NCBI GenBank assembly: GCA_964619725.1
Contig: CAZUFC010000051.1
Span: 1-55,229, forward strand
DNA length: 55,229 nucleotides
Direction of reading: 5' to 3'
Origin: an uncultured bacterium
Lineage (GTDB): Bacteria > CSSED10-310 > CAZUFC01
Position numbers and translations under genes: made by a program. Every line of letters starts with the position of its first letter. Within the stretch, counting starts at the first letter, position 1. The notes beneath the pieces are model-generated. The model worked only from the letters and a program-made list of their open reading frames with translations. It did not search any database and was not told the DNA's origin. Shown here piece after piece: positions 1 to 55,229 of the stretch.

Positions 1-80
1 ACCGATCCATTGGTTGCCTCCTTTGAAAGGATATGGTCATTCCAATGATAGCCACCGCGGGCAGGGATTGTTAAGCACGC

Positions 81-1862
81 TTGCCGGAAAGACACAGTTC
101 TTTGAAGTCTTACCCGCAGGCTTTTAAGCTTTTAGAGGCAGCGACGATTTTTCCTGTTCCTTTTCCGCGTCGATTGTTGATGTTATTGGCCGAGCGTGAA
201 AACATCCATAAATTCGAAACAGAATTTCGGTACCTTCGATGTGAAGGTTACGTGATTGAGGATGGAGAAGTCATGACGGTTCAGGTTCCTAAAAAATTAC
301 GGCGCATACTTTATGAATGTCAGCCGACGGAACTTCTGCGACAAAGGCACAGTTTCGCTGCCGATTATTATCTTAAGTCCGGCATGATTATAGAATCGAC
401 TAGACATTTGATTCTGGCAGACAGAACAAGGGAAGCCGCCGAGATTATTCTGAAACATATATGGGATTTGCTGACGCTTGAAAAACAGACGGACGAACTG
501 TGTGATGTCCTCAGTATGTTTACGGCAGAGAAACTGACTTCATCCGAGTGGTTTAAAATTCAGCAATCTTTGGGAGCGGCGGTTTATCTTAAAGGAGACT
601 ATGCCGCCTCGCAGGCTATTTGCCGACGAGCCTTGAAAGGCGACATAAAACCGGAGGAAAAGGCAGAGGGATTATTGTGGTTGGCTATGCTTTACAGGTC
701 GATCGATATAGAACTCGGACTGCAATTTCTCGATGAAGCGCTGGCATGTTTACCTGTCGATCATCCGGAGAGCCTTTACATCCTGTTGCATAAATCCACT
801 CTCGCAATGGAAAAGGGCGATGCCGTTTCAGCAGAAAAACTGCTTTTGAAAATTTTTAATCAAGCCGATCCTGAACAAAAAGATTTAATAGCTTACGCTC
901 ACTTGAATTTGTCGACTTCCTATCGAATGCAGAATAAACTTGATGAAGCGGCGGAATACGCCCGAAAAGCTCTCGTTCTATGGGAGCTTGAAGGCAGCTC
1001 GTACCAGATTGCCTCCTGCTATAACGAACTGGCAATTATACTTCTGGCGAAGAACGAGTTGGAACAGGCGCTTAAATTCGCCAATTTATGTCATAGTTTA
1101 AACCGAAAATTGAATTCCGAGCACGGGATCGCCATATCGCTTATAACACTTGGTAAAATCGCGGCAGCAAACCGAAAAAATAATGAAACGATTGAGTATT
1201 ATAAGGAGTCTTTATTATTATGCAAAAAGTTGGATTGGCCCAGGATGGAAATGACGGGGCATACAGAAATGGTAAAAGTTTTTATGAAACTGGATCAAAA
1301 AGATAATGTGCGATGCCATTGGATAGAAGCCTTCTCGATCGCAAGCATGATGAAATTGGATAAATACATTGAAATTCTGAATCAGTTGAAAGAAAAAATT
1401 CCAGAATTGCAATCGATCAGCATTGATTCCGCTCATTCAAGAAAAGAAACGGCAGCCTTAAATATCGTTCACCAGGAAGGATATGTTACTCGTAATATGT
1501 TGTCAGCACAATTGGATATCTCCGATACGTCAGCTTATCGATGTCTCTCGGAAATGACTAAAAAGGGAATTTTAGATCAGGAAAAAAAAGGTCGTTCGAC
1601 ATATTATGTAGTTGCCGGAGAAAGAAAGCAGAAGCAGAAAGCTTCCCTGAAAACCGGAATAAATAAAAAAACAATCCATGCCACTGAAACCGCCATTGAA
1701 ACAGCCTCAAAAGGAGAACGGCTAACCACTCAGATATTGATGAATAAAACAGGCATAACAAGATCGACCGCTCAAAGGATATTGAAACGACTCACAAATG
1801 AAAGAAAACTTGTTCGTAAAGGAAAAGGACGTTCCGTTTATTATTCCCTGCAAGGCGGCTGA
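81..1862 (+). CDS. TPR-repeat protein with two C-terminal winged HTH domains (MalT/STAND-like regulator, probably missing its N-terminus)
   Basis: TPR-like helices (AYAHLNLSTSYRMQNKLDEAAEYARKAL, ASCYNELAIILLAKNELEQAL) and two C-terminal wHTH segments (TSAYRCLSEMTKKGILDQEKKGRSTYY; STAQRILKRLTNERKLVRKGKGRSVYY). TTG start has no clear RBS. Confidence 0.65.
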   Translation: MPERHSSLKSYPQAFKLLEAATIFPVPFPRRLLMLLAERENIHKFETEFRYLRCEGYVIEDGEVMTVQVPKKLRRILYECQPTELLRQRHSFAADYYLKSGMIIESTRHLILADRTREAAEIILKHIWDLLTLEKQTDELCDVLSMFTAEKLTSSEWFKIQQSLGAAVYLKGDYAASQAICRRALKGDIKPEEKAEGLLWLAMLYRSIDIELGLQFLDEALACLPVDHPESLYILLHKSTLAMEKGDAVSAEKLLLKIFNQADPEQKDLIAYAHLNLSTSYRMQNKLDEAAEYARKALVLWELEGSSYQIASCYNELAIILLAKNELEQALKFANLCHSLNRKLNSEHGIAISLITLGKIAAANRKNNETIEYYKESLLLCKKLDWPRMEMTGHTEMVKVFMKLDQKDNVRCHWIEAFSIASMMKLDKYIEILNQLKEKIPELQSISIDSAHSRKETAALNIVHQEGYVTRNMLSAQLDISDTSAYRCLSEMTKKGILDQEKKGRSTYYVVAGERKQKQKASLKTGINKKTIHATETAIETASKGERLTTQILMNKTGITRSTAQRILKRLTNERKLVRKGKGRSVYYSLQGG

Positions 1863-2436
1863 TTTTCGTAACAAAACGGTCGGTATGGAACGTAAAAGTA
1901 TTTTGTCTCCGGCTCAACCGGCGTGTTGATTGCGGACTTCTTTGCGGGCGCTGCCGAGATTGAAGCCGCGGGTATTCCATGTGAGAAAAAGAAAACCGAA
2001 CTTTCAGCCGTTTGGAACGATCAGTCAGGGAAGCCCGGAATCTGGAAAGCGCCTCAACCGCCATTGGAATTAATCGGCCCGATACAAAAACCGGCGTCAG
2101 CGTCATGGCAGTCGTGGGGGCAAAATTTGGGGGTAGGAGGGCCATCTTGTTCGGATTTTCAATGTCCTTTCAACAAGATTAAGGATAGAGGACGCAATAA
2201 TTGAAAATTCTATTAAATTACATTAAAATTGACTTGATTTGGTTCTGACTTCGTAAGCCACGAATAGTACAGATCAATGCGGACAGGAAAAGACGAAATG
2301 TATGAAAGCTTCACATTTTTGAATGAAAACTGTGAATTCTTTTACCAAACCCGACAATCGATTAAAAAATTTCAATGAAAAATTTTAATCAGCTTAAATT
2401 TTGGTCAAATAAGTAACAGACGGAAAACGGAAGGTC

Positions 2437-3189
2437 ATGGAATTATATGAATTAGAAGGAAGGACCGCTCTGGTCACCGGCGGCGCCAGGCGCATCGGCA
2501 GGGCGACGACCGCCGCTCTGGCACAAAATGGCGTCAACGTCTTAGTGCATTATAACGCTTCAGAAACGGAAGCCCGTGAAAGCGCAGAAGAATTGAAGCG
2601 CCTGGGAGTGGAAGCCTGGACGGTACGGGGAGATTTGCATAATCAGAAGTCGATTGATGCTGTGTTTGATGAAGCCGTGACTCTTGCCGGCAAAATCGAT
2701 ATTCTGATCAATAACGCGTCGGTTTTCGGAAAAAGCGGACTCTTGGACTTCACCAGGGAGGAGTTGGACAGAGAAATAAGCATTAACGCCATGGCGCCCA
2801 TGCTGCTGATTCGAAGGTTCTCTGCCGAATCCGAACAGGGAAAAATAATAAATATGCTTGACAGTTCAATGGTCCGATACAATTCCATGCATGTCGCTTA
2901 TCATCTCAGTAAAAAAATGCTTTTTGACCTGACGAAACTGGCGGCTGTCGAACTGGCTCCCCGCATAGCAGTCAACGCTGTTGCCCCCGGATTGATCCTC
3001 CCCCCGGAAGGAGAAGATAATGCCTACATGGAACGCCTGGCGCGAAAGGTCCCGCTCAGGCGGACAGGCTCTTTGACCTGCGTGACGGAAGCGATCCTGT
3101 TCCTGCTGAAATGCGATTACATCACCGGGCAGGTCATATATGTCGACGGTGGCGCTCATTTGAAAGGATGTATGTATGGAGGAACATAA
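2437..3189 (+). CDS. Short-chain dehydrogenase of the pteridine reductase (FolM/PTR1-like) subfamily
   Basis: TGGARRIG nucleotide-binding motif, NNAS, catalytic YHLSK, VNAVAPGLI, YITGQVIYVDGG. First gene of an operon with folB and folK. Confidence 0.85.
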   Translation: MELYELEGRTALVTGGARRIGRATTAALAQNGVNVLVHYNASETEARESAEELKRLGVEAWTVRGDLHNQKSIDAVFDEAVTLAGKIDILINNASVFGKSGLLDFTREELDREISINAMAPMLLIRRFSAESEQGKIINMLDSSMVRYNSMHVAYHLSKKMLFDLTKLAAVELAPRIAVNAVAPGLILPPEGEDNAYMERLARKVPLRRTGSLTCVTEAILFLLKCDYITGQVIYVDGGAHLKGCMYGGT

Positions 3190-3562
3190 AGCTGACAAAA
3201 TAATCATCAGGAACCTTCACTGCCGCTGCATCATCGGCATGAACGATTGGGAGCGCCGTGAAAAACAGGATGTTGTTCTTAATATCATTTTGTGGATAGA
3301 CCTTTCAAAAGCATGCCGAACCGACAGCATCGAGGATACGATGGATTATAAAGAACTGAAAAAGCAAATTTTGCGTAAAGTCGAAAGTTCTTCATTTTCG
3401 CTTATTGAGCGTTTAGCGGCTTTAATCGTCGATATATGTCTCGAAAGACCTCAAGTGCAAAAAGTTAAAGTAACGCTTGATAAACCGGGCGCTTTGCGGT
3501 TTGCGGACAGCGTAGCCGTCGAAATGATCAGGATGAGCTCTGATGACGACCCGCAATTGTGA
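3176..3562 (+). CDS. folB: Dihydroneopterin aldolase
   Basis: IIGMNDWERREKQ, TMDY, LIERLA, KPGAL...VAVE. Overlaps both neighbours. Confidence 0.93.
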   Translation: MEEHKADKIIIRNLHCRCIIGMNDWERREKQDVVLNIILWIDLSKACRTDSIEDTMDYKELKKQILRKVESSSFSLIERLAALIVDICLERPQVQKVKVTLDKPGALRFADSVAVEMIRMSSDDDPQL

Positions 3563-4079
3563 AATATACGTCTCAATAGGCTCCAATATTGATCCGAAAA
3601 ATAACGTGATAAAATCCTTGATAATGCTTAAAAAATATGCGCTCATCAAAGCCGTCTCAACTTTTTACTGGAATCCGTCGTTCAACAGGCCGGAGCAACC
3701 TCAATTTCTTAACGGAGTAATAGAAATAGAGTGTGAAGCGCCGGCTTACGACCTTAAATTTTCCGTATTACGCCGTATAGAGACTGAACTGGGAAGGAAG
3801 AGAGGGTCCGACAGGCATGCATCAAGGCCTATGGACATGGATGTAGTAATTTATGGAGACGAGATCGTTAAAACGGCGAATTTAGTCATTCCTCATCCTG
3901 ACGTCAGGTCGTATCGATTTGTGGCTTATCCTTTGCTCGAATTAGCTCCGGAGTTGATCCTTCCGGATACGAAAGAACCTTTGAAGGCGTTAAAGAGCGC
4001 TGTCTGGGACGCCGCTATGGTTCCGGATGAGGGGTTCACCCGTACGCTGCATGAATTGACCGGCGCATCGATGGGGTAA
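3543..4079 (+). CDS. folK: 2-amino-4-hydroxy-6-hydroxymethyldihydropteridine diphosphokinase (HPPK)
   Basis: YVSIGSNI, QPQFLNGV, IETELGRKR, RPMDMD, IPHP, FVAYPLLE. Confidence 0.93.
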   Translation: MTTRNCEIYVSIGSNIDPKNNVIKSLIMLKKYALIKAVSTFYWNPSFNRPEQPQFLNGVIEIECEAPAYDLKFSVLRRIETELGRKRGSDRHASRPMDMDVVIYGDEIVKTANLVIPHPDVRSYRFVAYPLLELAPELILPDTKEPLKALKSAVWDAAMVPDEGFTRTLHELTGASMG

Positions 4080-4202
4080 TATTGAGCGCTTGACTTATAA
4101 CCGTCCGGGTGGTAAAAAGATAAGCTCGTTTCCCGGCGCTTGACGAAGAGGGACGGGAATATTCAAGTCGCATGAATAGAGAACAGAGGAGAACGTGGAT
4201 TC

Positions 4203-7200
4203 ATGAAACCGGTAGAAACCAATCCTAATTTTATCGAAATTGAGCATAAAGTAATTGATTTTTGGGACAAGGAAGAATGTTTCAAAAAGTTAGTGGAGAA
4301 GAACAGGAAAGGTCCGAGGTTCAGGTTTTTAGACGGACCGATAACGGCCAATAATCCCATGGGCGTGCATCACACGTGGGGAAGGACGTTAAAAGACATT
4401 TTTCTTCGCTACAAGGCATTGCGCGGACATCACTGTCATTATCAGAACGGATTCGACTGCCAGGGACTCTGGGTTGAAGTGGAAGTGGAGAAGGAGCTGG
4501 GTTTCAAGACCAAGGCCGACATTATGGATTACGGGTTGGACAAATTCAGCGAAGCGTGCAAAAAGCGAGTTGAGAAGTATTCAGGAATACAGACGGAACA
4601 GTCGATCAGACTAGGGCAGTGGATGGATTGGGACGATTCATATTACACGCATCGCGATTCCAATATTCTGGCGATATGGCATTTTCTCAAGAAGTGCCAT
4701 GAAAACGGCTGGTTATATCGAACCGGACTGCCGATGCCCTGGTGCGCGCGCTGCGGCACGAGTCTTTCCGAGCATGAAATGTCGGGATCGTATCAGCAGA
4801 TGAGTCATCGTTCTGTATATATAGAACTGCAATTAAAGGGAAAAGATGCGAAGATACTGGTGTGGACCACGACGCCCTGGACGCTGGCGGCCAATACGGC
4901 TTTGGCGGTTCATCCTGATCTCGCCTATGTCGAAGTCGATGTTGAAGGCGAGGATGCTCCCCTGATTCTGTGCGAGGAAGCGACGCATGCGCTCAAGGGA
5001 AAGCAGTGCAAAGTGTTGAGGACTTTCAGCGGTAAAGAGCTTATAGGCATTAAATACGAACCGGTCATTTCGAATCTTCCCGTTCAGCAGAAGGTCAAGC
5101 ACAGGATTGTAGCCTGGGAGGAGGTCGACGCAAGCGAAGGAACAGGCGTGGTACATATCGCTCCGGGTTGCGGTTTGGAAGATCACGAATTGGGAAAAGA
5201 AAAGGGATTGGATGTTTTATCGCCCATTGACGATTCCGGTATATATGTTGACGGTTACGGATGGCTTGAGGGAAAATCGGTTATGAAGGTGGCCGATGAA
5301 ATTATCGACTATCTGAAACAAAACGGAAAACTGTACCACGATTACATGCACGAACACAGTTATCCCGTATGCTGGCGATGCAAGGAAGAGTTGATTTTCA
5401 GACTGGTGGACGAATGGTTCATCAATTGCAATGAAATTCGTCCCAGGATGATCAAAGCCTCGGCTGACGTACAATGGCAGCCGGACTACGTCGGCAAAAG
5501 GATGGAAGACTGGTTGAACAACATGGGAGACTGGTGCATTTCCAGGAAAAGGTTCTGGGGGCTGCCCCTGCCGTTCTATGTATGCCCTTCATGCGAAAAA
5601 CTGACCGTCGTAGGTTCATTGGAGGAACTGGAAGAACTCAGTTGGGATAAAATCGAAAACCTGCCGGAACTCCATAAACCCTGGATTGATGAGATAGACA
5701 TTAAATGTCCTCATTGCGGCGAAAAAACTCCCAGGATTCCCGAAATAGGCGATTGCTGGCTTGATGCAGGCATCGTCCCCTACAGTACTCGCGGCTATTT
5801 TGAAAACCGGGAGGAATGGAAGAAATGGTACCCCATCGAATGGATATGCGAGATGAGAGAACAGGTGAGGTTATGGTTTTATTCCATGCTCTTTATGGGG
5901 GTAACCCTGGATGACCGTTCGCCCTATGAGAGGGTCCTGACTTACGAACGAGTCGTATCGGAAGAAGGCGAGATGTTTTCTAAAACCGGGTTTATGATCC
6001 GTTTTGAGGATGCTGCGGAAAAAATGGGCGTGGATACGATGCGGTATCGTTTTGCGAGTCAGAGCGTGACAAGCGACATTCGGTTCGGATACAAGGTGGG
6101 TAATGAAGCCAGACGGCAATTATTGGCTTTCTGGAACATATATGCGTTTTTCGTAACATATGCGCGGATAGATAATCCGGAAGTAAGCAAAGTGGAAGGC
6201 TTCCCGAAAGGATTGACGGACAACGACAAATGGCTGCTGGCCAAAACGACCCGTTTCGTTGAAAAAGCGCAGGATGCCATGGAGGAATACAATACGCCTG
6301 CCTTAGTCAAAGAATTCGAATCATTCACTGAAGACGTCTCCAACTGGTATATCAGAACCAACAGAAGACGATTCTGGCGCATCGGACCCTCCGACGACAA
6401 ACTGGCCGGATACTGGTCGCTTTTCCAGGCACTTAAATCCGCACTTATCGTCATGTCGCCTATCGTTCCCTTCATGACCGAAGAAATATGGCAGAACGCA
6501 GTCAGAAATTTAGACTCAAACGCCCCTCTATCAGTGCATCATGCTGACTGGCCCGCGATTGACAAAGAATGGCGGGACGAGAAACTCCTGGCCCGGGTCG
6601 AAATAGTCAGAAATGTGGTCTACCTGGCACTGCAATTGAGGAATAAAGCCCAGATAAAAGTACGACAACCGCTGGCCGTGCTTTATTATTCCGGTCCCGC
6701 ATCAGTCAAAGAAGCCGTCGAATCGATGAAAGATACCATACAGGGCGAATTGAACATTAAAAATATCGACTTCCTGGAAGATGAAAATAAACTGATGACG
6801 GAATACCTTACATTGAATTTGGCGAAAGCTGGTCCCGCACTTCAGAAAGATTTGCCCCAGGTCAGGTCCATAATCGAAAACCTGGACGATGAACAGATGA
6901 AAAACCTGATCGAACAATACCATAATCAGGAAAAGATCAGCCTGCCGGATTGGCGTAACGACCTCAGCAAAGACATTTTTGAACTCAATTCCGCCATGAT
7001 CCCGAATACGATCTCCACCAAAGAAGACAACCTGTTCGTAGCATTGAATACTGAACTTACAGAAGAACTGATGCATGAAGGGTGGATAAGAGACCTGCTT
7101 CGTTACTGCCAGGTTTTAAGAAAAGAAGCCGGTCTGGCCGTGGAAGAACGAATTCACCTGGCAGTCGACGCGCAGGACGGAAATATTCAATCCGTCATCC

Positions 7201-7331
7201 GCAAATACGAAGATTACATCCAGGAAGAAACACTCGCGGATTCGCTGTCGGAAAATATTGATGATCCTTTGAAAACAGAGGAAATTGAAATAAACGATGT
7301 GAAAGTGCGCCTCGCGTTGAAAAGAGCGTAA
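4203..7331 (+). CDS. ileS: Isoleucyl-tRNA synthetase, type 2 (IleRS2), with GVHH signature
   Basis: 1042 aa. DGPITAN-GVHH, GFDCQGLWVE, WTTTPWTL, GTGVVHIAPG, DWCISRKRFWG, SNWYIR, C-terminal RKEAGL typical of IleRS2. Confidence 0.96.
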   Translation: MKPVETNPNFIEIEHKVIDFWDKEECFKKLVEKNRKGPRFRFLDGPITANNPMGVHHTWGRTLKDIFLRYKALRGHHCHYQNGFDCQGLWVEVEVEKELGFKTKADIMDYGLDKFSEACKKRVEKYSGIQTEQSIRLGQWMDWDDSYYTHRDSNILAIWHFLKKCHENGWLYRTGLPMPWCARCGTSLSEHEMSGSYQQMSHRSVYIELQLKGKDAKILVWTTTPWTLAANTALAVHPDLAYVEVDVEGEDAPLILCEEATHALKGKQCKVLRTFSGKELIGIKYEPVISNLPVQQKVKHRIVAWEEVDASEGTGVVHIAPGCGLEDHELGKEKGLDVLSPIDDSGIYVDGYGWLEGKSVMKVADEIIDYLKQNGKLYHDYMHEHSYPVCWRCKEELIFRLVDEWFINCNEIRPRMIKASADVQWQPDYVGKRMEDWLNNMGDWCISRKRFWGLPLPFYVCPSCEKLTVVGSLEELEELSWDKIENLPELHKPWIDEIDIKCPHCGEKTPRIPEIGDCWLDAGIVPYSTRGYFENREEWKKWYPIEWICEMREQVRLWFYSMLFMGVTLDDRSPYERVLTYERVVSEEGEMFSKTGFMIRFEDAAEKMGVDTMRYRFASQSVTSDIRFGYKVGNEARRQLLAFWNIYAFFVTYARIDNPEVSKVEGFPKGLTDNDKWLLAKTTRFVEKAQDAMEEYNTPALVKEFESFTEDVSNWYIRTNRRRFWRIGPSDDKLAGYWSLFQALKSALIVMSPIVPFMTEEIWQNAVRNLDSNAPLSVHHADWPAIDKEWRDEKLLARVEIVRNVVYLALQLRNKAQIKVRQPLAVLYYSGPASVKEAVESMKDTIQGELNIKNIDFLEDENKLMTEYLTLNLAKAGPALQKDLPQVRSIIENLDDEQMKNLIEQYHNQEKISLPDWRNDLSKDIFELNSAMIPNTISTKEDNLFVALNTELTEELMHEGWIRDLLRYCQVLRKEAGLAVEERIHLAVDAQDGNIQSVIRKYEDYIQEETLADSLSENIDDPLKTEEIEINDVKVRLALKRA

Positions 7332-7364
7332 AGTTCAAACGACTGCTTGTAAGTTCGGAAATCG

Positions 7365-7393
7365 TCAAATATACGTGTTTCGAGGTTACAATT
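7365..7393 (+). repeat. Dispersed 29-bp repeat, copy A (MITE-like remnant)
   Basis: tcaaatatacgtgtttcgaggttacaatt is 26/29 identical to 44898-44926. Confidence 0.6.
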
Positions 7394-7552
7394 TTTACGG
7401 CCTTGAATAATTAAGAAGCTTTGTAAATATGATCGGGACAAGACATATTTCCTTTTAATTATTTTGTTTCGATTCCGATACAAAATAATGGGATATTCGG
7501 AAAAATTGTAACCTTGATAGACACATTTTTAATCAATGCCTTAAAATTAAAT

Positions 7553-7939
7553 TCACGCAGGAGAAATATCAGTTTTACTGAAATCATCATTGGTGAACAA
7601 AAGCGGACTTCCCGACAACCTGGAAACCGCGTAAGTCATACAATCGCCGAAATTAAGCGCTGCCGGATTTTTCCCCTTGCCGTATCGATTATAGGCATTT
7701 ATAGCTTCGCGCCAATGACCCTCTCCGAACGGAATTTCTGTAATTCCGAATTCCTGCAGAAACCGGGACAACTGAGGATTCGCATTGAAGCCAAGTCGGG
7801 CTGATATCACGATCCCCGTTTCAACCAACGTCGGACAGCTTATTCCTGAAAAGGCTGACTCGCACAGCTTTATTAATATTTCTTCATAACCGGGTTCTTT
7901 AAAAAAAACGGCAATTATCGCAGAACTGTCGATGATCAT
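7553..7939 (-). CDS. vapC: VapC PIN-domain toxin
   Basis: MIIDSSAIIA...LVE...LNFGDCMTYA...LLFTNDDF. 4-nt overlap with upstream antitoxin. Confidence 0.93.
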   Translation of the reverse strand: MIIDSSAIIAVFFKEPGYEEILIKLCESAFSGISCPTLVETGIVISARLGFNANPQLSRFLQEFGITEIPFGEGHWREAINAYNRYGKGKNPAALNFGDCMTYAVSRLSGSPLLFTNDDFSKTDISPA

Positions 7940-8208
7940 ACTCCCTCCGGTCCGAATCCAAGAATCCGCTCTTTCTCTTCCTTACTCAACTTTCGTCCCA
8001 ACTCAGTCTCCGGTATGACAGACCAGATTTCATCCTGCAGAAATTCCATTTTTCTCTGAACCTCACTCTCCGGCTTAATGAATAAGGAGAGTCTTTGCTT
8101 CCTTTCTTCCAAGGCTTTAAGCACGGCCTCTGTTTTATTCTCACCAGTGATGGAAACAACCTGATTTATCAAGTCTTCAACCTTTTTGTTTTTAATGTTC
8201 AAGGCCAT
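7936..8208 (-). CDS. vapB: VapB antitoxin (Rv0623/VapB30-like)
   Basis: MALNIKN...TGENKTEAVLKALEER. GGAGG RBS, directly upstream of vapC. Confidence 0.9.
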   Translation of the reverse strand: MALNIKNKKVEDLINQVVSITGENKTEAVLKALEERKQRLSLFIKPESEVQRKMEFLQDEIWSVIPETELGRKLSKEEKERILGFGPEGV

Positions 8209-8225
8209 TTCAACCTCCCTGAGTC

Positions 8226-8259
8226 ATTTTATAAGTCATGGTTGAAATTGTCAACTATG
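8226..8259 (-). promoter_or_regulatory. Sigma70 promoter of vapBC with overlapping operator-like palindrome
   Basis: Minus strand TTGACA (8254-8249), 17 nt, TAAAAT (8231-8226). Imperfect inverted repeat catggttga-aattg-tcaactatg at 8237-8259. Confidence 0.7.
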
Positions 8260-8998
8260 GTTGAAGACTATGACTCTTTCGACGTATATCCAGAAGGCGT
8301 AATGCCGTCCCCGGAATTCGAATAAATATAGTTGTTGGCCAGGTAACTTGTTCCGCATAAATACCATCTCCAGCATTGTGTGCGTCATTATGATGGATGA
8401 TGCAATTGGTTATTCGTACTAAACCGGGAGCCAAACCGATCCAAATCCCGCCTCCTGTTGCTTCACTGATTGCATACACTGAATTATCACTTATTTCACA
8501 ATTGTGAATGACCGGCGCGCAGAAAACGGAAAATATCCCGCCGCCATAGGCGGTACTTGATTCATATAGTCCTTGTGCTCGATTCTCCGTGATTTTACAA
8601 TCCGTGATGGTTATCGATGCTTGATCCAGATGGATTCCTCCGCCATACGCCCAAAAAACAGGCGCTGACGCATTGAAAAAGCCGGCTCTTATCGTAAACC
8701 CGGAGATGAGTGTGTCTCTTTCAACCTTCCGATCAATCGTTATTACTCTACCGTCATTGTCTCCGCTGATCACGGTTGAGTCCCGGCCGGCATCGGATTT
8801 GAGCTTAATGCCCTGTTTGTCGGGCCATATGATGTTTTCCTTATATGTGCCCGGTTCAACAAGTATCGTGTCATAATCCGAAACTGACTGCAATGCTGTC
8901 TGAATATCAGGAAAATCACAGGGGACATTCCATGTCGCCGCCCAGACTGGAGCACAAAGAAATAAAAAAAACTGTAACAGCAGTCTTCACAGACTCAT
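8255..8998 (-). pseudogene. Disrupted secreted right-handed beta-helix (pectin lyase-like) protein
   Basis: GGAGG RBS and ATG at 8998, then an in-frame TGA at codon 4 (8989-8987). It continues with a signal peptide and VPCDFPDIQTAL...DTILVEPGTYKENI, with GGGI/N-rich repeats. The repeats continue in another frame after about 8350 (LANNYIYSNSGDGI) and end at the vapBC promoter. Confidence 0.75.
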
Positions 8999-9189
8999 TT
9001 GGATAACCTCCTGGGAATATTTTTTTCTATTGAAAACAATTGTTGTCGTGTCTCTGCCGTTCAGATTTTAATATTCTCCGTTTAGGTTTGTCAAATTGGG
9101 AAGAGCATGGCGTACACAAAATATGTGCTGTCGAAAACCGGAGTTATTAAGCCAAATAATGCCGATCCACACATCCGTGTTTAACTTGT

Positions 9190-9245
9190 TAGTGTCTGTC
9201 CAAAAACTCGATTGTCGATTCAAAATTTAATGCTGGACAGTCACT
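9190..9245. repeat. 56-bp MITE-like element, copy 1
   Basis: Ends agtgtctgtcc...ggacagtcact form an inverted repeat (10/11). 46/56 identical to 10145-10200. Confidence 0.7.
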
Positions 9246-9249
9246 GCGA

Positions 9250-9392
9250 TTTTTGATCCATAAACGGGCGAATTTTTCTTAAGACAAGGATGGTAAGGAT
9301 TTGCGAAGCAGGGGTATTGCTTATACTTTGACTGAGCAAATCCGAAGACTGACTCAGTATTGGGGAAAATTCGCCGTTTATGGACAAAAACT
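9250..9392. mobile_element. About 140-bp palindromic MITE-like element
   Basis: Long inverted repeat tccataaacgggcgaatttttc / gaaaattcgccgtttatgga with an internal stem ggatttgc/gcaaatcc. No credible coding capacity. Confidence 0.6.
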
Positions 9393-9464
9393 CGTTATTC
9401 CGGGGCGCACAGGCGCATTCTTTTTCGGATATCGAAAGACCATGAAATTTTAAAGAAAAGCGAC

Positions 9465-9496
9465 TTGACAATTAATGTACATTTGTTTATGTACAT
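9465..9496 (+). promoter_or_regulatory. Promoter/operator of phd-vapC
   Basis: TTGACA at 9465 followed by two TGTACA palindromes (9476-9481, 9490-9495), the core bound by Phd/YefM-family antitoxins. Confidence 0.7.
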
Positions 9497-9519
9497 ATTG
9501 GGTGAAGGAGGCCTGCGTG

Positions 9520-9744
9520 ATGCGTATCTCAGTTACAGAATTCCGCAGAAGATGTCTGAGGCTGATTGACGAAGTTCATGCCCTGAATAGGGATATAATT
9601 GTAACGAAGCACGGGAAGCCTGTGGCTAAGTTGGTTTCTTGCAGGGAGGAGGAGCCGAGGCCTTTCGTAGGATCGTTAACCGGAGTTGGAGAGACGAAAG
9701 GGGACTTGCTGGAACCGGTTGAAGAAGATTGGGAGATGGATTAA
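9520..9744 (+). CDS. Phd/YefM family antitoxin
   Basis: MRISVTEFRRRCLRLIDEV...IIVTKHGKPVAKLV. GGAGG RBS supports the ATG at 9520 rather than 9475. Confidence 0.9.
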   Translation: MRISVTEFRRRCLRLIDEVHALNRDIIVTKHGKPVAKLVSCREEEPRPFVGSLTGVGETKGDLLEPVEEDWEMD

Positions 9745-9747
9745 TTG

Positions 9748-10143
9748 ATGTCGATAATATTGGATACGCATGTATGGTGGTGGGCGGTGAGCGAGCCGGA
9801 TAAATTGTCGGAAAGAGTGCGTGAGAAGATCAATGTTGTGTCTGCGTCTCAACGTTTTGCGGCATCGATCAGTTTGTGGGAATTCGTGATGATGACGGTT
9901 AAGGGGAGAATAAGTCTTGCGATATCACCGAGTGAGTGGTTCGCCCATACAATAAAGGCCGGATATTTGGGAATTCTCCCATTAACGGCAGATATAGCGA
10001 TCGAAGCATGCCGTTTACCGGGTAATTTTCACAAAGACCCGGCTGACAGGATAATAACGGCAACGGCCCGAAAATATAATGCGTTATTAATAACAAAGGA
10101 CCGCAAGATTCTTGAATATCCCGGCGTCAAATCATTGTGGTAA
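9748..10143 (+). CDS. vapC: VapC PIN-domain toxin
   Basis: ILDTHVWWWA, SISLWE, HKDPADRII, LITKDRKI. Immediately follows the antitoxin. Confidence 0.92.
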   Translation: MSIILDTHVWWWAVSEPDKLSERVREKINVVSASQRFAASISLWEFVMMTVKGRISLAISPSEWFAHTIKAGYLGILPLTADIAIEACRLPGNFHKDPADRIITATARKYNALLITKDRKILEYPGVKSLW

Positions 10144-10144
10144 A

Positions 10145-10200
10145 TAGCGCCTGTCCGCAAACTCGATTCACGATTCGAATTTTAATGCCTGACAGTCACT
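10145..10200. repeat. 56-bp MITE-like element, copy 2
   Basis: tagcgcctgtccgcaaactcgatt...ttaatgcctgacagtcact. Direct repeat of 9190-9245, starting 2 nt after the vapC stop. Confidence 0.7.
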
Positions 10201-10248
10201 ATTTTGATTATCTCCGCCCGCTCGTAAAAATAACCGGAATTTTCGCTT

Positions 10249-10818
10249 CTATGACCCGTTTCCGTGATCCTCGCGGTTGTTGTAATCGTCGTCGCTTTTG
10301 GGTATCAGGAATCTGTCCGTATCGTGGTCGATGTCGATGAAATCGTCAGCTACTTCTATCAGCTTGGATGAAGAGCTTTTCCCGAATGCGAGCACTTCCA
10401 CCCGGCATCCCCTGGCCCTCATGTATTGAAGCAGATCGACGAAATCGCCGTCTCCGCTGACCAGCACTGCGGTATCAAGCTTATCGGCCATGCGTATCAT
10501 ATCCATGGCTATGCCGACGTCCCAGTCGCCCTTCTTCATGCCTCCGTAAAAAACCTGCAATACCTTTATCCTTACCTCAAATCCTATTTTTTCCAGAGCA
10601 TCAAAGAAACTCTGTTCTTCCTTCACATCAGCTTTTATAACATAAGCTATCGCGCGTATAATTTTTCTGTTCGCTACCGCGGCCCTCAATATCTGAGAAA
10701 AATTTACCTTTGTCTTGTATAAATTTTTCGCAGAATAATATAAATTCTGCACATCTACGAAAACTCCTACCCGCTGGTCGGGATTCTTTGCCGCAGAACC
10801 TTTCTTTCTCATGTACAT
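10249..10818 (-). CDS. NYN domain (LabA/DUF88) protein
   Basis: VFVDVQN, KGDWDVGIAMD, LVSGDGDF, ADDFID. Confidence 0.92.
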   Translation of the reverse strand: MYMRKKGSAAKNPDQRVGVFVDVQNLYYSAKNLYKTKVNFSQILRAAVANRKIIRAIAYVIKADVKEEQSFFDALEKIGFEVRIKVLQVFYGGMKKGDWDVGIAMDMIRMADKLDTAVLVSGDGDFVDLLQYMRARGCRVEVLAFGKSSSSKLIEVADDFIDIDHDTDRFLIPKSDDDYNNREDHGNGS

Positions 10819-10899
10819 AGCAGCCTCTCCTTTATAGTCCTCACATTCATCTTCAGCTTCGATGATTCGTTCATGAGCGCTTTTTTAGTCCAGTCGTTT

Positions 10900-11175
10900 T
10901 TAAGACATGAATATCGGGATATGTCCGAACGTTTTCGTTCCAGAGCATCCCAATAAAATGTCAAAAAAATCGTGTCGAATACTTCTTAAAGTCGTTGTTT
11001 TCAATAAGGCAAAAAACAATCTCCGGAAACGATCCTTCGCTTCCTCTTTTTTGAAACTCAAAATATCGTTAAATCTTTCATGCATCTGAGTCTTAAAATA
11101 ATTTGAGTCAGTCGGTTTATAATACATTGCAAGGGAAATAAGAGAATTTCGTTTATGGATTACACCTCCTTTCAT
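10900..11175 (-). CDS. Hypothetical protein
   Basis: Only support is an ATGA overlap with the upstream glycosyltransferase stop. No motif recognised. Confidence 0.25.
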   Translation of the reverse strand: MKGGVIHKRNSLISLAMYYKPTDSNYFKTQMHERFNDILSFKKEEAKDRFRRLFFALLKTTTLRSIRHDFFDILLGCSGTKTFGHIPIFMS

Positions 11176-12341
11176 TCCAGACAGTTTTTCTTATAGCATG
11201 ATTTCAAAAGCTTTTCCAGCATAAACACTGTTTTCTTGATATTATAATGATTTTCAGCTTTTATTCTGGCGTGTTTTCCGAAATTTTTTCTGAGTTCGGG
11301 GACAGAAATCAGCTTATTCATTGCTTCGGCAAGACTTTGTACTGAACCGGGCGGAACCAGCAATCCATTGGTTTCGTGGTCGACCAACTCAGGAACGCCG
11401 CCTGTTCTGCAGGCGATGACGGGTTTGGAGCAGGCCATGGCTTCAAGCAAGGTCAACCCGAATGTTTCTTCAGGCGAAGGCGAAACGATTATGTCGAGGG
11501 CATTGATGAGGTTGTTGAGTTGCTCCTGGAATCCAATCAGTTTAATTTTATCGGATAAATGAAGTTCGTCGATGTATTTTTGGAGTTTTTCTGTAAAATT
11601 CAGGTTTTCCAGGGGAACCTTAATTTCTTCTCCTATGATGAAAAATCGGGTATCAGGATATTTCTCGACAGTCAATTTTGCTGCACGAACAAACATTTCC
11701 AGCCCCTTGCCGGGATGGATTCTTCCTATCACCCCGATCGCCGTATGTCGTTCAGTCAGGCCGTATCGCCTTCTCCGGCCGCGATCATTTCCGGGAGAGA
11801 ATTCAACCAGGTCCAGTCCGTTGGGTATCACGGAAATTACGGATTCAGGTATTCCTGATTCAATAAGCGAATTTTCAAGGGCTTTCGATACAGCGATAAA
11901 TTGATCCACCCTGTTAAGAAAGAATGATTTAAAAAGTCGAAAGAGAATTCGTTTGGAGGGAGTTCTGATGATGGGGAAGGCGTGCATGGATGCGACTACC
12001 GAAGTTTTTGAAAAGCGGAAAGCGGCCGCGCAGAGCAATGTCGTCCACCAGGATTGAGGAAGAATGATGTGAGTATCGTTTCTATCGGCATATCTTTTGA
12101 GTTTTTTTAAAACTTTGATGATGCGCCGCGGATTCCGCCAATGTTTTTTGAGTTCAGAGAGATTAATGAATGAAACTGTCACGCCGGCGTTCCTGAATTT
12201 GTCAGCAAGCGGTCCGTCAAAGGGCAGAATGAGATGGGTATTGAACTGATCGCGATTTATATGATTAAAAGTTCTCAATAAAGCGACTTCCGCTCCTCCG
12301 AATCGTCCGAAATCATCCACGGCGAGAATATTGATACGCAT
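11172..12341 (-). CDS. Glycosyltransferase family 4 (GT-B)
   Basis: GGAE, VIPNGLD, GRIHPGKG, ETFGLTLLEAMACSKPVI, GGVPELV. Confidence 0.93.
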   Translation of the reverse strand: MRINILAVDDFGRFGGAEVALLRTFNHINRDQFNTHLILPFDGPLADKFRNAGVTVSFINLSELKKHWRNPRRIIKVLKKLKRYADRNDTHIILPQSWWTTLLCAAAFRFSKTSVVASMHAFPIIRTPSKRILFRLFKSFFLNRVDQFIAVSKALENSLIESGIPESVISVIPNGLDLVEFSPGNDRGRRRRYGLTERHTAIGVIGRIHPGKGLEMFVRAAKLTVEKYPDTRFFIIGEEIKVPLENLNFTEKLQKYIDELHLSDKIKLIGFQEQLNNLINALDIIVSPSPEETFGLTLLEAMACSKPVIACRTGGVPELVDHETNGLLVPPGSVQSLAEAMNKLISVPELRKNFGKHARIKAENHYNIKKTVFMLEKLLKSCYKKNCLE

Positions 12342-12361
12342 ACCGGTTTTCCTTCACTTAT

Positions 12362-13156
12362 CTAAACGTCAAGCAAGCGACCAAGAAATTCAGGAGAACA
12401 TTTGAAAAAGGCTTCGGCATACCCGCTGCCTTTCATCAGCCCGTAAGTTCTGAACCTGTTGAGTCCTTCCAGGATGGAGTTGATGTAGTCGTTGCCCGGC
12501 GCCTGTGACTTGAAACAGGCCATGGCGTCTCTTTTCAACTCGACTGTTTTTCCGATGTCTATGATGCGGTTGGGAATGATGGGCACAGCGGTTTCATAGC
12601 AGTAACAGTCGACAGCGTTAAAGCCGGGCAATGCGGCGGATGCGATTTTGAAAACGGCCTGATGGTCCGGATGATAATCGACGTAGAAGGGGAGCATGAC
12701 CGTATCCGGATTATGTTTCTTTAAGAGTTCCGAAAATTGCTTTATGGCGAACTCAGTCGCTTTTAATTTTCTGTCCGGATGGTCCAGGAAAATCAGCTCC
12801 TTTATGCCGAGGATTGCCGCTGCCTGTTTTGCCTCTTCTTTTCTTTTGTTCGTCAATTCCTCTTTTGATTCATTCAGATGACCGCCTTCCGAACCGTCGG
12901 TAAAATACACCGATGTCGTCGAAGCGCCGTTCCCGTTTAAAAGAGCGATCGTACCGCCGCAGGCGAATACTTCATCGTCGAAGTGAGGTGCCAGGATGAG
13001 TATTTTTTTCCCAGGAGGAATATCCTCCATCAGCGGCAGAAACAGGTTTTTAGCGTTGGCTTCGCGGAAATAATCGAGTGTTTTGAAGCTTTTTACAAGC
13101 GACCGGTAATAGGCTTCATCTTTTAATCTTTTCAAGGTTTCAAAAAATGAGTTCAT
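12362..13156 (-). CDS. PIG-L/LmbE family N-deacetylase
   Basis: APHFDDE, FTDG, HPDH, FKSQ, AEAF. Confidence 0.92.
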   Translation of the reverse strand: MNSFFETLKRLKDEAYYRSLVKSFKTLDYFREANAKNLFLPLMEDIPPGKKILILAPHFDDEVFACGGTIALLNGNGASTTSVYFTDGSEGGHLNESKEELTNKRKEEAKQAAAILGIKELIFLDHPDRKLKATEFAIKQFSELLKKHNPDTVMLPFYVDYHPDHQAVFKIASAALPGFNAVDCYCYETAVPIIPNRIIDIGKTVELKRDAMACFKSQAPGNDYINSILEGLNRFRTYGLMKGSGYAEAFFKCSPEFLGRLLDV

Positions 13157-13192
13157 AATATAAATCAGGATTGACCGGATTAACCGGTTCGT

Positions 13193-14260
13193 TCAGATCG
13201 TATCGGAATCGCCCTGGAACAGGAACCATTCGTCGGCCTGTCTGAGCGTTTCATTCAGTGATTTATTGTTGAAAGGCCTGATGACCAGGTATATTTCTGT
13301 TTTCTTTTTCATGAATCCCAGTTTGGACAACGACGCGTCGTTGACCAGAGGGTTCATATGCCAGCATTGAAGCGATTTGTATTTTCCCTGTTCCCGGTAA
13401 TAATTTATGGCCGTATCGAATAAAGGGAGCAGGCAGTCTTCGCAGCCGGAACGACAGAACCAGTCAGCGATGCCTGCCGTAGATGTCTCATCGCAGGACC
13501 ACCCAACAATGTAACCGCACAGTTTGTCGTCGGTTTCAGCCTTCCAGAAGCGGTATCGTTCATCCTCAAGGTTTGAAAACCGCCACGCCAGGTAATGGGC
13601 ATCCCTGACGCCTGTAATCTTGCCCATTTGCGGCCTGTTCTCCCAGATTTCGTCGAACCGCTCTGTAAAATCATTAAATCCTTCGATCAAATAACGGTTA
13701 TGTCTACGTCTTGAACGAAAAACCAAACCTTCAATGCCGCTGTAAATCCTGGAAGCGCTCGCCGCCAGCGTTTTCGGCATTCCGTATTTTTTCGTCAGAT
13801 AAAAAGCGGGATCGAAATACCGCCTGTAGAACGGTATCGGCGCCACGATTTCCCAACCCAGCTTTTTTCTTCCGATGGGTAGAGAAACTGTGTTGGGGAA
13901 ACCGAAGGTAAATTCAAAATTGAGTTTGCGAAGCTCGCCGTAAGCCATATCGCTGAGTTTTTTGAACAATCCCTTCCCCATGTAATCGGGATGAACCATG
14001 AGGTCCACCTCCTGGAATCCCGTCTTGTATTCGCAGTCGACAAGAAAACGCCTGGGCAGCAAAGAATAAGCGCCCACAACATCTCCGGTTTCGTTCCAGG
14101 CCAGTGCAATTACCGGCTCGCCATGCGGGTTCTTCATGAACTGGTGATGCCAGAATCGGAGACTCCTGCTCTTCCCGAACGTCTTCTCATACAAAGCAAC
14201 GATTTTATCCTCGTCCCCCGGTTCATAAAAAGAATAATATATTTTCCGGCTCTGCGGCAT
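13193..14260 (-). CDS. GNAT family N-acetyltransferase (tandem GNAT folds)
   Basis: DLMVHPDYMGKGLF, FGFPN, YLAWRF, C-terminal GDSD. GGAGG RBS before ATG at 14260. Confidence 0.85.
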   Translation of the reverse strand: MPQSRKIYYSFYEPGDEDKIVALYEKTFGKSRSLRFWHHQFMKNPHGEPVIALAWNETGDVVGAYSLLPRRFLVDCEYKTGFQEVDLMVHPDYMGKGLFKKLSDMAYGELRKLNFEFTFGFPNTVSLPIGRKKLGWEIVAPIPFYRRYFDPAFYLTKKYGMPKTLAASASRIYSGIEGLVFRSRRRHNRYLIEGFNDFTERFDEIWENRPQMGKITGVRDAHYLAWRFSNLEDERYRFWKAETDDKLCGYIVGWSCDETSTAGIADWFCRSGCEDCLLPLFDTAINYYREQGKYKSLQCWHMNPLVNDASLSKLGFMKKKTEIYLVIRPFNNKSLNETLRQADEWFLFQGDSDTI

Positions 14261-14435
14261 GCATCCTCCGAATCGAAGCGCCTTCGCTCCGTCACGTTGA
14301 TCTCCATCATATACAATAATATACTTAGGTTCAAACAAGTTCCCGTGGAACGACGGGAATGAGAAACGCTGATGAAAGGGAAAAAGTGATCGAAGGATTT
14401 ATTTTGAAAGACTCTGATGTAAAGACAGGCATACC

Positions 14436-15107
14436 ATGGAAAAAATAGTCGAGTTCAAGGACAGCGATTTGAAACTGATTCAGAATGAAAAAGGATTTCC
14501 CGTGTCCCAGGAATCCGTTTTCCTGGTTGAATTCATTGAAAGACCGAAGTGGGGCCGTTACCTGGATATTGGCTCGGGCACAGGCGTTATTTCCATGATG
14601 CTGGCCCGAAAATTCGATAACATCCGCATAACGGGAATTGAAATACAGAAGTCTTCAGTCGAAATCGCCCACAGAAACACGGAAATGAACCGGATGGGGA
14701 AGAGGGTGAAAATCATAAACGGGGATATCCGGCTTTATAAGGACATATTTCAGGAAAAATCCTTTGATGCGATTGTGTGTAATCCTCCATTTCAAAGCAA
14801 AGATGCGGGAAGAAGCAGTCCGAGTGTTCAATCAGCCACAGCCCGCCAGAATATTACGATGACGATGGAAGACCTTGTGCAGGCAGCCGGTTATCTTTTG
14901 AAACATAAAGGTTTCTTTTATCTCGTTCATTCAATCGGTCAGATGGTGAGTCTAACGAGACTACTGTCCCGCAACAATCTGGAGCCTAAAAGAATGCGAT
15001 TTGTTCACCATTCCAGGGAAACACGGGCTTCAGCGGTTTTGATAGAATCCAGAAAAGGAGCACGGGGCGGATTGGACGTGGATGCGCCCCGACTGGTTGA
15101 CGTGTGA
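14436..15107 (+). CDS. tRNA1(Val) adenine-37 N6-methyltransferase (TrmN6/YfiC-like)
   Basis: LDIGSGTG, GIEIQ, NPPF, EPKRMRFVH, VLIESRKG. Confidence 0.85.
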   Translation: MEKIVEFKDSDLKLIQNEKGFPVSQESVFLVEFIERPKWGRYLDIGSGTGVISMMLARKFDNIRITGIEIQKSSVEIAHRNTEMNRMGKRVKIINGDIRLYKDIFQEKSFDAIVCNPPFQSKDAGRSSPSVQSATARQNITMTMEDLVQAAGYLLKHKGFFYLVHSIGQMVSLTRLLSRNNLEPKRMRFVHHSRETRASAVLIESRKGARGGLDVDAPRLVDV

Positions 15108-15443
15108 CGTTCTTGGCGGATCGGCATGCGTGACTGATTTTGTATTTTTTTGTCAGGCATTTAAGCGACTGAAGGGAGCCAAAGGACTGAAAGAACTTGT
15201 AGAATTATGCTTGTTCGAGACAAACACAATAGTAAGCAGGCAACGGCTTTTTATCCTTATTTCAAAACACAGCAGAGCGGAATGGATTTTTGAGATTTGA
15301 ATTAATTTTCTCATTTGAATATAATTATTAAGTGATGGGTGACCTTCCGGCATAGGTTGATTTAAACGCAGAAATCGGAAAGGGAATTAAATTTTTCAAT
15401 ATGTTTTGACGGCTTTTACAATTTACATAAGGAGTCTAATAAC

Positions 15444-15881
15444 ATGAAAAATTTCACAGTTTTAGTACTGACTGTTTGTGTGTTCGGTTTGATGCCTGCG
15501 GCGGAATCGATATCGACTAAAACGAGTGAAGTCTCAGTTTTTCTCCATGAACAGGAAATTGAGAAAGATGTGGATTCAATGGTTGAGTTCGGGGACGAAA
15601 ATCGGGACCCCTTTATTCCTCTTATCAGCTTGGATTTCGGTTTACAGCCTCCGAACATGGATCGTTTGACGCTGAAAGGCATAATAAAAACCGATAGGGG
15701 GAATTTAGCCATCGTGGCGGATATGGCAGATCATGCGTTTCTGCTCCGGGCAGGAGATCAGGTTGGCGCCGGGAAAGTCAAAAGAGTAAACGATAATAAA
15801 ATCGTGTTTGAAGTCAACGTTATGGATTTCACTGGCAGAATCACAGATACGCAAGAAAAAAGACTCTTTCTAATCGAATAA
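15444..15881 (+). CDS. PilP-like type IV pilus accessory protein
   Basis: Signal peptide, RDPFIPL motif, and a beta domain LKGII...AIV...LRAGDQVGAGKVKRV. Confidence 0.65.
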   Translation: MKNFTVLVLTVCVFGLMPAAESISTKTSEVSVFLHEQEIEKDVDSMVEFGDENRDPFIPLISLDFGLQPPNMDRLTLKGIIKTDRGNLAIVADMADHAFLLRAGDQVGAGKVKRVNDNKIVFEVNVMDFTGRITDTQEKRLFLIE

Positions 15882-15926
15882 AATCCGATATCTTAGATAA
15901 AAAGGAATTGATGCTTACTGCAAAAA

Positions 15927-16274
15927 TTGAAAAACATCAAATCAACCGGGAAAATGAAGAAAGAAGAACGCAAGTTATTGATAAAACTAAAAAAGATATT
16001 GGATAAGAGGGTCAATTTACATCAATTAATCCTTTTTGGTTCACGCGCCAGAGGAGATGCAGACCCGGATTCAGATATGGATTTATTAGTGATTCTTAAT
16101 GAGCCTGTAACACCAGAAACAAGAGATATTGTGTCTCGATGCGCATGGGTAACCGGCTTTCAGGCCGGCATAGTCATAGCGCCTGTTGTTGTATTTCGTG
16201 ATGATTGGGAAAATGGACCCGAAAGACTATCTTTGTTGGCGATGGCGGTAAGGGAAGAGGGGCAACTAGTGTGA
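15927..16274 (+). CDS. Minimal nucleotidyltransferase (MNT) antitoxin-like protein
   Basis: LFGSRARGDADPDSDMDL. True start may be the ATG at 15954. Confidence 0.9.
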   Translation: MKNIKSTGKMKKEERKLLIKLKKILDKRVNLHQLILFGSRARGDADPDSDMDLLVILNEPVTPETRDIVSRCAWVTGFQAGIVIAPVVVFRDDWENGPERLSLLAMAVREEGQLV

Positions 16275-16711
16275 AGGACAAGGAAAAGCAAATTCTGATT
16301 GATTTTCGATTGAAACAGGCTGAAGAAGCTTTGGAAGATGCCGATTTACTTTTATCATCAAGCGGGAAAACTCAGGGATCTGTAAATCGTGCCTATTATG
16401 CAATGTTTTATTCTGTTTTGGCTTTACTCCAGGACATCGGAAAAGTACCCAGAAAACACTCCGGAGCCATATCTCTTTTCGATCTTGAATTCGTTAAAAC
16501 GGGTATTTTTGCGAAAGAATTATCGAGTCATCTTCATAAAGCCTTTGAATTAAGGCAGGTTTCCGATTATCATGTCTTTAAAACAGTAGATTATAAAACC
16601 GCTGAAGACTTAATAACTCATTCCAGAAATTTCGTAAGTTCAGTTTCTGATTATTTTAAAGCAAAATATTCCGACAAGCAGGATATAAGCGGTTGTAATC
16701 ACACCCGTTAA
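16271..16711 (+). CDS. HEPN domain protein (MNT-HEPN pair)
   Basis: VNRAYYAMF, KHSG, RQVSDY. GTG start overlaps the MNT stop (GTGA). Confidence 0.9.
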   Translation: MKDKEKQILIDFRLKQAEEALEDADLLLSSSGKTQGSVNRAYYAMFYSVLALLQDIGKVPRKHSGAISLFDLEFVKTGIFAKELSSHLHKAFELRQVSDYHVFKTVDYKTAEDLITHSRNFVSSVSDYFKAKYSDKQDISGCNHTR

Positions 16712-17016
16712 GCAAGATTCGGCGGAAATCGTATAAAATCGAATTACTAAATTCACATCTCTTGACATTGACTGATGAAAAATCGTCAAATGTATAACGA
16801 AAATCCAACAATCGATCAAAATTTCAAGTTCGAGAAGCAAAATTTATGGGATGTAACACTAGCATTGACTGACCATTTCATCAGGTAAAGCATCGAATTT
16901 GTCGCACGCACCGGTCTTGACCTGTGGGGTTTAAACCTGTTAATTCTATAGCGCTGCTTTTCGGCGGCTTCTTTTTCATCTGATTTTGTTTAGGAGGATT
17001 GAAAGGAGAGTAAAAT

Positions 17017-17217
17017 ATGGCGAAGAAATGCGTAAATATGGAAGCCAACATGGAATATTGCAACTGCACATATCCCTGCAGCAAAAAGGGCAAATGTTGC
17101 GAGTGCATCCAGTATCATCAGCGTCTGGGCGAATTGCCGGCCTGTTTTTTTCCTGATGATGTGGAGAAGACTTATGATCGCTCTATCGCTCGTTTTGTTG
17201 AGCTTCACAGCCGTTGA
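17017..17217 (+). CDS. Small cysteine-rich protein (DUF6485-like)
   Basis: [20 protein letters not shown]...LPACFF...TYDRS. AAGGAG RBS. Confidence 0.8.
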
Positions 17218-17266
17218 TGAAATTTTTTCGTCTATGCGTATTTAAAATTGTCAGAGCAATTTATTG

Positions 17267-18733
17267 ATGAAAGCGCTTTTAATTTTTCCGCCATCGGTTC
17301 ATCGGAATTTCGCTCCGCCGCTTAATCTGGCGCATATTGCGGCGGTGCTTGAGCAGAAGGGTGTTGATGTTCATATCATTGATGCGGCTTCCGTGAACGG
17401 GGCCTGTACCAATAGTGAGATTGTCGAACGCGCTGGAGAGATCGATCCTGATTTCATCGGCATTACCATGAATGTTATTTTTATTCAACCGGCTTATGAG
17501 TTGGTCGGAATGCTGAAGTCATTGAAAGCGCCGATCGTATCGGGAGGACCGCATCCCAGTCTGCTAGCCGAGGAATCATTGGAGAATGGAGTGGACATAG
17601 CAGTGATCGGCGAGGGTGAGCGAACCATGAGCGAGCTGGTCGATCATTTTGCGGGAGAAAAGCCGCTTGAGGGAATACCCGGTATAGCGTACCAAGGTTC
17701 CGGAGGCATCGTGACGACTGAGCCGCGGGAACTTATTCATGATCTGGATGCATTGCCGTTCGCGGCGAGGCATTTGTTCAACCGGGACGACTATGTGGAG
17801 GATTCGGCGGAGTATCAGCCCTACGGCGCCATTTTCAGCGGCCGGGGTTGTCCTGCGAATTGCGCTTATTGCTACAAGGGGGTTTTCGGCAAAGGCGTTC
17901 GTATGCGCACTGCGGAAAATGTTTTCCAGGAAATGGAAGAAATTAATGAAAGATTCGGGGTCACCATATTCGAATTTCTTGATGATGCTTTTTCCGTCGA
18001 CCTTGATCGGGTAGACCGATTATGCGATCTTATTTTATCGAATAATCGTCCCTATACCTGGCAATGCACCACCCGGCTCGACCTTACGTCTAAAGAACTT
18101 CTCCACAAAATGAAAAAAGCCGGTTGCTTCCGGATATTCTTTGGATTCGAAAGCGGCGACAGAGAAACGCTTGAAAAGGTCAACAAAAAACTGGACGTCG
18201 AACAGGCGGTTAAGGTCCTGCAATGGACTCATGAAGCCGGCATAAGATCAATCGTCGGTTTTATGTACGGTTTTCCCTGGGAAACTCCGGTACACGTCAG
18301 GAATACTATACGCATCATTAAGAAAATTGCGCCCTACGTTAACGAATTCAACCCATTGGGGATTCTCGTTCCCGTTCCCGGTACAGCCATCTATCAGAAA
18401 TATGCCAGGGAATACGGTTTCGAAAACTGGTGGCGGTTCGAAAAATTCGGACATCGATACAGATCGAACAGCTATTTTCCTTACTTCAGAAGAAAATATT
18501 ACAATGATTTCGCTCTTCTGGAAGACGGGTTCTTCCCTTTTTCCAAACGTGTATTAAAAGAGATCAAGAAGGGGACGCGCGTTATCGGCAATCATAATCT
18601 TTTCCGAAACAATCCATCCTGGAAAGCCGTCATATTTCTCTTTTTCGTCTATTTGTCCAAGATATTGTACGGGATAAATCCCGCTTTGGAAAGAGGCGTT
18701 TTTTCCATGATGGATAAAATGTACAGATCATAA
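17267..18733 (+). CDS. B12-binding domain radical SAM protein
   Basis: PPLNLAHIAA, GGPHPS, GEGE, RGCPANCAYC, GFESG. Confidence 0.92.
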   Translation: MKALLIFPPSVHRNFAPPLNLAHIAAVLEQKGVDVHIIDAASVNGACTNSEIVERAGEIDPDFIGITMNVIFIQPAYELVGMLKSLKAPIVSGGPHPSLLAEESLENGVDIAVIGEGERTMSELVDHFAGEKPLEGIPGIAYQGSGGIVTTEPRELIHDLDALPFAARHLFNRDDYVEDSAEYQPYGAIFSGRGCPANCAYCYKGVFGKGVRMRTAENVFQEMEEINERFGVTIFEFLDDAFSVDLDRVDRLCDLILSNNRPYTWQCTTRLDLTSKELLHKMKKAGCFRIFFGFESGDRETLEKVNKKLDVEQAVKVLQWTHEAGIRSIVGFMYGFPWETPVHVRNTIRIIKKIAPYVNEFNPLGILVPVPGTAIYQKYAREYGFENWWRFEKFGHRYRSNSYFPYFRRKYYNDFALLEDGFFPFSKRVLKEIKKGTRVIGNHNLFRNNPSWKAVIFLFFVYLSKILYGINPALERGVFSMMDKMYRS

Positions 18734-18792
18734 AGCTTGCTATTTAAACCGATAACTGCGCTTAAAAATCCTGTGAATCGTCTATTGTCGGC

Positions 18793-19392
18793 TCAGTTCC
18801 ATCCCGTGCCCAAAAAGAAAGCCAGTCCGGTTTCCAGAAGCATATCGACCAGCAGTTCCAGGGGCAATCCTACGACATTGGTATATGAGCCCTGAACTGA
18901 TTTAACGAAGACGGCGGCTTTTTCCTGAATTCCATAGCCTCCGGCCTTATCATAGCATTCCCCGGAATCAACGTAATTTTTTATCGCTTGAGTCGAAAGT
19001 TCCCGGAATTCAACCGTGGAAACTTTTAAATCGGAGTGATGTATTCCCTCACTGATGCATTGCAGAGAAAGACCCGTCATAACTTCATGCGTCCGTCCGC
19101 TTAGAGATTTCAGCATGCCGACCGCTTCATCGAAATTTTCCGGTTTTCCTAAAACCCTTCGGTCAAGAACGACCAGAGTATCCGCAGCTAAAACGACCGA
19201 ATCGACAAAAATGGATGCCATTTCACGCGCCTTCCGCTCAGCCAGCGCAGCAGCCTGTTCTTCCGGATCGTAATGACTTATATCCTTCTCAGAGATAGTA
19301 CTCGGCTCAACTTTAAAAGGAATGCCGATCTGCTCAAGAAGCGCTTTTCTCCTGGGCGAACTCGAAGCCAGAATCAGACGCGACCTGTCCAC
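18793..19392 (-). CDS. maf: Maf nucleoside triphosphate pyrophosphatase
   Basis: LILASSSPRR, ADTLV, GKP, LSGRTHEV, DKAGGYGIQ, NVVGLP. GTG at 19392 overlaps the upstream stop. Confidence 0.93.
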   Translation of the reverse strand: MDRSRLILASSSPRRKALLEQIGIPFKVEPSTISEKDISHYDPEEQAAALAERKAREMASIFVDSVVLAADTLVVLDRRVLGKPENFDEAVGMLKSLSGRTHEVMTGLSLQCISEGIHHSDLKVSTVEFRELSTQAIKNYVDSGECYDKAGGYGIQEKAAVFVKSVQGSYTNVVGLPLELLVDMLLETGLAFFLGTGWN

Positions 19393-20423
19393 TATAAACC
19401 CCGAAAGTTTACGGGTTCGCCGCAGTATGCACAACGTCCAGCTTTAATCCGTATGTCGTTTATGCAATAACCTGAACGACTCACAACCTCTTTCCCGCAG
19501 CTCGGACAAAATGTGCTGTTAAGTTCCGATTCCATTACATTGCCTACATAACAGTAATCCAGTTTTTCCAGAGCTTTCCGTCGCGCTTTTGTGAGAGTTT
19601 TTACGGGTGTAGGTTTGATGTTCATTTTGTAATGAGGAAAATAACGGGAAAAATGCAACGGAATGTCGGTTCCCACGGACGCTATAAAATCGATGAGCTC
19701 CTGAATATCCTCATCCGAATCGTTCAACGTCGGGATGATAAGGTTCGTCACTTCAACATGGCAGCCGGCTTCATAGGCTGATTTTATCGTATTCAGAACA
19801 GGCTTCTGGAATCCTGAACAATTTTCCTTGTAGAATTCATCGCGAGAAGATTTCAAATCAATATTCCAGGCGTCTATGAGGGGAAGAAGTTCCTTCAACG
19901 GCCCTTCATTAATCATTCCATTCGTCACCAGCACATTTTTTAAACCTTTGGAATGCAAGGCGGAGGATGCATCAAGCAGAAACTCGAACCATATCAGAGG
20001 TTCCGCGTACGTATAAGCCGTTCCGAAAGAATCATGTTTCAGGCATAATTCGGCTAATTTCTCCGGTGTTATATCCTTTGTCGGCAATTCAGTTTGCGAT
20101 ATTTCCCAGTTCTGACAGAATTTGCATTTCAGATTGCAGCCGTTGTTGCCGATGGACAGTATCCGGCGTCCCGGATGAAAATGATACAAAGGTTTCTTTT
20201 CAATCGGGTCTAAACCCATGCTTACGAAAGACCCGTAATTAACGGCCCTGAGCTCCCCGTTTACATTGCGGCGAGACCGGCAGATTCCCGCTTGGTCAGG
20301 TTTTATAACGCAGTACTGAGGACACAGCATACATCGAACCGTGCCCTCATCAAGTTTTTCATAGTATCTGGCTTCTTTTTCTATGGGAATCACTTCCCTT
20401 CGTTTTTGATTCCGCCGTAGCAA
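19392..20423 (-). CDS. amrS: AmmeMemoRadiSam system radical SAM enzyme
   Basis: CMLCP...C, DPIEKKPLYHFHPG, GCNLKCKFCQNWEISQ, HFSRYFP, YVGN, TFCPSC. Confidence 0.9.
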   Translation of the reverse strand: MLRRNQKRREVIPIEKEARYYEKLDEGTVRCMLCPQYCVIKPDQAGICRSRRNVNGELRAVNYGSFVSMGLDPIEKKPLYHFHPGRRILSIGNNGCNLKCKFCQNWEISQTELPTKDITPEKLAELCLKHDSFGTAYTYAEPLIWFEFLLDASSALHSKGLKNVLVTNGMINEGPLKELLPLIDAWNIDLKSSRDEFYKENCSGFQKPVLNTIKSAYEAGCHVEVTNLIIPTLNDSDEDIQELIDFIASVGTDIPLHFSRYFPHYKMNIKPTPVKTLTKARRKALEKLDYCYVGNVMESELNSTFCPSCGKEVVSRSGYCINDIRIKAGRCAYCGEPVNFRGL

Positions 20424-20481
20424 ATTGTGAACATCGTCGGTTTTAATATAGAACTTTAACTAAAAAGAGGTGTCCTTCGGA

Positions 20482-22449
20482 TTACATGCCTCCGCCGCCC
20501 ATAGGCATTCTGACTCTGGCATCCGCATAATCCGCCAGATCAAAGAAACGGTCGCCGAAAGTCACTTTATACTCTTCGGCTTTTTCTTCCAGCCAGTTGT
20601 TCATTACGCTTTGTTGCCTTCTCGACAGCAGACTGGTCCGTAATTGCGCCAGCGTTTCAGCGTTTTCTTCTGATTCGGGATCAGCTTTTATCAGGTCGAC
20701 CAGTTTATAAATGACGAAATGACGGCCTGTATCGATCAAACTTCCTATCTGGCCGGGTTCCATTTCAAATGCCTCATTGATCAGTTCTTCTGAACTGCCT
20801 ACCTGCGAAATGTATCTCGTGATTTTATTGAACGGTTGAGGTTCCACCAGCTCAAATTCCTTCTCTTCAGCCAATGCAGCGAAATCCTCTGCAGCCTTGA
20901 ACTCTTCCAATAATTGCTGAGCTTTCTCGGCTACGGTTTCTCTTTTCTTTTCAGCGACTAAATCCTTCCTTGCGTTTTCCTTTACCTGCTCGAATTCAGG
21001 AATATACGAATCTACTTCTCTCTCAAAGGCAGCAATGAAGTATCCGTTGTTCGTTTTCAGAACTGGGGATATGGGTTCGCTTTTTACGTTTTTCAAATAT
21101 CCCGTCAATTCTTTGGAATAACCGAATTCTGAAGGTCCACGCTTTTCGGCAAAAGGTTCCGTCTCCTGGAGAACGAAATCGGAGTTTTGAGCGACGGCTT
21201 CTAAAGTCTGTAATTCAAAGAATTGATCGTAAAGCCGGTTGACATCCCTTTCGGCCGCTAATTCAGCTTTTTCATCCGTTAAAGTGATTTTTATATCCTC
21301 ACGGACTTCATCCAATGTCTTCTTTGATTCTTCTTTTTTATCTTCCTTTTTGACTATGTGCCAGCCGAATTGAGTCAGTATCGGTTCGGATATTTCACCG
21401 GCTTCCATCTCAAACGCCTTCTTGTCAAATTCTTCAACCATTTGACCTCGGGAAAAGAATCCTAAATCCCCGCCCTTTTCTTTCGAGCCGGGGTCTTCGG
21501 AATATTCCTTCGCCAATTCGGCGAAATCAGCATCTTCTTCTTTCAGCTTCGCAGCTATTTCATCAATTTTTTCCTTGGCCTTCTGTTTTTCTTCTTCAGG
21601 AGCCTCCTGCGGGACCTTGATCAATATATGCCGGGCTTTGACCTGTTCCGGAACGACATAATCCTGTTCATTTTCTTTGTAATAATTTTCTATCTCCTCG
21701 TCGGTCACCACAACCTCTTTTTCATATTTTTCTGGATCGACTTGAATATATTTCAGGACTATTTTATCCGGTTCGCGGTAATTTTCCTCGTTTTCCTCAA
21801 AAAATTCCTTCACTTCCTCCTCGGTAACTTCAATTTCTTCTTCATAATCTGAAACTTTAACAAGAACCGCTTTTATTTCCGCTTTGTCGTTTCTTCTGTG
21901 AAACTCATTAATAATTTCCTTTTCCGAAAGCACCACAGTGCTTGTGACGGTATCTCTAATCTGGTTGACGATAATTTGATTTCTGACGCTTTCCTCATAT
22001 TCCGAAGGCGACAGCCTGCTCATGCTGAGAATTCTGCGGTATCGGTCCAAGCTGAATCTTCCGTTTTCCTGAAAAGCCGGCGTTGATCTGATGGTTTGGA
22101 AAATTTCGTCTTCATTCGCTTTGAAACCATGTTTTTCCGCTTCTCTGAGCATAATATTCTCTTCAATAATGCCTTTCACGGCCAGTTTTTCGATGGTGTC
22201 CCGGTCCATCATGTCCTGGTAGCGTTCGCCGTACATATTGCGGAGCATCTGATTATACCTGTCGATTTCTTTTAAAAAGTATTCATAAGATACGGCAGTA
22301 TCGCCGATCTGGACGACAACGTTTTCTCTTGCCGGACCTGTGCTGCCGCGGCCCCATACGAGAAAAATGGTTCCGACGAAAGCAATGATGACCGGCCAAA
22401 GAGCAAATTTACTCAAAATTTTTAATTTATTTCTCATTGTAGCTAGCAT
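20482..22449 (-). CDS. ppiD: PpiD-like periplasmic folding chaperone (SurA N domain + parvulin)
   Basis: N-terminal TM, FQENGRF, parvulin motifs [31 protein letters not shown]. Confidence 0.88.
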
Positions 22450-22517
22450 GGGTATTTCTCCTTCAAATATATTTTGGATCGCTGCGAGAGCTGCAAAGCA
22501 GAACCTGCAGTCCAGGG

Positions 22518-23093
22518 CTAAAACGCCGCATGCCCCGGAACGGCAATCGTCAATGAACTGAAGATGCCGAAAAGTAATATGCCGAAAAGAAGACAGATGG
22601 GAAGCGCAACGACTCCCACTGCTTTCAACAGATTAAAACGATATACTTCCTGAACGGAACGAATAACCAGAAAGAAAGTCCAGAGCCCCAGGATAACTTT
22701 AACGACCGTAATTTCAGCGCCTGATGCCATACCTGTAATGTAATGAATCAGCGACAGAGGGAGCAAAAACAACAAGGGCGCTGAAGAGAGGAAAAAGAGA
22801 TTGCCGAGCGCCTTACCGCTGCCGCCGCCGCCCATTGCATCCGCAAAGAAATGGCATAATCCCGTGAATATCGTTATAAGCAGACAGCTCAAACAGAAGT
22901 TCACGATTATATGCAATAAAAAGTATCCCGGATGAGTGGGGTAAGCATAGTTCGTACCGAACAGCAAATCGGATAATCCGTTGCTCCAGACCGCCAGAAA
23001 AAATACGCCGAGAGCAGCGACTAAAGGTTTCCTGGCGATAATGTTGCGAATAGATTCCGTCGGTTTAAAAAGCACTCCCGCAATCCAATCCAT
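22518..23093 (-). CDS. Yip1-like multi-pass membrane protein
   Basis: VLFKP near the start, about five hydrophobic segments, MGGGGS loop. AGGAGG RBS before ATG at 23093. Confidence 0.7.
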
Positions 23094-23376
23094 TATTAAC
23101 CTCCTGAGCCTCAAAAAGGCACGCTGTCTTCTAACATAAGAAGTGAAATAAGTCAAGCATTGAGAGAACCATATGAAACGCCTTAGTATGAACCCAATTT
23201 CAGGTCATTTATGGATATGAAACTGGAGCTGCTGTCCTGGGGATCGAGTTTATTTACACGTGCAGGGAGTTCTCTACTCAAGTCCTTACTGCCGATTCAG
23301 AAGGATTGATTCCTCAGATTGAGCTGAAGAAGCCTGGATAGAAGAGGTGCGCCGAACGATCAGACGATGATATTTT

Positions 23377-26300
23377 TTACCTTAAGTTCAAATAAGGCCA
23401 CATTTTCGATTCATTACCCGCTTCATCTTTCGCTATTATTTCCAGACGATAAAGAGCCGTCGGCAGCATTTCTTTTTGCAGGTCGATGGTGATGCCGTAG
23501 AAACCGTCGTTATCTCCGAAAAATCCCTCATCGGTTAACTCAAGACCTGTATCGATGCCGTCATAGCATAATTCGACGGACTCCAGATCGCCGTCGACGT
23601 CAGTAACGAAAGCCAGGAGCGTCAAGGTTCCATCCTCAGAAAATTTCACACTCGTATCCCAGTAACCGCCGAGCAGAAGTTTCGGGCCTGTCGATATTTT
23701 AGAATAGAATCCTGTATTTTCGAGGGTATTTCTGAATTTTTTCCAGGGGATAACCTGTGTTCGCTGCCTGGAACTGAGATTCAGGAGGTAGGAATGGGCG
23801 TCCATTGTAGAGAAGGCGATTTCCAGGTCGCCGTCCGCGTCTACGTCATCGATGCTGGGTGAGGAAAAAACTTCGCCTTCAAATTGAACAGGCCATCCGG
23901 GAGCGAAGGAGCCGTTGTAATTGAGGGCGCTGAGTGATTGCCCGGAGGAGCCGATGACGACTTCGTTATAACCGTCGTCGTCGATATCGGCGATTGCAGG
24001 AGAAGAATAGACCCTGCCTCCGGTTTCAACCGGCCAGCCGTCCAACAGATTTCCGTTCAAGTCATAAGCCGCTACGACTCCTGTATCTCCGCCTTCTTCC
24101 CCCAGGCAACCGATAGCGATTTCAGGGCTTCCGTCGCCGTTCAGGTCGCCGATTGCGGGAGAGGAATAACAAGAATTCGGCGGAATGACGGGCCAGCCGG
24201 GAAAGCATGTGCCGTCATGATGCCAGATGTAAAGCCTGTTGCCCGGATCGAGCGCGCTGTAATCGCCGCATCCGACGATAATTTCCAGGTCGCCGTCCTG
24301 GTCGAGATCAGCCAGGGCAGGAGAAGAATAAACCTGGTTCTCCGCAATTTTCGGCCAGCCGGGATACCTGGTTCCGTCCGGTTTGAATATCTCAACTTTG
24401 CCGATCTCAGGATTCTCCAGACTCTCGTCTTTAACTCCTACCACTATTTCCGGTTCGCCGTCAGCGTCAATGTCACCAACGGCTGCAGAACTGAAAATAT
24501 CGTTGCCGACCGATTGCGGCCAACCCGGATAACATGTCCCATTATGACGGAAGATATGAAGTTGATTGTCGTAACTTCCGATAATAACTTCGAGTTTTCC
24601 GTCGTCGTCTAAATCGTAAAGCGCCGGCGCTGACTTGAATTCTCCGTTCACGCATGCCGGCCAGCCAGATTGTGCCGTTCCGTCCGCGTTGAAAACGTAA
24701 ATGCATCCGGTAGGATCATTGCCTACCCAGTAATAAGCCGGCAATACAATCTCATCAACGCCGTCGCCGTCAATGTCTCCTACTCCCGGCGACGATATGA
24801 CGGCAAAATCCGTTTCAGGATCAAGCTGAACCGGCCATCCTTCATTTTCTTCCCCGTTTATGTTCAATACATGCAATGTTCCCGAATCGTCGCCCACGAT
24901 TATCTCTTTTAATCCGTCATCGTCGATGTCGGCCAGGACGCTTGAACCGTATACGCCGAATGATTCGAATTTTACCGGCCAGTTGCGGAATCCGGGATAC
25001 GGATGATTTATAAACATCGGCAATTCGACCGTCCTGACCGTATCCTGCGTCGTTATCTCAAATTCCAGCGCCGTCTCCGTATTATACGGCACATTATCTT
25101 TGACGCTGAATAGGATGGCCGAGGAAGCTTCCGCCTCTGCCTTCGAAGTCAGATCACAGACGTCCGTTTCCGGATTCGTCAGATTGATGTAAGGATTCGT
25201 ATCTAAAAGCTCTACTTCAATATCAGATGCCGCTTTCCAGGACTGATTCTTGAAAAACAGACTCAATTCTATCTCCTCGCCTGAGTCCAGATAGCCGTTT
25301 ACCCGGTGACTGCAGCTCTCATTAACGTCTTCCACCACCCAGTCAATTATCTCTAAATAAGAAGTCGGAACCGCTGCATAAAGTAGATTGATGCGGCCGG
25401 CCCCTAACTCGCCGGTAAATTCCGGGTTCAAATGATCCACATTGTCGCATGAAGATTTTATCCTGCTTTTCACCTGATCCGGCGTCAAATCAGGATCACA
25501 GCTTAAAATTAATCCGGCCAGTCCCGCTACGTGAGGTGAAGCCATGGAAGTTCCGCTGGCGTTGCTGTATGTGTGCTCTCCATCCTCCCAATAAGTGCTG
25601 TATATCGGATCGCCCGGCGCCAGTACGTCCAGGTTGACTCCGTAGTTCGAAGACATTGATTTTGTGTCGAAACGCGTGGATGAACCGACCGTTATTACCT
25701 TTTCATAACCTCCGGGAAAATCGCACACAGGATCACCTATGCCGTCCGCTCCTCCGTTGCCCGATGCCCCGGCCATAACCACTCCGGCAGCATAAGCATA
25801 ATCAACGGCATCCGATTCCAACTGATGCGGCGAACCCGAATGACCGTAACTCATGTTTATCACACGAGCTCCGTTGTCCGCCGCATAACAAATGCCGGCT
25901 GCGGAGTTTTGGACCGATCCGCCGCCGCCGGCGCTTAAAGTCTTTAATGCCATTAGACTGCAGTTCCACGCCACTCCTGCTATCCCTTTGCCGTTATTCG
26001 TCACTGCAGATGCTATGCCGCCTACATGAGTGCCGTGAGAATTATCATCCATCGGACATCCGTCATTGTTTACGAAATCATAGCCATAATAATCATCTAT
26101 ATAACCGTTGCCGTCATCATCTATTCCGTTGCCCGGTTGTTCATCCTCGTTACGCCACATGTTCGCGTGAAGGTCAGGATGATTGATGTCTACGCCCGTA
26201 TCTATTATGGCAATCGGGACGGATGCATCGCCGTGCACGTAATCCCATCCCTGGAACGCCATTATTTGTTCCAATGCCCACTGGTTCTCCAGGCATGGAT

Positions 26301-26736
26301 CATTCGGAGTTTCTAAAGCATATACATAAATGTTGGGCTCTGCATGCTCGACGTTCCCGGATTCCAATACCTGACGCCGCACGCTCATTACATCCAGCCC
26401 GGCATCAAATTCCAACTTGTACCAACGCAATAAAGCGCTTTCACCGGAAACTGATGCAAAATTCCCCCGGAGCGCTCGCTCGAAACTGAAAAATTTGTCC
26501 GCCCCCGATTCTATCCCTACATCCTTCAAACGATCGCCTAATGACTTGCGCACCGAAATCTCGATCCCAGGACGCAACCTTATCAGTAACTCACCTTCAA
26601 TATATTCGCTGTCGATAAACCGCGATTCAATTACCGAACATATACCCGATACGTTCATAAAAAACACTGAAACAACGACCGCTAAGCCTGTAAACAATAA
26701 TCCTCTCATCCTCTTCATCTCTTTATTAACCTCCAT
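23377..26736 (-). CDS. Secreted S8 (subtilisin/thermitase-like) protease with FG-GAP/VCBS-like repeats
   Basis: Signal peptide and propeptide. Triad IIDTG / HGTHVGG / GTSMASP. Repeated SSPxxxDxDxDGxxEI and GWP units. About 100-aa C-terminal domain. Confidence 0.93.
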   Translation of the reverse strand: MEVNKEMKRMRGLLFTGLAVVVSVFFMNVSGICSVIESRFIDSEYIEGELLIRLRPGIEISVRKSLGDRLKDVGIESGADKFFSFERALRGNFASVSGESALLRWYKLEFDAGLDVMSVRRQVLESGNVEHAEPNIYVYALETPNDPCLENQWALEQIMAFQGWDYVHGDASVPIAIIDTGVDINHPDLHANMWRNEDEQPGNGIDDDGNGYIDDYYGYDFVNNDGCPMDDNSHGTHVGGIASAVTNNGKGIAGVAWNCSLMALKTLSAGGGGSVQNSAAGICYAADNGARVINMSYGHSGSPHQLESDAVDYAYAAGVVMAGASGNGGADGIGDPVCDFPGGYEKVITVGSSTRFDTKSMSSNYGVNLDVLAPGDPIYSTYWEDGEHTYSNASGTSMASPHVAGLAGLILSCDPDLTPDQVKSRIKSSCDNVDHLNPEFTGELGAGRINLLYAAVPTSYLEIIDWVVEDVNESCSHRVNGYLDSGEEIELSLFFKNQSWKAASDIEVELLDTNPYINLTNPETDVCDLTSKAEAEASSAILFSVKDNVPYNTETALEFEITTQDTVRTVELPMFINHPYPGFRNWPVKFESFGVYGSSVLADIDDDGLKEIIVGDDSGTLHVLNINGEENEGWPVQLDPETDFAVISSPGVGDIDGDGVDEIVLPAYYWVGNDPTGCIYVFNADGTAQSGWPACVNGEFKSAPALYDLDDDGKLEVIIGSYDNQLHIFRHNGTCYPGWPQSVGNDIFSSAAVGDIDADGEPEIVVGVKDESLENPEIGKVEIFKPDGTRYPGWPKIAENQVYSSPALADLDQDGDLEIIVGCGDYSALDPGNRLYIWHHDGTCFPGWPVIPPNSCYSSPAIGDLNGDGSPEIAIGCLGEEGGDTGVVAAYDLNGNLLDGWPVETGGRVYSSPAIADIDDDGYNEVVIGSSGQSLSALNYNGSFAPGWPVQFEGEVFSSPSIDDVDADGDLEIAFSTMDAHSYLLNLSSRQRTQVIPWKKFRNTLENTGFYSKISTGPKLLLGGYWDTSVKFSEDGTLTLLAFVTDVDGDLESVELCYDGIDTGLELTDEGFFGDNDGFYGITIDLQKEMLPTALYRLEIIAKDEAGNESKMWPYLNLR

Positions 26737-27196
26737 GGAAATTCTTTCTTCATTAACGAGTCACCCTCAACACTCCTAACATATAATCATCTCAGTTGCA
26801 ACTTTTCACTTGCTTTCCACGCTTCAGACGGTTTATATGAATTGTTCTTGATTTTTTTTCGCAGCGTACACTTTTTCGGCATATGAATTGCTTCTCTTGT
26901 TTGGCGAGTTTGGAGATCATGATGAACGCATTACTTCGACATAGAGACAATGAAAAGCACAGCTTGATCCAAAACGCAATTTATTCGGTTTTTGGGGGAG
27001 GGCAGAGGTTGGAGCTTCATAATTCTCACCAAAAAATGTCCTTACATTCAATCCGCACGATTCCGAATCGAAAACGCTGCAACAGCAAAACTCGATTCGC
27101 CGCCATTAATACTTTCGGGAACATTAACTTCCGGAAAGTCTCTCCTTTTTTGCCTGACCTTTGGATAAACCCTTGTTAACCGTTTATTTTCACCGG

Positions 27197-27232
27197 AAAA
27201 GGGTTCGGGGGAGTCCTCGAACCTTTTTTTTT
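27197..27232. terminator. Intrinsic terminator-like hairpin (possibly bidirectional)
   Basis: aaaagggttcgggg-gagt-cctcgaacc followed by a T run. No gene ends nearby. Confidence 0.4.
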
Positions 27233-27568
27233 GTACCTGAAAAATCAAAAAAATCCTCCACAAAAAAATTAATAACTCAATCAAAAATTTCTTATCATAA
27301 ATTGCAATAAATTAAAAAATTATCAAAATTAACATTTTTGCCAAATTTATAAAATTTTTCACGAACACTTTTTCAAACATGACCGTACGCATTCGAACAC
27401 TTTCGAACGTACGCTCTTTCTGGATGCCGGATGCTGGACATCAGGCATGCATTCTCATCAGGCAGGCAGGAATAGATGATTGTTTTTTAGGAGGGTTACA
27501 GCAATGAAATAAAGGTTTGAGTTTTAACATCAGTGTTCTATAATCAATTGCGGAAAGGAATCACGCTG

Positions 27569-28327
27569 ATGAAACTTGAAGGCAAGAGGATTTTGTTCAT
27601 ATCAGACGCGCATCTTGATCCCAGGGAGCCGGAACGGACGCGCCGCCTGCTTTTGTTGTTGAATTCGTTCCAGAATCGAGTTGATGCGGTTTTCATCCTG
27701 GGCGATTTATTTGAATTCTGGTTCGGCTATCAGTATGTGATATTTTATCATTACGTGGACATAATCTTTAAGCTATTGGAATTAAAGCAGAAGGGGATTG
27801 AATTATATTACGTGGTGGGGAATCATGATTTTTCATTGGGACCTGTATTTTCGAAGTTTTTGTCAGCGAAGATATTCGAGGCGCCGGTCAAGGTGAACAT
27901 AGACGGTATGAACGTACATATGGAGCACGGCGATCTGATAAACCGGCGTGACATCGGTTACCGGTTTTTCTGCAAGTTAGTGAGGAACAAGCTGGCACAG
28001 GCGGCATTCCGCTGGGTGCATCCTGATATAGGATGGAGGGTTGCGAAGTTGTTATCGAAAACGAGCCGGAAGTATATTTCCCGACGTAAGCGAGTGATCG
28101 CCGAGGTTTATGACGAATATTTACGGAACAGGGCTGAAGAGGGTGTCGACGTGGTAATCCATGGTCACTTTCACGAGGTTTACAAGGAGGAGAGGACTTA
28201 CGGAGATAAGAGTCTGACGGTGATCAATCCTGGTGATTGGTTATTCAATTTTTCGTTTGTTTACTATTCGGGCGGGCGATTTGAGATCAGGCATTGGAAA
28301 TCCGAGATGGAGATGATCCGGCGATGA
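27569..28327 (+). CDS. lpxH: UDP-2,3-diacylglucosamine diphosphatase (LpxH-like metallophosphoesterase)
   Basis: SDAHL, GDLFEFW, GNHD, HGD, GHFH, NPGDW. AAGGA RBS before ATG at 27569. Confidence 0.82.
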   Translation: MKLEGKRILFISDAHLDPREPERTRRLLLLLNSFQNRVDAVFILGDLFEFWFGYQYVIFYHYVDIIFKLLELKQKGIELYYVVGNHDFSLGPVFSKFLSAKIFEAPVKVNIDGMNVHMEHGDLINRRDIGYRFFCKLVRNKLAQAAFRWVHPDIGWRVAKLLSKTSRKYISRRKRVIAEVYDEYLRNRAEEGVDVVIHGHFHEVYKEERTYGDKSLTVINPGDWLFNFSFVYYSGGRFEIRHWKSEMEMIRR

Positions 28328-29088
28328 GGAGAGAGAAGAAGGGCGTGAAGGGTAATTGGAGATGGTGGTATGAGCATGTATTAGATTTGTTTTTTCCCCG
28401 TTATTGCATATTTTGCGGAGAGACGGCATCGGGTCGTCATTGGGGATTATTATGCGACCGTTGCCGAGTGCGGATAAAGCGGATAAGGGGAATAATCTGC
28501 TTTAAATGCGGCATCAATTTGCCGGACCGTCCGCCGGGTGAAGGCGAGGTAATTTGCGCTTTTTGCAGGGAAAGGCGACCGGGTTTCGATAAGGCGAGGG
28601 CTTTTGCGGATTATCACGAAGGGGAGGTAATAAAAAATTTAATTCTCCAGTTAAAATATTCTGATCGTATTGATTTTGCGCCTGTGTTAGGCGAATTTTT
28701 AACAGAAGCGCATAAGCATTTTTATCCTGAAAAGCAAGACCTGATCATGGCGGTTCCTTTGCACGCAAAGCGCGAACGAGAGCGCGGCTATAATCAATCA
28801 GAACTTTTAGCGGAAATCGTTTCGAGGCAGGCGGAAATTCCTTTGTTGAAGGGAGGGCTTAAACGTTGGAGAGCCACGTCGGTTCAGAGCGGCAATTATG
28901 AAAAGAGGCGGGCGAACGTGAAGGGTTGTTTTGAGGTGAACAAACCGGATGCGATAAAGGGCAAAAACATACTTTTGATAGACGACGTTTTCACGACCGG
29001 CGCGACTGTGGGCGAATGCGCTTCGAGCCTGAAGCAATCGGGCGCTGATCGGGTTGAAGTATTGACATTGGCGAGGGCCGGATTCTAA
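28324..29088 (+). CDS. comF: ComF family protein (double zinc ribbon + PRTase)
   Basis: CxxC pairs, LKY, VPLH...RERGYNQSE, LLIDDVFTTGAT. Confidence 0.92.
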   Translation: MRREKKGVKGNWRWWYEHVLDLFFPRYCIFCGETASGRHWGLLCDRCRVRIKRIRGIICFKCGINLPDRPPGEGEVICAFCRERRPGFDKARAFADYHEGEVIKNLILQLKYSDRIDFAPVLGEFLTEAHKHFYPEKQDLIMAVPLHAKRERERGYNQSELLAEIVSRQAEIPLLKGGLKRWRATSVQSGNYEKRRANVKGCFEVNKPDAIKGKNILLIDDVFTTGATVGECASSLKQSGADRVEVLTLARAGF

Positions 29089-29117
29089 AAATTTCTAACA
29101 ATTCGAATAATTACGAA

Positions 29118-30233
29118 ATGAAAATGAGTTCGTCGGTGACTTATATAGGCATGTTGCGTTCAACGGTAAGTTGGGCGAGGGTGAACCGGGAGGTCTGCCT
29201 GGCGCTGGCCGAGAGGCGGGATGATCTGAAAATTCTGGAGCTGAGGGGATTCAGGTACGACCCTGACATGATATTGCCGGAGAAGCTTGAGCAAAGAATA
29301 GTGAAGGAGTGTAATTCTGATATCAGCATCTGTCTTGATTATCCCCCGAACTATCACAGATTGAAGGGAAGCCGAAAAATCGCCTTGCTTGTTTACGAAT
29401 CCAGCCGGTTGCCGGATAAGTGGGTCAGAAGTATCCTTCGTCATATAGATTTGCTGGTCGCTCCATCCCGTCACAATCTTAAAATATTCGAGCAAAGCGG
29501 CATAAGCAGGGATAAATTAGCCCTGGCGCCTTACGGCGTAAACCGGAGCGTTTTTATGCCAACTGAGAAGAAGAGGAACAGGGAAAAATTCGTTTTTCTT
29601 TCCGTTGGCACTCCTCATGTAAGAAAAGGTTTCGATGTTCTTCTCAGTGCCTACTTAAGAGCTTTCACTGCCGATGATCCGGTGAAGTTGGTTTTAAAAT
29701 TGCCTTTCGATTCGAATGCTGAAAGAAAGAAAAGATTCCCGTGGGAAAACGGCGGCACGACAAAAATGGTTGAAAGGATGACATACGGATTCGAAGACTC
29801 TCCGGAAATAGAAGTGAAAATTGGAGAAATGCCTGACCAGGAGCTTGTCAAACTCTATCAGGACAGCGACCTCTACGTGATGCCTTCTCGTTCGGAAGGT
29901 TTCGGCCTGGCCGTATTGGAGGCTTTCGCTGCGGGTTGTCCTGCGGCAGTAAGCGGCTGGGGCGGTCATATGGATTTTTGCAATTGCAATAATTCCTTTA
30001 TTATAGATTCGACAATGGCCTCTGCAGGAGAAGCGCAATATGACAATGAAGATGAGAAGGCCCTGGTTTGCGATCCTTCTGTGGAGAATCTCTCGGATAT
30101 TATGATTCAGTCGTTCCATAACCCGAAATTGTTAGCGATCAAGCGAAGATGCGCTCTGAAGACGGCAGACCGTTACTCCTGGGGGAATACGGCTGATAAA
30201 ATGCTGGAGTTGATGAGGATGCTGGAAAAATGA
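29118..30233 (+). CDS. Glycosyltransferase family 4
   Basis: YES..LP..W, RKGFDVLL, PSRSEGFGLAVLEAFAAG, GGHMDF. Confidence 0.9.
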   Translation: MKMSSSVTYIGMLRSTVSWARVNREVCLALAERRDDLKILELRGFRYDPDMILPEKLEQRIVKECNSDISICLDYPPNYHRLKGSRKIALLVYESSRLPDKWVRSILRHIDLLVAPSRHNLKIFEQSGISRDKLALAPYGVNRSVFMPTEKKRNREKFVFLSVGTPHVRKGFDVLLSAYLRAFTADDPVKLVLKLPFDSNAERKKRFPWENGGTTKMVERMTYGFEDSPEIEVKIGEMPDQELVKLYQDSDLYVMPSRSEGFGLAVLEAFAAGCPAAVSGWGGHMDFCNCNNSFIIDSTMASAGEAQYDNEDEKALVCDPSVENLSDIMIQSFHNPKLLAIKRRCALKTADRYSWGNTADKMLELMRMLEK

Positions 30234-31213
30234 TGTTAAAGATGGTCCGAATCGAACGGATAAATTTCACTGACAGAACCTTTCAATTTCGTCTGTCTGG
30301 TTTGCCCGAAAGAATCAAAAAAGCGATAGAAAAGAATATGATGCCTCCTGCGCTTGTTCAGGACCTGCAGGAAAGCTGCAGAATAATAGCGGGATTCGAT
30401 ATTTTAGCGGCAGCAAGTTCGGAAAATAGAACAGAAGTTCCTGCTTATGTTCTTCCAGACTACTTGGATCAAAAAACGCTGTGCAGGAAAGCCCTCATTT
30501 ATTCACATTCGCTGCACGAATTCAGGGATGCTGAAACGGCCTATGTTCTCTTTAAACTGAAGGATGTATTTTCCTGGAGCATCCCGGACATTACGAGGGA
30601 ACTCGGCGAATTAACGCCGTTTTCTGGAAACAGGGAATATTTGCGTCAAATGCAGAAAATCGGCAGTTTTCCCCTGGCGCTTCTGAAAAAAACGGTCACC
30701 GGAGAATGTTCTTTCAAGAGGATAAAATTGTTGCTGGAGCTGCCGAAACATAGCCGCGCGGATTTTTTCCGCATTTCGACAGACAAACTCGGATTGACCT
30801 GGTCGGAATTTAAAACCGCGCTCAGATACGTTTCGGAAATGCCGGAAATGAAAACCGAAGGGTTCGGCGGCCTTATGAAAAGCGAACCTTTCCCTGAAAT
30901 TTTACATGACGAAAAGCGCGATAGAAAAACAAAAAACCGTGACTTCATAAAGGCTCTGCATGCTCTTCGTTATCCGGTCGCTTCAGAATTCCTAAAAAAA
31001 ATGGAACGCTCCGCCGGCAGAATCAGGACGCCTGATCGTGTTTCTTTGGTTCTGCCGCATAATTTCGAGAGAAACGAGCTGACCCTGACGGCTCGCATTT
31101 CCCAAAGCGAAGATTTTGAAAAATTACGCGAATGGTTCCAGAACCAGGAAAATTTTACTCAAATATCCAGGCTGCTGAAATATCTGAACTTTCCTGATGA
31201 TTCAGATTATTAG
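30230..31213 (+). CDS. Hypothetical protein with degenerate ParB/Srx-like N-terminus
   Basis: INFTDRTFQF...PPALV...IIAGF pattern, then a helical region. Overlaps both neighbours. Confidence 0.55.
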   Translation: MMLKMVRIERINFTDRTFQFRLSGLPERIKKAIEKNMMPPALVQDLQESCRIIAGFDILAAASSENRTEVPAYVLPDYLDQKTLCRKALIYSHSLHEFRDAETAYVLFKLKDVFSWSIPDITRELGELTPFSGNREYLRQMQKIGSFPLALLKKTVTGECSFKRIKLLLELPKHSRADFFRISTDKLGLTWSEFKTALRYVSEMPEMKTEGFGGLMKSEPFPEILHDEKRDRKTKNRDFIKALHALRYPVASEFLKKMERSAGRIRTPDRVSLVLPHNFERNELTLTARISQSEDFEKLREWFQNQENFTQISRLLKYLNFPDDSDY

Positions 31214-32294
31214 ACGGATGAAACTGTTCAAGACGATAATAGTGGATGAGAGCATTTATGAAACCGGGATTGCTCAGAGCATACTAAGGCGGTTGGACCA
31301 ACGGAGAGTCCGTGTAATGCATACCGGTAAAATTTCCATGATGTTCAATCGAAAGAAGGTTCCTCCGAGGGCTGCAGCACGACAGAAAAACATGTTGATT
31401 CTCGCCCGTCAGACCGGCGAATTTTTAGTTTCTTTAAAACCGCATCCTGCAGTCGCAGACCATTTGCGGACGGAAGAACATCATGTCAGGATACTTCAGG
31501 GTTGCCCTTACGATTGCCGGTATTGCTATCTTCAGTCTTATCTTTCCTTTCACGGTCCGACGATTTACTGCAACGCGGGAAAGAATCTGGAAACTGAATT
31601 ACGTGAATTAATAAGAAATAACGAAAACAGGAATATAGTATTAACGACCGGCGACCAGGCTGACAGCCTGGCGCTTCACGAAATAACCGAGCCGTTGTAT
31701 GAGAGATTTTTTGAGATTCAGGACAAAGCGGGAGACTTCACTTTTGAGTTCAGAACGAAGAGCGCCTTTATTCCCAATCTTCCTGAACAAAAAAGGAAAT
31801 CGGTACGAATCGCCTGGTCCGTTAATCCTCAAGCGCTCATTTCCCGTTATGAAAGGAAAACGCCTTCGCTCCTTCGACGACTCCAGGCAGCAGACAAGTG
31901 TCTGAAGCTGGGCATTCCGACAGCGCTCAGGATTGATCCGATAATACTGACCGATCAGTGGGCGGCTTTGTATAAAAAACTGGCGGACGACATGGAAGCG
32001 ACGCTGCAGAACGGCAAACCGGAATACATTTTATTGGGTTCATTAAAATTGTCGGCGAAACAGAGACGGTTTTTAACTGAATTAGAGGAAGATTCTCTGG
32101 TCAGCGGCGAATTGTTTAAAGGGGTTGATGACCTGTATCGCTATTTTCGCCCGATAAGGCAGAGAGCTTATTTTACTTTGGCGGAATATCTCGAGAAAAT
32201 TTTCAGCGGGGTTAAAATAAAGTTGTCGATGGAACAGGCCTGGATGCAGGAATCTTTGGAAAAACGCTTGGCAGCCCGGAAACAGAATCTTTAA
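31197..32294 (+). CDS. Spore photoproduct lyase family radical SAM protein
   Basis: GCPYDCRYCYLQ, G..ADSLA, EFRTKS, AWSVNP, E..TPSL..RL.AA, DPII, RYFRPIR. Confidence 0.8.
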   Translation: MIQIIRRMKLFKTIIVDESIYETGIAQSILRRLDQRRVRVMHTGKISMMFNRKKVPPRAAARQKNMLILARQTGEFLVSLKPHPAVADHLRTEEHHVRILQGCPYDCRYCYLQSYLSFHGPTIYCNAGKNLETELRELIRNNENRNIVLTTGDQADSLALHEITEPLYERFFEIQDKAGDFTFEFRTKSAFIPNLPEQKRKSVRIAWSVNPQALISRYERKTPSLLRRLQAADKCLKLGIPTALRIDPIILTDQWAALYKKLADDMEATLQNGKPEYILLGSLKLSAKQRRFLTELEEDSLVSGELFKGVDDLYRYFRPIRQRAYFTLAEYLEKIFSGVKIKLSMEQAWMQESLEKRLAARKQNL

Positions 32295-32389
32295 CGCAAT
32301 CGACTTACCGGCGCATCTGTCTCCCAAACATTATCATAAGCCTGCAATGGACGCAGTATGATATGTTTTCAGATTTTCCGGGTTTTTAT

Positions 32390-32965
32390 TCAAGAAATGA
32401 GAAACGGATTGAACATTCTTTCCAGTCCGACTGTCGTAGCAGGTCCATGGCCGGGAAATATCTTGGTCGTATCGCTGCGCTTCAGCAGGTGTTGACGGAT
32501 GGAATCAAGCTGCATTTCATAGCATTTGTTGTCTTTTACCGAACCTAATGATCCGCAGAATAATATATCTCCGCAGAAGACCATATCTTCAACGACAAGA
32601 GATATTGAATCCATAGTATGACCAGGCGTGGAAAGCACAATGCCTTCATAATACCCGAAAGGAATTCTGTCGCCGTGTTCCACTTTCTGCGCTCGGGAAA
32701 AATATCCGGGTTGACGGGCCAGAACCTTGCCTCCGAAAGATCGAAGAAAATCCTCCAGACCGCTTGCATGATCGTAATGGGCATGCGTTATGAACACATA
32801 TTTCACTTCCAGACGGTTTCGACGCATGAAATCCGCTATATCCCGGTGGTATTCCCCAGGATCGATCAAAACCGCTTCTCTCGTGTTTTCGCAGGCCAGA
32901 ACGTAACAGTTGGAATCATTAATATCCAATAGCGTATGTTTGAAGATCATGCCTTCCTCCTTCAA
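32390..32965 (-). CDS. MBL-fold hydrolase (glyoxalase II/YcbL-like)
   Basis: IDPG, THAHYDH, TPGHT, GDILF, PGHGPATT. Confidence 0.92.
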   Translation of the reverse strand: MKEEGMIFKHTLLDINDSNCYVLACENTREAVLIDPGEYHRDIADFMRRNRLEVKYVFITHAHYDHASGLEDFLRSFGGKVLARQPGYFSRAQKVEHGDRIPFGYYEGIVLSTPGHTMDSISLVVEDMVFCGDILFCGSLGSVKDNKCYEMQLDSIRQHLLKRSDTTKIFPGHGPATTVGLERMFNPFLIS

Positions 32966-32966
32966 A

Positions 32967-33872
32967 TCAATCTACGAGCGCACCCTCGAAATTAGCGTTT
33001 CTCGTATCGGTGTTCCGAAAATTCGCTCCTCGTAAATTCGCCCTCTCCAGTATTGCCCCGCGCAGGTTTACATTTTCTAAATCCGCCTCCCGCAAATCAG
33101 CCTCGCGTAATATGATCCCCTGCATGTTCGAACCGGTCAAATTAGCCCCCCGAAAAGTCGCTCGGCTCGCTCGAGACTTTATCAGAGAAGACTTTACAAA
33201 TGTCGCTTCCGTAAAATCAGCCCCCATTAAATTCGCTCGGTCCAGCATGCAATCCGATAAATCGGCATGACGCAATATTCCGCCCCCCAATAACACGAAA
33301 GGCATCTCAGAACCGGAAAGATCAACTTTGGTCAAATCCGCATATACCAGAAATGACTTCGTTAAATTGCTCTCCCTTAAATTCGTTCCAGGAAAACGGG
33401 AATAACTGCAATTCGTCAGCGCTAAATCCGCTCCTTCCAAACTGCAGCCGGAAAATGTCGCCCTTATGAAATTCGATAACTTGAAATCCACTCCATTCAA
33501 TTCGCAGTCAGTGAACGTCGAGGCATCTCCCATTACATTCTCGAAACAACATTTGTTCAGAATACAATCCTCATAAAACATTCCCAGCATCGTCGCACTC
33601 TTGAAATTGCTTGCCGTTAAATCCAACTTTATCCATCGGCTTCCCGACAACAGACATTCCGTGAAATCCCTCTCGTGAAGTCGTAAATCATATAATAACG
33701 TCTTTTGAAATACCCCTCGCTTTAAGTTCTTTTTCGAAAATAACTTCTTTACATATTCCGCCTTCTTCTGTAAATGCTGCCAGCAATGATCAGTCAAACT
33801 TAAAGCCTTCTCACTGCAACCTTCCTTACGACAGCGATTCGCTTGAACGGGTTTTCTTTTTATCCTGTACAT
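32967..33872 (-). CDS. Pentapeptide repeat protein with N-terminal C-x4-C-x10-C-x2-H motif
   Basis: A(D/N)Lxx repeats. AAGGAG RBS before ATG at 33872. The ORF-track ATG at 33944 lies only 2 nt from the -10 box. Confidence 0.88.
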   Translation of the reverse strand: MYRIKRKPVQANRCRKEGCSEKALSLTDHCWQHLQKKAEYVKKLFSKKNLKRGVFQKTLLYDLRLHERDFTECLLSGSRWIKLDLTASNFKSATMLGMFYEDCILNKCCFENVMGDASTFTDCELNGVDFKLSNFIRATFSGCSLEGADLALTNCSYSRFPGTNLRESNLTKSFLVYADLTKVDLSGSEMPFVLLGGGILRHADLSDCMLDRANLMGADFTEATFVKSSLIKSRASRATFRGANLTGSNMQGIILREADLREADLENVNLRGAILERANLRGANFRNTDTRNANFEGALVD

Positions 33873-33946
33873 CCGTTTCTCCTTTAATTCTCGTTCTCTG
33901 ACTTCACAATCCCTGACAATGCTCTCCCATCCCCGGATTTCCATTT

Positions 33947-33975
33947 CTTATACAATCTATGACTTGCAATGTCAA
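33947..33975 (-). promoter_or_regulatory. Sigma70-type promoter
   Basis: Minus strand TTGACA, 17 nt, TATAAG upstream of the pentapeptide gene. Confidence 0.55.
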
Positions 33976-34104
33976 TAAAAAACCTTAAAATTCAATAAAT
34001 TCAATATATTATCTGTCAGGGTCCTAAAAAGAATGACAAGGCAGGAAACAAGTTTTACGAAATAACCTGTTTATTCGTTGACGATGCCCTTGAGATAGCC
34101 GATT

Positions 34105-34584
34105 TCATTCGAGGCTCAACCTTAAAAAGAGATTGAAATGATCGGGGATGCGTTCGCTGTTTTCAAAGGTTAGTTGATCGATATAGAGTTTATTATCGAG
34201 ATTGGTTAGGTATTTGAGAAATTGCAGGAATTCTTGGGGACTCAAGTCTCGAAAATGCAGTTCAAACATTTTTTTATCGGATGATGCAGGGCTAAGGGGA
34301 TTCAAACCGATCAACCGGGAAGTGAGTCGCAATTTATCGACGTCAGATTCCATTTCAGCCATAAAGGAAGTCAGGTCGGAATTTTTATGAGATTCGTTTT
34401 TCAGTGAATGCCCGGAAGGTTTGATAGAGTTTAGTTCATCATTGAGTTTTTCCAGGGCTGCGATATTTTTGAGCAATGAGCGGTTGGAGTCGCTAAATAA
34501 AATCAGCGACAAGCCGGCCAGGGCCAGAAGCATAAGACGTCGTGGAAAAGGATCATTTAACATTTTCGACAGTTTAGAGATCAT
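34105..34584 (-). CDS. GspM/PilO-like bitopic membrane protein
   Basis: N-terminal TM, coiled coil, and a ferredoxin-like C-terminal pattern (FLQFLKYL...YIDQL). Follows the GspL-like gene. Confidence 0.5.
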   Translation of the reverse strand: MISKLSKMLNDPFPRRLMLLALAGLSLILFSDSNRSLLKNIAALEKLNDELNSIKPSGHSLKNESHKNSDLTSFMAEMESDVDKLRLTSRLIGLNPLSPASSDKKMFELHFRDLSPQEFLQFLKYLTNLDNKLYIDQLTFENSERIPDHFNLFLRLSLE

Positions 34585-34586
34585 TT

Positions 34587-35975
34587 TTATTTCATGATAA
34601 TCAATTTGAACTGAAATCTCAGGCGGTCATGCACCGGGTCCTGGTCAGCAGAAACAATTGTAGTTTCCGGAGAGACCTTTTGAAGAAAAAGTTTTAATTG
34701 ATTCAGCTCCTTGAAACCTTTGGTTGTTCCGGAAAGCGTGCATTCGTCATTATTACATTGAAGAGAATTGAATCTCCAATGAACCTTTTGAGCGGATTGC
34801 TCGAGAAGTATTAGAGCATCGAGGAATGAGGAAATTTTCAAATATTTATTGACTGAGACGTCCTTTTTGTAATGGATTATTGCCTCTTTCACCTCATCAA
34901 TCTGCCGGAAGGGCATAAGAAAAGCGTCGTTGCTTTTTTCAAAAATTTGTCTTTTTAATCGTTCATTTTGAATCCGATAAGAAATATTTTTAAGACCCAG
35001 ATTAAGGACCAGCGATGCCGCCAGGATCACCAAAGCAGTCAACAATCCAAGAGTTTTTGATCTGATTGAATATGTCGGTTCAGCCTTAGAGAGACTTCTT
35101 TCGTTCCAGGTCATATTGTTGAAGAGCCCGTGGTTATTGAGGTTGGTTAAAGAGGTGTTTTCCATCAGATTTTCGATATCGACCTCATCGGACGCGACAA
35201 GAGCAAATCCGTAGCTTTCAATCAGCCGCTCAAGGTTATCGGCGATGGGGGCTGATCCCGTTTTTACAATTTTTACTGGGTCTTTCTGGCCCCTGCTTTC
35301 TATTGTTTTTCGCCAGGAACTCAATATGAGAGACAACTGAGGCAGCAATTCCTGATAACTGGAATCCGGGTTAACAGGGAAGGTGCGGAAATCCGCAATT
35401 CTCCGGCCGACCATAAGGCAGGCCGATATTCTTTCCCGAGAGAAATGCAGAAGCCCCAAATCAGAAGAAGGCAATTCCCGGGAGAAATATTGCATTCTGA
35501 TTTCAGTAATCAGACTTACGCCGGTGATTTTACCGCTGCATTCAGCGATGCGACTGATCAGTTTCGCTTCCAGTGCGGGATGGATCAGGTAAGCGACGAC
35601 TATACATCCGGGCGATTCATTCAGGGGAAAAGCTTTAAAGTTATAGTTCGTATCGGGTGAGGAGAACGTATCCCTTTTTATCTTAAACTTCACGCTGTTC
35701 TTGATTTTCTTTTTATCAGAGAAGGGGAAGCAATAGCGACGAACGGATATCGCTTCATCAGGCAGGACCAAATGATAGTTTCCGTTTTTAATACGTTCGT
35801 CCTTGATAATATCCTTGGCCGCGGAATCATTTTCCAGGAAATCATTCAAGGAGACCTTCATTTTGGATTCAAGTCTGAATTCATCGCCGGCGGTTGAACG
35901 TTTAAACAGGTAAACGGCTTCGTCCGTAAAAAGAATAATTCTGGAACGAATTTTTTTTGTAAAAAGGTGAGTCAA
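34587..35975 (-). CDS. GspL/PilM-PilN-like protein
   Basis: R..FPFSDKKKI motif of the GspL cytoplasmic domain, single TM, periplasmic LSGTTKGFKELNQL. Confidence 0.6.
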   Translation of the reverse strand: MTHLFTKKIRSRIILFTDEAVYLFKRSTAGDEFRLESKMKVSLNDFLENDSAAKDIIKDERIKNGNYHLVLPDEAISVRRYCFPFSDKKKIKNSVKFKIKRDTFSSPDTNYNFKAFPLNESPGCIVVAYLIHPALEAKLISRIAECSGKITGVSLITEIRMQYFSRELPSSDLGLLHFSRERISACLMVGRRIADFRTFPVNPDSSYQELLPQLSLILSSWRKTIESRGQKDPVKIVKTGSAPIADNLERLIESYGFALVASDEVDIENLMENTSLTNLNNHGLFNNMTWNERSLSKAEPTYSIRSKTLGLLTALVILAASLVLNLGLKNISYRIQNERLKRQIFEKSNDAFLMPFRQIDEVKEAIIHYKKDVSVNKYLKISSFLDALILLEQSAQKVHWRFNSLQCNNDECTLSGTTKGFKELNQLKLFLQKVSPETTIVSADQDPVHDRLRFQFKLIIMK

Positions 35976-35990
35976 ATTAAGAATCCGAGG

Positions 35991-36527
35991 CTATCCGAAA
36001 TCCCGTTGAACGTTTTCTTTCAGTTCGGAATAAAGTCCGTATAATTCGAGGATGTCGAAAACCGGTGAACTTTCTTCGCATTCCTCTGCTATCAGTTCAA
36101 GCGTCTTGGGGTCTCCGTTTCCGGCCAATTCCATGAAGTAGAGCCACTGCAGCGGGATCAAGGGAATATCGCTTCCTTGAATATTAACGACCGCGTTTTG
36201 ACCGCAGATGTCGTCAATGGGCAGAAACAACTTTTTTGAGTTGTAAATCAGGGAAACGTCACCTTTGACATGCACGACGGTATCCAGAATTTTGAAGGAA
36301 CCTAAAAAACCTTCAAACTTATCGGTTTTTACCGGCTGAATTCCTTTAACAGCATTCTTTTTGAAGTGAGTAGGGAAATCATATATTCCGATCCTGGTGG
36401 TATAGATTTCAATATTCCTGGCAGAAACCGGCGTTCCTTGCAGAATTAAAGCCAGGTTGCCTCCGACAGCCCAGGGATTGGAACTGTTTTTTAATCGGCT
36501 GTGAATGAGTTTCAAACAATTTTTCAT
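35991..36527 (-). CDS. Nucleotidyltransferase-fold protein, catalytic Asp pair apparently degenerate
   Basis: WAVGGNLALILQG...ARNIEI, where DID is expected. Confidence 0.55.
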   Translation of the reverse strand: MKNCLKLIHSRLKNSSNPWAVGGNLALILQGTPVSARNIEIYTTRIGIYDFPTHFKKNAVKGIQPVKTDKFEGFLGSFKILDTVVHVKGDVSLIYNSKKLFLPIDDICGQNAVVNIQGSDIPLIPLQWLYFMELAGNGDPKTLELIAEECEESSPVFDILELYGLYSELKENVQRDFG

Positions 36528-36820
36528 AAATCATTTCCTTTGGTGATCGTTTCGATCAGTCTCCAGTTTTCCTCATCATCCTGACTGTAGATTTCATAGT
36601 GGCCTATGGAGTTTTCGATCATCAGGTCCAGAATTTCTTTTTTATCTTTGCGGTTGATTATGAGGGCCAGGCCGCAATCGCTTCTGATGCTTCTCGGCGC
36701 AGTAATCAATCTGCAGTATAAATTATTTTTCAGCAGGGTCCTTTCGGCCTTTATCGTCCAATATGTCGAATTCAAAATAATCAAATATTCCGAAGATAAA
36801 TCGTCATCCGATCGTTTCAA
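36524..36820 (-). CDS. DUF3343 putative Se/S carrier protein
   Basis: ST...IKAE..L...LITAPRSIRSDCGLAL. Adjacent to the cysteine desulfurase. Confidence 0.85.
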   Translation of the reverse strand: MKRSDDDLSSEYLIILNSTYWTIKAERTLLKNNLYCRLITAPRSIRSDCGLALIINRKDKKEILDLMIENSIGHYEIYSQDDEENWRLIETITKGNDL

Positions 36821-37949
36821 TTAAAGCCTCGTGTAGTATGTCCAATTCCTTTTCCGTTGTAAAGGGACCTAATCCTATCCTGACGGTTCCTTCCGGAAAA
36901 GTCGCCAGGGATTTATGAGCAAGAGGAGCACAATGCAGTCCGCTTCTCACGATTATTCCGTAATTATCCGCCAAGGCCTGTGAAACCACCGCCGGGTCCC
37001 TGTCTTTGATATTGAAAGAGACGACTCCGACCGAGTCTTTGCAGGTTTGCGGTCCGTAGAGAATCACTCCTTTTAAACCGGAGAGTTTTTCAATCACTTT
37101 TTCTCTCAAATGCATTTCATGCCGGCGCAGATTCTCAATGCCTTTTTCCAGGATAAAGCCCACGCTTCTGTGCAATCCGGCAATGCCTGATATGTTCATT
37201 GTGCCGGATTCGTGGCGTTCCGGCAACAAACCGGGTTGCTCCGTGGAGTCAGAACGAATCCCCGTGCCGCCTTCCATGAAAGTTTTCAACTCTATGCCGT
37301 TGCGAATGTAGAGAAGACCGGTGCCGGAAGGACCGAGCAGTCCTTTATGGCCGGGACAGGCCAGCAGGTCAATGTTATCTTTTTCGACATCAATGGGAAA
37401 TATGCCGGCTGTTTGGGCCGCATCCGCCAGAAATACTATATTACGGTCACGGCAGCGCTTGCCTATCTCCGATAAACGCGTTAACGAGCCCGTTACATTG
37501 GATGCATGCACAAGTATGATCATCTTTGTCTTTGAAGTAACCTCACGCATGATCGCTTCTGGGTCTATAAAGCCTGTTCGACTCGCCTGAACCGTTTTTA
37601 TTCCAATATTCAATTCATTGCGTAATTTCGTCAAAGGCCGTAAAACCGAATTGTGGTCCATGCTCGTATGGATCACTTCGTCTCCAGACTCAAGTATTCC
37701 CTTTATTGCAATATTCAAAGCATGGGTGCAATTCATCGTAAAAATGATGCGCGACGAATCCTTTATGTTGAACAAGGAGGCTACGGATTCACGAGCCTCA
37801 AAAAGAATTCTGTCGGAAGATAAAGCGTCGATGCCCACTCCGCGTCCTCTACTGACATAAGGATTATCGATCATTTCCCGGACTGCTGCTCCGACGCCTG
37901 GAGCTTTCGGCCATGAAGAAGCGGCATTGTTCAAGTAGCAGATCGCCAT
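36804..37949 (-). CDS. Cysteine desulfurase family (class V PLP aminotransferase)
   Basis: NAASSWPK, HNSVLRPL, HASNVTG, DAAQTAG, PGHKGLLGP, RSGLHCAP. Confidence 0.92.
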   Translation of the reverse strand: MAICYLNNAASSWPKAPGVGAAVREMIDNPYVSRGRGVGIDALSSDRILFEARESVASLFNIKDSSRIIFTMNCTHALNIAIKGILESGDEVIHTSMDHNSVLRPLTKLRNELNIGIKTVQASRTGFIDPEAIMREVTSKTKMIILVHASNVTGSLTRLSEIGKRCRDRNIVFLADAAQTAGIFPIDVEKDNIDLLACPGHKGLLGPSGTGLLYIRNGIELKTFMEGGTGIRSDSTEQPGLLPERHESGTMNISGIAGLHRSVGFILEKGIENLRRHEMHLREKVIEKLSGLKGVILYGPQTCKDSVGVVSFNIKDRDPAVVSQALADNYGIIVRSGLHCAPLAHKSLATFPEGTVRIGLGPFTTEKELDILHEALIETIG

Positions 37950-38111
37950 TAGTTGCGTCCTCCCGAATCGTTATTTTCTCAAAAACCATGACCGAATTCA
38001 AAAAAAAAATTGGGACTGATCAAATGGAGCTTGCAATTTTCTCGAATTATCTCGTCACTTATCCATGATGATCTGTGGCAAAAATCGACCGGAACCCGAA
38101 GAGGTATACTG

Positions 38112-38133
38112 GGAGCGCAGGCTTCCAGCCTGC
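38112..38133 (+). repeat. REP-like palindrome (GGAG foot)
   Basis: ggag-c-gcaggct-tcc-agcctgc. Single copy seen in the window. Confidence 0.5.
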
Positions 38134-38355
38134 CTTCGCATCGACAATCTCAAAGAAACGAAACGGCAAAAATCCCGGGCGAAAAGCGTAAAGCCGCCCG
38201 GAAACCAAATAACCAACAAGTAAAAAATCAAACATTGATGTAATCGAAAAACGCCCTTCAAAGTCAACGCCGGGGCGGTATATTACCGGAAGAAGGTCAG
38301 CAGCGATCGTAGGACATTTGAAAAAAAACACCATCTATGTTCTCAAAATCCTCTT

Positions 38356-38385
38356 TTGACATTTTAATAAGAAAAAAAATATACT
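38356..38385 (+). promoter_or_regulatory. Sigma70-type promoter
   Basis: TTGACA, 18 nt, TATACT upstream of 38437. Confidence 0.5.
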
Positions 38386-38436
38386 TTTCGTCGCGTTTCG
38401 GGTTAAATCAGGAAAAACATACGAGCCGTTCAGAAT

Positions 38437-39429
38437 ATGATTGCCGTCAATGATCGAAAAGCGAAAAACACAGCGTTGCCGTCCCTTTCCAAGGGAATCG
38501 TTCAATTTATCGTTGCAGCGGTCGGTTCTGCCGGCGTTATATTTTTTCTTTTGAAAAAGCTTGATCTTGCTCAGGTCAGGGCAGCTTTTTACGGTATCGA
38601 TATTAATTACGTGGTCATAATGCTGGCCGTGTCTTTGTTCGGTAACGTGATAATCGAAGCGGACAAGTATCGACGAATAGTCCGTACTTTGGGCTGCAAT
38701 CTGACGCTTCGTTCAGCCGTGTTCATCAGACTTGGTTCGGCGCCGGCCAAATTCATTTTGCCGGGCAAGGTCGGCGAGGCATTGAAGATATTTTATCTGA
38801 AAACGCAGAGGGGGTTGCCTCTGAGTTCAGGTTTATCGACGATCATGTTCGACAAATACGCTAATCTGACGGGCGCGGCGATTTTGACGATAATACCGGC
38901 TGTTTTTTATGAGCCCCTGCGTCCTTACCGCATACCTATCATCCTTATCCCGCTGATCATGGTGACGGCGCTGGGCGCTTCGCAACGGCTGCTGTTCCTG
39001 AAGGACCGTTTTTCCAATTCAAAGTTGAAGACGAAGATAATGAATTTGCTGGGAACATTTTCCATTCCGCCTAAAAAAGTCAAATTCGCTTTACTGGCGT
39101 ATGCGATTTTTTTTGAAATGACGGAATTCGTGAATACTTATCTCGTGTCGCAAGCTCTGGGTCTGAACATACCGATACAGGCCATCGTCGTCAGGGTTCC
39201 GCTTTTAATCATCGCCGGCAGTCTGCCGTTCACGGTTTCGGGCCTGGGCGCTCGTGAAGCTGCGTTTATTCTTCTTTTTCGCGAATTCGGCGAAAAGGAA
39301 ATCCTTTTCAGCGCCGGGCTGCTCATTTCCGTTATCGAATACGCTTTAGTCGCAATACTGGGTACGGCATTTCAACCCTTTTTTTTAAAGAATGCGTTCG
39401 CAAATAAAGGCAGGCGGTCAGAAACGTGA
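38437..39429 (+). CDS. Lysylphosphatidylglycerol synthase TM domain / UPF0104 flippase-like protein
   Basis: LPGKVGEALK, FDKY, LPFTVSGLGAREAA and multiple TMs. Confidence 0.85.
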   Translation: MIAVNDRKAKNTALPSLSKGIVQFIVAAVGSAGVIFFLLKKLDLAQVRAAFYGIDINYVVIMLAVSLFGNVIIEADKYRRIVRTLGCNLTLRSAVFIRLGSAPAKFILPGKVGEALKIFYLKTQRGLPLSSGLSTIMFDKYANLTGAAILTIIPAVFYEPLRPYRIPIILIPLIMVTALGASQRLLFLKDRFSNSKLKTKIMNLLGTFSIPPKKVKFALLAYAIFFEMTEFVNTYLVSQALGLNIPIQAIVVRVPLLIIAGSLPFTVSGLGAREAAFILLFREFGEKEILFSAGLLISVIEYALVAILGTAFQPFFLKNAFANKGRRSET

Positions 39430-39431
39430 TT

Positions 39432-40595
39432 TCATGTCCATTGTCGATATTCGTCCGCTTCTTCGCCGCGGTCCAGTTCATCCAGCAGTTCGACGAATCT
39501 TTTATGGAGTTCTCTGTTGTCTGATCGGAGAGCCTGAATAACTATCTGATCGTCAAAACCTTCCAGAAATTCATCCAGGAGGTGGATGCCTTTTCTGGCG
39601 TATTCCAGCGCTTTCAATTTGTCGCCCGACCCGTAATAAGCCCTCACCAGTTGTTTGCAGGCAGCCAGTATTGACGGTTTATCATTAAGGTCTATTGCGG
39701 AGTCCAGGATCAGCTCCAGTTCATAGGCAGCGGTCTTAAAGTCGCCGGCGTCTATAAGACATTTGGCCAGGGTCGTTTGGATTTCTATTCGAGAATAGGG
39801 AAGAGCCAATTCGTCGGCAATGTGCATCGCCTCTTCTAGCAGACCTTTCGCCTGTTCCATTTTTTCTTCTCTCGCCGATAACTCGCCCTGCGTATGGAGC
39901 AGCAGCATCCTCATAATGGCGGAACCGTGCTCCTCTGATATTTTTTCAGCTTCTTCCAGATGTCTCCCGGCTTCTTCTGTTTTTTTCTCTTTCAGCCAAC
40001 ATCTGGTCAAATCGATATGCAGAATGCCCGAACGATCGTAATCACCTATAGCCTCGGTCATTTGCAACGCCTTTTCATAAAAACCGCAGGCTTTATTGCC
40101 TATGCCTAAAATTTCATTTAACTTCCCCATAAAGGTCAACGTCTTGGCCGCACCCAGCTTATCATCATCGGAAAGAAAACAATCAAGCTGATCCTGAAGC
40201 TCTTCTGATATGTCGTGCAACTCTCCCATCAGAGCTCGGATGTAATTTTCATAGTATCGTACATGATTCAGCCCCGTCCTGTTCGACTCCGACGTGAAAT
40301 CTTTTCTGGCTTCTTCCAAATGCCGAAAGGCTGAAACCGAAGAGCCCTTAAGGAATCTTATCTTGGCTAATCCTATTTTTGCCCAGCCGTTTGAAGGCTC
40401 TTCCGACAGAATTCTGCGGAAATAATTTTCCCCCTGATCGAATAATCCTGTGATTTTAAAGCAATCAGCCAATTTATCGTACATCATCCAATTTTCCGGT
40501 TCCTTTGTCCTGGCTGACTTCAGTTCTTCCAGGGCTTCTTCAAAACGGCCCCTCTGGTAAAGATATGATCCTTGCTTGTAATGATTGGCGTTCAC
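39432..40595 (-). CDS. Tetratricopeptide repeat protein
   Basis: TPR helices (GRFEEALEEL, FYEKALQM, LEEAMHIA). AAGGAGGAGG RBS before GTG at 40595. Confidence 0.78.
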   Translation of the reverse strand: MNANHYKQGSYLYQRGRFEEALEELKSARTKEPENWMMYDKLADCFKITGLFDQGENYFRRILSEEPSNGWAKIGLAKIRFLKGSSVSAFRHLEEARKDFTSESNRTGLNHVRYYENYIRALMGELHDISEELQDQLDCFLSDDDKLGAAKTLTFMGKLNEILGIGNKACGFYEKALQMTEAIGDYDRSGILHIDLTRCWLKEKKTEEAGRHLEEAEKISEEHGSAIMRMLLLHTQGELSAREEKMEQAKGLLEEAMHIADELALPYSRIEIQTTLAKCLIDAGDFKTAAYELELILDSAIDLNDKPSILAACKQLVRAYYGSGDKLKALEYARKGIHLLDEFLEGFDDQIVIQALRSDNRELHKRFVELLDELDRGEEADEYRQWT

Positions 40596-40843
40596 TTTGC
40601 CTCCTCCTTTAAAATCTCCGGCGCTGCCGGAGTAACCCGGCGAATCCCGGGGCATCAACCGTCCCCAAAACATCCGGCCTGACGTTTCCCCGGAAAGAAG
40701 GAAAAAAATTGGTTCTGTTGTGATCACCATGCAAAGCATGGGGTTTTAATTCGAAACGAAGTTCCATACTTTCTTACTCATCGTTACCTCGAAAAGGACT
40801 GAAAAATTTTCTAAGTCCGCGCATTAATCAACGTCTGCAGAAT

Positions 40844-42280
40844 TTATTTAAAGATCAATTTCTCCGGCATAAATTTGAAAAATTTATATTTAAAACGCGC
40901 CCTGGCTACAGGACGATAAAGACTTGAAACAATATTCGCCAGTTTTGAATCACCCAGCATTTTTATTTTATCGTCTATGCAATAGGAAGCCACTGAAATG
41001 CCGTTGATCAGTTTCATCAACTCCGGCGATTTGTCCCTTTTGACCGCGCTTTGCCAATCATATTGTCCCCATTCCTGGAGGGTATGCGGAGGCCGGTATC
41101 CTTCTTTGAGCGCTTCCTGGTACAGTTTGGTTCCGGGATATTCCTTGTAAATATGGATTGTGCCGATGTAGGCGTTGGGATTCTCCCGGAGCAGTTTGCA
41201 AACCAGGTCGACCGTCATGAAGAGGTCTTCCCGTTTTTCTGAAGGCAGTCCGACCATAAAGTTATAAAAGGCTGCCGTATTAGGATATCGGGCAAGACGT
41301 CGATTGACCTCTATCACATCGGGGATGTCGAGTTTTTTGTTGATGAGTTTAAGGATACGGGGCGATCCCGATTCGACGCCGAATTGTAAAAAACGGCATC
41401 CCGCTGCTATGAAACGGTCCAGTTCCCGGTCGGACATTCGAGTTATCCCGTCTATGCGTCCCTGGTAACCCATGGAAATATCCAGTTTATCGCCGTGGTA
41501 TCGATCAATGAATCGCTTCACCCGCTCAGGGTCAATAAAAAAACTGTCGTCTATCGCCAGAAATGAACGAATATTGTAGTCATTCATAAGACCGTGAATC
41601 ATATTCATGATCGTATCGACATTGCGGGCGCGCCACTTGCGTTTATTAAACGATTTATTGTAGCAGAAGCCGCACGCATAAGGGCAGCCGCGGGAAGTCT
41701 CTATTTCAATGACTTCCTTCTCATAGTAATAGGTATGCAGGTAATCCCTGACGTCAAGCAGATGGTAGGCGGGAGTAGGTATGGCATCCAGGTCCAGGAA
41801 GGGCGCAGCGTCGTTCCGTATGATTTTTTCAGACTTTCTGTATACTAGATTAGGAACTTTATCCACATTTTTCTTGTCGGAAAGACAATGAACCAAATCC
41901 CGTAAACCTGTTTCGCCTTCACCTGTAATGACATAATCAATGGAGCGTTCCTGCATGGTTTCTTCGGGAAAAATAGATGCGTGCACTCCGCCCCAGACGA
42001 CCGGCGTTGAGGAATGATCTTTTACGAATCGGCTGATTTCCAGCGCCTGAAGAAGCTGGGAACCCGTCATGCTGGTGATGCCTACTAACAGAGGCTTTTT
42101 CGTCAAGGCTTCCTGGAGCGTCTTTTTCCATTGGCGGTCTTTGTGCTGATCGATGATTTGTATGTCATAACCCTCCTGGTCAGCGAATACTGATACCGAT
42201 ATCAGGCCGAGAGGGAGAAAAGGTTTGAAAACCCTGTTGTAAATTCCAATTCGCGGATTAACTAATATTATGTCTGCCAT
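40844..42280 (-). CDS. B12-binding domain radical SAM protein
   Basis: PLGL, WGGVHAS, GEGE, TSRGCPYACGFC, GVESGS, YPGT. Confidence 0.92.
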   Translation of the reverse strand: MADIILVNPRIGIYNRVFKPFLPLGLISVSVFADQEGYDIQIIDQHKDRQWKKTLQEALTKKPLLVGITSMTGSQLLQALEISRFVKDHSSTPVVWGGVHASIFPEETMQERSIDYVITGEGETGLRDLVHCLSDKKNVDKVPNLVYRKSEKIIRNDAAPFLDLDAIPTPAYHLLDVRDYLHTYYYEKEVIEIETSRGCPYACGFCYNKSFNKRKWRARNVDTIMNMIHGLMNDYNIRSFLAIDDSFFIDPERVKRFIDRYHGDKLDISMGYQGRIDGITRMSDRELDRFIAAGCRFLQFGVESGSPRILKLINKKLDIPDVIEVNRRLARYPNTAAFYNFMVGLPSEKREDLFMTVDLVCKLLRENPNAYIGTIHIYKEYPGTKLYQEALKEGYRPPHTLQEWGQYDWQSAVKRDKSPELMKLINGISVASYCIDDKIKMLGDSKLANIVSSLYRPVARARFKYKFFKFMPEKLIFK

Positions 42281-42358
42281 ATTTCTTTCTGTTGAATCTG
42301 TGCGGATTCCATTTTGCCGCTCATTTCAGACGCATCTTTATTAAACGTTCAATTCCGT

Positions 42359-42387
42359 TTGACAAAACGATCCAGCATCAATAAAAT
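42359..42387 (+). promoter_or_regulatory. Sigma70 promoter for tRNA-Arg
   Basis: TTGACA, 17 nt, TAAAAT. Confidence 0.7.
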
Positions 42388-42429
42388 CATTGCGATTTCT
42401 TTCAGGATAAACATCCTGAAGTCTTCCGG

Positions 42430-42503
42430 GCGCCTGTAGCTCATCTGGATAGAGCGTCGGACTCCGGATCCGAAGGCAGGAGGTTCGAACCCTCTCAGGC
42501 GCA
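42430..42503 (+). tRNA. tRNA-Arg (anticodon CCG), CCA not encoded
   Basis: Acceptor gcgcctg/caggcgc, D arm gctc/gagc, anticodon arm tcgga-ctCCGga-tccga, T loop ttcgaac. Confidence 0.96.
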
Positions 42504-42587
42504 TTTACTCCTTTAAATATCGTTTCGACGTTTCAAAAAGCTAAAAACGACTCCGCAACTCGGGTTATCCCAACGATACCCATCCGC

Positions 42588-43022
42588 TTATTCAGCGGCA
42601 GGAGTTTCCTTTTCGTCCCTGGTCTGTTCTTCGGAAACTGTCGCGCTATCAGAAGTTTCTGCATGCGGCGACTCATCCTTCTCATCCGGCTCACTTTCCC
42701 TCGCTGATTCTTTGCCGGCAGAAGCGGGCGCTTCAGGCTCCTCTTGCCTGGGTTTTTTCGATTCCTGGACGAAGGTAAGTCTCAGATTCGTCAGCATAGT
42801 CTCGAGCACCCGGCTTTCGTTTTCGTCAAGATTTGATTTGGTTTTTTCTTTCAGCATGCCCAGCAGATCGATGTTGAAACGGGCCTGTTCCAGATCGTGT
42901 TCCAGTTTGTTCGTGGCAGGATTGGTTATCTTTCCCATTGCCATCATCGCCGCGCTGTTCAACGACCAGATCAATTGGACGAATAAAGCAGAATTCCGTT
43001 GTTCATCCGTCATTTCACTCAT
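42588..43022 (-). CDS. DUF1844 family protein
   Basis: F.QLI.SL...AMMAMG...NP...DLEQARFNIDLLGMLKEKTKSNL. GGAGG RBS. Confidence 0.88.
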   Translation of the reverse strand: MSEMTDEQRNSALFVQLIWSLNSAAMMAMGKITNPATNKLEHDLEQARFNIDLLGMLKEKTKSNLDENESRVLETMLTNLRLTFVQESKKPRQEEPEAPASAGKESARESEPDEKDESPHAETSDSATVSEEQTRDEKETPAAE

Positions 43023-43364
43023 CTTTGCACCTCCAGGTTTGAGTTACCTTAAAAGAATCAAATGCGAGAAGCATGGAAAAATTGAGAAATATTATTCAAA
43101 AATAAATAACAGAGTAAATCCATGATCCGACAAGCGCCGTTACTTATAGCCGGCACGATATTAGCGATTCCGTTGATTTATGTCAATGCCGGCTGAGAAT
43201 CCGGCGTTTCGCGTCCGGAAGAGCTATCCGATACAGCGGTGAAACGGACTCTTCTCTGGAGACCTTGCAATACGAAAATAACTGTTTTACAATAATTCGC
43301 CGCTGAACCGCCTTTCGTTCAGCTTGATTCATCTCCTTTAGATCGATTGAAACACGGGTGTGAT

Positions 43365-44825
43365 ATGCAAAAAAAAGAAAAAAATGAAGACAAAAAAAGA
43401 CTTCCCAGAAATTTTTATGTTTTGCTGGGTTGCGGCTCGTTAGGTTTTGCGGTCGCAAAAAGGTTAAGAGATTCTCATCATCAGTTTTTCATCATCGACA
43501 AGAATGCCGAAAAGGTTAAATCGCTGCAGGAAACGGATTTTGAAGCTTTTCAGGCTGATATATCGAGTCCGCAAGTCATTGACATCCTGGAAAAGTACCG
43601 TGTAAAAGGCGCATTGATCTTAAGTCCCGACAAGGCGGCGAATAAAGCGGCTCTGGAGATGATAAAGGAGTATGATCCGAAGATACTGACTATTTACAGG
43701 ATCAGCGATCCTGCAGAAGAGGAAGAGCCGGCCGACGTGAAACCGGACCTGTTTATCAATCCGTTGAGTATTCTTGCCGATGAGATTCTGGAAAAACTGA
43801 TGAATTCTGAGAGACAGTCCAAGACAAAGGAATTTCTGGAATTCATAAACCGGTATGAAAAGGGAGAAAAGATCGGCATAGTCATCCAGGACACTCCTGA
43901 CCCCGACGGAATCGCCAGCGCTATGGCGCTTTCCTATATTCTGCAACAACACGACATTAATTCTGACATCATTTTTTCAGGAGGACTCGGGCACCAGGCC
44001 AACAAAGCCATGGTTAACCTGCTGAATATCCGAATGATTAATTATTCGGAAGAAATAATCAAGAAATACAGTCATTTCGCACTGGTTGACGTGGGAGTTC
44101 CATCGGAAAACAACTCACTTCCTTCGGGAACGCACGTCGATATCATCATAGACCATCACAAAACCAATGAGCAGAAATTAAAAGCTGATTTCATCGACCT
44201 TCGTCCGGACGTAGGCGCCAATGCGACCATATTGACCGATTACTTGATGGAGATGGGATTCGAAATCGACGTCAGGCTTGCGACTGCCCTGCTTTACGGT
44301 ATCAGGTCCGACACGGATGAATTCAGAAGAAACGCCGGTCCTCTGGATTTGAAAGCCGCTTCCGCACTGTATGCACTCGCGGACAAAAACCTGTTAAGGC
44401 AGATACAAAGTCCTGCGAAAACGCAAGACACCGTGGACGTATTGGGCGACGCCATTAAAAACAAGGTCGTTAAAGGCAATTGCCTGGTGAGTAACGCCGG
44501 ATTAATTCACGATAAAGATTCGCTGGCCCAGGCGGCGGATTACCTTATCACAATGGAAGGCATCAATACCGCGCTTGTCTTCGGCATTACACACGATAAA
44601 ATCTACATCTCTGCCAGGAATACGGACGTAAGGACGAATATCGGCGCCGTGCTTGTCGATGCTTTCGATGACGTCGGTTCCTCCGGAGGTCATCGAACCA
44701 TGGCCGGCGCTCAAATACCGCTGGGCGTTTTTTCCGACACAAAGGATAAGGAAACCCTTTACAAATTAGTCGAAGAAGCCGTTAAAAACAGGTTCTTTGA
44801 AGCTCTCGGAAGAACCGTCGACTGA
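43365..44825 (+). CDS. TrkA-N (RCK) domain fused to DHH/DHHA1 phosphoesterase
   Basis: LGCGSLG Rossmann motif, PDPDGIASA, LVD, IDHH, GIRSDT, SAR, GGHRTMAG. Confidence 0.88.
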   Translation: MQKKEKNEDKKRLPRNFYVLLGCGSLGFAVAKRLRDSHHQFFIIDKNAEKVKSLQETDFEAFQADISSPQVIDILEKYRVKGALILSPDKAANKAALEMIKEYDPKILTIYRISDPAEEEEPADVKPDLFINPLSILADEILEKLMNSERQSKTKEFLEFINRYEKGEKIGIVIQDTPDPDGIASAMALSYILQQHDINSDIIFSGGLGHQANKAMVNLLNIRMINYSEEIIKKYSHFALVDVGVPSENNSLPSGTHVDIIIDHHKTNEQKLKADFIDLRPDVGANATILTDYLMEMGFEIDVRLATALLYGIRSDTDEFRRNAGPLDLKAASALYALADKNLLRQIQSPAKTQDTVDVLGDAIKNKVVKGNCLVSNAGLIHDKDSLAQAADYLITMEGINTALVFGITHDKIYISARNTDVRTNIGAVLVDAFDDVGSSGGHRTMAGAQIPLGVFSDTKDKETLYKLVEEAVKNRFFEALGRTVD

Positions 44826-44897
44826 GATATTGATCATCCGGATTAATGATTATTTCTCAAGACATTGCCGGCTCTTTAAAACAAGAATTGGCATGGA

Positions 44898-44926
44898 TCA
44901 AAAATACCTCTTTCGAGGTTACAATT
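44898..44926 (+). repeat. Dispersed 29-bp repeat, copy B
   Basis: tcaaaaatacctctttcgaggttacaatt is 26/29 identical to 7365-7393. Confidence 0.6.
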
Positions 44927-45210
44927 CGACAGAATCCCCCATCATTTTGTTTAAATTTCGATTGCGATCCCGATCCCTGGGCCGATTACTGAAACAAACT
45001 GTCAAAGTTTTGAAAAAATCGTACCCCCGGTTTGGTCAGTCCCCAAGATTTATTAATCCGTATGCTTCAAAGTCATTTGCTGTCTGAATTACCTGACCCG
45101 GCGACGCAACGACGAAAAAATTTTTGTTGCTCATTCTGAAGGCTTTCGCTAATATATCAGTTTCGTAGGATTGTCGGCTTGAAAGGCGACGCACCAGCAA
45201 GGAGTGAAGA

Positions 45211-46194
45211 ATGTCAAATCCGAAATATTCAATTGTAATTCCTGTTTACAATGAAGAAGAATTGCTCGAAGTCCTTTTTACGCGTTTAAAGACATCGCTG
45301 GAAGACCTCGATGACTCCTGGGAAGTCATTTTGATTAACGACGGCAGTAAAGATAAATCTTTAACCATGCTGAAGGAATTTCACAAGAGAGATTCCCGTT
45401 TCAAGGTACTGAGTTTTTCCAGGAATTTCGGACATCAGACGGCCATTACCGCAGGAATAAATTTCGCCCGTGGGGATGCCGTAATAATAATGGATGCGGA
45501 CCTGCAGGACCCTCCAGAAATTCTGGGAAAGTTCATAGACAAATGGAAAGAGGGATATGAAGTCGTTTATGCGGTCAGGAAGAAGAGGAAGGAGAGCGCT
45601 TTCAAAAAGTTGGCGTATTTGAGTTTTTACCGATTATTGAGGTCGGTTTCGGATATTGATATTCCTTTGGATACGGGCGATTTCTGCATAATGGACAGGA
45701 AAATAGTGAAAATTCTCAACAGGTTGCCTGAACGTAATCGTTTCGTGCGCGGAATAAGGAGCTGGTCGGGATACCGTCAGATAGGAATGGAGTATGAGCG
45801 TGACAAGAGGCTGGCCGGCGAGCCCAAATATACCATGAAGAAGCTTTTTAAACTGGCGTTCGACGGATTGATTTCCTTTTCGAAATTGCCGTTGAGAATA
45901 GCCTCAGTAATGGGTGTGGCGGTTTCCGCGTTGAGTTTTTTATACGGGATAGGCACTTTTTTTCAAAAGGTGTTCACGCAGACCACGGTACCGGGATATG
46001 CGACCACTATCATACTGATCACCTTTTTAGGCGGAATTCAGTTGATAACGATCGGGATAATCGGCGAATACTTGGGGAGAGTCTATGATGAAGTTAAAAA
46101 CAGGCCTCTGTATATTCTGTCTGATGTCATAGGTTTCGATACTGAAGCGCCTGCTGTGGAGAGTCCCGAAAATACCGTCAAGGAGGAGATATAA
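45211..46194 (+). CDS. GT2 polyisoprenyl-phosphate glycosyltransferase (GtrB/ArnC-like)
   Basis: IPVYNEE, NDGSKD, SRNFGHQ, MDADLQDPPE, DTGDF, two C-terminal TMs, GEYLGR..EVKNRP. Confidence 0.93.
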   Translation: MSNPKYSIVIPVYNEEELLEVLFTRLKTSLEDLDDSWEVILINDGSKDKSLTMLKEFHKRDSRFKVLSFSRNFGHQTAITAGINFARGDAVIIMDADLQDPPEILGKFIDKWKEGYEVVYAVRKKRKESAFKKLAYLSFYRLLRSVSDIDIPLDTGDFCIMDRKIVKILNRLPERNRFVRGIRSWSGYRQIGMEYERDKRLAGEPKYTMKKLFKLAFDGLISFSKLPLRIASVMGVAVSALSFLYGIGTFFQKVFTQTTVPGYATTIILITFLGGIQLITIGIIGEYLGRVYDEVKNRPLYILSDVIGFDTEAPAVESPENTVKEEI

Positions 46195-48069
46195 ATGCGC
46201 ATTTTATTTATTCATGCCGATTCTTTTGATTATAGAGTCACAGAAAAAACATCCGTCGCCGGCGCTCTCGGTGATATTGACGAAAAAATGGAAAAAGGAG
46301 CGGCCGAAGAAGTGTTAGTCGCTTTCATGGCCTCGGAGAAGACCGATGAAGATGATGTGGAATCAGTGGCTGAGAAGACTGCGGCGTTGCTCAAGGAAAA
46401 AGCGGAACAACTGAAAGCGAAAACCGTTATGCTGTATCCGTACGCGCATTTATCGAGTGAATTGAGTTCGCCCCGCGTGGCTGTTGACGTTCTGGGCAGG
46501 ATATACAAAAAGCTGTCGGAAGTGACGGAAATTGAAATAATGCAGGCTCCCTTCGGATACTACAAAGCTTTTAATATTTCCTGCAAGGGGCATCCGCTTT
46601 CCGAGACGGCTCAAACCGTTTTGCCGGGCAAGCGCGGTGAAAAAGCTCAGGAAGCAGGCGTTTCTGCGGCTTTACAATCGGAGAAAAAACTGGAATCCGA
46701 GTGGCTGGTATGCATGCCGAACGGTGAGATAGTGGAAGCGGAAAAAGCGGATATGAAAAAGTACCCTGATTTTCGGAAAATGTATGAATATGAGTTGCAC
46801 GGAACCAGGCAACTGGAGGAGCCACCGCCGCATATAGAGATGATGAGAAGACTGGAGATGGTTGATTATGAACCGGGTTCTGATGCAGGAAATTTCCGCT
46901 GGTATCCGAAAGGGCAACTGGTCAAAAGTCTTTTGGAAAGTTACGTCAGCGATATGGTGGTCGAATATGGAGGCATGCAGGTTGAAACTCCGGTGATGTA
47001 TGATTTTCAGCATCCGCTTTTGAGCAGTTATTTAAATCGTTTTCCCGCCCGGCAGTACATCGTCAAAAGCGACAAGAAAGAATACTTTTTACGGTTCGCT
47101 GCATGTTTCGGGCAGTACCTGATCCAGCATGACATGACCATGTCCTACAACCATATGCCTTTAAGGCTTTACGAGTTGACTCACTACTCCTTCAGAAGAG
47201 AGCAGTCGGGCGAGCTGGCGGGTTTGAAAAGACTGAGAACTTTTACAATGCCTGACCTTCATACTCTGACGACAGATATGGAACAGGCCAAACAGGAGTT
47301 TGTGAATCAGGTGAAACTGGCTCAAAAATGCGTGAAAGGTTTTGAAGTGGACGGTCAGGTTGCCGTGCGCTTCGTCAGGGACGTTTACGAAAAAAACCTT
47401 CCTTTCGTCAAAGAAATTGCAGCCATCAGTCAGAAACCCATCCTTCTGGAACTATGGGATGAACGTTTCTTCTATTTCGTTGCGAAATACGAGCTGAATT
47501 TTATCGATGCTCACGATAAAACTTCATGCCTCTCCACGGTGCAGATCGACGTCGAAAACACCGAACGCTTCGACATAACCTACGTTGACAAAGAGGGTCA
47601 AAGAAAACATCCGCTGCTTATGCATACCTCAGTTTCAGGCTCCATAGATCGCGTCCTCTATGCCATGCTGGAATCTCAGGCATTGAATATGAAAAAAGGC
47701 AAAAAACCTGAACTGCCCTTCTGGATTTCACCTGTGCAGGTAAGATTGATTCCTGTTTCAGACCGATTCGTTCAATTCGCCGAACAATTACTGCAAAAAA
47801 TTCCTTATCGATGCGATCTGGATGACCGGGAAGAAACAGTCAGAAGAAGAATTCGCGACGCGGAAAAAGAATGGATTCCCTATATACTGGTCCTGGGGGA
47901 AAAAGAAGTTTCCGGTGATATGCTGAACATCCGTTGTCGTCGCGAGGGCTCAAAAAATATGAATCTGCAACATTTCATCGAATTATTGGACAGCCGGCAG
48001 CAAAATTATCCCTGGAAAAGGCTGAATCTGCCCGCTAAACTGTCCAAAAGACCCATCTTCGTCGGATAA
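46195..48069 (+). CDS. thrS: Threonyl-tRNA synthetase, archaeal type
   Basis: Archaeal editing domain (MRILFIH, YPYAHLSS, APFGYYKAFNISCKGHPLSE), RFAACFGQ, FRREQSGE...RLRTFTMPDLH, QIDVEN, C-terminal SKRPIFVG. Confidence 0.93.
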   Translation: MRILFIHADSFDYRVTEKTSVAGALGDIDEKMEKGAAEEVLVAFMASEKTDEDDVESVAEKTAALLKEKAEQLKAKTVMLYPYAHLSSELSSPRVAVDVLGRIYKKLSEVTEIEIMQAPFGYYKAFNISCKGHPLSETAQTVLPGKRGEKAQEAGVSAALQSEKKLESEWLVCMPNGEIVEAEKADMKKYPDFRKMYEYELHGTRQLEEPPPHIEMMRRLEMVDYEPGSDAGNFRWYPKGQLVKSLLESYVSDMVVEYGGMQVETPVMYDFQHPLLSSYLNRFPARQYIVKSDKKEYFLRFAACFGQYLIQHDMTMSYNHMPLRLYELTHYSFRREQSGELAGLKRLRTFTMPDLHTLTTDMEQAKQEFVNQVKLAQKCVKGFEVDGQVAVRFVRDVYEKNLPFVKEIAAISQKPILLELWDERFFYFVAKYELNFIDAHDKTSCLSTVQIDVENTERFDITYVDKEGQRKHPLLMHTSVSGSIDRVLYAMLESQALNMKKGKKPELPFWISPVQVRLIPVSDRFVQFAEQLLQKIPYRCDLDDREETVRRRIRDAEKEWIPYILVLGEKEVSGDMLNIRCRREGSKNMNLQHFIELLDSRQQNYPWKRLNLPAKLSKRPIFVG

Positions 48070-48087
48070 AAAGGACCCCGCAGAATC

Positions 48088-48498
48088 ATGAACGACAATC
48101 ATCGCAAAAAAAAATTGAAGGGAAAATTCGGCTATGCATTGAAACGTTTCAGCGCGGGTATGTTTAAAAATGTCCGCATAATGAGAGCCAGGTATCATAT
48201 CTCTTCCCTGACCCGCTTGAAAAATCAAAAATTCAAGGAATTGGGAATGAAAACTTTTCGGTTGATCAAAACGAACAGAATTGAGATTCCCGAAACGGAG
48301 AAGACGACGAAAGAGCTGAGAGAGCTTGAAGAGAAAATTAATCAGCGCGTGGAAGAAATTAATTCCATCATCCTGGATGATAATTATCCGGAAAGAAATT
48401 TGCTCTCATCTGAGAAGGAAGAGGCAATCCGAAAAGAAGAAAGTCGCCCCGCTTCAACTGACGTTTCAGTCGACCCTGATGCGGAATTGACGGAATAG
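48088..48498 (+). CDS. Hypothetical protein (coiled coil)
   Basis: Same strand, 19 nt after thrS, AAGGA RBS. Confidence 0.6.
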   Translation: MNDNHRKKKLKGKFGYALKRFSAGMFKNVRIMRARYHISSLTRLKNQKFKELGMKTFRLIKTNRIEIPETEKTTKELRELEEKINQRVEEINSIILDDNYPERNLLSSEKEEAIRKEESRPASTDVSVDPDAELTE

Positions 48499-48544
48499 GA
48501 TTCTCAGGAGCGGAACGGGCCTGGTTCCGGATAATCTTTTCGCT

Positions 48545-49216
48545 TTAGTATTTTAACAGGTAATAAAAGAATTTCGCATACTCATTAAATATGGAGATCA
48601 GCCCCGCCTCGGTTTTCCACCAGTTTGAGCAGTTGAATCGCCACGAAGGAGAGGGAGCGGTCATGAGTTTTACGGCATCGCCTTCTAATATTTTCTGAAA
48701 TATCCAGGAGGCGCGGCGGGAGTGATAGAAGGAAGTCACGAGAATAACCTTATCGATTCGGTTTCCCAGGCAGTATTGTTTTAATTGAAGCGCCTCATCA
48801 TAGGTGGAAGTAACTCTGCCGTACGCCTGCGGAATGACTATGTCGTCGGCGGATACTCCCTGGGAAATCAAATAATCCTTCACGACCGATGCCTGTTCGG
48901 GTATTAATCCCTGCTTTTCAGCCGGAGACAATTCCTTCGCAAACAGAAGAATTTTCGGAGCAAAATTCATTAAGTATAACTCGACGGCCAAAGGAGGCCG
49001 CATGCTGATTTCTCCTGACAGCACAACGATCAGTCCGGCGGGTTCCAGGGTATCTGAAACCGTTAAAAACTGGGCTGTTCTCATCAGTAAATAATCTCGC
49101 TCGGACCATAACGCGCCGATGAAGAATCCCAGTATCAGCAGAAGCAACAACAACGCGCTCAAAGAACGTTTTATCCTGCGCCTTGCCGATTTCTTCGATT
49201 CACTTTTGTTCATCAA
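48545..49216 (-). CDS. YdcF/DUF218 (ElyC/SanA-like) protein
   Basis: N-terminal TM, VVLSG, STYDEA, LVTSFYHSRRA, EYAK. Confidence 0.88.
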   Translation of the reverse strand: MMNKSESKKSARRRIKRSLSALLLLLLILGFFIGALWSERDYLLMRTAQFLTVSDTLEPAGLIVVLSGEISMRPPLAVELYLMNFAPKILLFAKELSPAEKQGLIPEQASVVKDYLISQGVSADDIVIPQAYGRVTSTYDEALQLKQYCLGNRIDKVILVTSFYHSRRASWIFQKILEGDAVKLMTAPSPSWRFNCSNWWKTEAGLISIFNEYAKFFYYLLKY

Positions 49217-49284
49217 TGAATATGGCCGTCGAGTTTTTTGACAAATGTAAATTCAGACCTATGTCGAGTTAAACTTTTATCGGG

Positions 49285-49470
49285 TCAGCCGCTCGTGAAA
49301 AAATCAGGAACGCAAAGCAATAATGTGCCTATGACGGCTATGATAAGTCCTACGATTGCACTGAATGCTCCGATTATGTCATACGGCTTCTTCGCATCAA
49401 ACGCTGCTTTGAAACCGGGAATTAAAAACGCCAACCCGATGAAAATCGTTATGAAATGATAATAGTTCAT
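49285..49470 (-). CDS. Small two-TM membrane protein
   Basis: Two hydrophobic helices. GAGGAG RBS. Confidence 0.6.
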   Translation of the reverse strand: MNYYHFITIFIGLAFLIPGFKAAFDAKKPYDIIGAFSAIVGLIIAVIGTLLLCVPDFFTSG

Positions 49471-50178
49471 AAGGAGAACTCCTCTGGCAAATTAATGCGC
49501 CGTCGACCGGATTTCCGTCGTTAGCGCCGAAATTCAACGTCAAAAAACCAGGTGAATCCAGACCGACTTATTCACGGATAATATAAATAGCGCTGACTAA
49601 AAGAAAAAACAAGCCGCTTTTGAAATTGCTGTTCCCAGCAGGAAATTTCATTTTTTGAGATGCTCAAGCTGAATATTCAGGCTGAAAACAGAGTTATCTC
49701 TTTAATCATAAATGTTGATGGATCGTACGGTACACGGGTCGCCGGCTGCTCCGGCTTTAAAAAAAATAGGGGACCGTTTCTTTTCGAAAACGGCCCCTTT
49801 CCCACCTTAAAAGTACCAGGAAAGCCTCAGACATATCTGACGCTCTTCTCATATATATAGACGTTTTTTTTCGACAAAATGCCCACTTGAAATTCAATTT
49901 TTTTTTGCCGGACAGCGCTTTTTTTGCTATCCCTTTGGAAATAAAGTAAAAAAAAATTTTTATTTTTTCTGAAAATATTGGGAAATTTTGCATGATCAGT
50001 TAGGCGCTTTTATTCCCGAAGGTCCTGCAGTGACGGTTGTGCAAAAATGAGCATGAAAGAGGTCCATCCAGTCATCCCTCCAACCACCCTTTTTCAGTTT
50101 TCATCCAATTAAGAGGAAACGCCTACCTGGAAGAGCGCCTTTATTTGATCAGTCCCCTATATGTCAACTTTTGTCTGC

Positions 50179-50208
50179 TTGACAGTCATTTGGGAAATAT
50201 TTTATGAT
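50179..50208 (+). promoter_or_regulatory. Sigma70-type promoter upstream of gdhA
   Basis: TTGACA, 18 nt, TATGAT. Implies a leader of about 290 nt. Confidence 0.55.
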
Positions 50209-50376
50209 AGAGGTTGTCAGTTGCCAATCACCGCATTAGATTTCCAATTACTGCTCTTCAGGCGATCATCAGATTCCGGGGCTCTGCAGACGATAGACGT
50301 TCCGCGGCAAATGCGGGACGATACGTTTCATAATGAATGAGAGGGGCTTTGATTTCCGTTGTTTGAAATGAAATGA

Positions 50377-51873
<1,497 letters not shown>

Positions 51874-51890
51874 TAATATTGATATAATGG

Positions 51891-51925
51891 AAAGACGGGG
51901 CTGAGCCGATCAGTTCCGTCTTTTT
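51891..51925 (+). terminator. Intrinsic terminator after gdhA
   Basis: aaagacggggctga-gccga-tcagttccgtcttt followed by tt. Confidence 0.75.
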
Positions 51926-52068
51926 GTTGATTCACGCATTGAGACGAATCGGCGGACGATTGATCGGACCGCTCAATGGAAGAAGCTGACAACGCAAGCC
52001 GACTGTTCATGGAATTACTTGTCGAAAGTTTTCTCTGGAGTGAAATTGACGGCAATTTTTGAAAAATT

Positions 52069-55000
52069 ATGACCGCTATGAAAAGTAACGAGAAAAGAAA
52101 CTGCGAAAATAAAAAACTTCAGATCGATCAATCGCCTTACTTCGGAAAAAATTATCATGCCTTTCAATATCTGATGCCTTTTCGCGTCCGGGACATCCTT
52201 CTGGTTTCAAGCGTTTATGACTCGTTCATACTGGCTCAGGACGGACAATTGAACGAGTTGATACTGAGCGAGTTTCTCGAGCTTAATCTCTTCACTGTGC
52301 CTGCCATACACAGAGTGTCCAGCGGTTCGGCGGCTCTTTCCATGATTGAAAAGGAGAATCGTTACGATTTGATCATTACGACGACGCGGCTGCGCGACAT
52401 GAAATTCGTCGATTTTGTTCCTCGGGTCAGAGAGCTGTGTCCGAACCTTCCTATCGTGCTTCTTTCTTTTGACAATCGAGAATTGAATGACTTAATGAAG
52501 CGATACAGCATGAAAGACATCGAGCGGACTTTTCTGTGGCAGGGCGATATATCCATATTGCTGGCGATAGTCAAATCGATTGAGGATAAATGGAACCTGG
52601 AGCATGACACGACTATCGCCGGAGTGCATTGCGTCATAGTCATTGAAGACAATATACGGTTTTATTCTTCGTTTTTGCCCACGATATATTCAGAACTGAT
52701 GAAACACTCACATAACCTGATTTCCGAAGGAATAAACCTGTCGCACAAGATCATGCGCATGCGGGCCCGGCCGAAAATTATTCTGTGTTGCGATTTTGAG
52801 GAAGCAGAGAAGTATTTCAGTCAATACAAGGAAACTGTTCTCGGTATTGTTTCGGATGTGGAATTCCCCAAAGACGGTAAGCTTAACCCGCATGCCGGAA
52901 TGCTTTTCGCTGAACTGGTCCGCAAAACATATCCTGACGTTCCGATAATTCTTCAGTCCACGAATCCGGAAAACGCTTCTCTGGCCGAAAAAGTGGAGGC
53001 GAGTTTTCTGTTGAAGAACTCTCCGACGTTACTGCATCAGTTACGAGGTTTTATGATCGACAACTTCGGTTTCGGAGATTTCGTCTTCAGAACTCCCGAC
53101 GGCAGGGAAGTAGGTAGGGCGAAGGATTTGAAATCACTTGAAAGGCTGTTGCGCAGCGTGCCCGTAGAGAGCATCCGGTTCCATGCTGAACGAAATCATT
53201 ACTCGAAATGGCTGAAAGCGAGGACGGAGTTCCTGTTGGCTGAAAAACTTCGTCCGCAAAAAGTCTCTGACTTTGAAAGCATTGAGGATGTTCGCCGACA
53301 TGTTATTTCCGCATTGCACGACTTCAGAAGCGGTAGAAGCCGGGGCGTCATTCATGATTTTGACCGGTATTCCTTCGATCGATCCAATCCCTTTTCCCGT
53401 ATCGGCGGCGGCTCCCTAGGCGGAAAAGCTCGCGGACTCGCTTTTATCAGTTCCATGCTCAGTGTTCATGAATTCAAAAAAAAATATGATGACGTCAGCA
53501 TCCTTGTCCCGGAATCCGTCGTGCTCGGTACCGACATCTTCGACGGCTTTCTTGAAAAAAATGATTTGATGGAGTTCGCCATCAGGGAACAGGACGAAAA
53601 CAAAATAAACAGGAAGTTTCAGGAAACCGGGTTTGATAAGGAAGTTAAACGGGACCTGCTCGCCTTTCTGAAAAAAGTTAACTATCCGCTGGCCGTCCGC
53701 TCTTCCAGCCTCCTTGAAGATTCCCAATACCAGCCCTTTTCGGGAATATACCGGACCTTCATGCTGCCCAATAATCATCCGGATGTTAAAGTGAGGTTGA
53801 AACAACTGATCGCTGCCGTCAAGAGGGTTTATGCGTCGACTTTTTCTCACCTGGCCAAGGTTTATTTTAAGGCGACTCCTTACAGGCTGGAAGAAGAAAA
53901 AATGGCGGTCATTATTCAGAGACTCATAGGAAGCAAGCACGGAAAGCGTTTTTATCCGACTTTTTCAGGCGTAGCCCGTTCCTATAATTATTATCCTTCA
54001 CCGCCTATGAGCGTGGACGACGGAATAGCCGCCGTAGCTCTTGGTTTCGGACAAACGGTGGTGGAAGGAGGCAACGTATTCCGGTTCTGTCCGAAGTATC
54101 CCCATCATCCCATCCAGTATTCTTCCGTAAACGATCTTATCGATAATTCCCAAAAGTCATTCTATGCGCTCGATCTGCCGATCAATGATGCAAATGGGGA
54201 AGAGCAGGAAAAGGACCTGACTCGCTACAAAATTAATAAAGCTTATGAGGACGGCGTTCTGGCAGCGGTAGGTTCGGTATATTCGCCGCAAAATGATGCC
54301 GTGTATGACAGGCTGTCCCGCAAGGGAGTGCGCTTCGTCAGCTTCCGCCCGGTACTGAAACATAATTTGTTTCCTCTGGCCGAAAAGCTGGAAGAATTGC
54401 TGGAGCTGGTAAGCGACGGCGTCAGCGCGCCCGTTGAAATAGAATTTGCCGTCGATCTGTCGAAAGAGTCTCAAATGAAAGAGTTCGGCTTTCTGCAAAT
54501 GAGACCGCTCATTATTCATCGGGAACTAGAAGATTTGAAAATAGGCAGAGTCGACAGGGAGAGCCTGGTTTGCCGAAGTTCCCAGGTTTTGGGCAACGGA
54601 AAAATAGATGACATACGAGACGTCATTATCGTTGACAGGACGAAATTCGATAGAGCCAAATCAGTTGAAACGGCCAGAGAAGTGGATTATTTCAACGCAA
54701 AAATGATCAAAGAGAGAAAAACGTATATCCTGATAGGCGTGGGAAGATGGGGTTCGGCAGACCCCTGGCTGGGCATACCCGTCCAATGGGACAACATCTC
54801 CGGCGCCAGGGTCATAGTAGAAACAGGATTCAAAGACCTAAAAGTATCACCGTCGCAAGGCTCCCACTTCTTCCAGAACATTACCACTTTCAACATAGGA
54901 TTCTTCACCATCAAATCCTCCAACGAAGAAAACTATATCGACTGGCCATGGCTGCTGAAAAGAGAAGCCGCGGAAAAAAGAGACTATACAGCCCATCTGG

Positions 55001-55086
55001 TTTTCTCCGACCCGCTTATAGTGAAAATGAACGGATTTAAAAACTCAGGGGTAATTTTCAAGCCGGGACTTGAAAATTCGCTCTAA
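52069..55086 (+). CDS. Receiver-like domains fused to a PEP/pyruvate-binding (PPDK_N ATP-grasp) domain
   Basis: Two receiver-like N-terminal blocks, GGKARGLAF, LAVRSSSLLEDS, EEEKMAVIIQ, EIEFA, LQMRP, GRWGS, SQGSHFFQN. Confidence 0.85.
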   Translation: MTAMKSNEKRNCENKKLQIDQSPYFGKNYHAFQYLMPFRVRDILLVSSVYDSFILAQDGQLNELILSEFLELNLFTVPAIHRVSSGSAALSMIEKENRYDLIITTTRLRDMKFVDFVPRVRELCPNLPIVLLSFDNRELNDLMKRYSMKDIERTFLWQGDISILLAIVKSIEDKWNLEHDTTIAGVHCVIVIEDNIRFYSSFLPTIYSELMKHSHNLISEGINLSHKIMRMRARPKIILCCDFEEAEKYFSQYKETVLGIVSDVEFPKDGKLNPHAGMLFAELVRKTYPDVPIILQSTNPENASLAEKVEASFLLKNSPTLLHQLRGFMIDNFGFGDFVFRTPDGREVGRAKDLKSLERLLRSVPVESIRFHAERNHYSKWLKARTEFLLAEKLRPQKVSDFESIEDVRRHVISALHDFRSGRSRGVIHDFDRYSFDRSNPFSRIGGGSLGGKARGLAFISSMLSVHEFKKKYDDVSILVPESVVLGTDIFDGFLEKNDLMEFAIREQDENKINRKFQETGFDKEVKRDLLAFLKKVNYPLAVRSSSLLEDSQYQPFSGIYRTFMLPNNHPDVKVRLKQLIAAVKRVYASTFSHLAKVYFKATPYRLEEEKMAVIIQRLIGSKHGKRFYPTFSGVARSYNYYPSPPMSVDDGIAAVALGFGQTVVEGGNVFRFCPKYPHHPIQYSSVNDLIDNSQKSFYALDLPINDANGEEQEKDLTRYKINKAYEDGVLAAVGSVYSPQNDAVYDRLSRKGVRFVSFRPVLKHNLFPLAEKLEELLELVSDGVSAPVEIEFAVDLSKESQMKEFGFLQMRPLIIHRELEDLKIGRVDRESLVCRSSQVLGNGKIDDIRDVIIVDRTKFDRAKSVETAREVDYFNAKMIKERKTYILIGVGRWGSADPWLGIPVQWDNISGARVIVETGFKDLKVSPSQGSHFFQNITTFNIGFFTIKSSNEENYIDWPWLLKREAAEKRDYTAHLVFSDPLIVKMNGFKNSGVIFKPGLENSL

Positions 55087-55229
55087 TGCGATAAAGCAGT
55101 TTTAGATGCTGGTTTTGGTCAGATATCGGTATTCATAACTTTTTTCTTTTTACTTTCTTTATAAACTTCCGAACCTCACATCTCCTGACATTCGCTAATA
55201 AAAAATTGTGAAATGTTTGACAAAAAAAA

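Follow-up and report, generated by a model that had tools for sequence, protein, structure and literature searches.

Does the thrS gene at 46195..48069 of the 55,229-nucleotide stretch analysed here (the window) encode an archaeal type of threonyl-tRNA synthetase (ThrRS) in a bacterium, and if so, where did it come from and what became of the native bacterial gene? The gene, which lies in a bacterial chromosome, does encode an archaeal-type ThrRS. It is likely that the gene is a housekeeping one, that it was gained horizontally, most likely from a bacterium, and that the native thrS has been lost.

The gene and its product

The gene and the domains of its product are as follows.

46195..48069, + strand, thrS, archaeal-type threonyl-tRNA synthetase, ATG-start ORF of 624 aa (NF003068, TIGR00418)
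46195..46617, + strand, DTD-like editing domain, residues 1-141 (PF08915, 7e-44)
47056..47676, + strand, class II catalytic core, residues 288-494 (PF00587, 7e-20)
47737..47991, + strand, anticodon-binding domain, residues 515-599 (PF03129, 6.6e-14, 52.3 bits)

The Pfam names of these domains are, in order, tRNA-Thr_ED, tRNA-synt_2b and HGTP_anticodon. The initial annotation of a full-length archaeal-type ThrRS agrees with the profile searches, in which tRNA-Thr_ED scores 149.7 bits (Pfam cut-off 30.2), NF003068 scores 799.4 bits (NCBIfam cut-off 484) with model positions 1-612 of 613 aligned, and TIGR00418 scores 483.4 bits (cut-off 383.65). The motifs named in that annotation are all present: YPYAHLS at residues 81-87, APFGYYKAF at 118-126, SCKGHPLSE at 129-137 and RPIFVG at 619-624. 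In alignment the AHLS, FGYYK and KGHPLSE motifs are common to the full-length archaeal enzymes and those of bacterial hosts. Among solved structures the editing domain is closest to chains 2hl1_A and 1y2q_A, both ThrRS editing domains (E ~1e-37, residues 1-146), and it aligns with such archaeal domains over their whole length.

Residues C304, H356 and H477 of the product correspond in the alignment to C334, H385 and H511 of the E. coli enzyme, and we take these to be the zinc ligands of ThrRS. Motif 2 is FRREQSGELAGLKRLRTFT (residues 333-351), GSIDR is found at 482-486, and motifs 2 and 3 align with those of bacterial ThrRS structures. With its domains and its catalytic and editing motifs intact, the gene looks functional and the product would be expected to have enzymatic activity.

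Two other types of enzyme were considered. Neither TGS nor tRNA_SAD (N2) is found in the product by Pfam at E <= 0.01, as had been noted before, and with neither domain before the core a bacterial-type ThrRS is rejected. The bacterial enzyme of E. coli and of the present phylum (TGS, N2/tRNA_SAD, core and anticodon domain) has the same reaction and the same tRNA-Thr substrate, and by alignment it shares the zinc ligands and class II motifs. However, the window enzyme is only 26-28% identical to it, over the catalytic half alone, and the editing domains are unrelated. The free editing protein ThrRS-ed of the crenarchaeal split system, which accompanies a separate ThrRS-cat, has a homologous editing domain, and its model NF011500 matches residues 1-155. 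The window enzyme, however, combines editing with synthesis in a single protein that has a complete catalytic core, and NF011500 reaches only 180.2 bits against a cut-off of 362; this type too is rejected. A link to SepRS, as for a free editing domain, was likewise discarded, since the assembly has no SepRS (best match 61.9 bits, cut-off 380.65).

The layout and length of the product are those of archaeal ThrRS of the Pyrococcus abyssi and Methanosarcina type (NF003068), termed ThrRS-R in PMC3191353. The window enzyme differs from these in its bacterial host, its C-terminal RPIFVG and its place in a bacterial sub-branch.

The setting of the gene

The features next to thrS are as follows.

44886..45045, no strand assigned, copy of a dispersed repeat of about 160 nt, in the spacer upstream of GT2 and thrS, with 384 other HSPs elsewhere in the genome
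45211..46194, + strand, GT2 glycosyltransferase gene (PF00535, 1.6e-34)
46180..46186, + strand, ribosome-binding site AAGGAGG, read from the sequence, in the 3' end of GT2 and 8 nt before the ATG
48088..48498, + strand, ORF of 136 aa, 18 nt 3' of thrS, no Pfam match at E <= 1e-5

The TAA stop of GT2 (46192-46194) immediately abuts the ATG of thrS at 46195, so that the junction and the ribosome-binding site are as initially described. GT2 is probably the first gene of a transcript that it shares with thrS, and the 136-aa ORF is possibly co-transcribed. A terminator-like hairpin follows this ORF at 48511-48529, in scans for promoters and terminators that gave counts no higher than in shuffled sequence. 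The earlier statement was that there is no room for a leader, and an Rfam scan of 42000-50600 at E <= 1 found none, its sole match being a tRNA. The gene differs from bacterial thrS in having neither a known leader nor linkage to infC.

By Pfam, the neighbours of thrS are GT2, a DHH/TrkA_N protein, DUF1844 and DUF218 proteins and a glutamate dehydrogenase, and no biosynthetic gene cluster was found among them. None of six window neighbours occurs near thrS in 80 related loci, and a GT2 homologue is beside thrS in 0 of the 80.

The bacterial markers first named for the window fared unevenly. A PpiD-like protein (SurA_N_3 and rotamase) is present, but the gene first read as lpxH falls only in the broad Metallophos family, and Pfam has no match for the ORFs first read as gspL/M-like (34108-35975). 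Maf and ComF-like proteins are also encoded, as is a long-form, DUF5915-containing IleRS, whose two best matches among 40 genomes are from the same phylum. That the genome is bacterial is evident from infC-rplT, from a gene of the lipid A acyltransferase family and from the relatedness of the genome to 13 bacterial ones in its phylum.

Soundness of the contig

An archaeal-type gene could also stand here through a chimeric assembly or a foreign contig in the bin. The source is a metagenome bin with an estimated contamination of 6.5%, and mislabelling does occur, a row labelled as a 'Proteobacteria' MAG (L090) lying almost on a Thermoplasmata sequence in the tree. Against this, independent contigs of three samples (X1, X2 and X3) span both the GT2/thrS junction and that between thrS and the following ORF with 0 differences, and depth is even across the locus at 7.1-8.6. 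The repeat at 44886..45045, which ends 166 nt upstream of GT2, rises to a depth of 83.9 against about 8 in its flanks. Its other HSPs lie on 181 other contigs of the assembly, and among 41 genomes searched it was matched in this one and in 0 of the 40 others. The locus has 45-47% GC (genome 47.1%), and thrS has a GC3 of 0.511 (0.519 +- 0.04) and the codon usage 4th closest to that of the genome among 27 window genes. In addition, the bin would have no thrS without this contig. The bridging contigs, the genome-specific repeat and the native codon usage therefore show that the contig is neither chimeric nor mis-binned at thrS, and an artefact is highly improbable.

One X1 contig joins 45006 to 50146, and a 49-nt direct repeat (45031/50144, 71% identity) bounds a 5.1-kb cassette. 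Since the join starts on its left within the multi-copy sequence and adds very little depth on its right, both are read as an effect of the dispersed repeat and were rejected as evidence of an empty site.

A sole copy in the assembly, probably in place of the native gene

The assembly (9.17 Mb, 90.9% complete, 6.5% contamination) has six TIGR00418 matches, and the gene at 46195..48069 is the only one above the cut-off. A tblastn search with 5 bacterial-type ThrRS of the same phylum found no bacterial-type thrS remnant in the assembly; it hit the catalytic half of this gene (26-28% identity), a kinase fusion on contig C11 and, weakly, contigs C95 and C82.

The other genomes of the phylum carry the bacterial enzyme. 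PF08915 is found in 0 of 13, and 12 of the 13 have a strong ThrRS match in which the archaeal-type model aligns over its catalytic half alone. The nine ThrRS of the phylum that were scanned all have tRNA_SAD, core and anticodon domain, with TGS in 2/9 (E <= 1e-5). The bacterial-type gene is directly upstream of infC in 10 of those 12 genomes (10/13 overall). In the present assembly infC-rplT is 54.6 kb into an 81-kb contig and is preceded by acyltransferase and phosphorylase genes. Eight loci of seven genomes in the phylum were compared: around thrS-infC none has a counterpart of the genes found here upstream of infC, and no clean deletion scar could be made out. In two genomes (G002 and G004) thrS is apart from infC, so an empty slot is not by itself proof of replacement. 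Together, the sole copy and the otherwise occupied slot support replacement of the native bacterial gene, within the limits of a 91%-complete assembly; of the two outcomes first proposed, replacement or supplementation, it is the former that is favoured.

The other outcome would be a second, supplementary ThrRS, such as an inhibitor-insensitive or stress isoform, with the native thrS in the unassembled tenth of the genome. In Streptomyces triticirhizae an archaeal-type thrS (452.6 bits) does coexist with a bacterial-type one (623 bits), unlike the window gene, which is alone in its assembly. The inhibitor borrelidin is also relevant. Its binding or resistance to it is tied to four ThrRS positions (PMC4389257), and the same paper reports archaeal ThrRS to be insensitive to it. 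The window enzyme differs from that of E. coli at all four: Y279 for H309, N455 for L489, M352 for Q381 and S479 for A513 (E. coli numbering, here and above, is anchored on H309, a residue named in that paper). Altered sensitivity to ThrRS inhibitors, as initially proposed, is therefore plausible from the residues present. Nevertheless, the usual slot upstream of infC is assembled and filled by other genes, no bacterial-type fragment was found by tblastn, and five other bacterial genomes have the archaeal type alone. The neighbouring glycosyltransferase, DHH-family and DUF218 genes are no biosynthetic cluster. A self-resistance or second-copy enzyme was rejected on the grounds that the 90.9%-complete assembly has neither a coexisting housekeeping thrS nor an adjoining cluster, and a supplementary role is unlikely.

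Phylogeny and origin

The gene groups with archaeal-type ThrRS, and the 3-5 bacterial-type ThrRS included from its own phylum lie beyond a branch of length 5 (support 100). All trees are quick searches, with SH-aLRT as the only support. Ranked by identity, the first 31 loci (54-60%) are without exception labelled as bacterial, the best bacterial identity being 60%, and the archaeal loci fetched reach at most 53-54%. The window gene forms one sub-branch with those of Desulfobacterales, Eisenbacteria-labelled MAGs, actinomycetes and Gemmatimonadota, at 52-60% identity.

All three trees place the window gene inside the bacterial branch, with a single branch linking bacterial to archaeal sequences. 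In the 74- and 60-row trees it forms a clade with the Desulfobacterales and Eisenbacteria-labelled groups (SH-aLRT 98). The clades that hold it, of 29 or 12 rows (SH-aLRT 98) and of 40 or 20 rows (97-98), consist of bacterial rows only, and the all-bacterial clade (97-98) adjoins Thermoplasmatota and then Hydrothermarchaeota in these two trees. The bacterial rows share the C-terminal RPIFVG or a close variant that likewise finishes in FVG, unlike most archaeal rows, which end in R-P-K/R-F-R/V.

The transfer initially proposed was directly between domains. An independent transfer straight from an archaeon into this lineage could account for the long end branch of the window row (0.53-0.56) in an unresolved three-way split, and archaeal identity is little below the best bacterial value; the source is also a microbial-mat metagenome. 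However, the bacterial labels of all 31 closest loci, the purely bacterial clades and the shared C-terminal ending argue against it, and it is very unlikely. The nesting of the gene among bacterial relatives points instead to a bacterial donor and to an older step from archaeon to bacterium, so that this lineage most likely received thrS from another bacterium.

The root of the tree is unstable. The outgroup joins the 42-row tree at the polytomy of window, Desulfobacterales and Eisenbacteria sequences, not among archaea, and in the 74- and 60-row trees it meets long branches. We infer the direction of the older step, from archaea to bacteria, from the unrooted shape, the literature and the wide archaeal distribution of the enzyme (55/61 archaeal genomes sampled).

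In the preferred reading, the gene would have entered long ago by horizontal transfer from a bacterial group that already had an archaeal-derived thrS. It would have inserted at a new site behind the glycosyltransferase gene, using the GT2 transcript and ribosome-binding site, and the original thrS upstream of infC would have been lost afterwards. The gene is presumably expressed, and its gain would have preceded the loss of the native one.

Recognition of tRNA-Thr

The enzyme would activate threonine at its zinc-containing class II site and charge the tRNA-Thr of the host, and the DTD-like domain would clear mischarged Ser-tRNA-Thr in place of the bacterial N2 domain. In the assembly, each of the 3 tRNA-Thr genes has U73, G1-C72 and C2-G71, the set reported for archaeal enzymes in PMC9976931 and PMC11295145. 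U73 is also present in 12/12 tRNA-Thr of five other host genomes of archaeal-type ThrRS, in all 27 tRNA-Thr found in 12 other members of the phylum with bacterial-type ThrRS, and in 24/26 unrelated bacterial genomes. Since it is so general among the bacteria sampled, the match says little, and U73 as a special pre-adaptation of these hosts is rejected. The tRNA-Thr of E. coli has A73. The search pattern detects only tRNA-Thr with the common D-arm and found 0 in two genomes (G012 and G034); a looser pattern gave only tRNA-Cys in the latter.

Occurrence in other bacteria

The archaeal type is the sole thrS above the cut-off in two Desulfobacterales, one Eisenbacteria and one Gemmatimonadota genome. 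In a 100%-complete bacterium (G034) it is by far the best match, at 380.5 bits slightly below the cut-off. In 14 loci of the Desulfobacterales clade the gene is directly upstream of infC-rplT, exactly in the thrS-infC slot, whereas the window gene is behind GT2.

It is conceivable, although doubtful as yet, that a single thrS lineage of archaeal derivation has reached five or more bacterial phyla, repeatedly ousting the bacterial enzyme, and that insensitivity to natural ThrRS inhibitors such as borrelidin favours this. The five would, equally tentatively, be the phylum of the window, Desulfobacterota, Eisenbacteria-labelled MAGs, Gemmatimonadota and Actinomycetota. The U73 tRNA-Thr thought to be needed by the archaeal editing domain is already present in most bacteria, which may ease such spread. 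The two bacterial IleRS types (PMC4861432) are a parallel from another enzyme family, in which an essential synthetase of foreign type displaces or joins the native one with a possible change in antibiotic sensitivity.

The archaeal-type ThrRS itself is of a known kind, to which the window gene adds a further bacterial member. PMC3191353 and PMC4427996 describe ThrRS-R as restricted to archaea, and the literature search found no account of the type in bacteria; the supplement of PMC5424206 (Fig. S4, Text S1), outside that search, may show bacterial homologues of the editing domain. The bacterial spread may therefore be undescribed so far.

ThrRS is essential, and its two types carry unrelated proofreading domains. 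A bacterium wholly reliant on the archaeal type shows that both are interchangeable in bacterial translation, and it is a natural test of the recognition of bacterial tRNA-Thr by the DTD-like domain. Given the reported borrelidin insensitivity of archaeal ThrRS and the four non-bacterial residues, such bacteria may be naturally tolerant of ThrRS inhibitors, which has a bearing on antibiotic work.

The thrS gene and its product

The thrS gene of the window follows a glycosyltransferase gene (GT2, 45211..46194, + strand) and encodes a threonyl-tRNA synthetase (ThrRS) of the archaeal type. The features of the gene and its product are:

46180-46186, + strand: AAGGAGG, within the 3' end of the GT2 gene, before thrS
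46192-46194, + strand: TAA stop codon of GT2, abutting the thrS ATG
46195..48069, + strand: thrS, open reading frame of 624 residues
Residues 1-141: ThrRS editing domain PF08915, described as archaea-specific (Pfam, 7e-44)
Residues 288-494: class II core (Pfam)
Residues 515-599: HGTP anticodon-binding domain (Pfam)

The archaeal motifs recognized in the initial annotation are at residues 81-87 (YPYAHLS), 118-126 (APFGYYKAF) and 129-137 (SCKGHPLSE), and the protein ends in RPIFVG. The absence of a bacterial editing region, also claimed there, agrees with a Pfam scan of the protein in which neither TGS nor tRNA_SAD was found, and the placement of the ATG directly after the GT2 stop, behind an AAGGAGG ribosome-binding site, agrees with the coordinates. 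The protein scores 799.4 bits against NF003068, the NCBIfam equivalog for archaeal-type ThrRS (cut-off 484), and is below threshold for the NCBIfam model of the free crenarchaeal editing protein (180.2 against a cut-off of 362).

In a comparison with solved structures, residues 1-146 match two editing-domain chains of archaeal ThrRS, 2hl1_A and 1y2q_A (E about 1e-37), and the remainder matches catalytic fragments of bacterial and eukaryotic ThrRS (E about 1e-32). In the structure-chain alignment C304, H356 and H477 lie opposite C334, H385 and H511 of Escherichia coli, and we take these to be the zinc-binding residues. Motifs 2 and 3 are both intact, and no signs of a pseudogene were seen in the domain, motif and alignment checks. 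In every sequence feature that could be tested the enzyme is of the archaeal type; it does not have the features of a bacterial-type ThrRS, of the free crenarchaeal editing protein or of a second-copy resistance gene.

A free short form of the editing domain is also encoded in this genome, G000 (contig C159, 6546-6947; locus L008, 1501-1905). Missing from it are the YK of GYYK and the H of KGHP, residues that are kept in all full-length enzymes compared. Comparison genome G035, whose own thrS is bacterial, has this short form as well, as do 21 of the 121 genomes that were sampled in a Desulfobacterales order. SepRS is absent from G000.

Host genome and contig

The G000 assembly (9.17 Mb, 344 contigs) has a completeness of 90.9% and a contamination of 6.5%, and the window is the whole of its contig C51. 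For comparison there were 13 further genomes from this phylum, related at the phylum level at closest. Bacterial genes in the window include those for a PpiD-like chaperone, Maf, a ComF-like protein and folB/folK, among others. The PpiD-like gene was one of the bacterial markers named in the initial annotation; of the others, 'lpxH' gives no more than a generic metallophosphoesterase match, and for the 'gspL/M-like' ORFs there is no match. Elsewhere G000 carries a lipid A acyltransferase family gene, rplT and infC, the last of which was found in 10 of 10 bacterial and none of 4 archaeal control genomes. Other features of the window are:

7553-8208, 9745-10143 and 16205-16711: PIN-domain toxin genes, of which one has an Rv0623-like antitoxin, and a HEPN-domain gene
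42430-42503: tRNA-Arg(CCG)

The G+C content is 45-47% over thrS, 45.3% over the contig and 47.1% (sd 2.7) over the genome. Codon usage of thrS ranks fourth among the 27 window genes in closeness to the genome, and its GC3, 0.511, compares with a mean of 0.519 ± 0.04.

A chimeric assembly, which would undo the reading of an archaeal-type gene in a bacterium, was examined by mapping Logan contigs from three sequencing runs of one study on 43000-50500. The GT2/thrS junction is spanned by contigs of 1700 nt (44900-46599) from X1, probably the source sample, 764 nt (45950-46713) from X2 and 178 nt (46065-46242) from X3. Contigs from all three runs also span the junction of thrS with the next ORF. 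The junction-spanning contigs show no differences from the window, and the X1 depth is even at 7.1-8.6. In addition, the spacer upstream of GT2 contains a copy (44886-45045) of a dispersed repeat of about 160 nt, with 384 further BLAST matches on 181 other G000 contigs and none in the 40 other genomes searched. C51 is tied to the G000 bin by this repeat. The two best matches of the window IleRS among the 40 other genomes are in two same-phylum genomes (44% identity). It is very unlikely that C51 is a chimera or a mis-binned contig.

The 96-aa ORF overlapping the repeat (44797-45087) is probably not a gene. In one X1 contig, 45006 is connected to 50146 through 27 nt of other sequence, and a direct repeat of 49 nt (71% identity) is found at 45031 and 50144. 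The join is read as an effect of the multi-copy repeat, an alternative arrangement being less likely.

The IleRS gene (4203-7331) encodes 1042 aa with a C-terminal DUF5915. The long form is also found in G001 and G002 (44% identity to that of the window), and most same-phylum genomes have an IleRS of about 930 aa with about 30% identity to it. Thus this second synthetase of the window is also of two types in the phylum.

Probable replacement of the native thrS

The initial annotation had left it open whether the gene replaces or supplements a native thrS. In G000 the cut-off for thrS is passed by the window gene only, the five remaining matches being to different synthetases of class II or to a stretch that resembles TGS. 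When five same-phylum bacterial-type ThrRS were used as tblastn queries, the matches were to the catalytic half of the window gene (26-28% identity), to a uridine-kinase-family protein on contig C11 and, weakly, to C95 and C82, with no remnant of a bacterial-type thrS. The C11 protein (54646-56313; L162, 2647-4314, - strand) has 556 aa, with a uridine-kinase/PRK domain at residues 293-491. Its N-terminal part, which has no Pfam match, is 27-29% identical over 150-185 residues to that of bacterial ThrRS.

PF08915 is found in none of the 13 same-phylum genomes. In twelve a ThrRS matches the archaeal-type model strongly, over its catalytic half only, and the one without a match is 69% complete. 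All nine of these ThrRS that were scanned have tRNA_SAD, core and anticodon domains and are thus of the bacterial type. In 10 of the 12 genomes thrS is directly upstream of infC; in two it is elsewhere. In G000 infC-rplT is found well within a contig of 81 kb, at 54.6 kb, and is preceded by acyltransferase and phosphorylase-family genes. The ancestral place of thrS is therefore assembled and empty. The sole thrS above the cut-off and the vacant place favour replacement of the native gene over its supplementation. This is likely, and falls short of certainty because two same-phylum genomes keep thrS elsewhere and a tenth of G000 is missing.

tRNA-Thr, expression and inhibitors

All three tRNA-Thr genes of G000 (GGU, UGU and CGU) have G1-C72, C2-G71 and discriminator U73. 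According to the reviews PMC9976931 and PMC11295145, archaeal tRNA-Thr has a conserved U73, which serves as an identity element in Haloferax and on which the archaeal editing domain is believed to depend, and bacterial tRNA-Thr has A73 or U73. The idea that hosts of archaeal-type ThrRS are special in this respect was rejected, as U73 is likewise present in all 27 tRNA-Thr found in 12 other same-phylum genomes and in 24 of a sample of 26 unrelated bacterial genomes. On the simplest reading, a compatible substrate is already present in most bacteria, and therefore no tRNA change was needed.

No leader was found upstream of thrS, and the initial annotation was right that the abutting GT2 stop leaves no room for one. 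The gene is probably carried on the GT2 transcript.

According to PMC4389257, archaeal ThrRS resist the inhibitor borrelidin and differ at 12 of 18 contact residues, with human Q460 replaced by Met and A592 by Ser, and in E. coli mutation of H309 or L489 gives 300- to 1000-fold resistance. In the alignment the window enzyme has M352, S479, Y279 and N455 opposite E. coli Q381, A513, H309 and L489. The numbering is anchored by H309, named in PMC4389257, which falls on a histidine; the human correspondence of Q381 and A513 is based on an offset given in that paper and on motif context. Altered sensitivity to ThrRS inhibitors, a possibility raised in the initial annotation, would be a reasonable expectation. 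It is not needed to account for a gene that is the cell's only ThrRS.

Phylogeny

Relatives were sought in one genome per prokaryotic species, and the best 80 of 327 loci were kept. Among these, the 31 closest (54-60% identity) all have bacterial labels: Desulfobacterales/'Deltaproteobacteria', Candidatus Eisenbacteria, unnamed bacteria and one 'Gammaproteobacteria' MAG. The next (48-54%) are from Gemmatimonadota, archaea and actinomycetes, the last including Streptomyces triticirhizae, Micromonospora qiuiae, Pseudonocardiaceae and Dermatophilaceae.

Three maximum-likelihood trees (quick IQ-TREE, LG+C20) were made with bacterial-type ThrRS of the window's phylum as outgroup. They had 74 rows (once 8 Methanothrix-like near-duplicates and 4 partial loci had been removed), 42 rows, and 60 rows with 18 further archaeal sequences added from relatives of an Altiarchaeota genome, 55 of 61 of which have the archaeal type. 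The unrooted shape is identical in all three. The window row forms a three-way polytomy with a Desulfobacterales and an Eisenbacteria-labelled group (support 98), followed outward by actinomycetes and then Gemmatimonadota, and a single branch (97-98) leads from the bacterial rows to Thermoplasmatota, Hydrothermarchaeota and other archaea. The outgroup joins among the archaea in the 74- and 60-row trees, so that the bacterial rows are nested and derived, and at the window's polytomy in the 42-row tree; at 5 changes per column its branch is very long, and a long-branch-join warning applies to two of the trees.

The window enzyme is apart from the bacterial-type outgroup. The inter-domain transfer proposed in the initial annotation is supported as to the archaeal-type family and not as to a direct import, the window row being within an all-bacterial branch in each tree. 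These trees show that the gene belongs with other bacterial members of the family and is no isolated import from archaea. Transfer from archaea to bacteria would be the more economical reading, because the archaeal distribution is wide, and is not proven. The codon usage of the gene, which is that of the genome, and its long branch suggest that the window lineage acquired it long ago.

The ThrRS of L090, from a MAG labelled Proteobacteria, and a Thermoplasmata sequence occupy almost the same point in the tree, with end branches of 0.043 and 0.046, and the L090 contig is probably archaeal DNA that was binned with a bacterium.

Archaeal-type ThrRS in other bacteria

The sole thrS above the cut-off is also of the archaeal type in two Desulfobacterales genomes, one Eisenbacteria and one Gemmatimonadota genome, and S. 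triticirhizae has both types together. The only ThrRS of G034, a 100% complete bacterium of 1.6 Mb, is a very divergent archaeal type (C83, 61495-63300; L009), just under the TIGR00418 cut-off at 380.5 bits and with an end branch of 1.77. Full-length archaeal-type ThrRS was found in 3 of a sample of 121 genomes belonging to the same order as one Desulfobacterales carrier. Fourteen loci of the Desulfobacterales clade have the gene directly upstream of infC, 10 of them with rplT as well:

L011-L014, L016-L022, L029, L031, L037: infC-linked archaeal-type thrS loci

This is the bacterial thrS position and looks like replacement in place. In contrast, the window gene has no infC linkage, and its neighbours are absent from the surroundings of thrS in the best 80 of the 327 related loci.

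No description of bacterial carriers was found in searches of full-text articles, and on that literature the pattern of spread and replacement seems not to have been written up. The genes themselves are in public view, since annotation models would name them correctly. That a foreign type takes over from an essential native synthetase has classic precedents. The part worth following is the wider spread of the archaeal-type enzyme and its apparent repeated replacement of the native one among bacteria.
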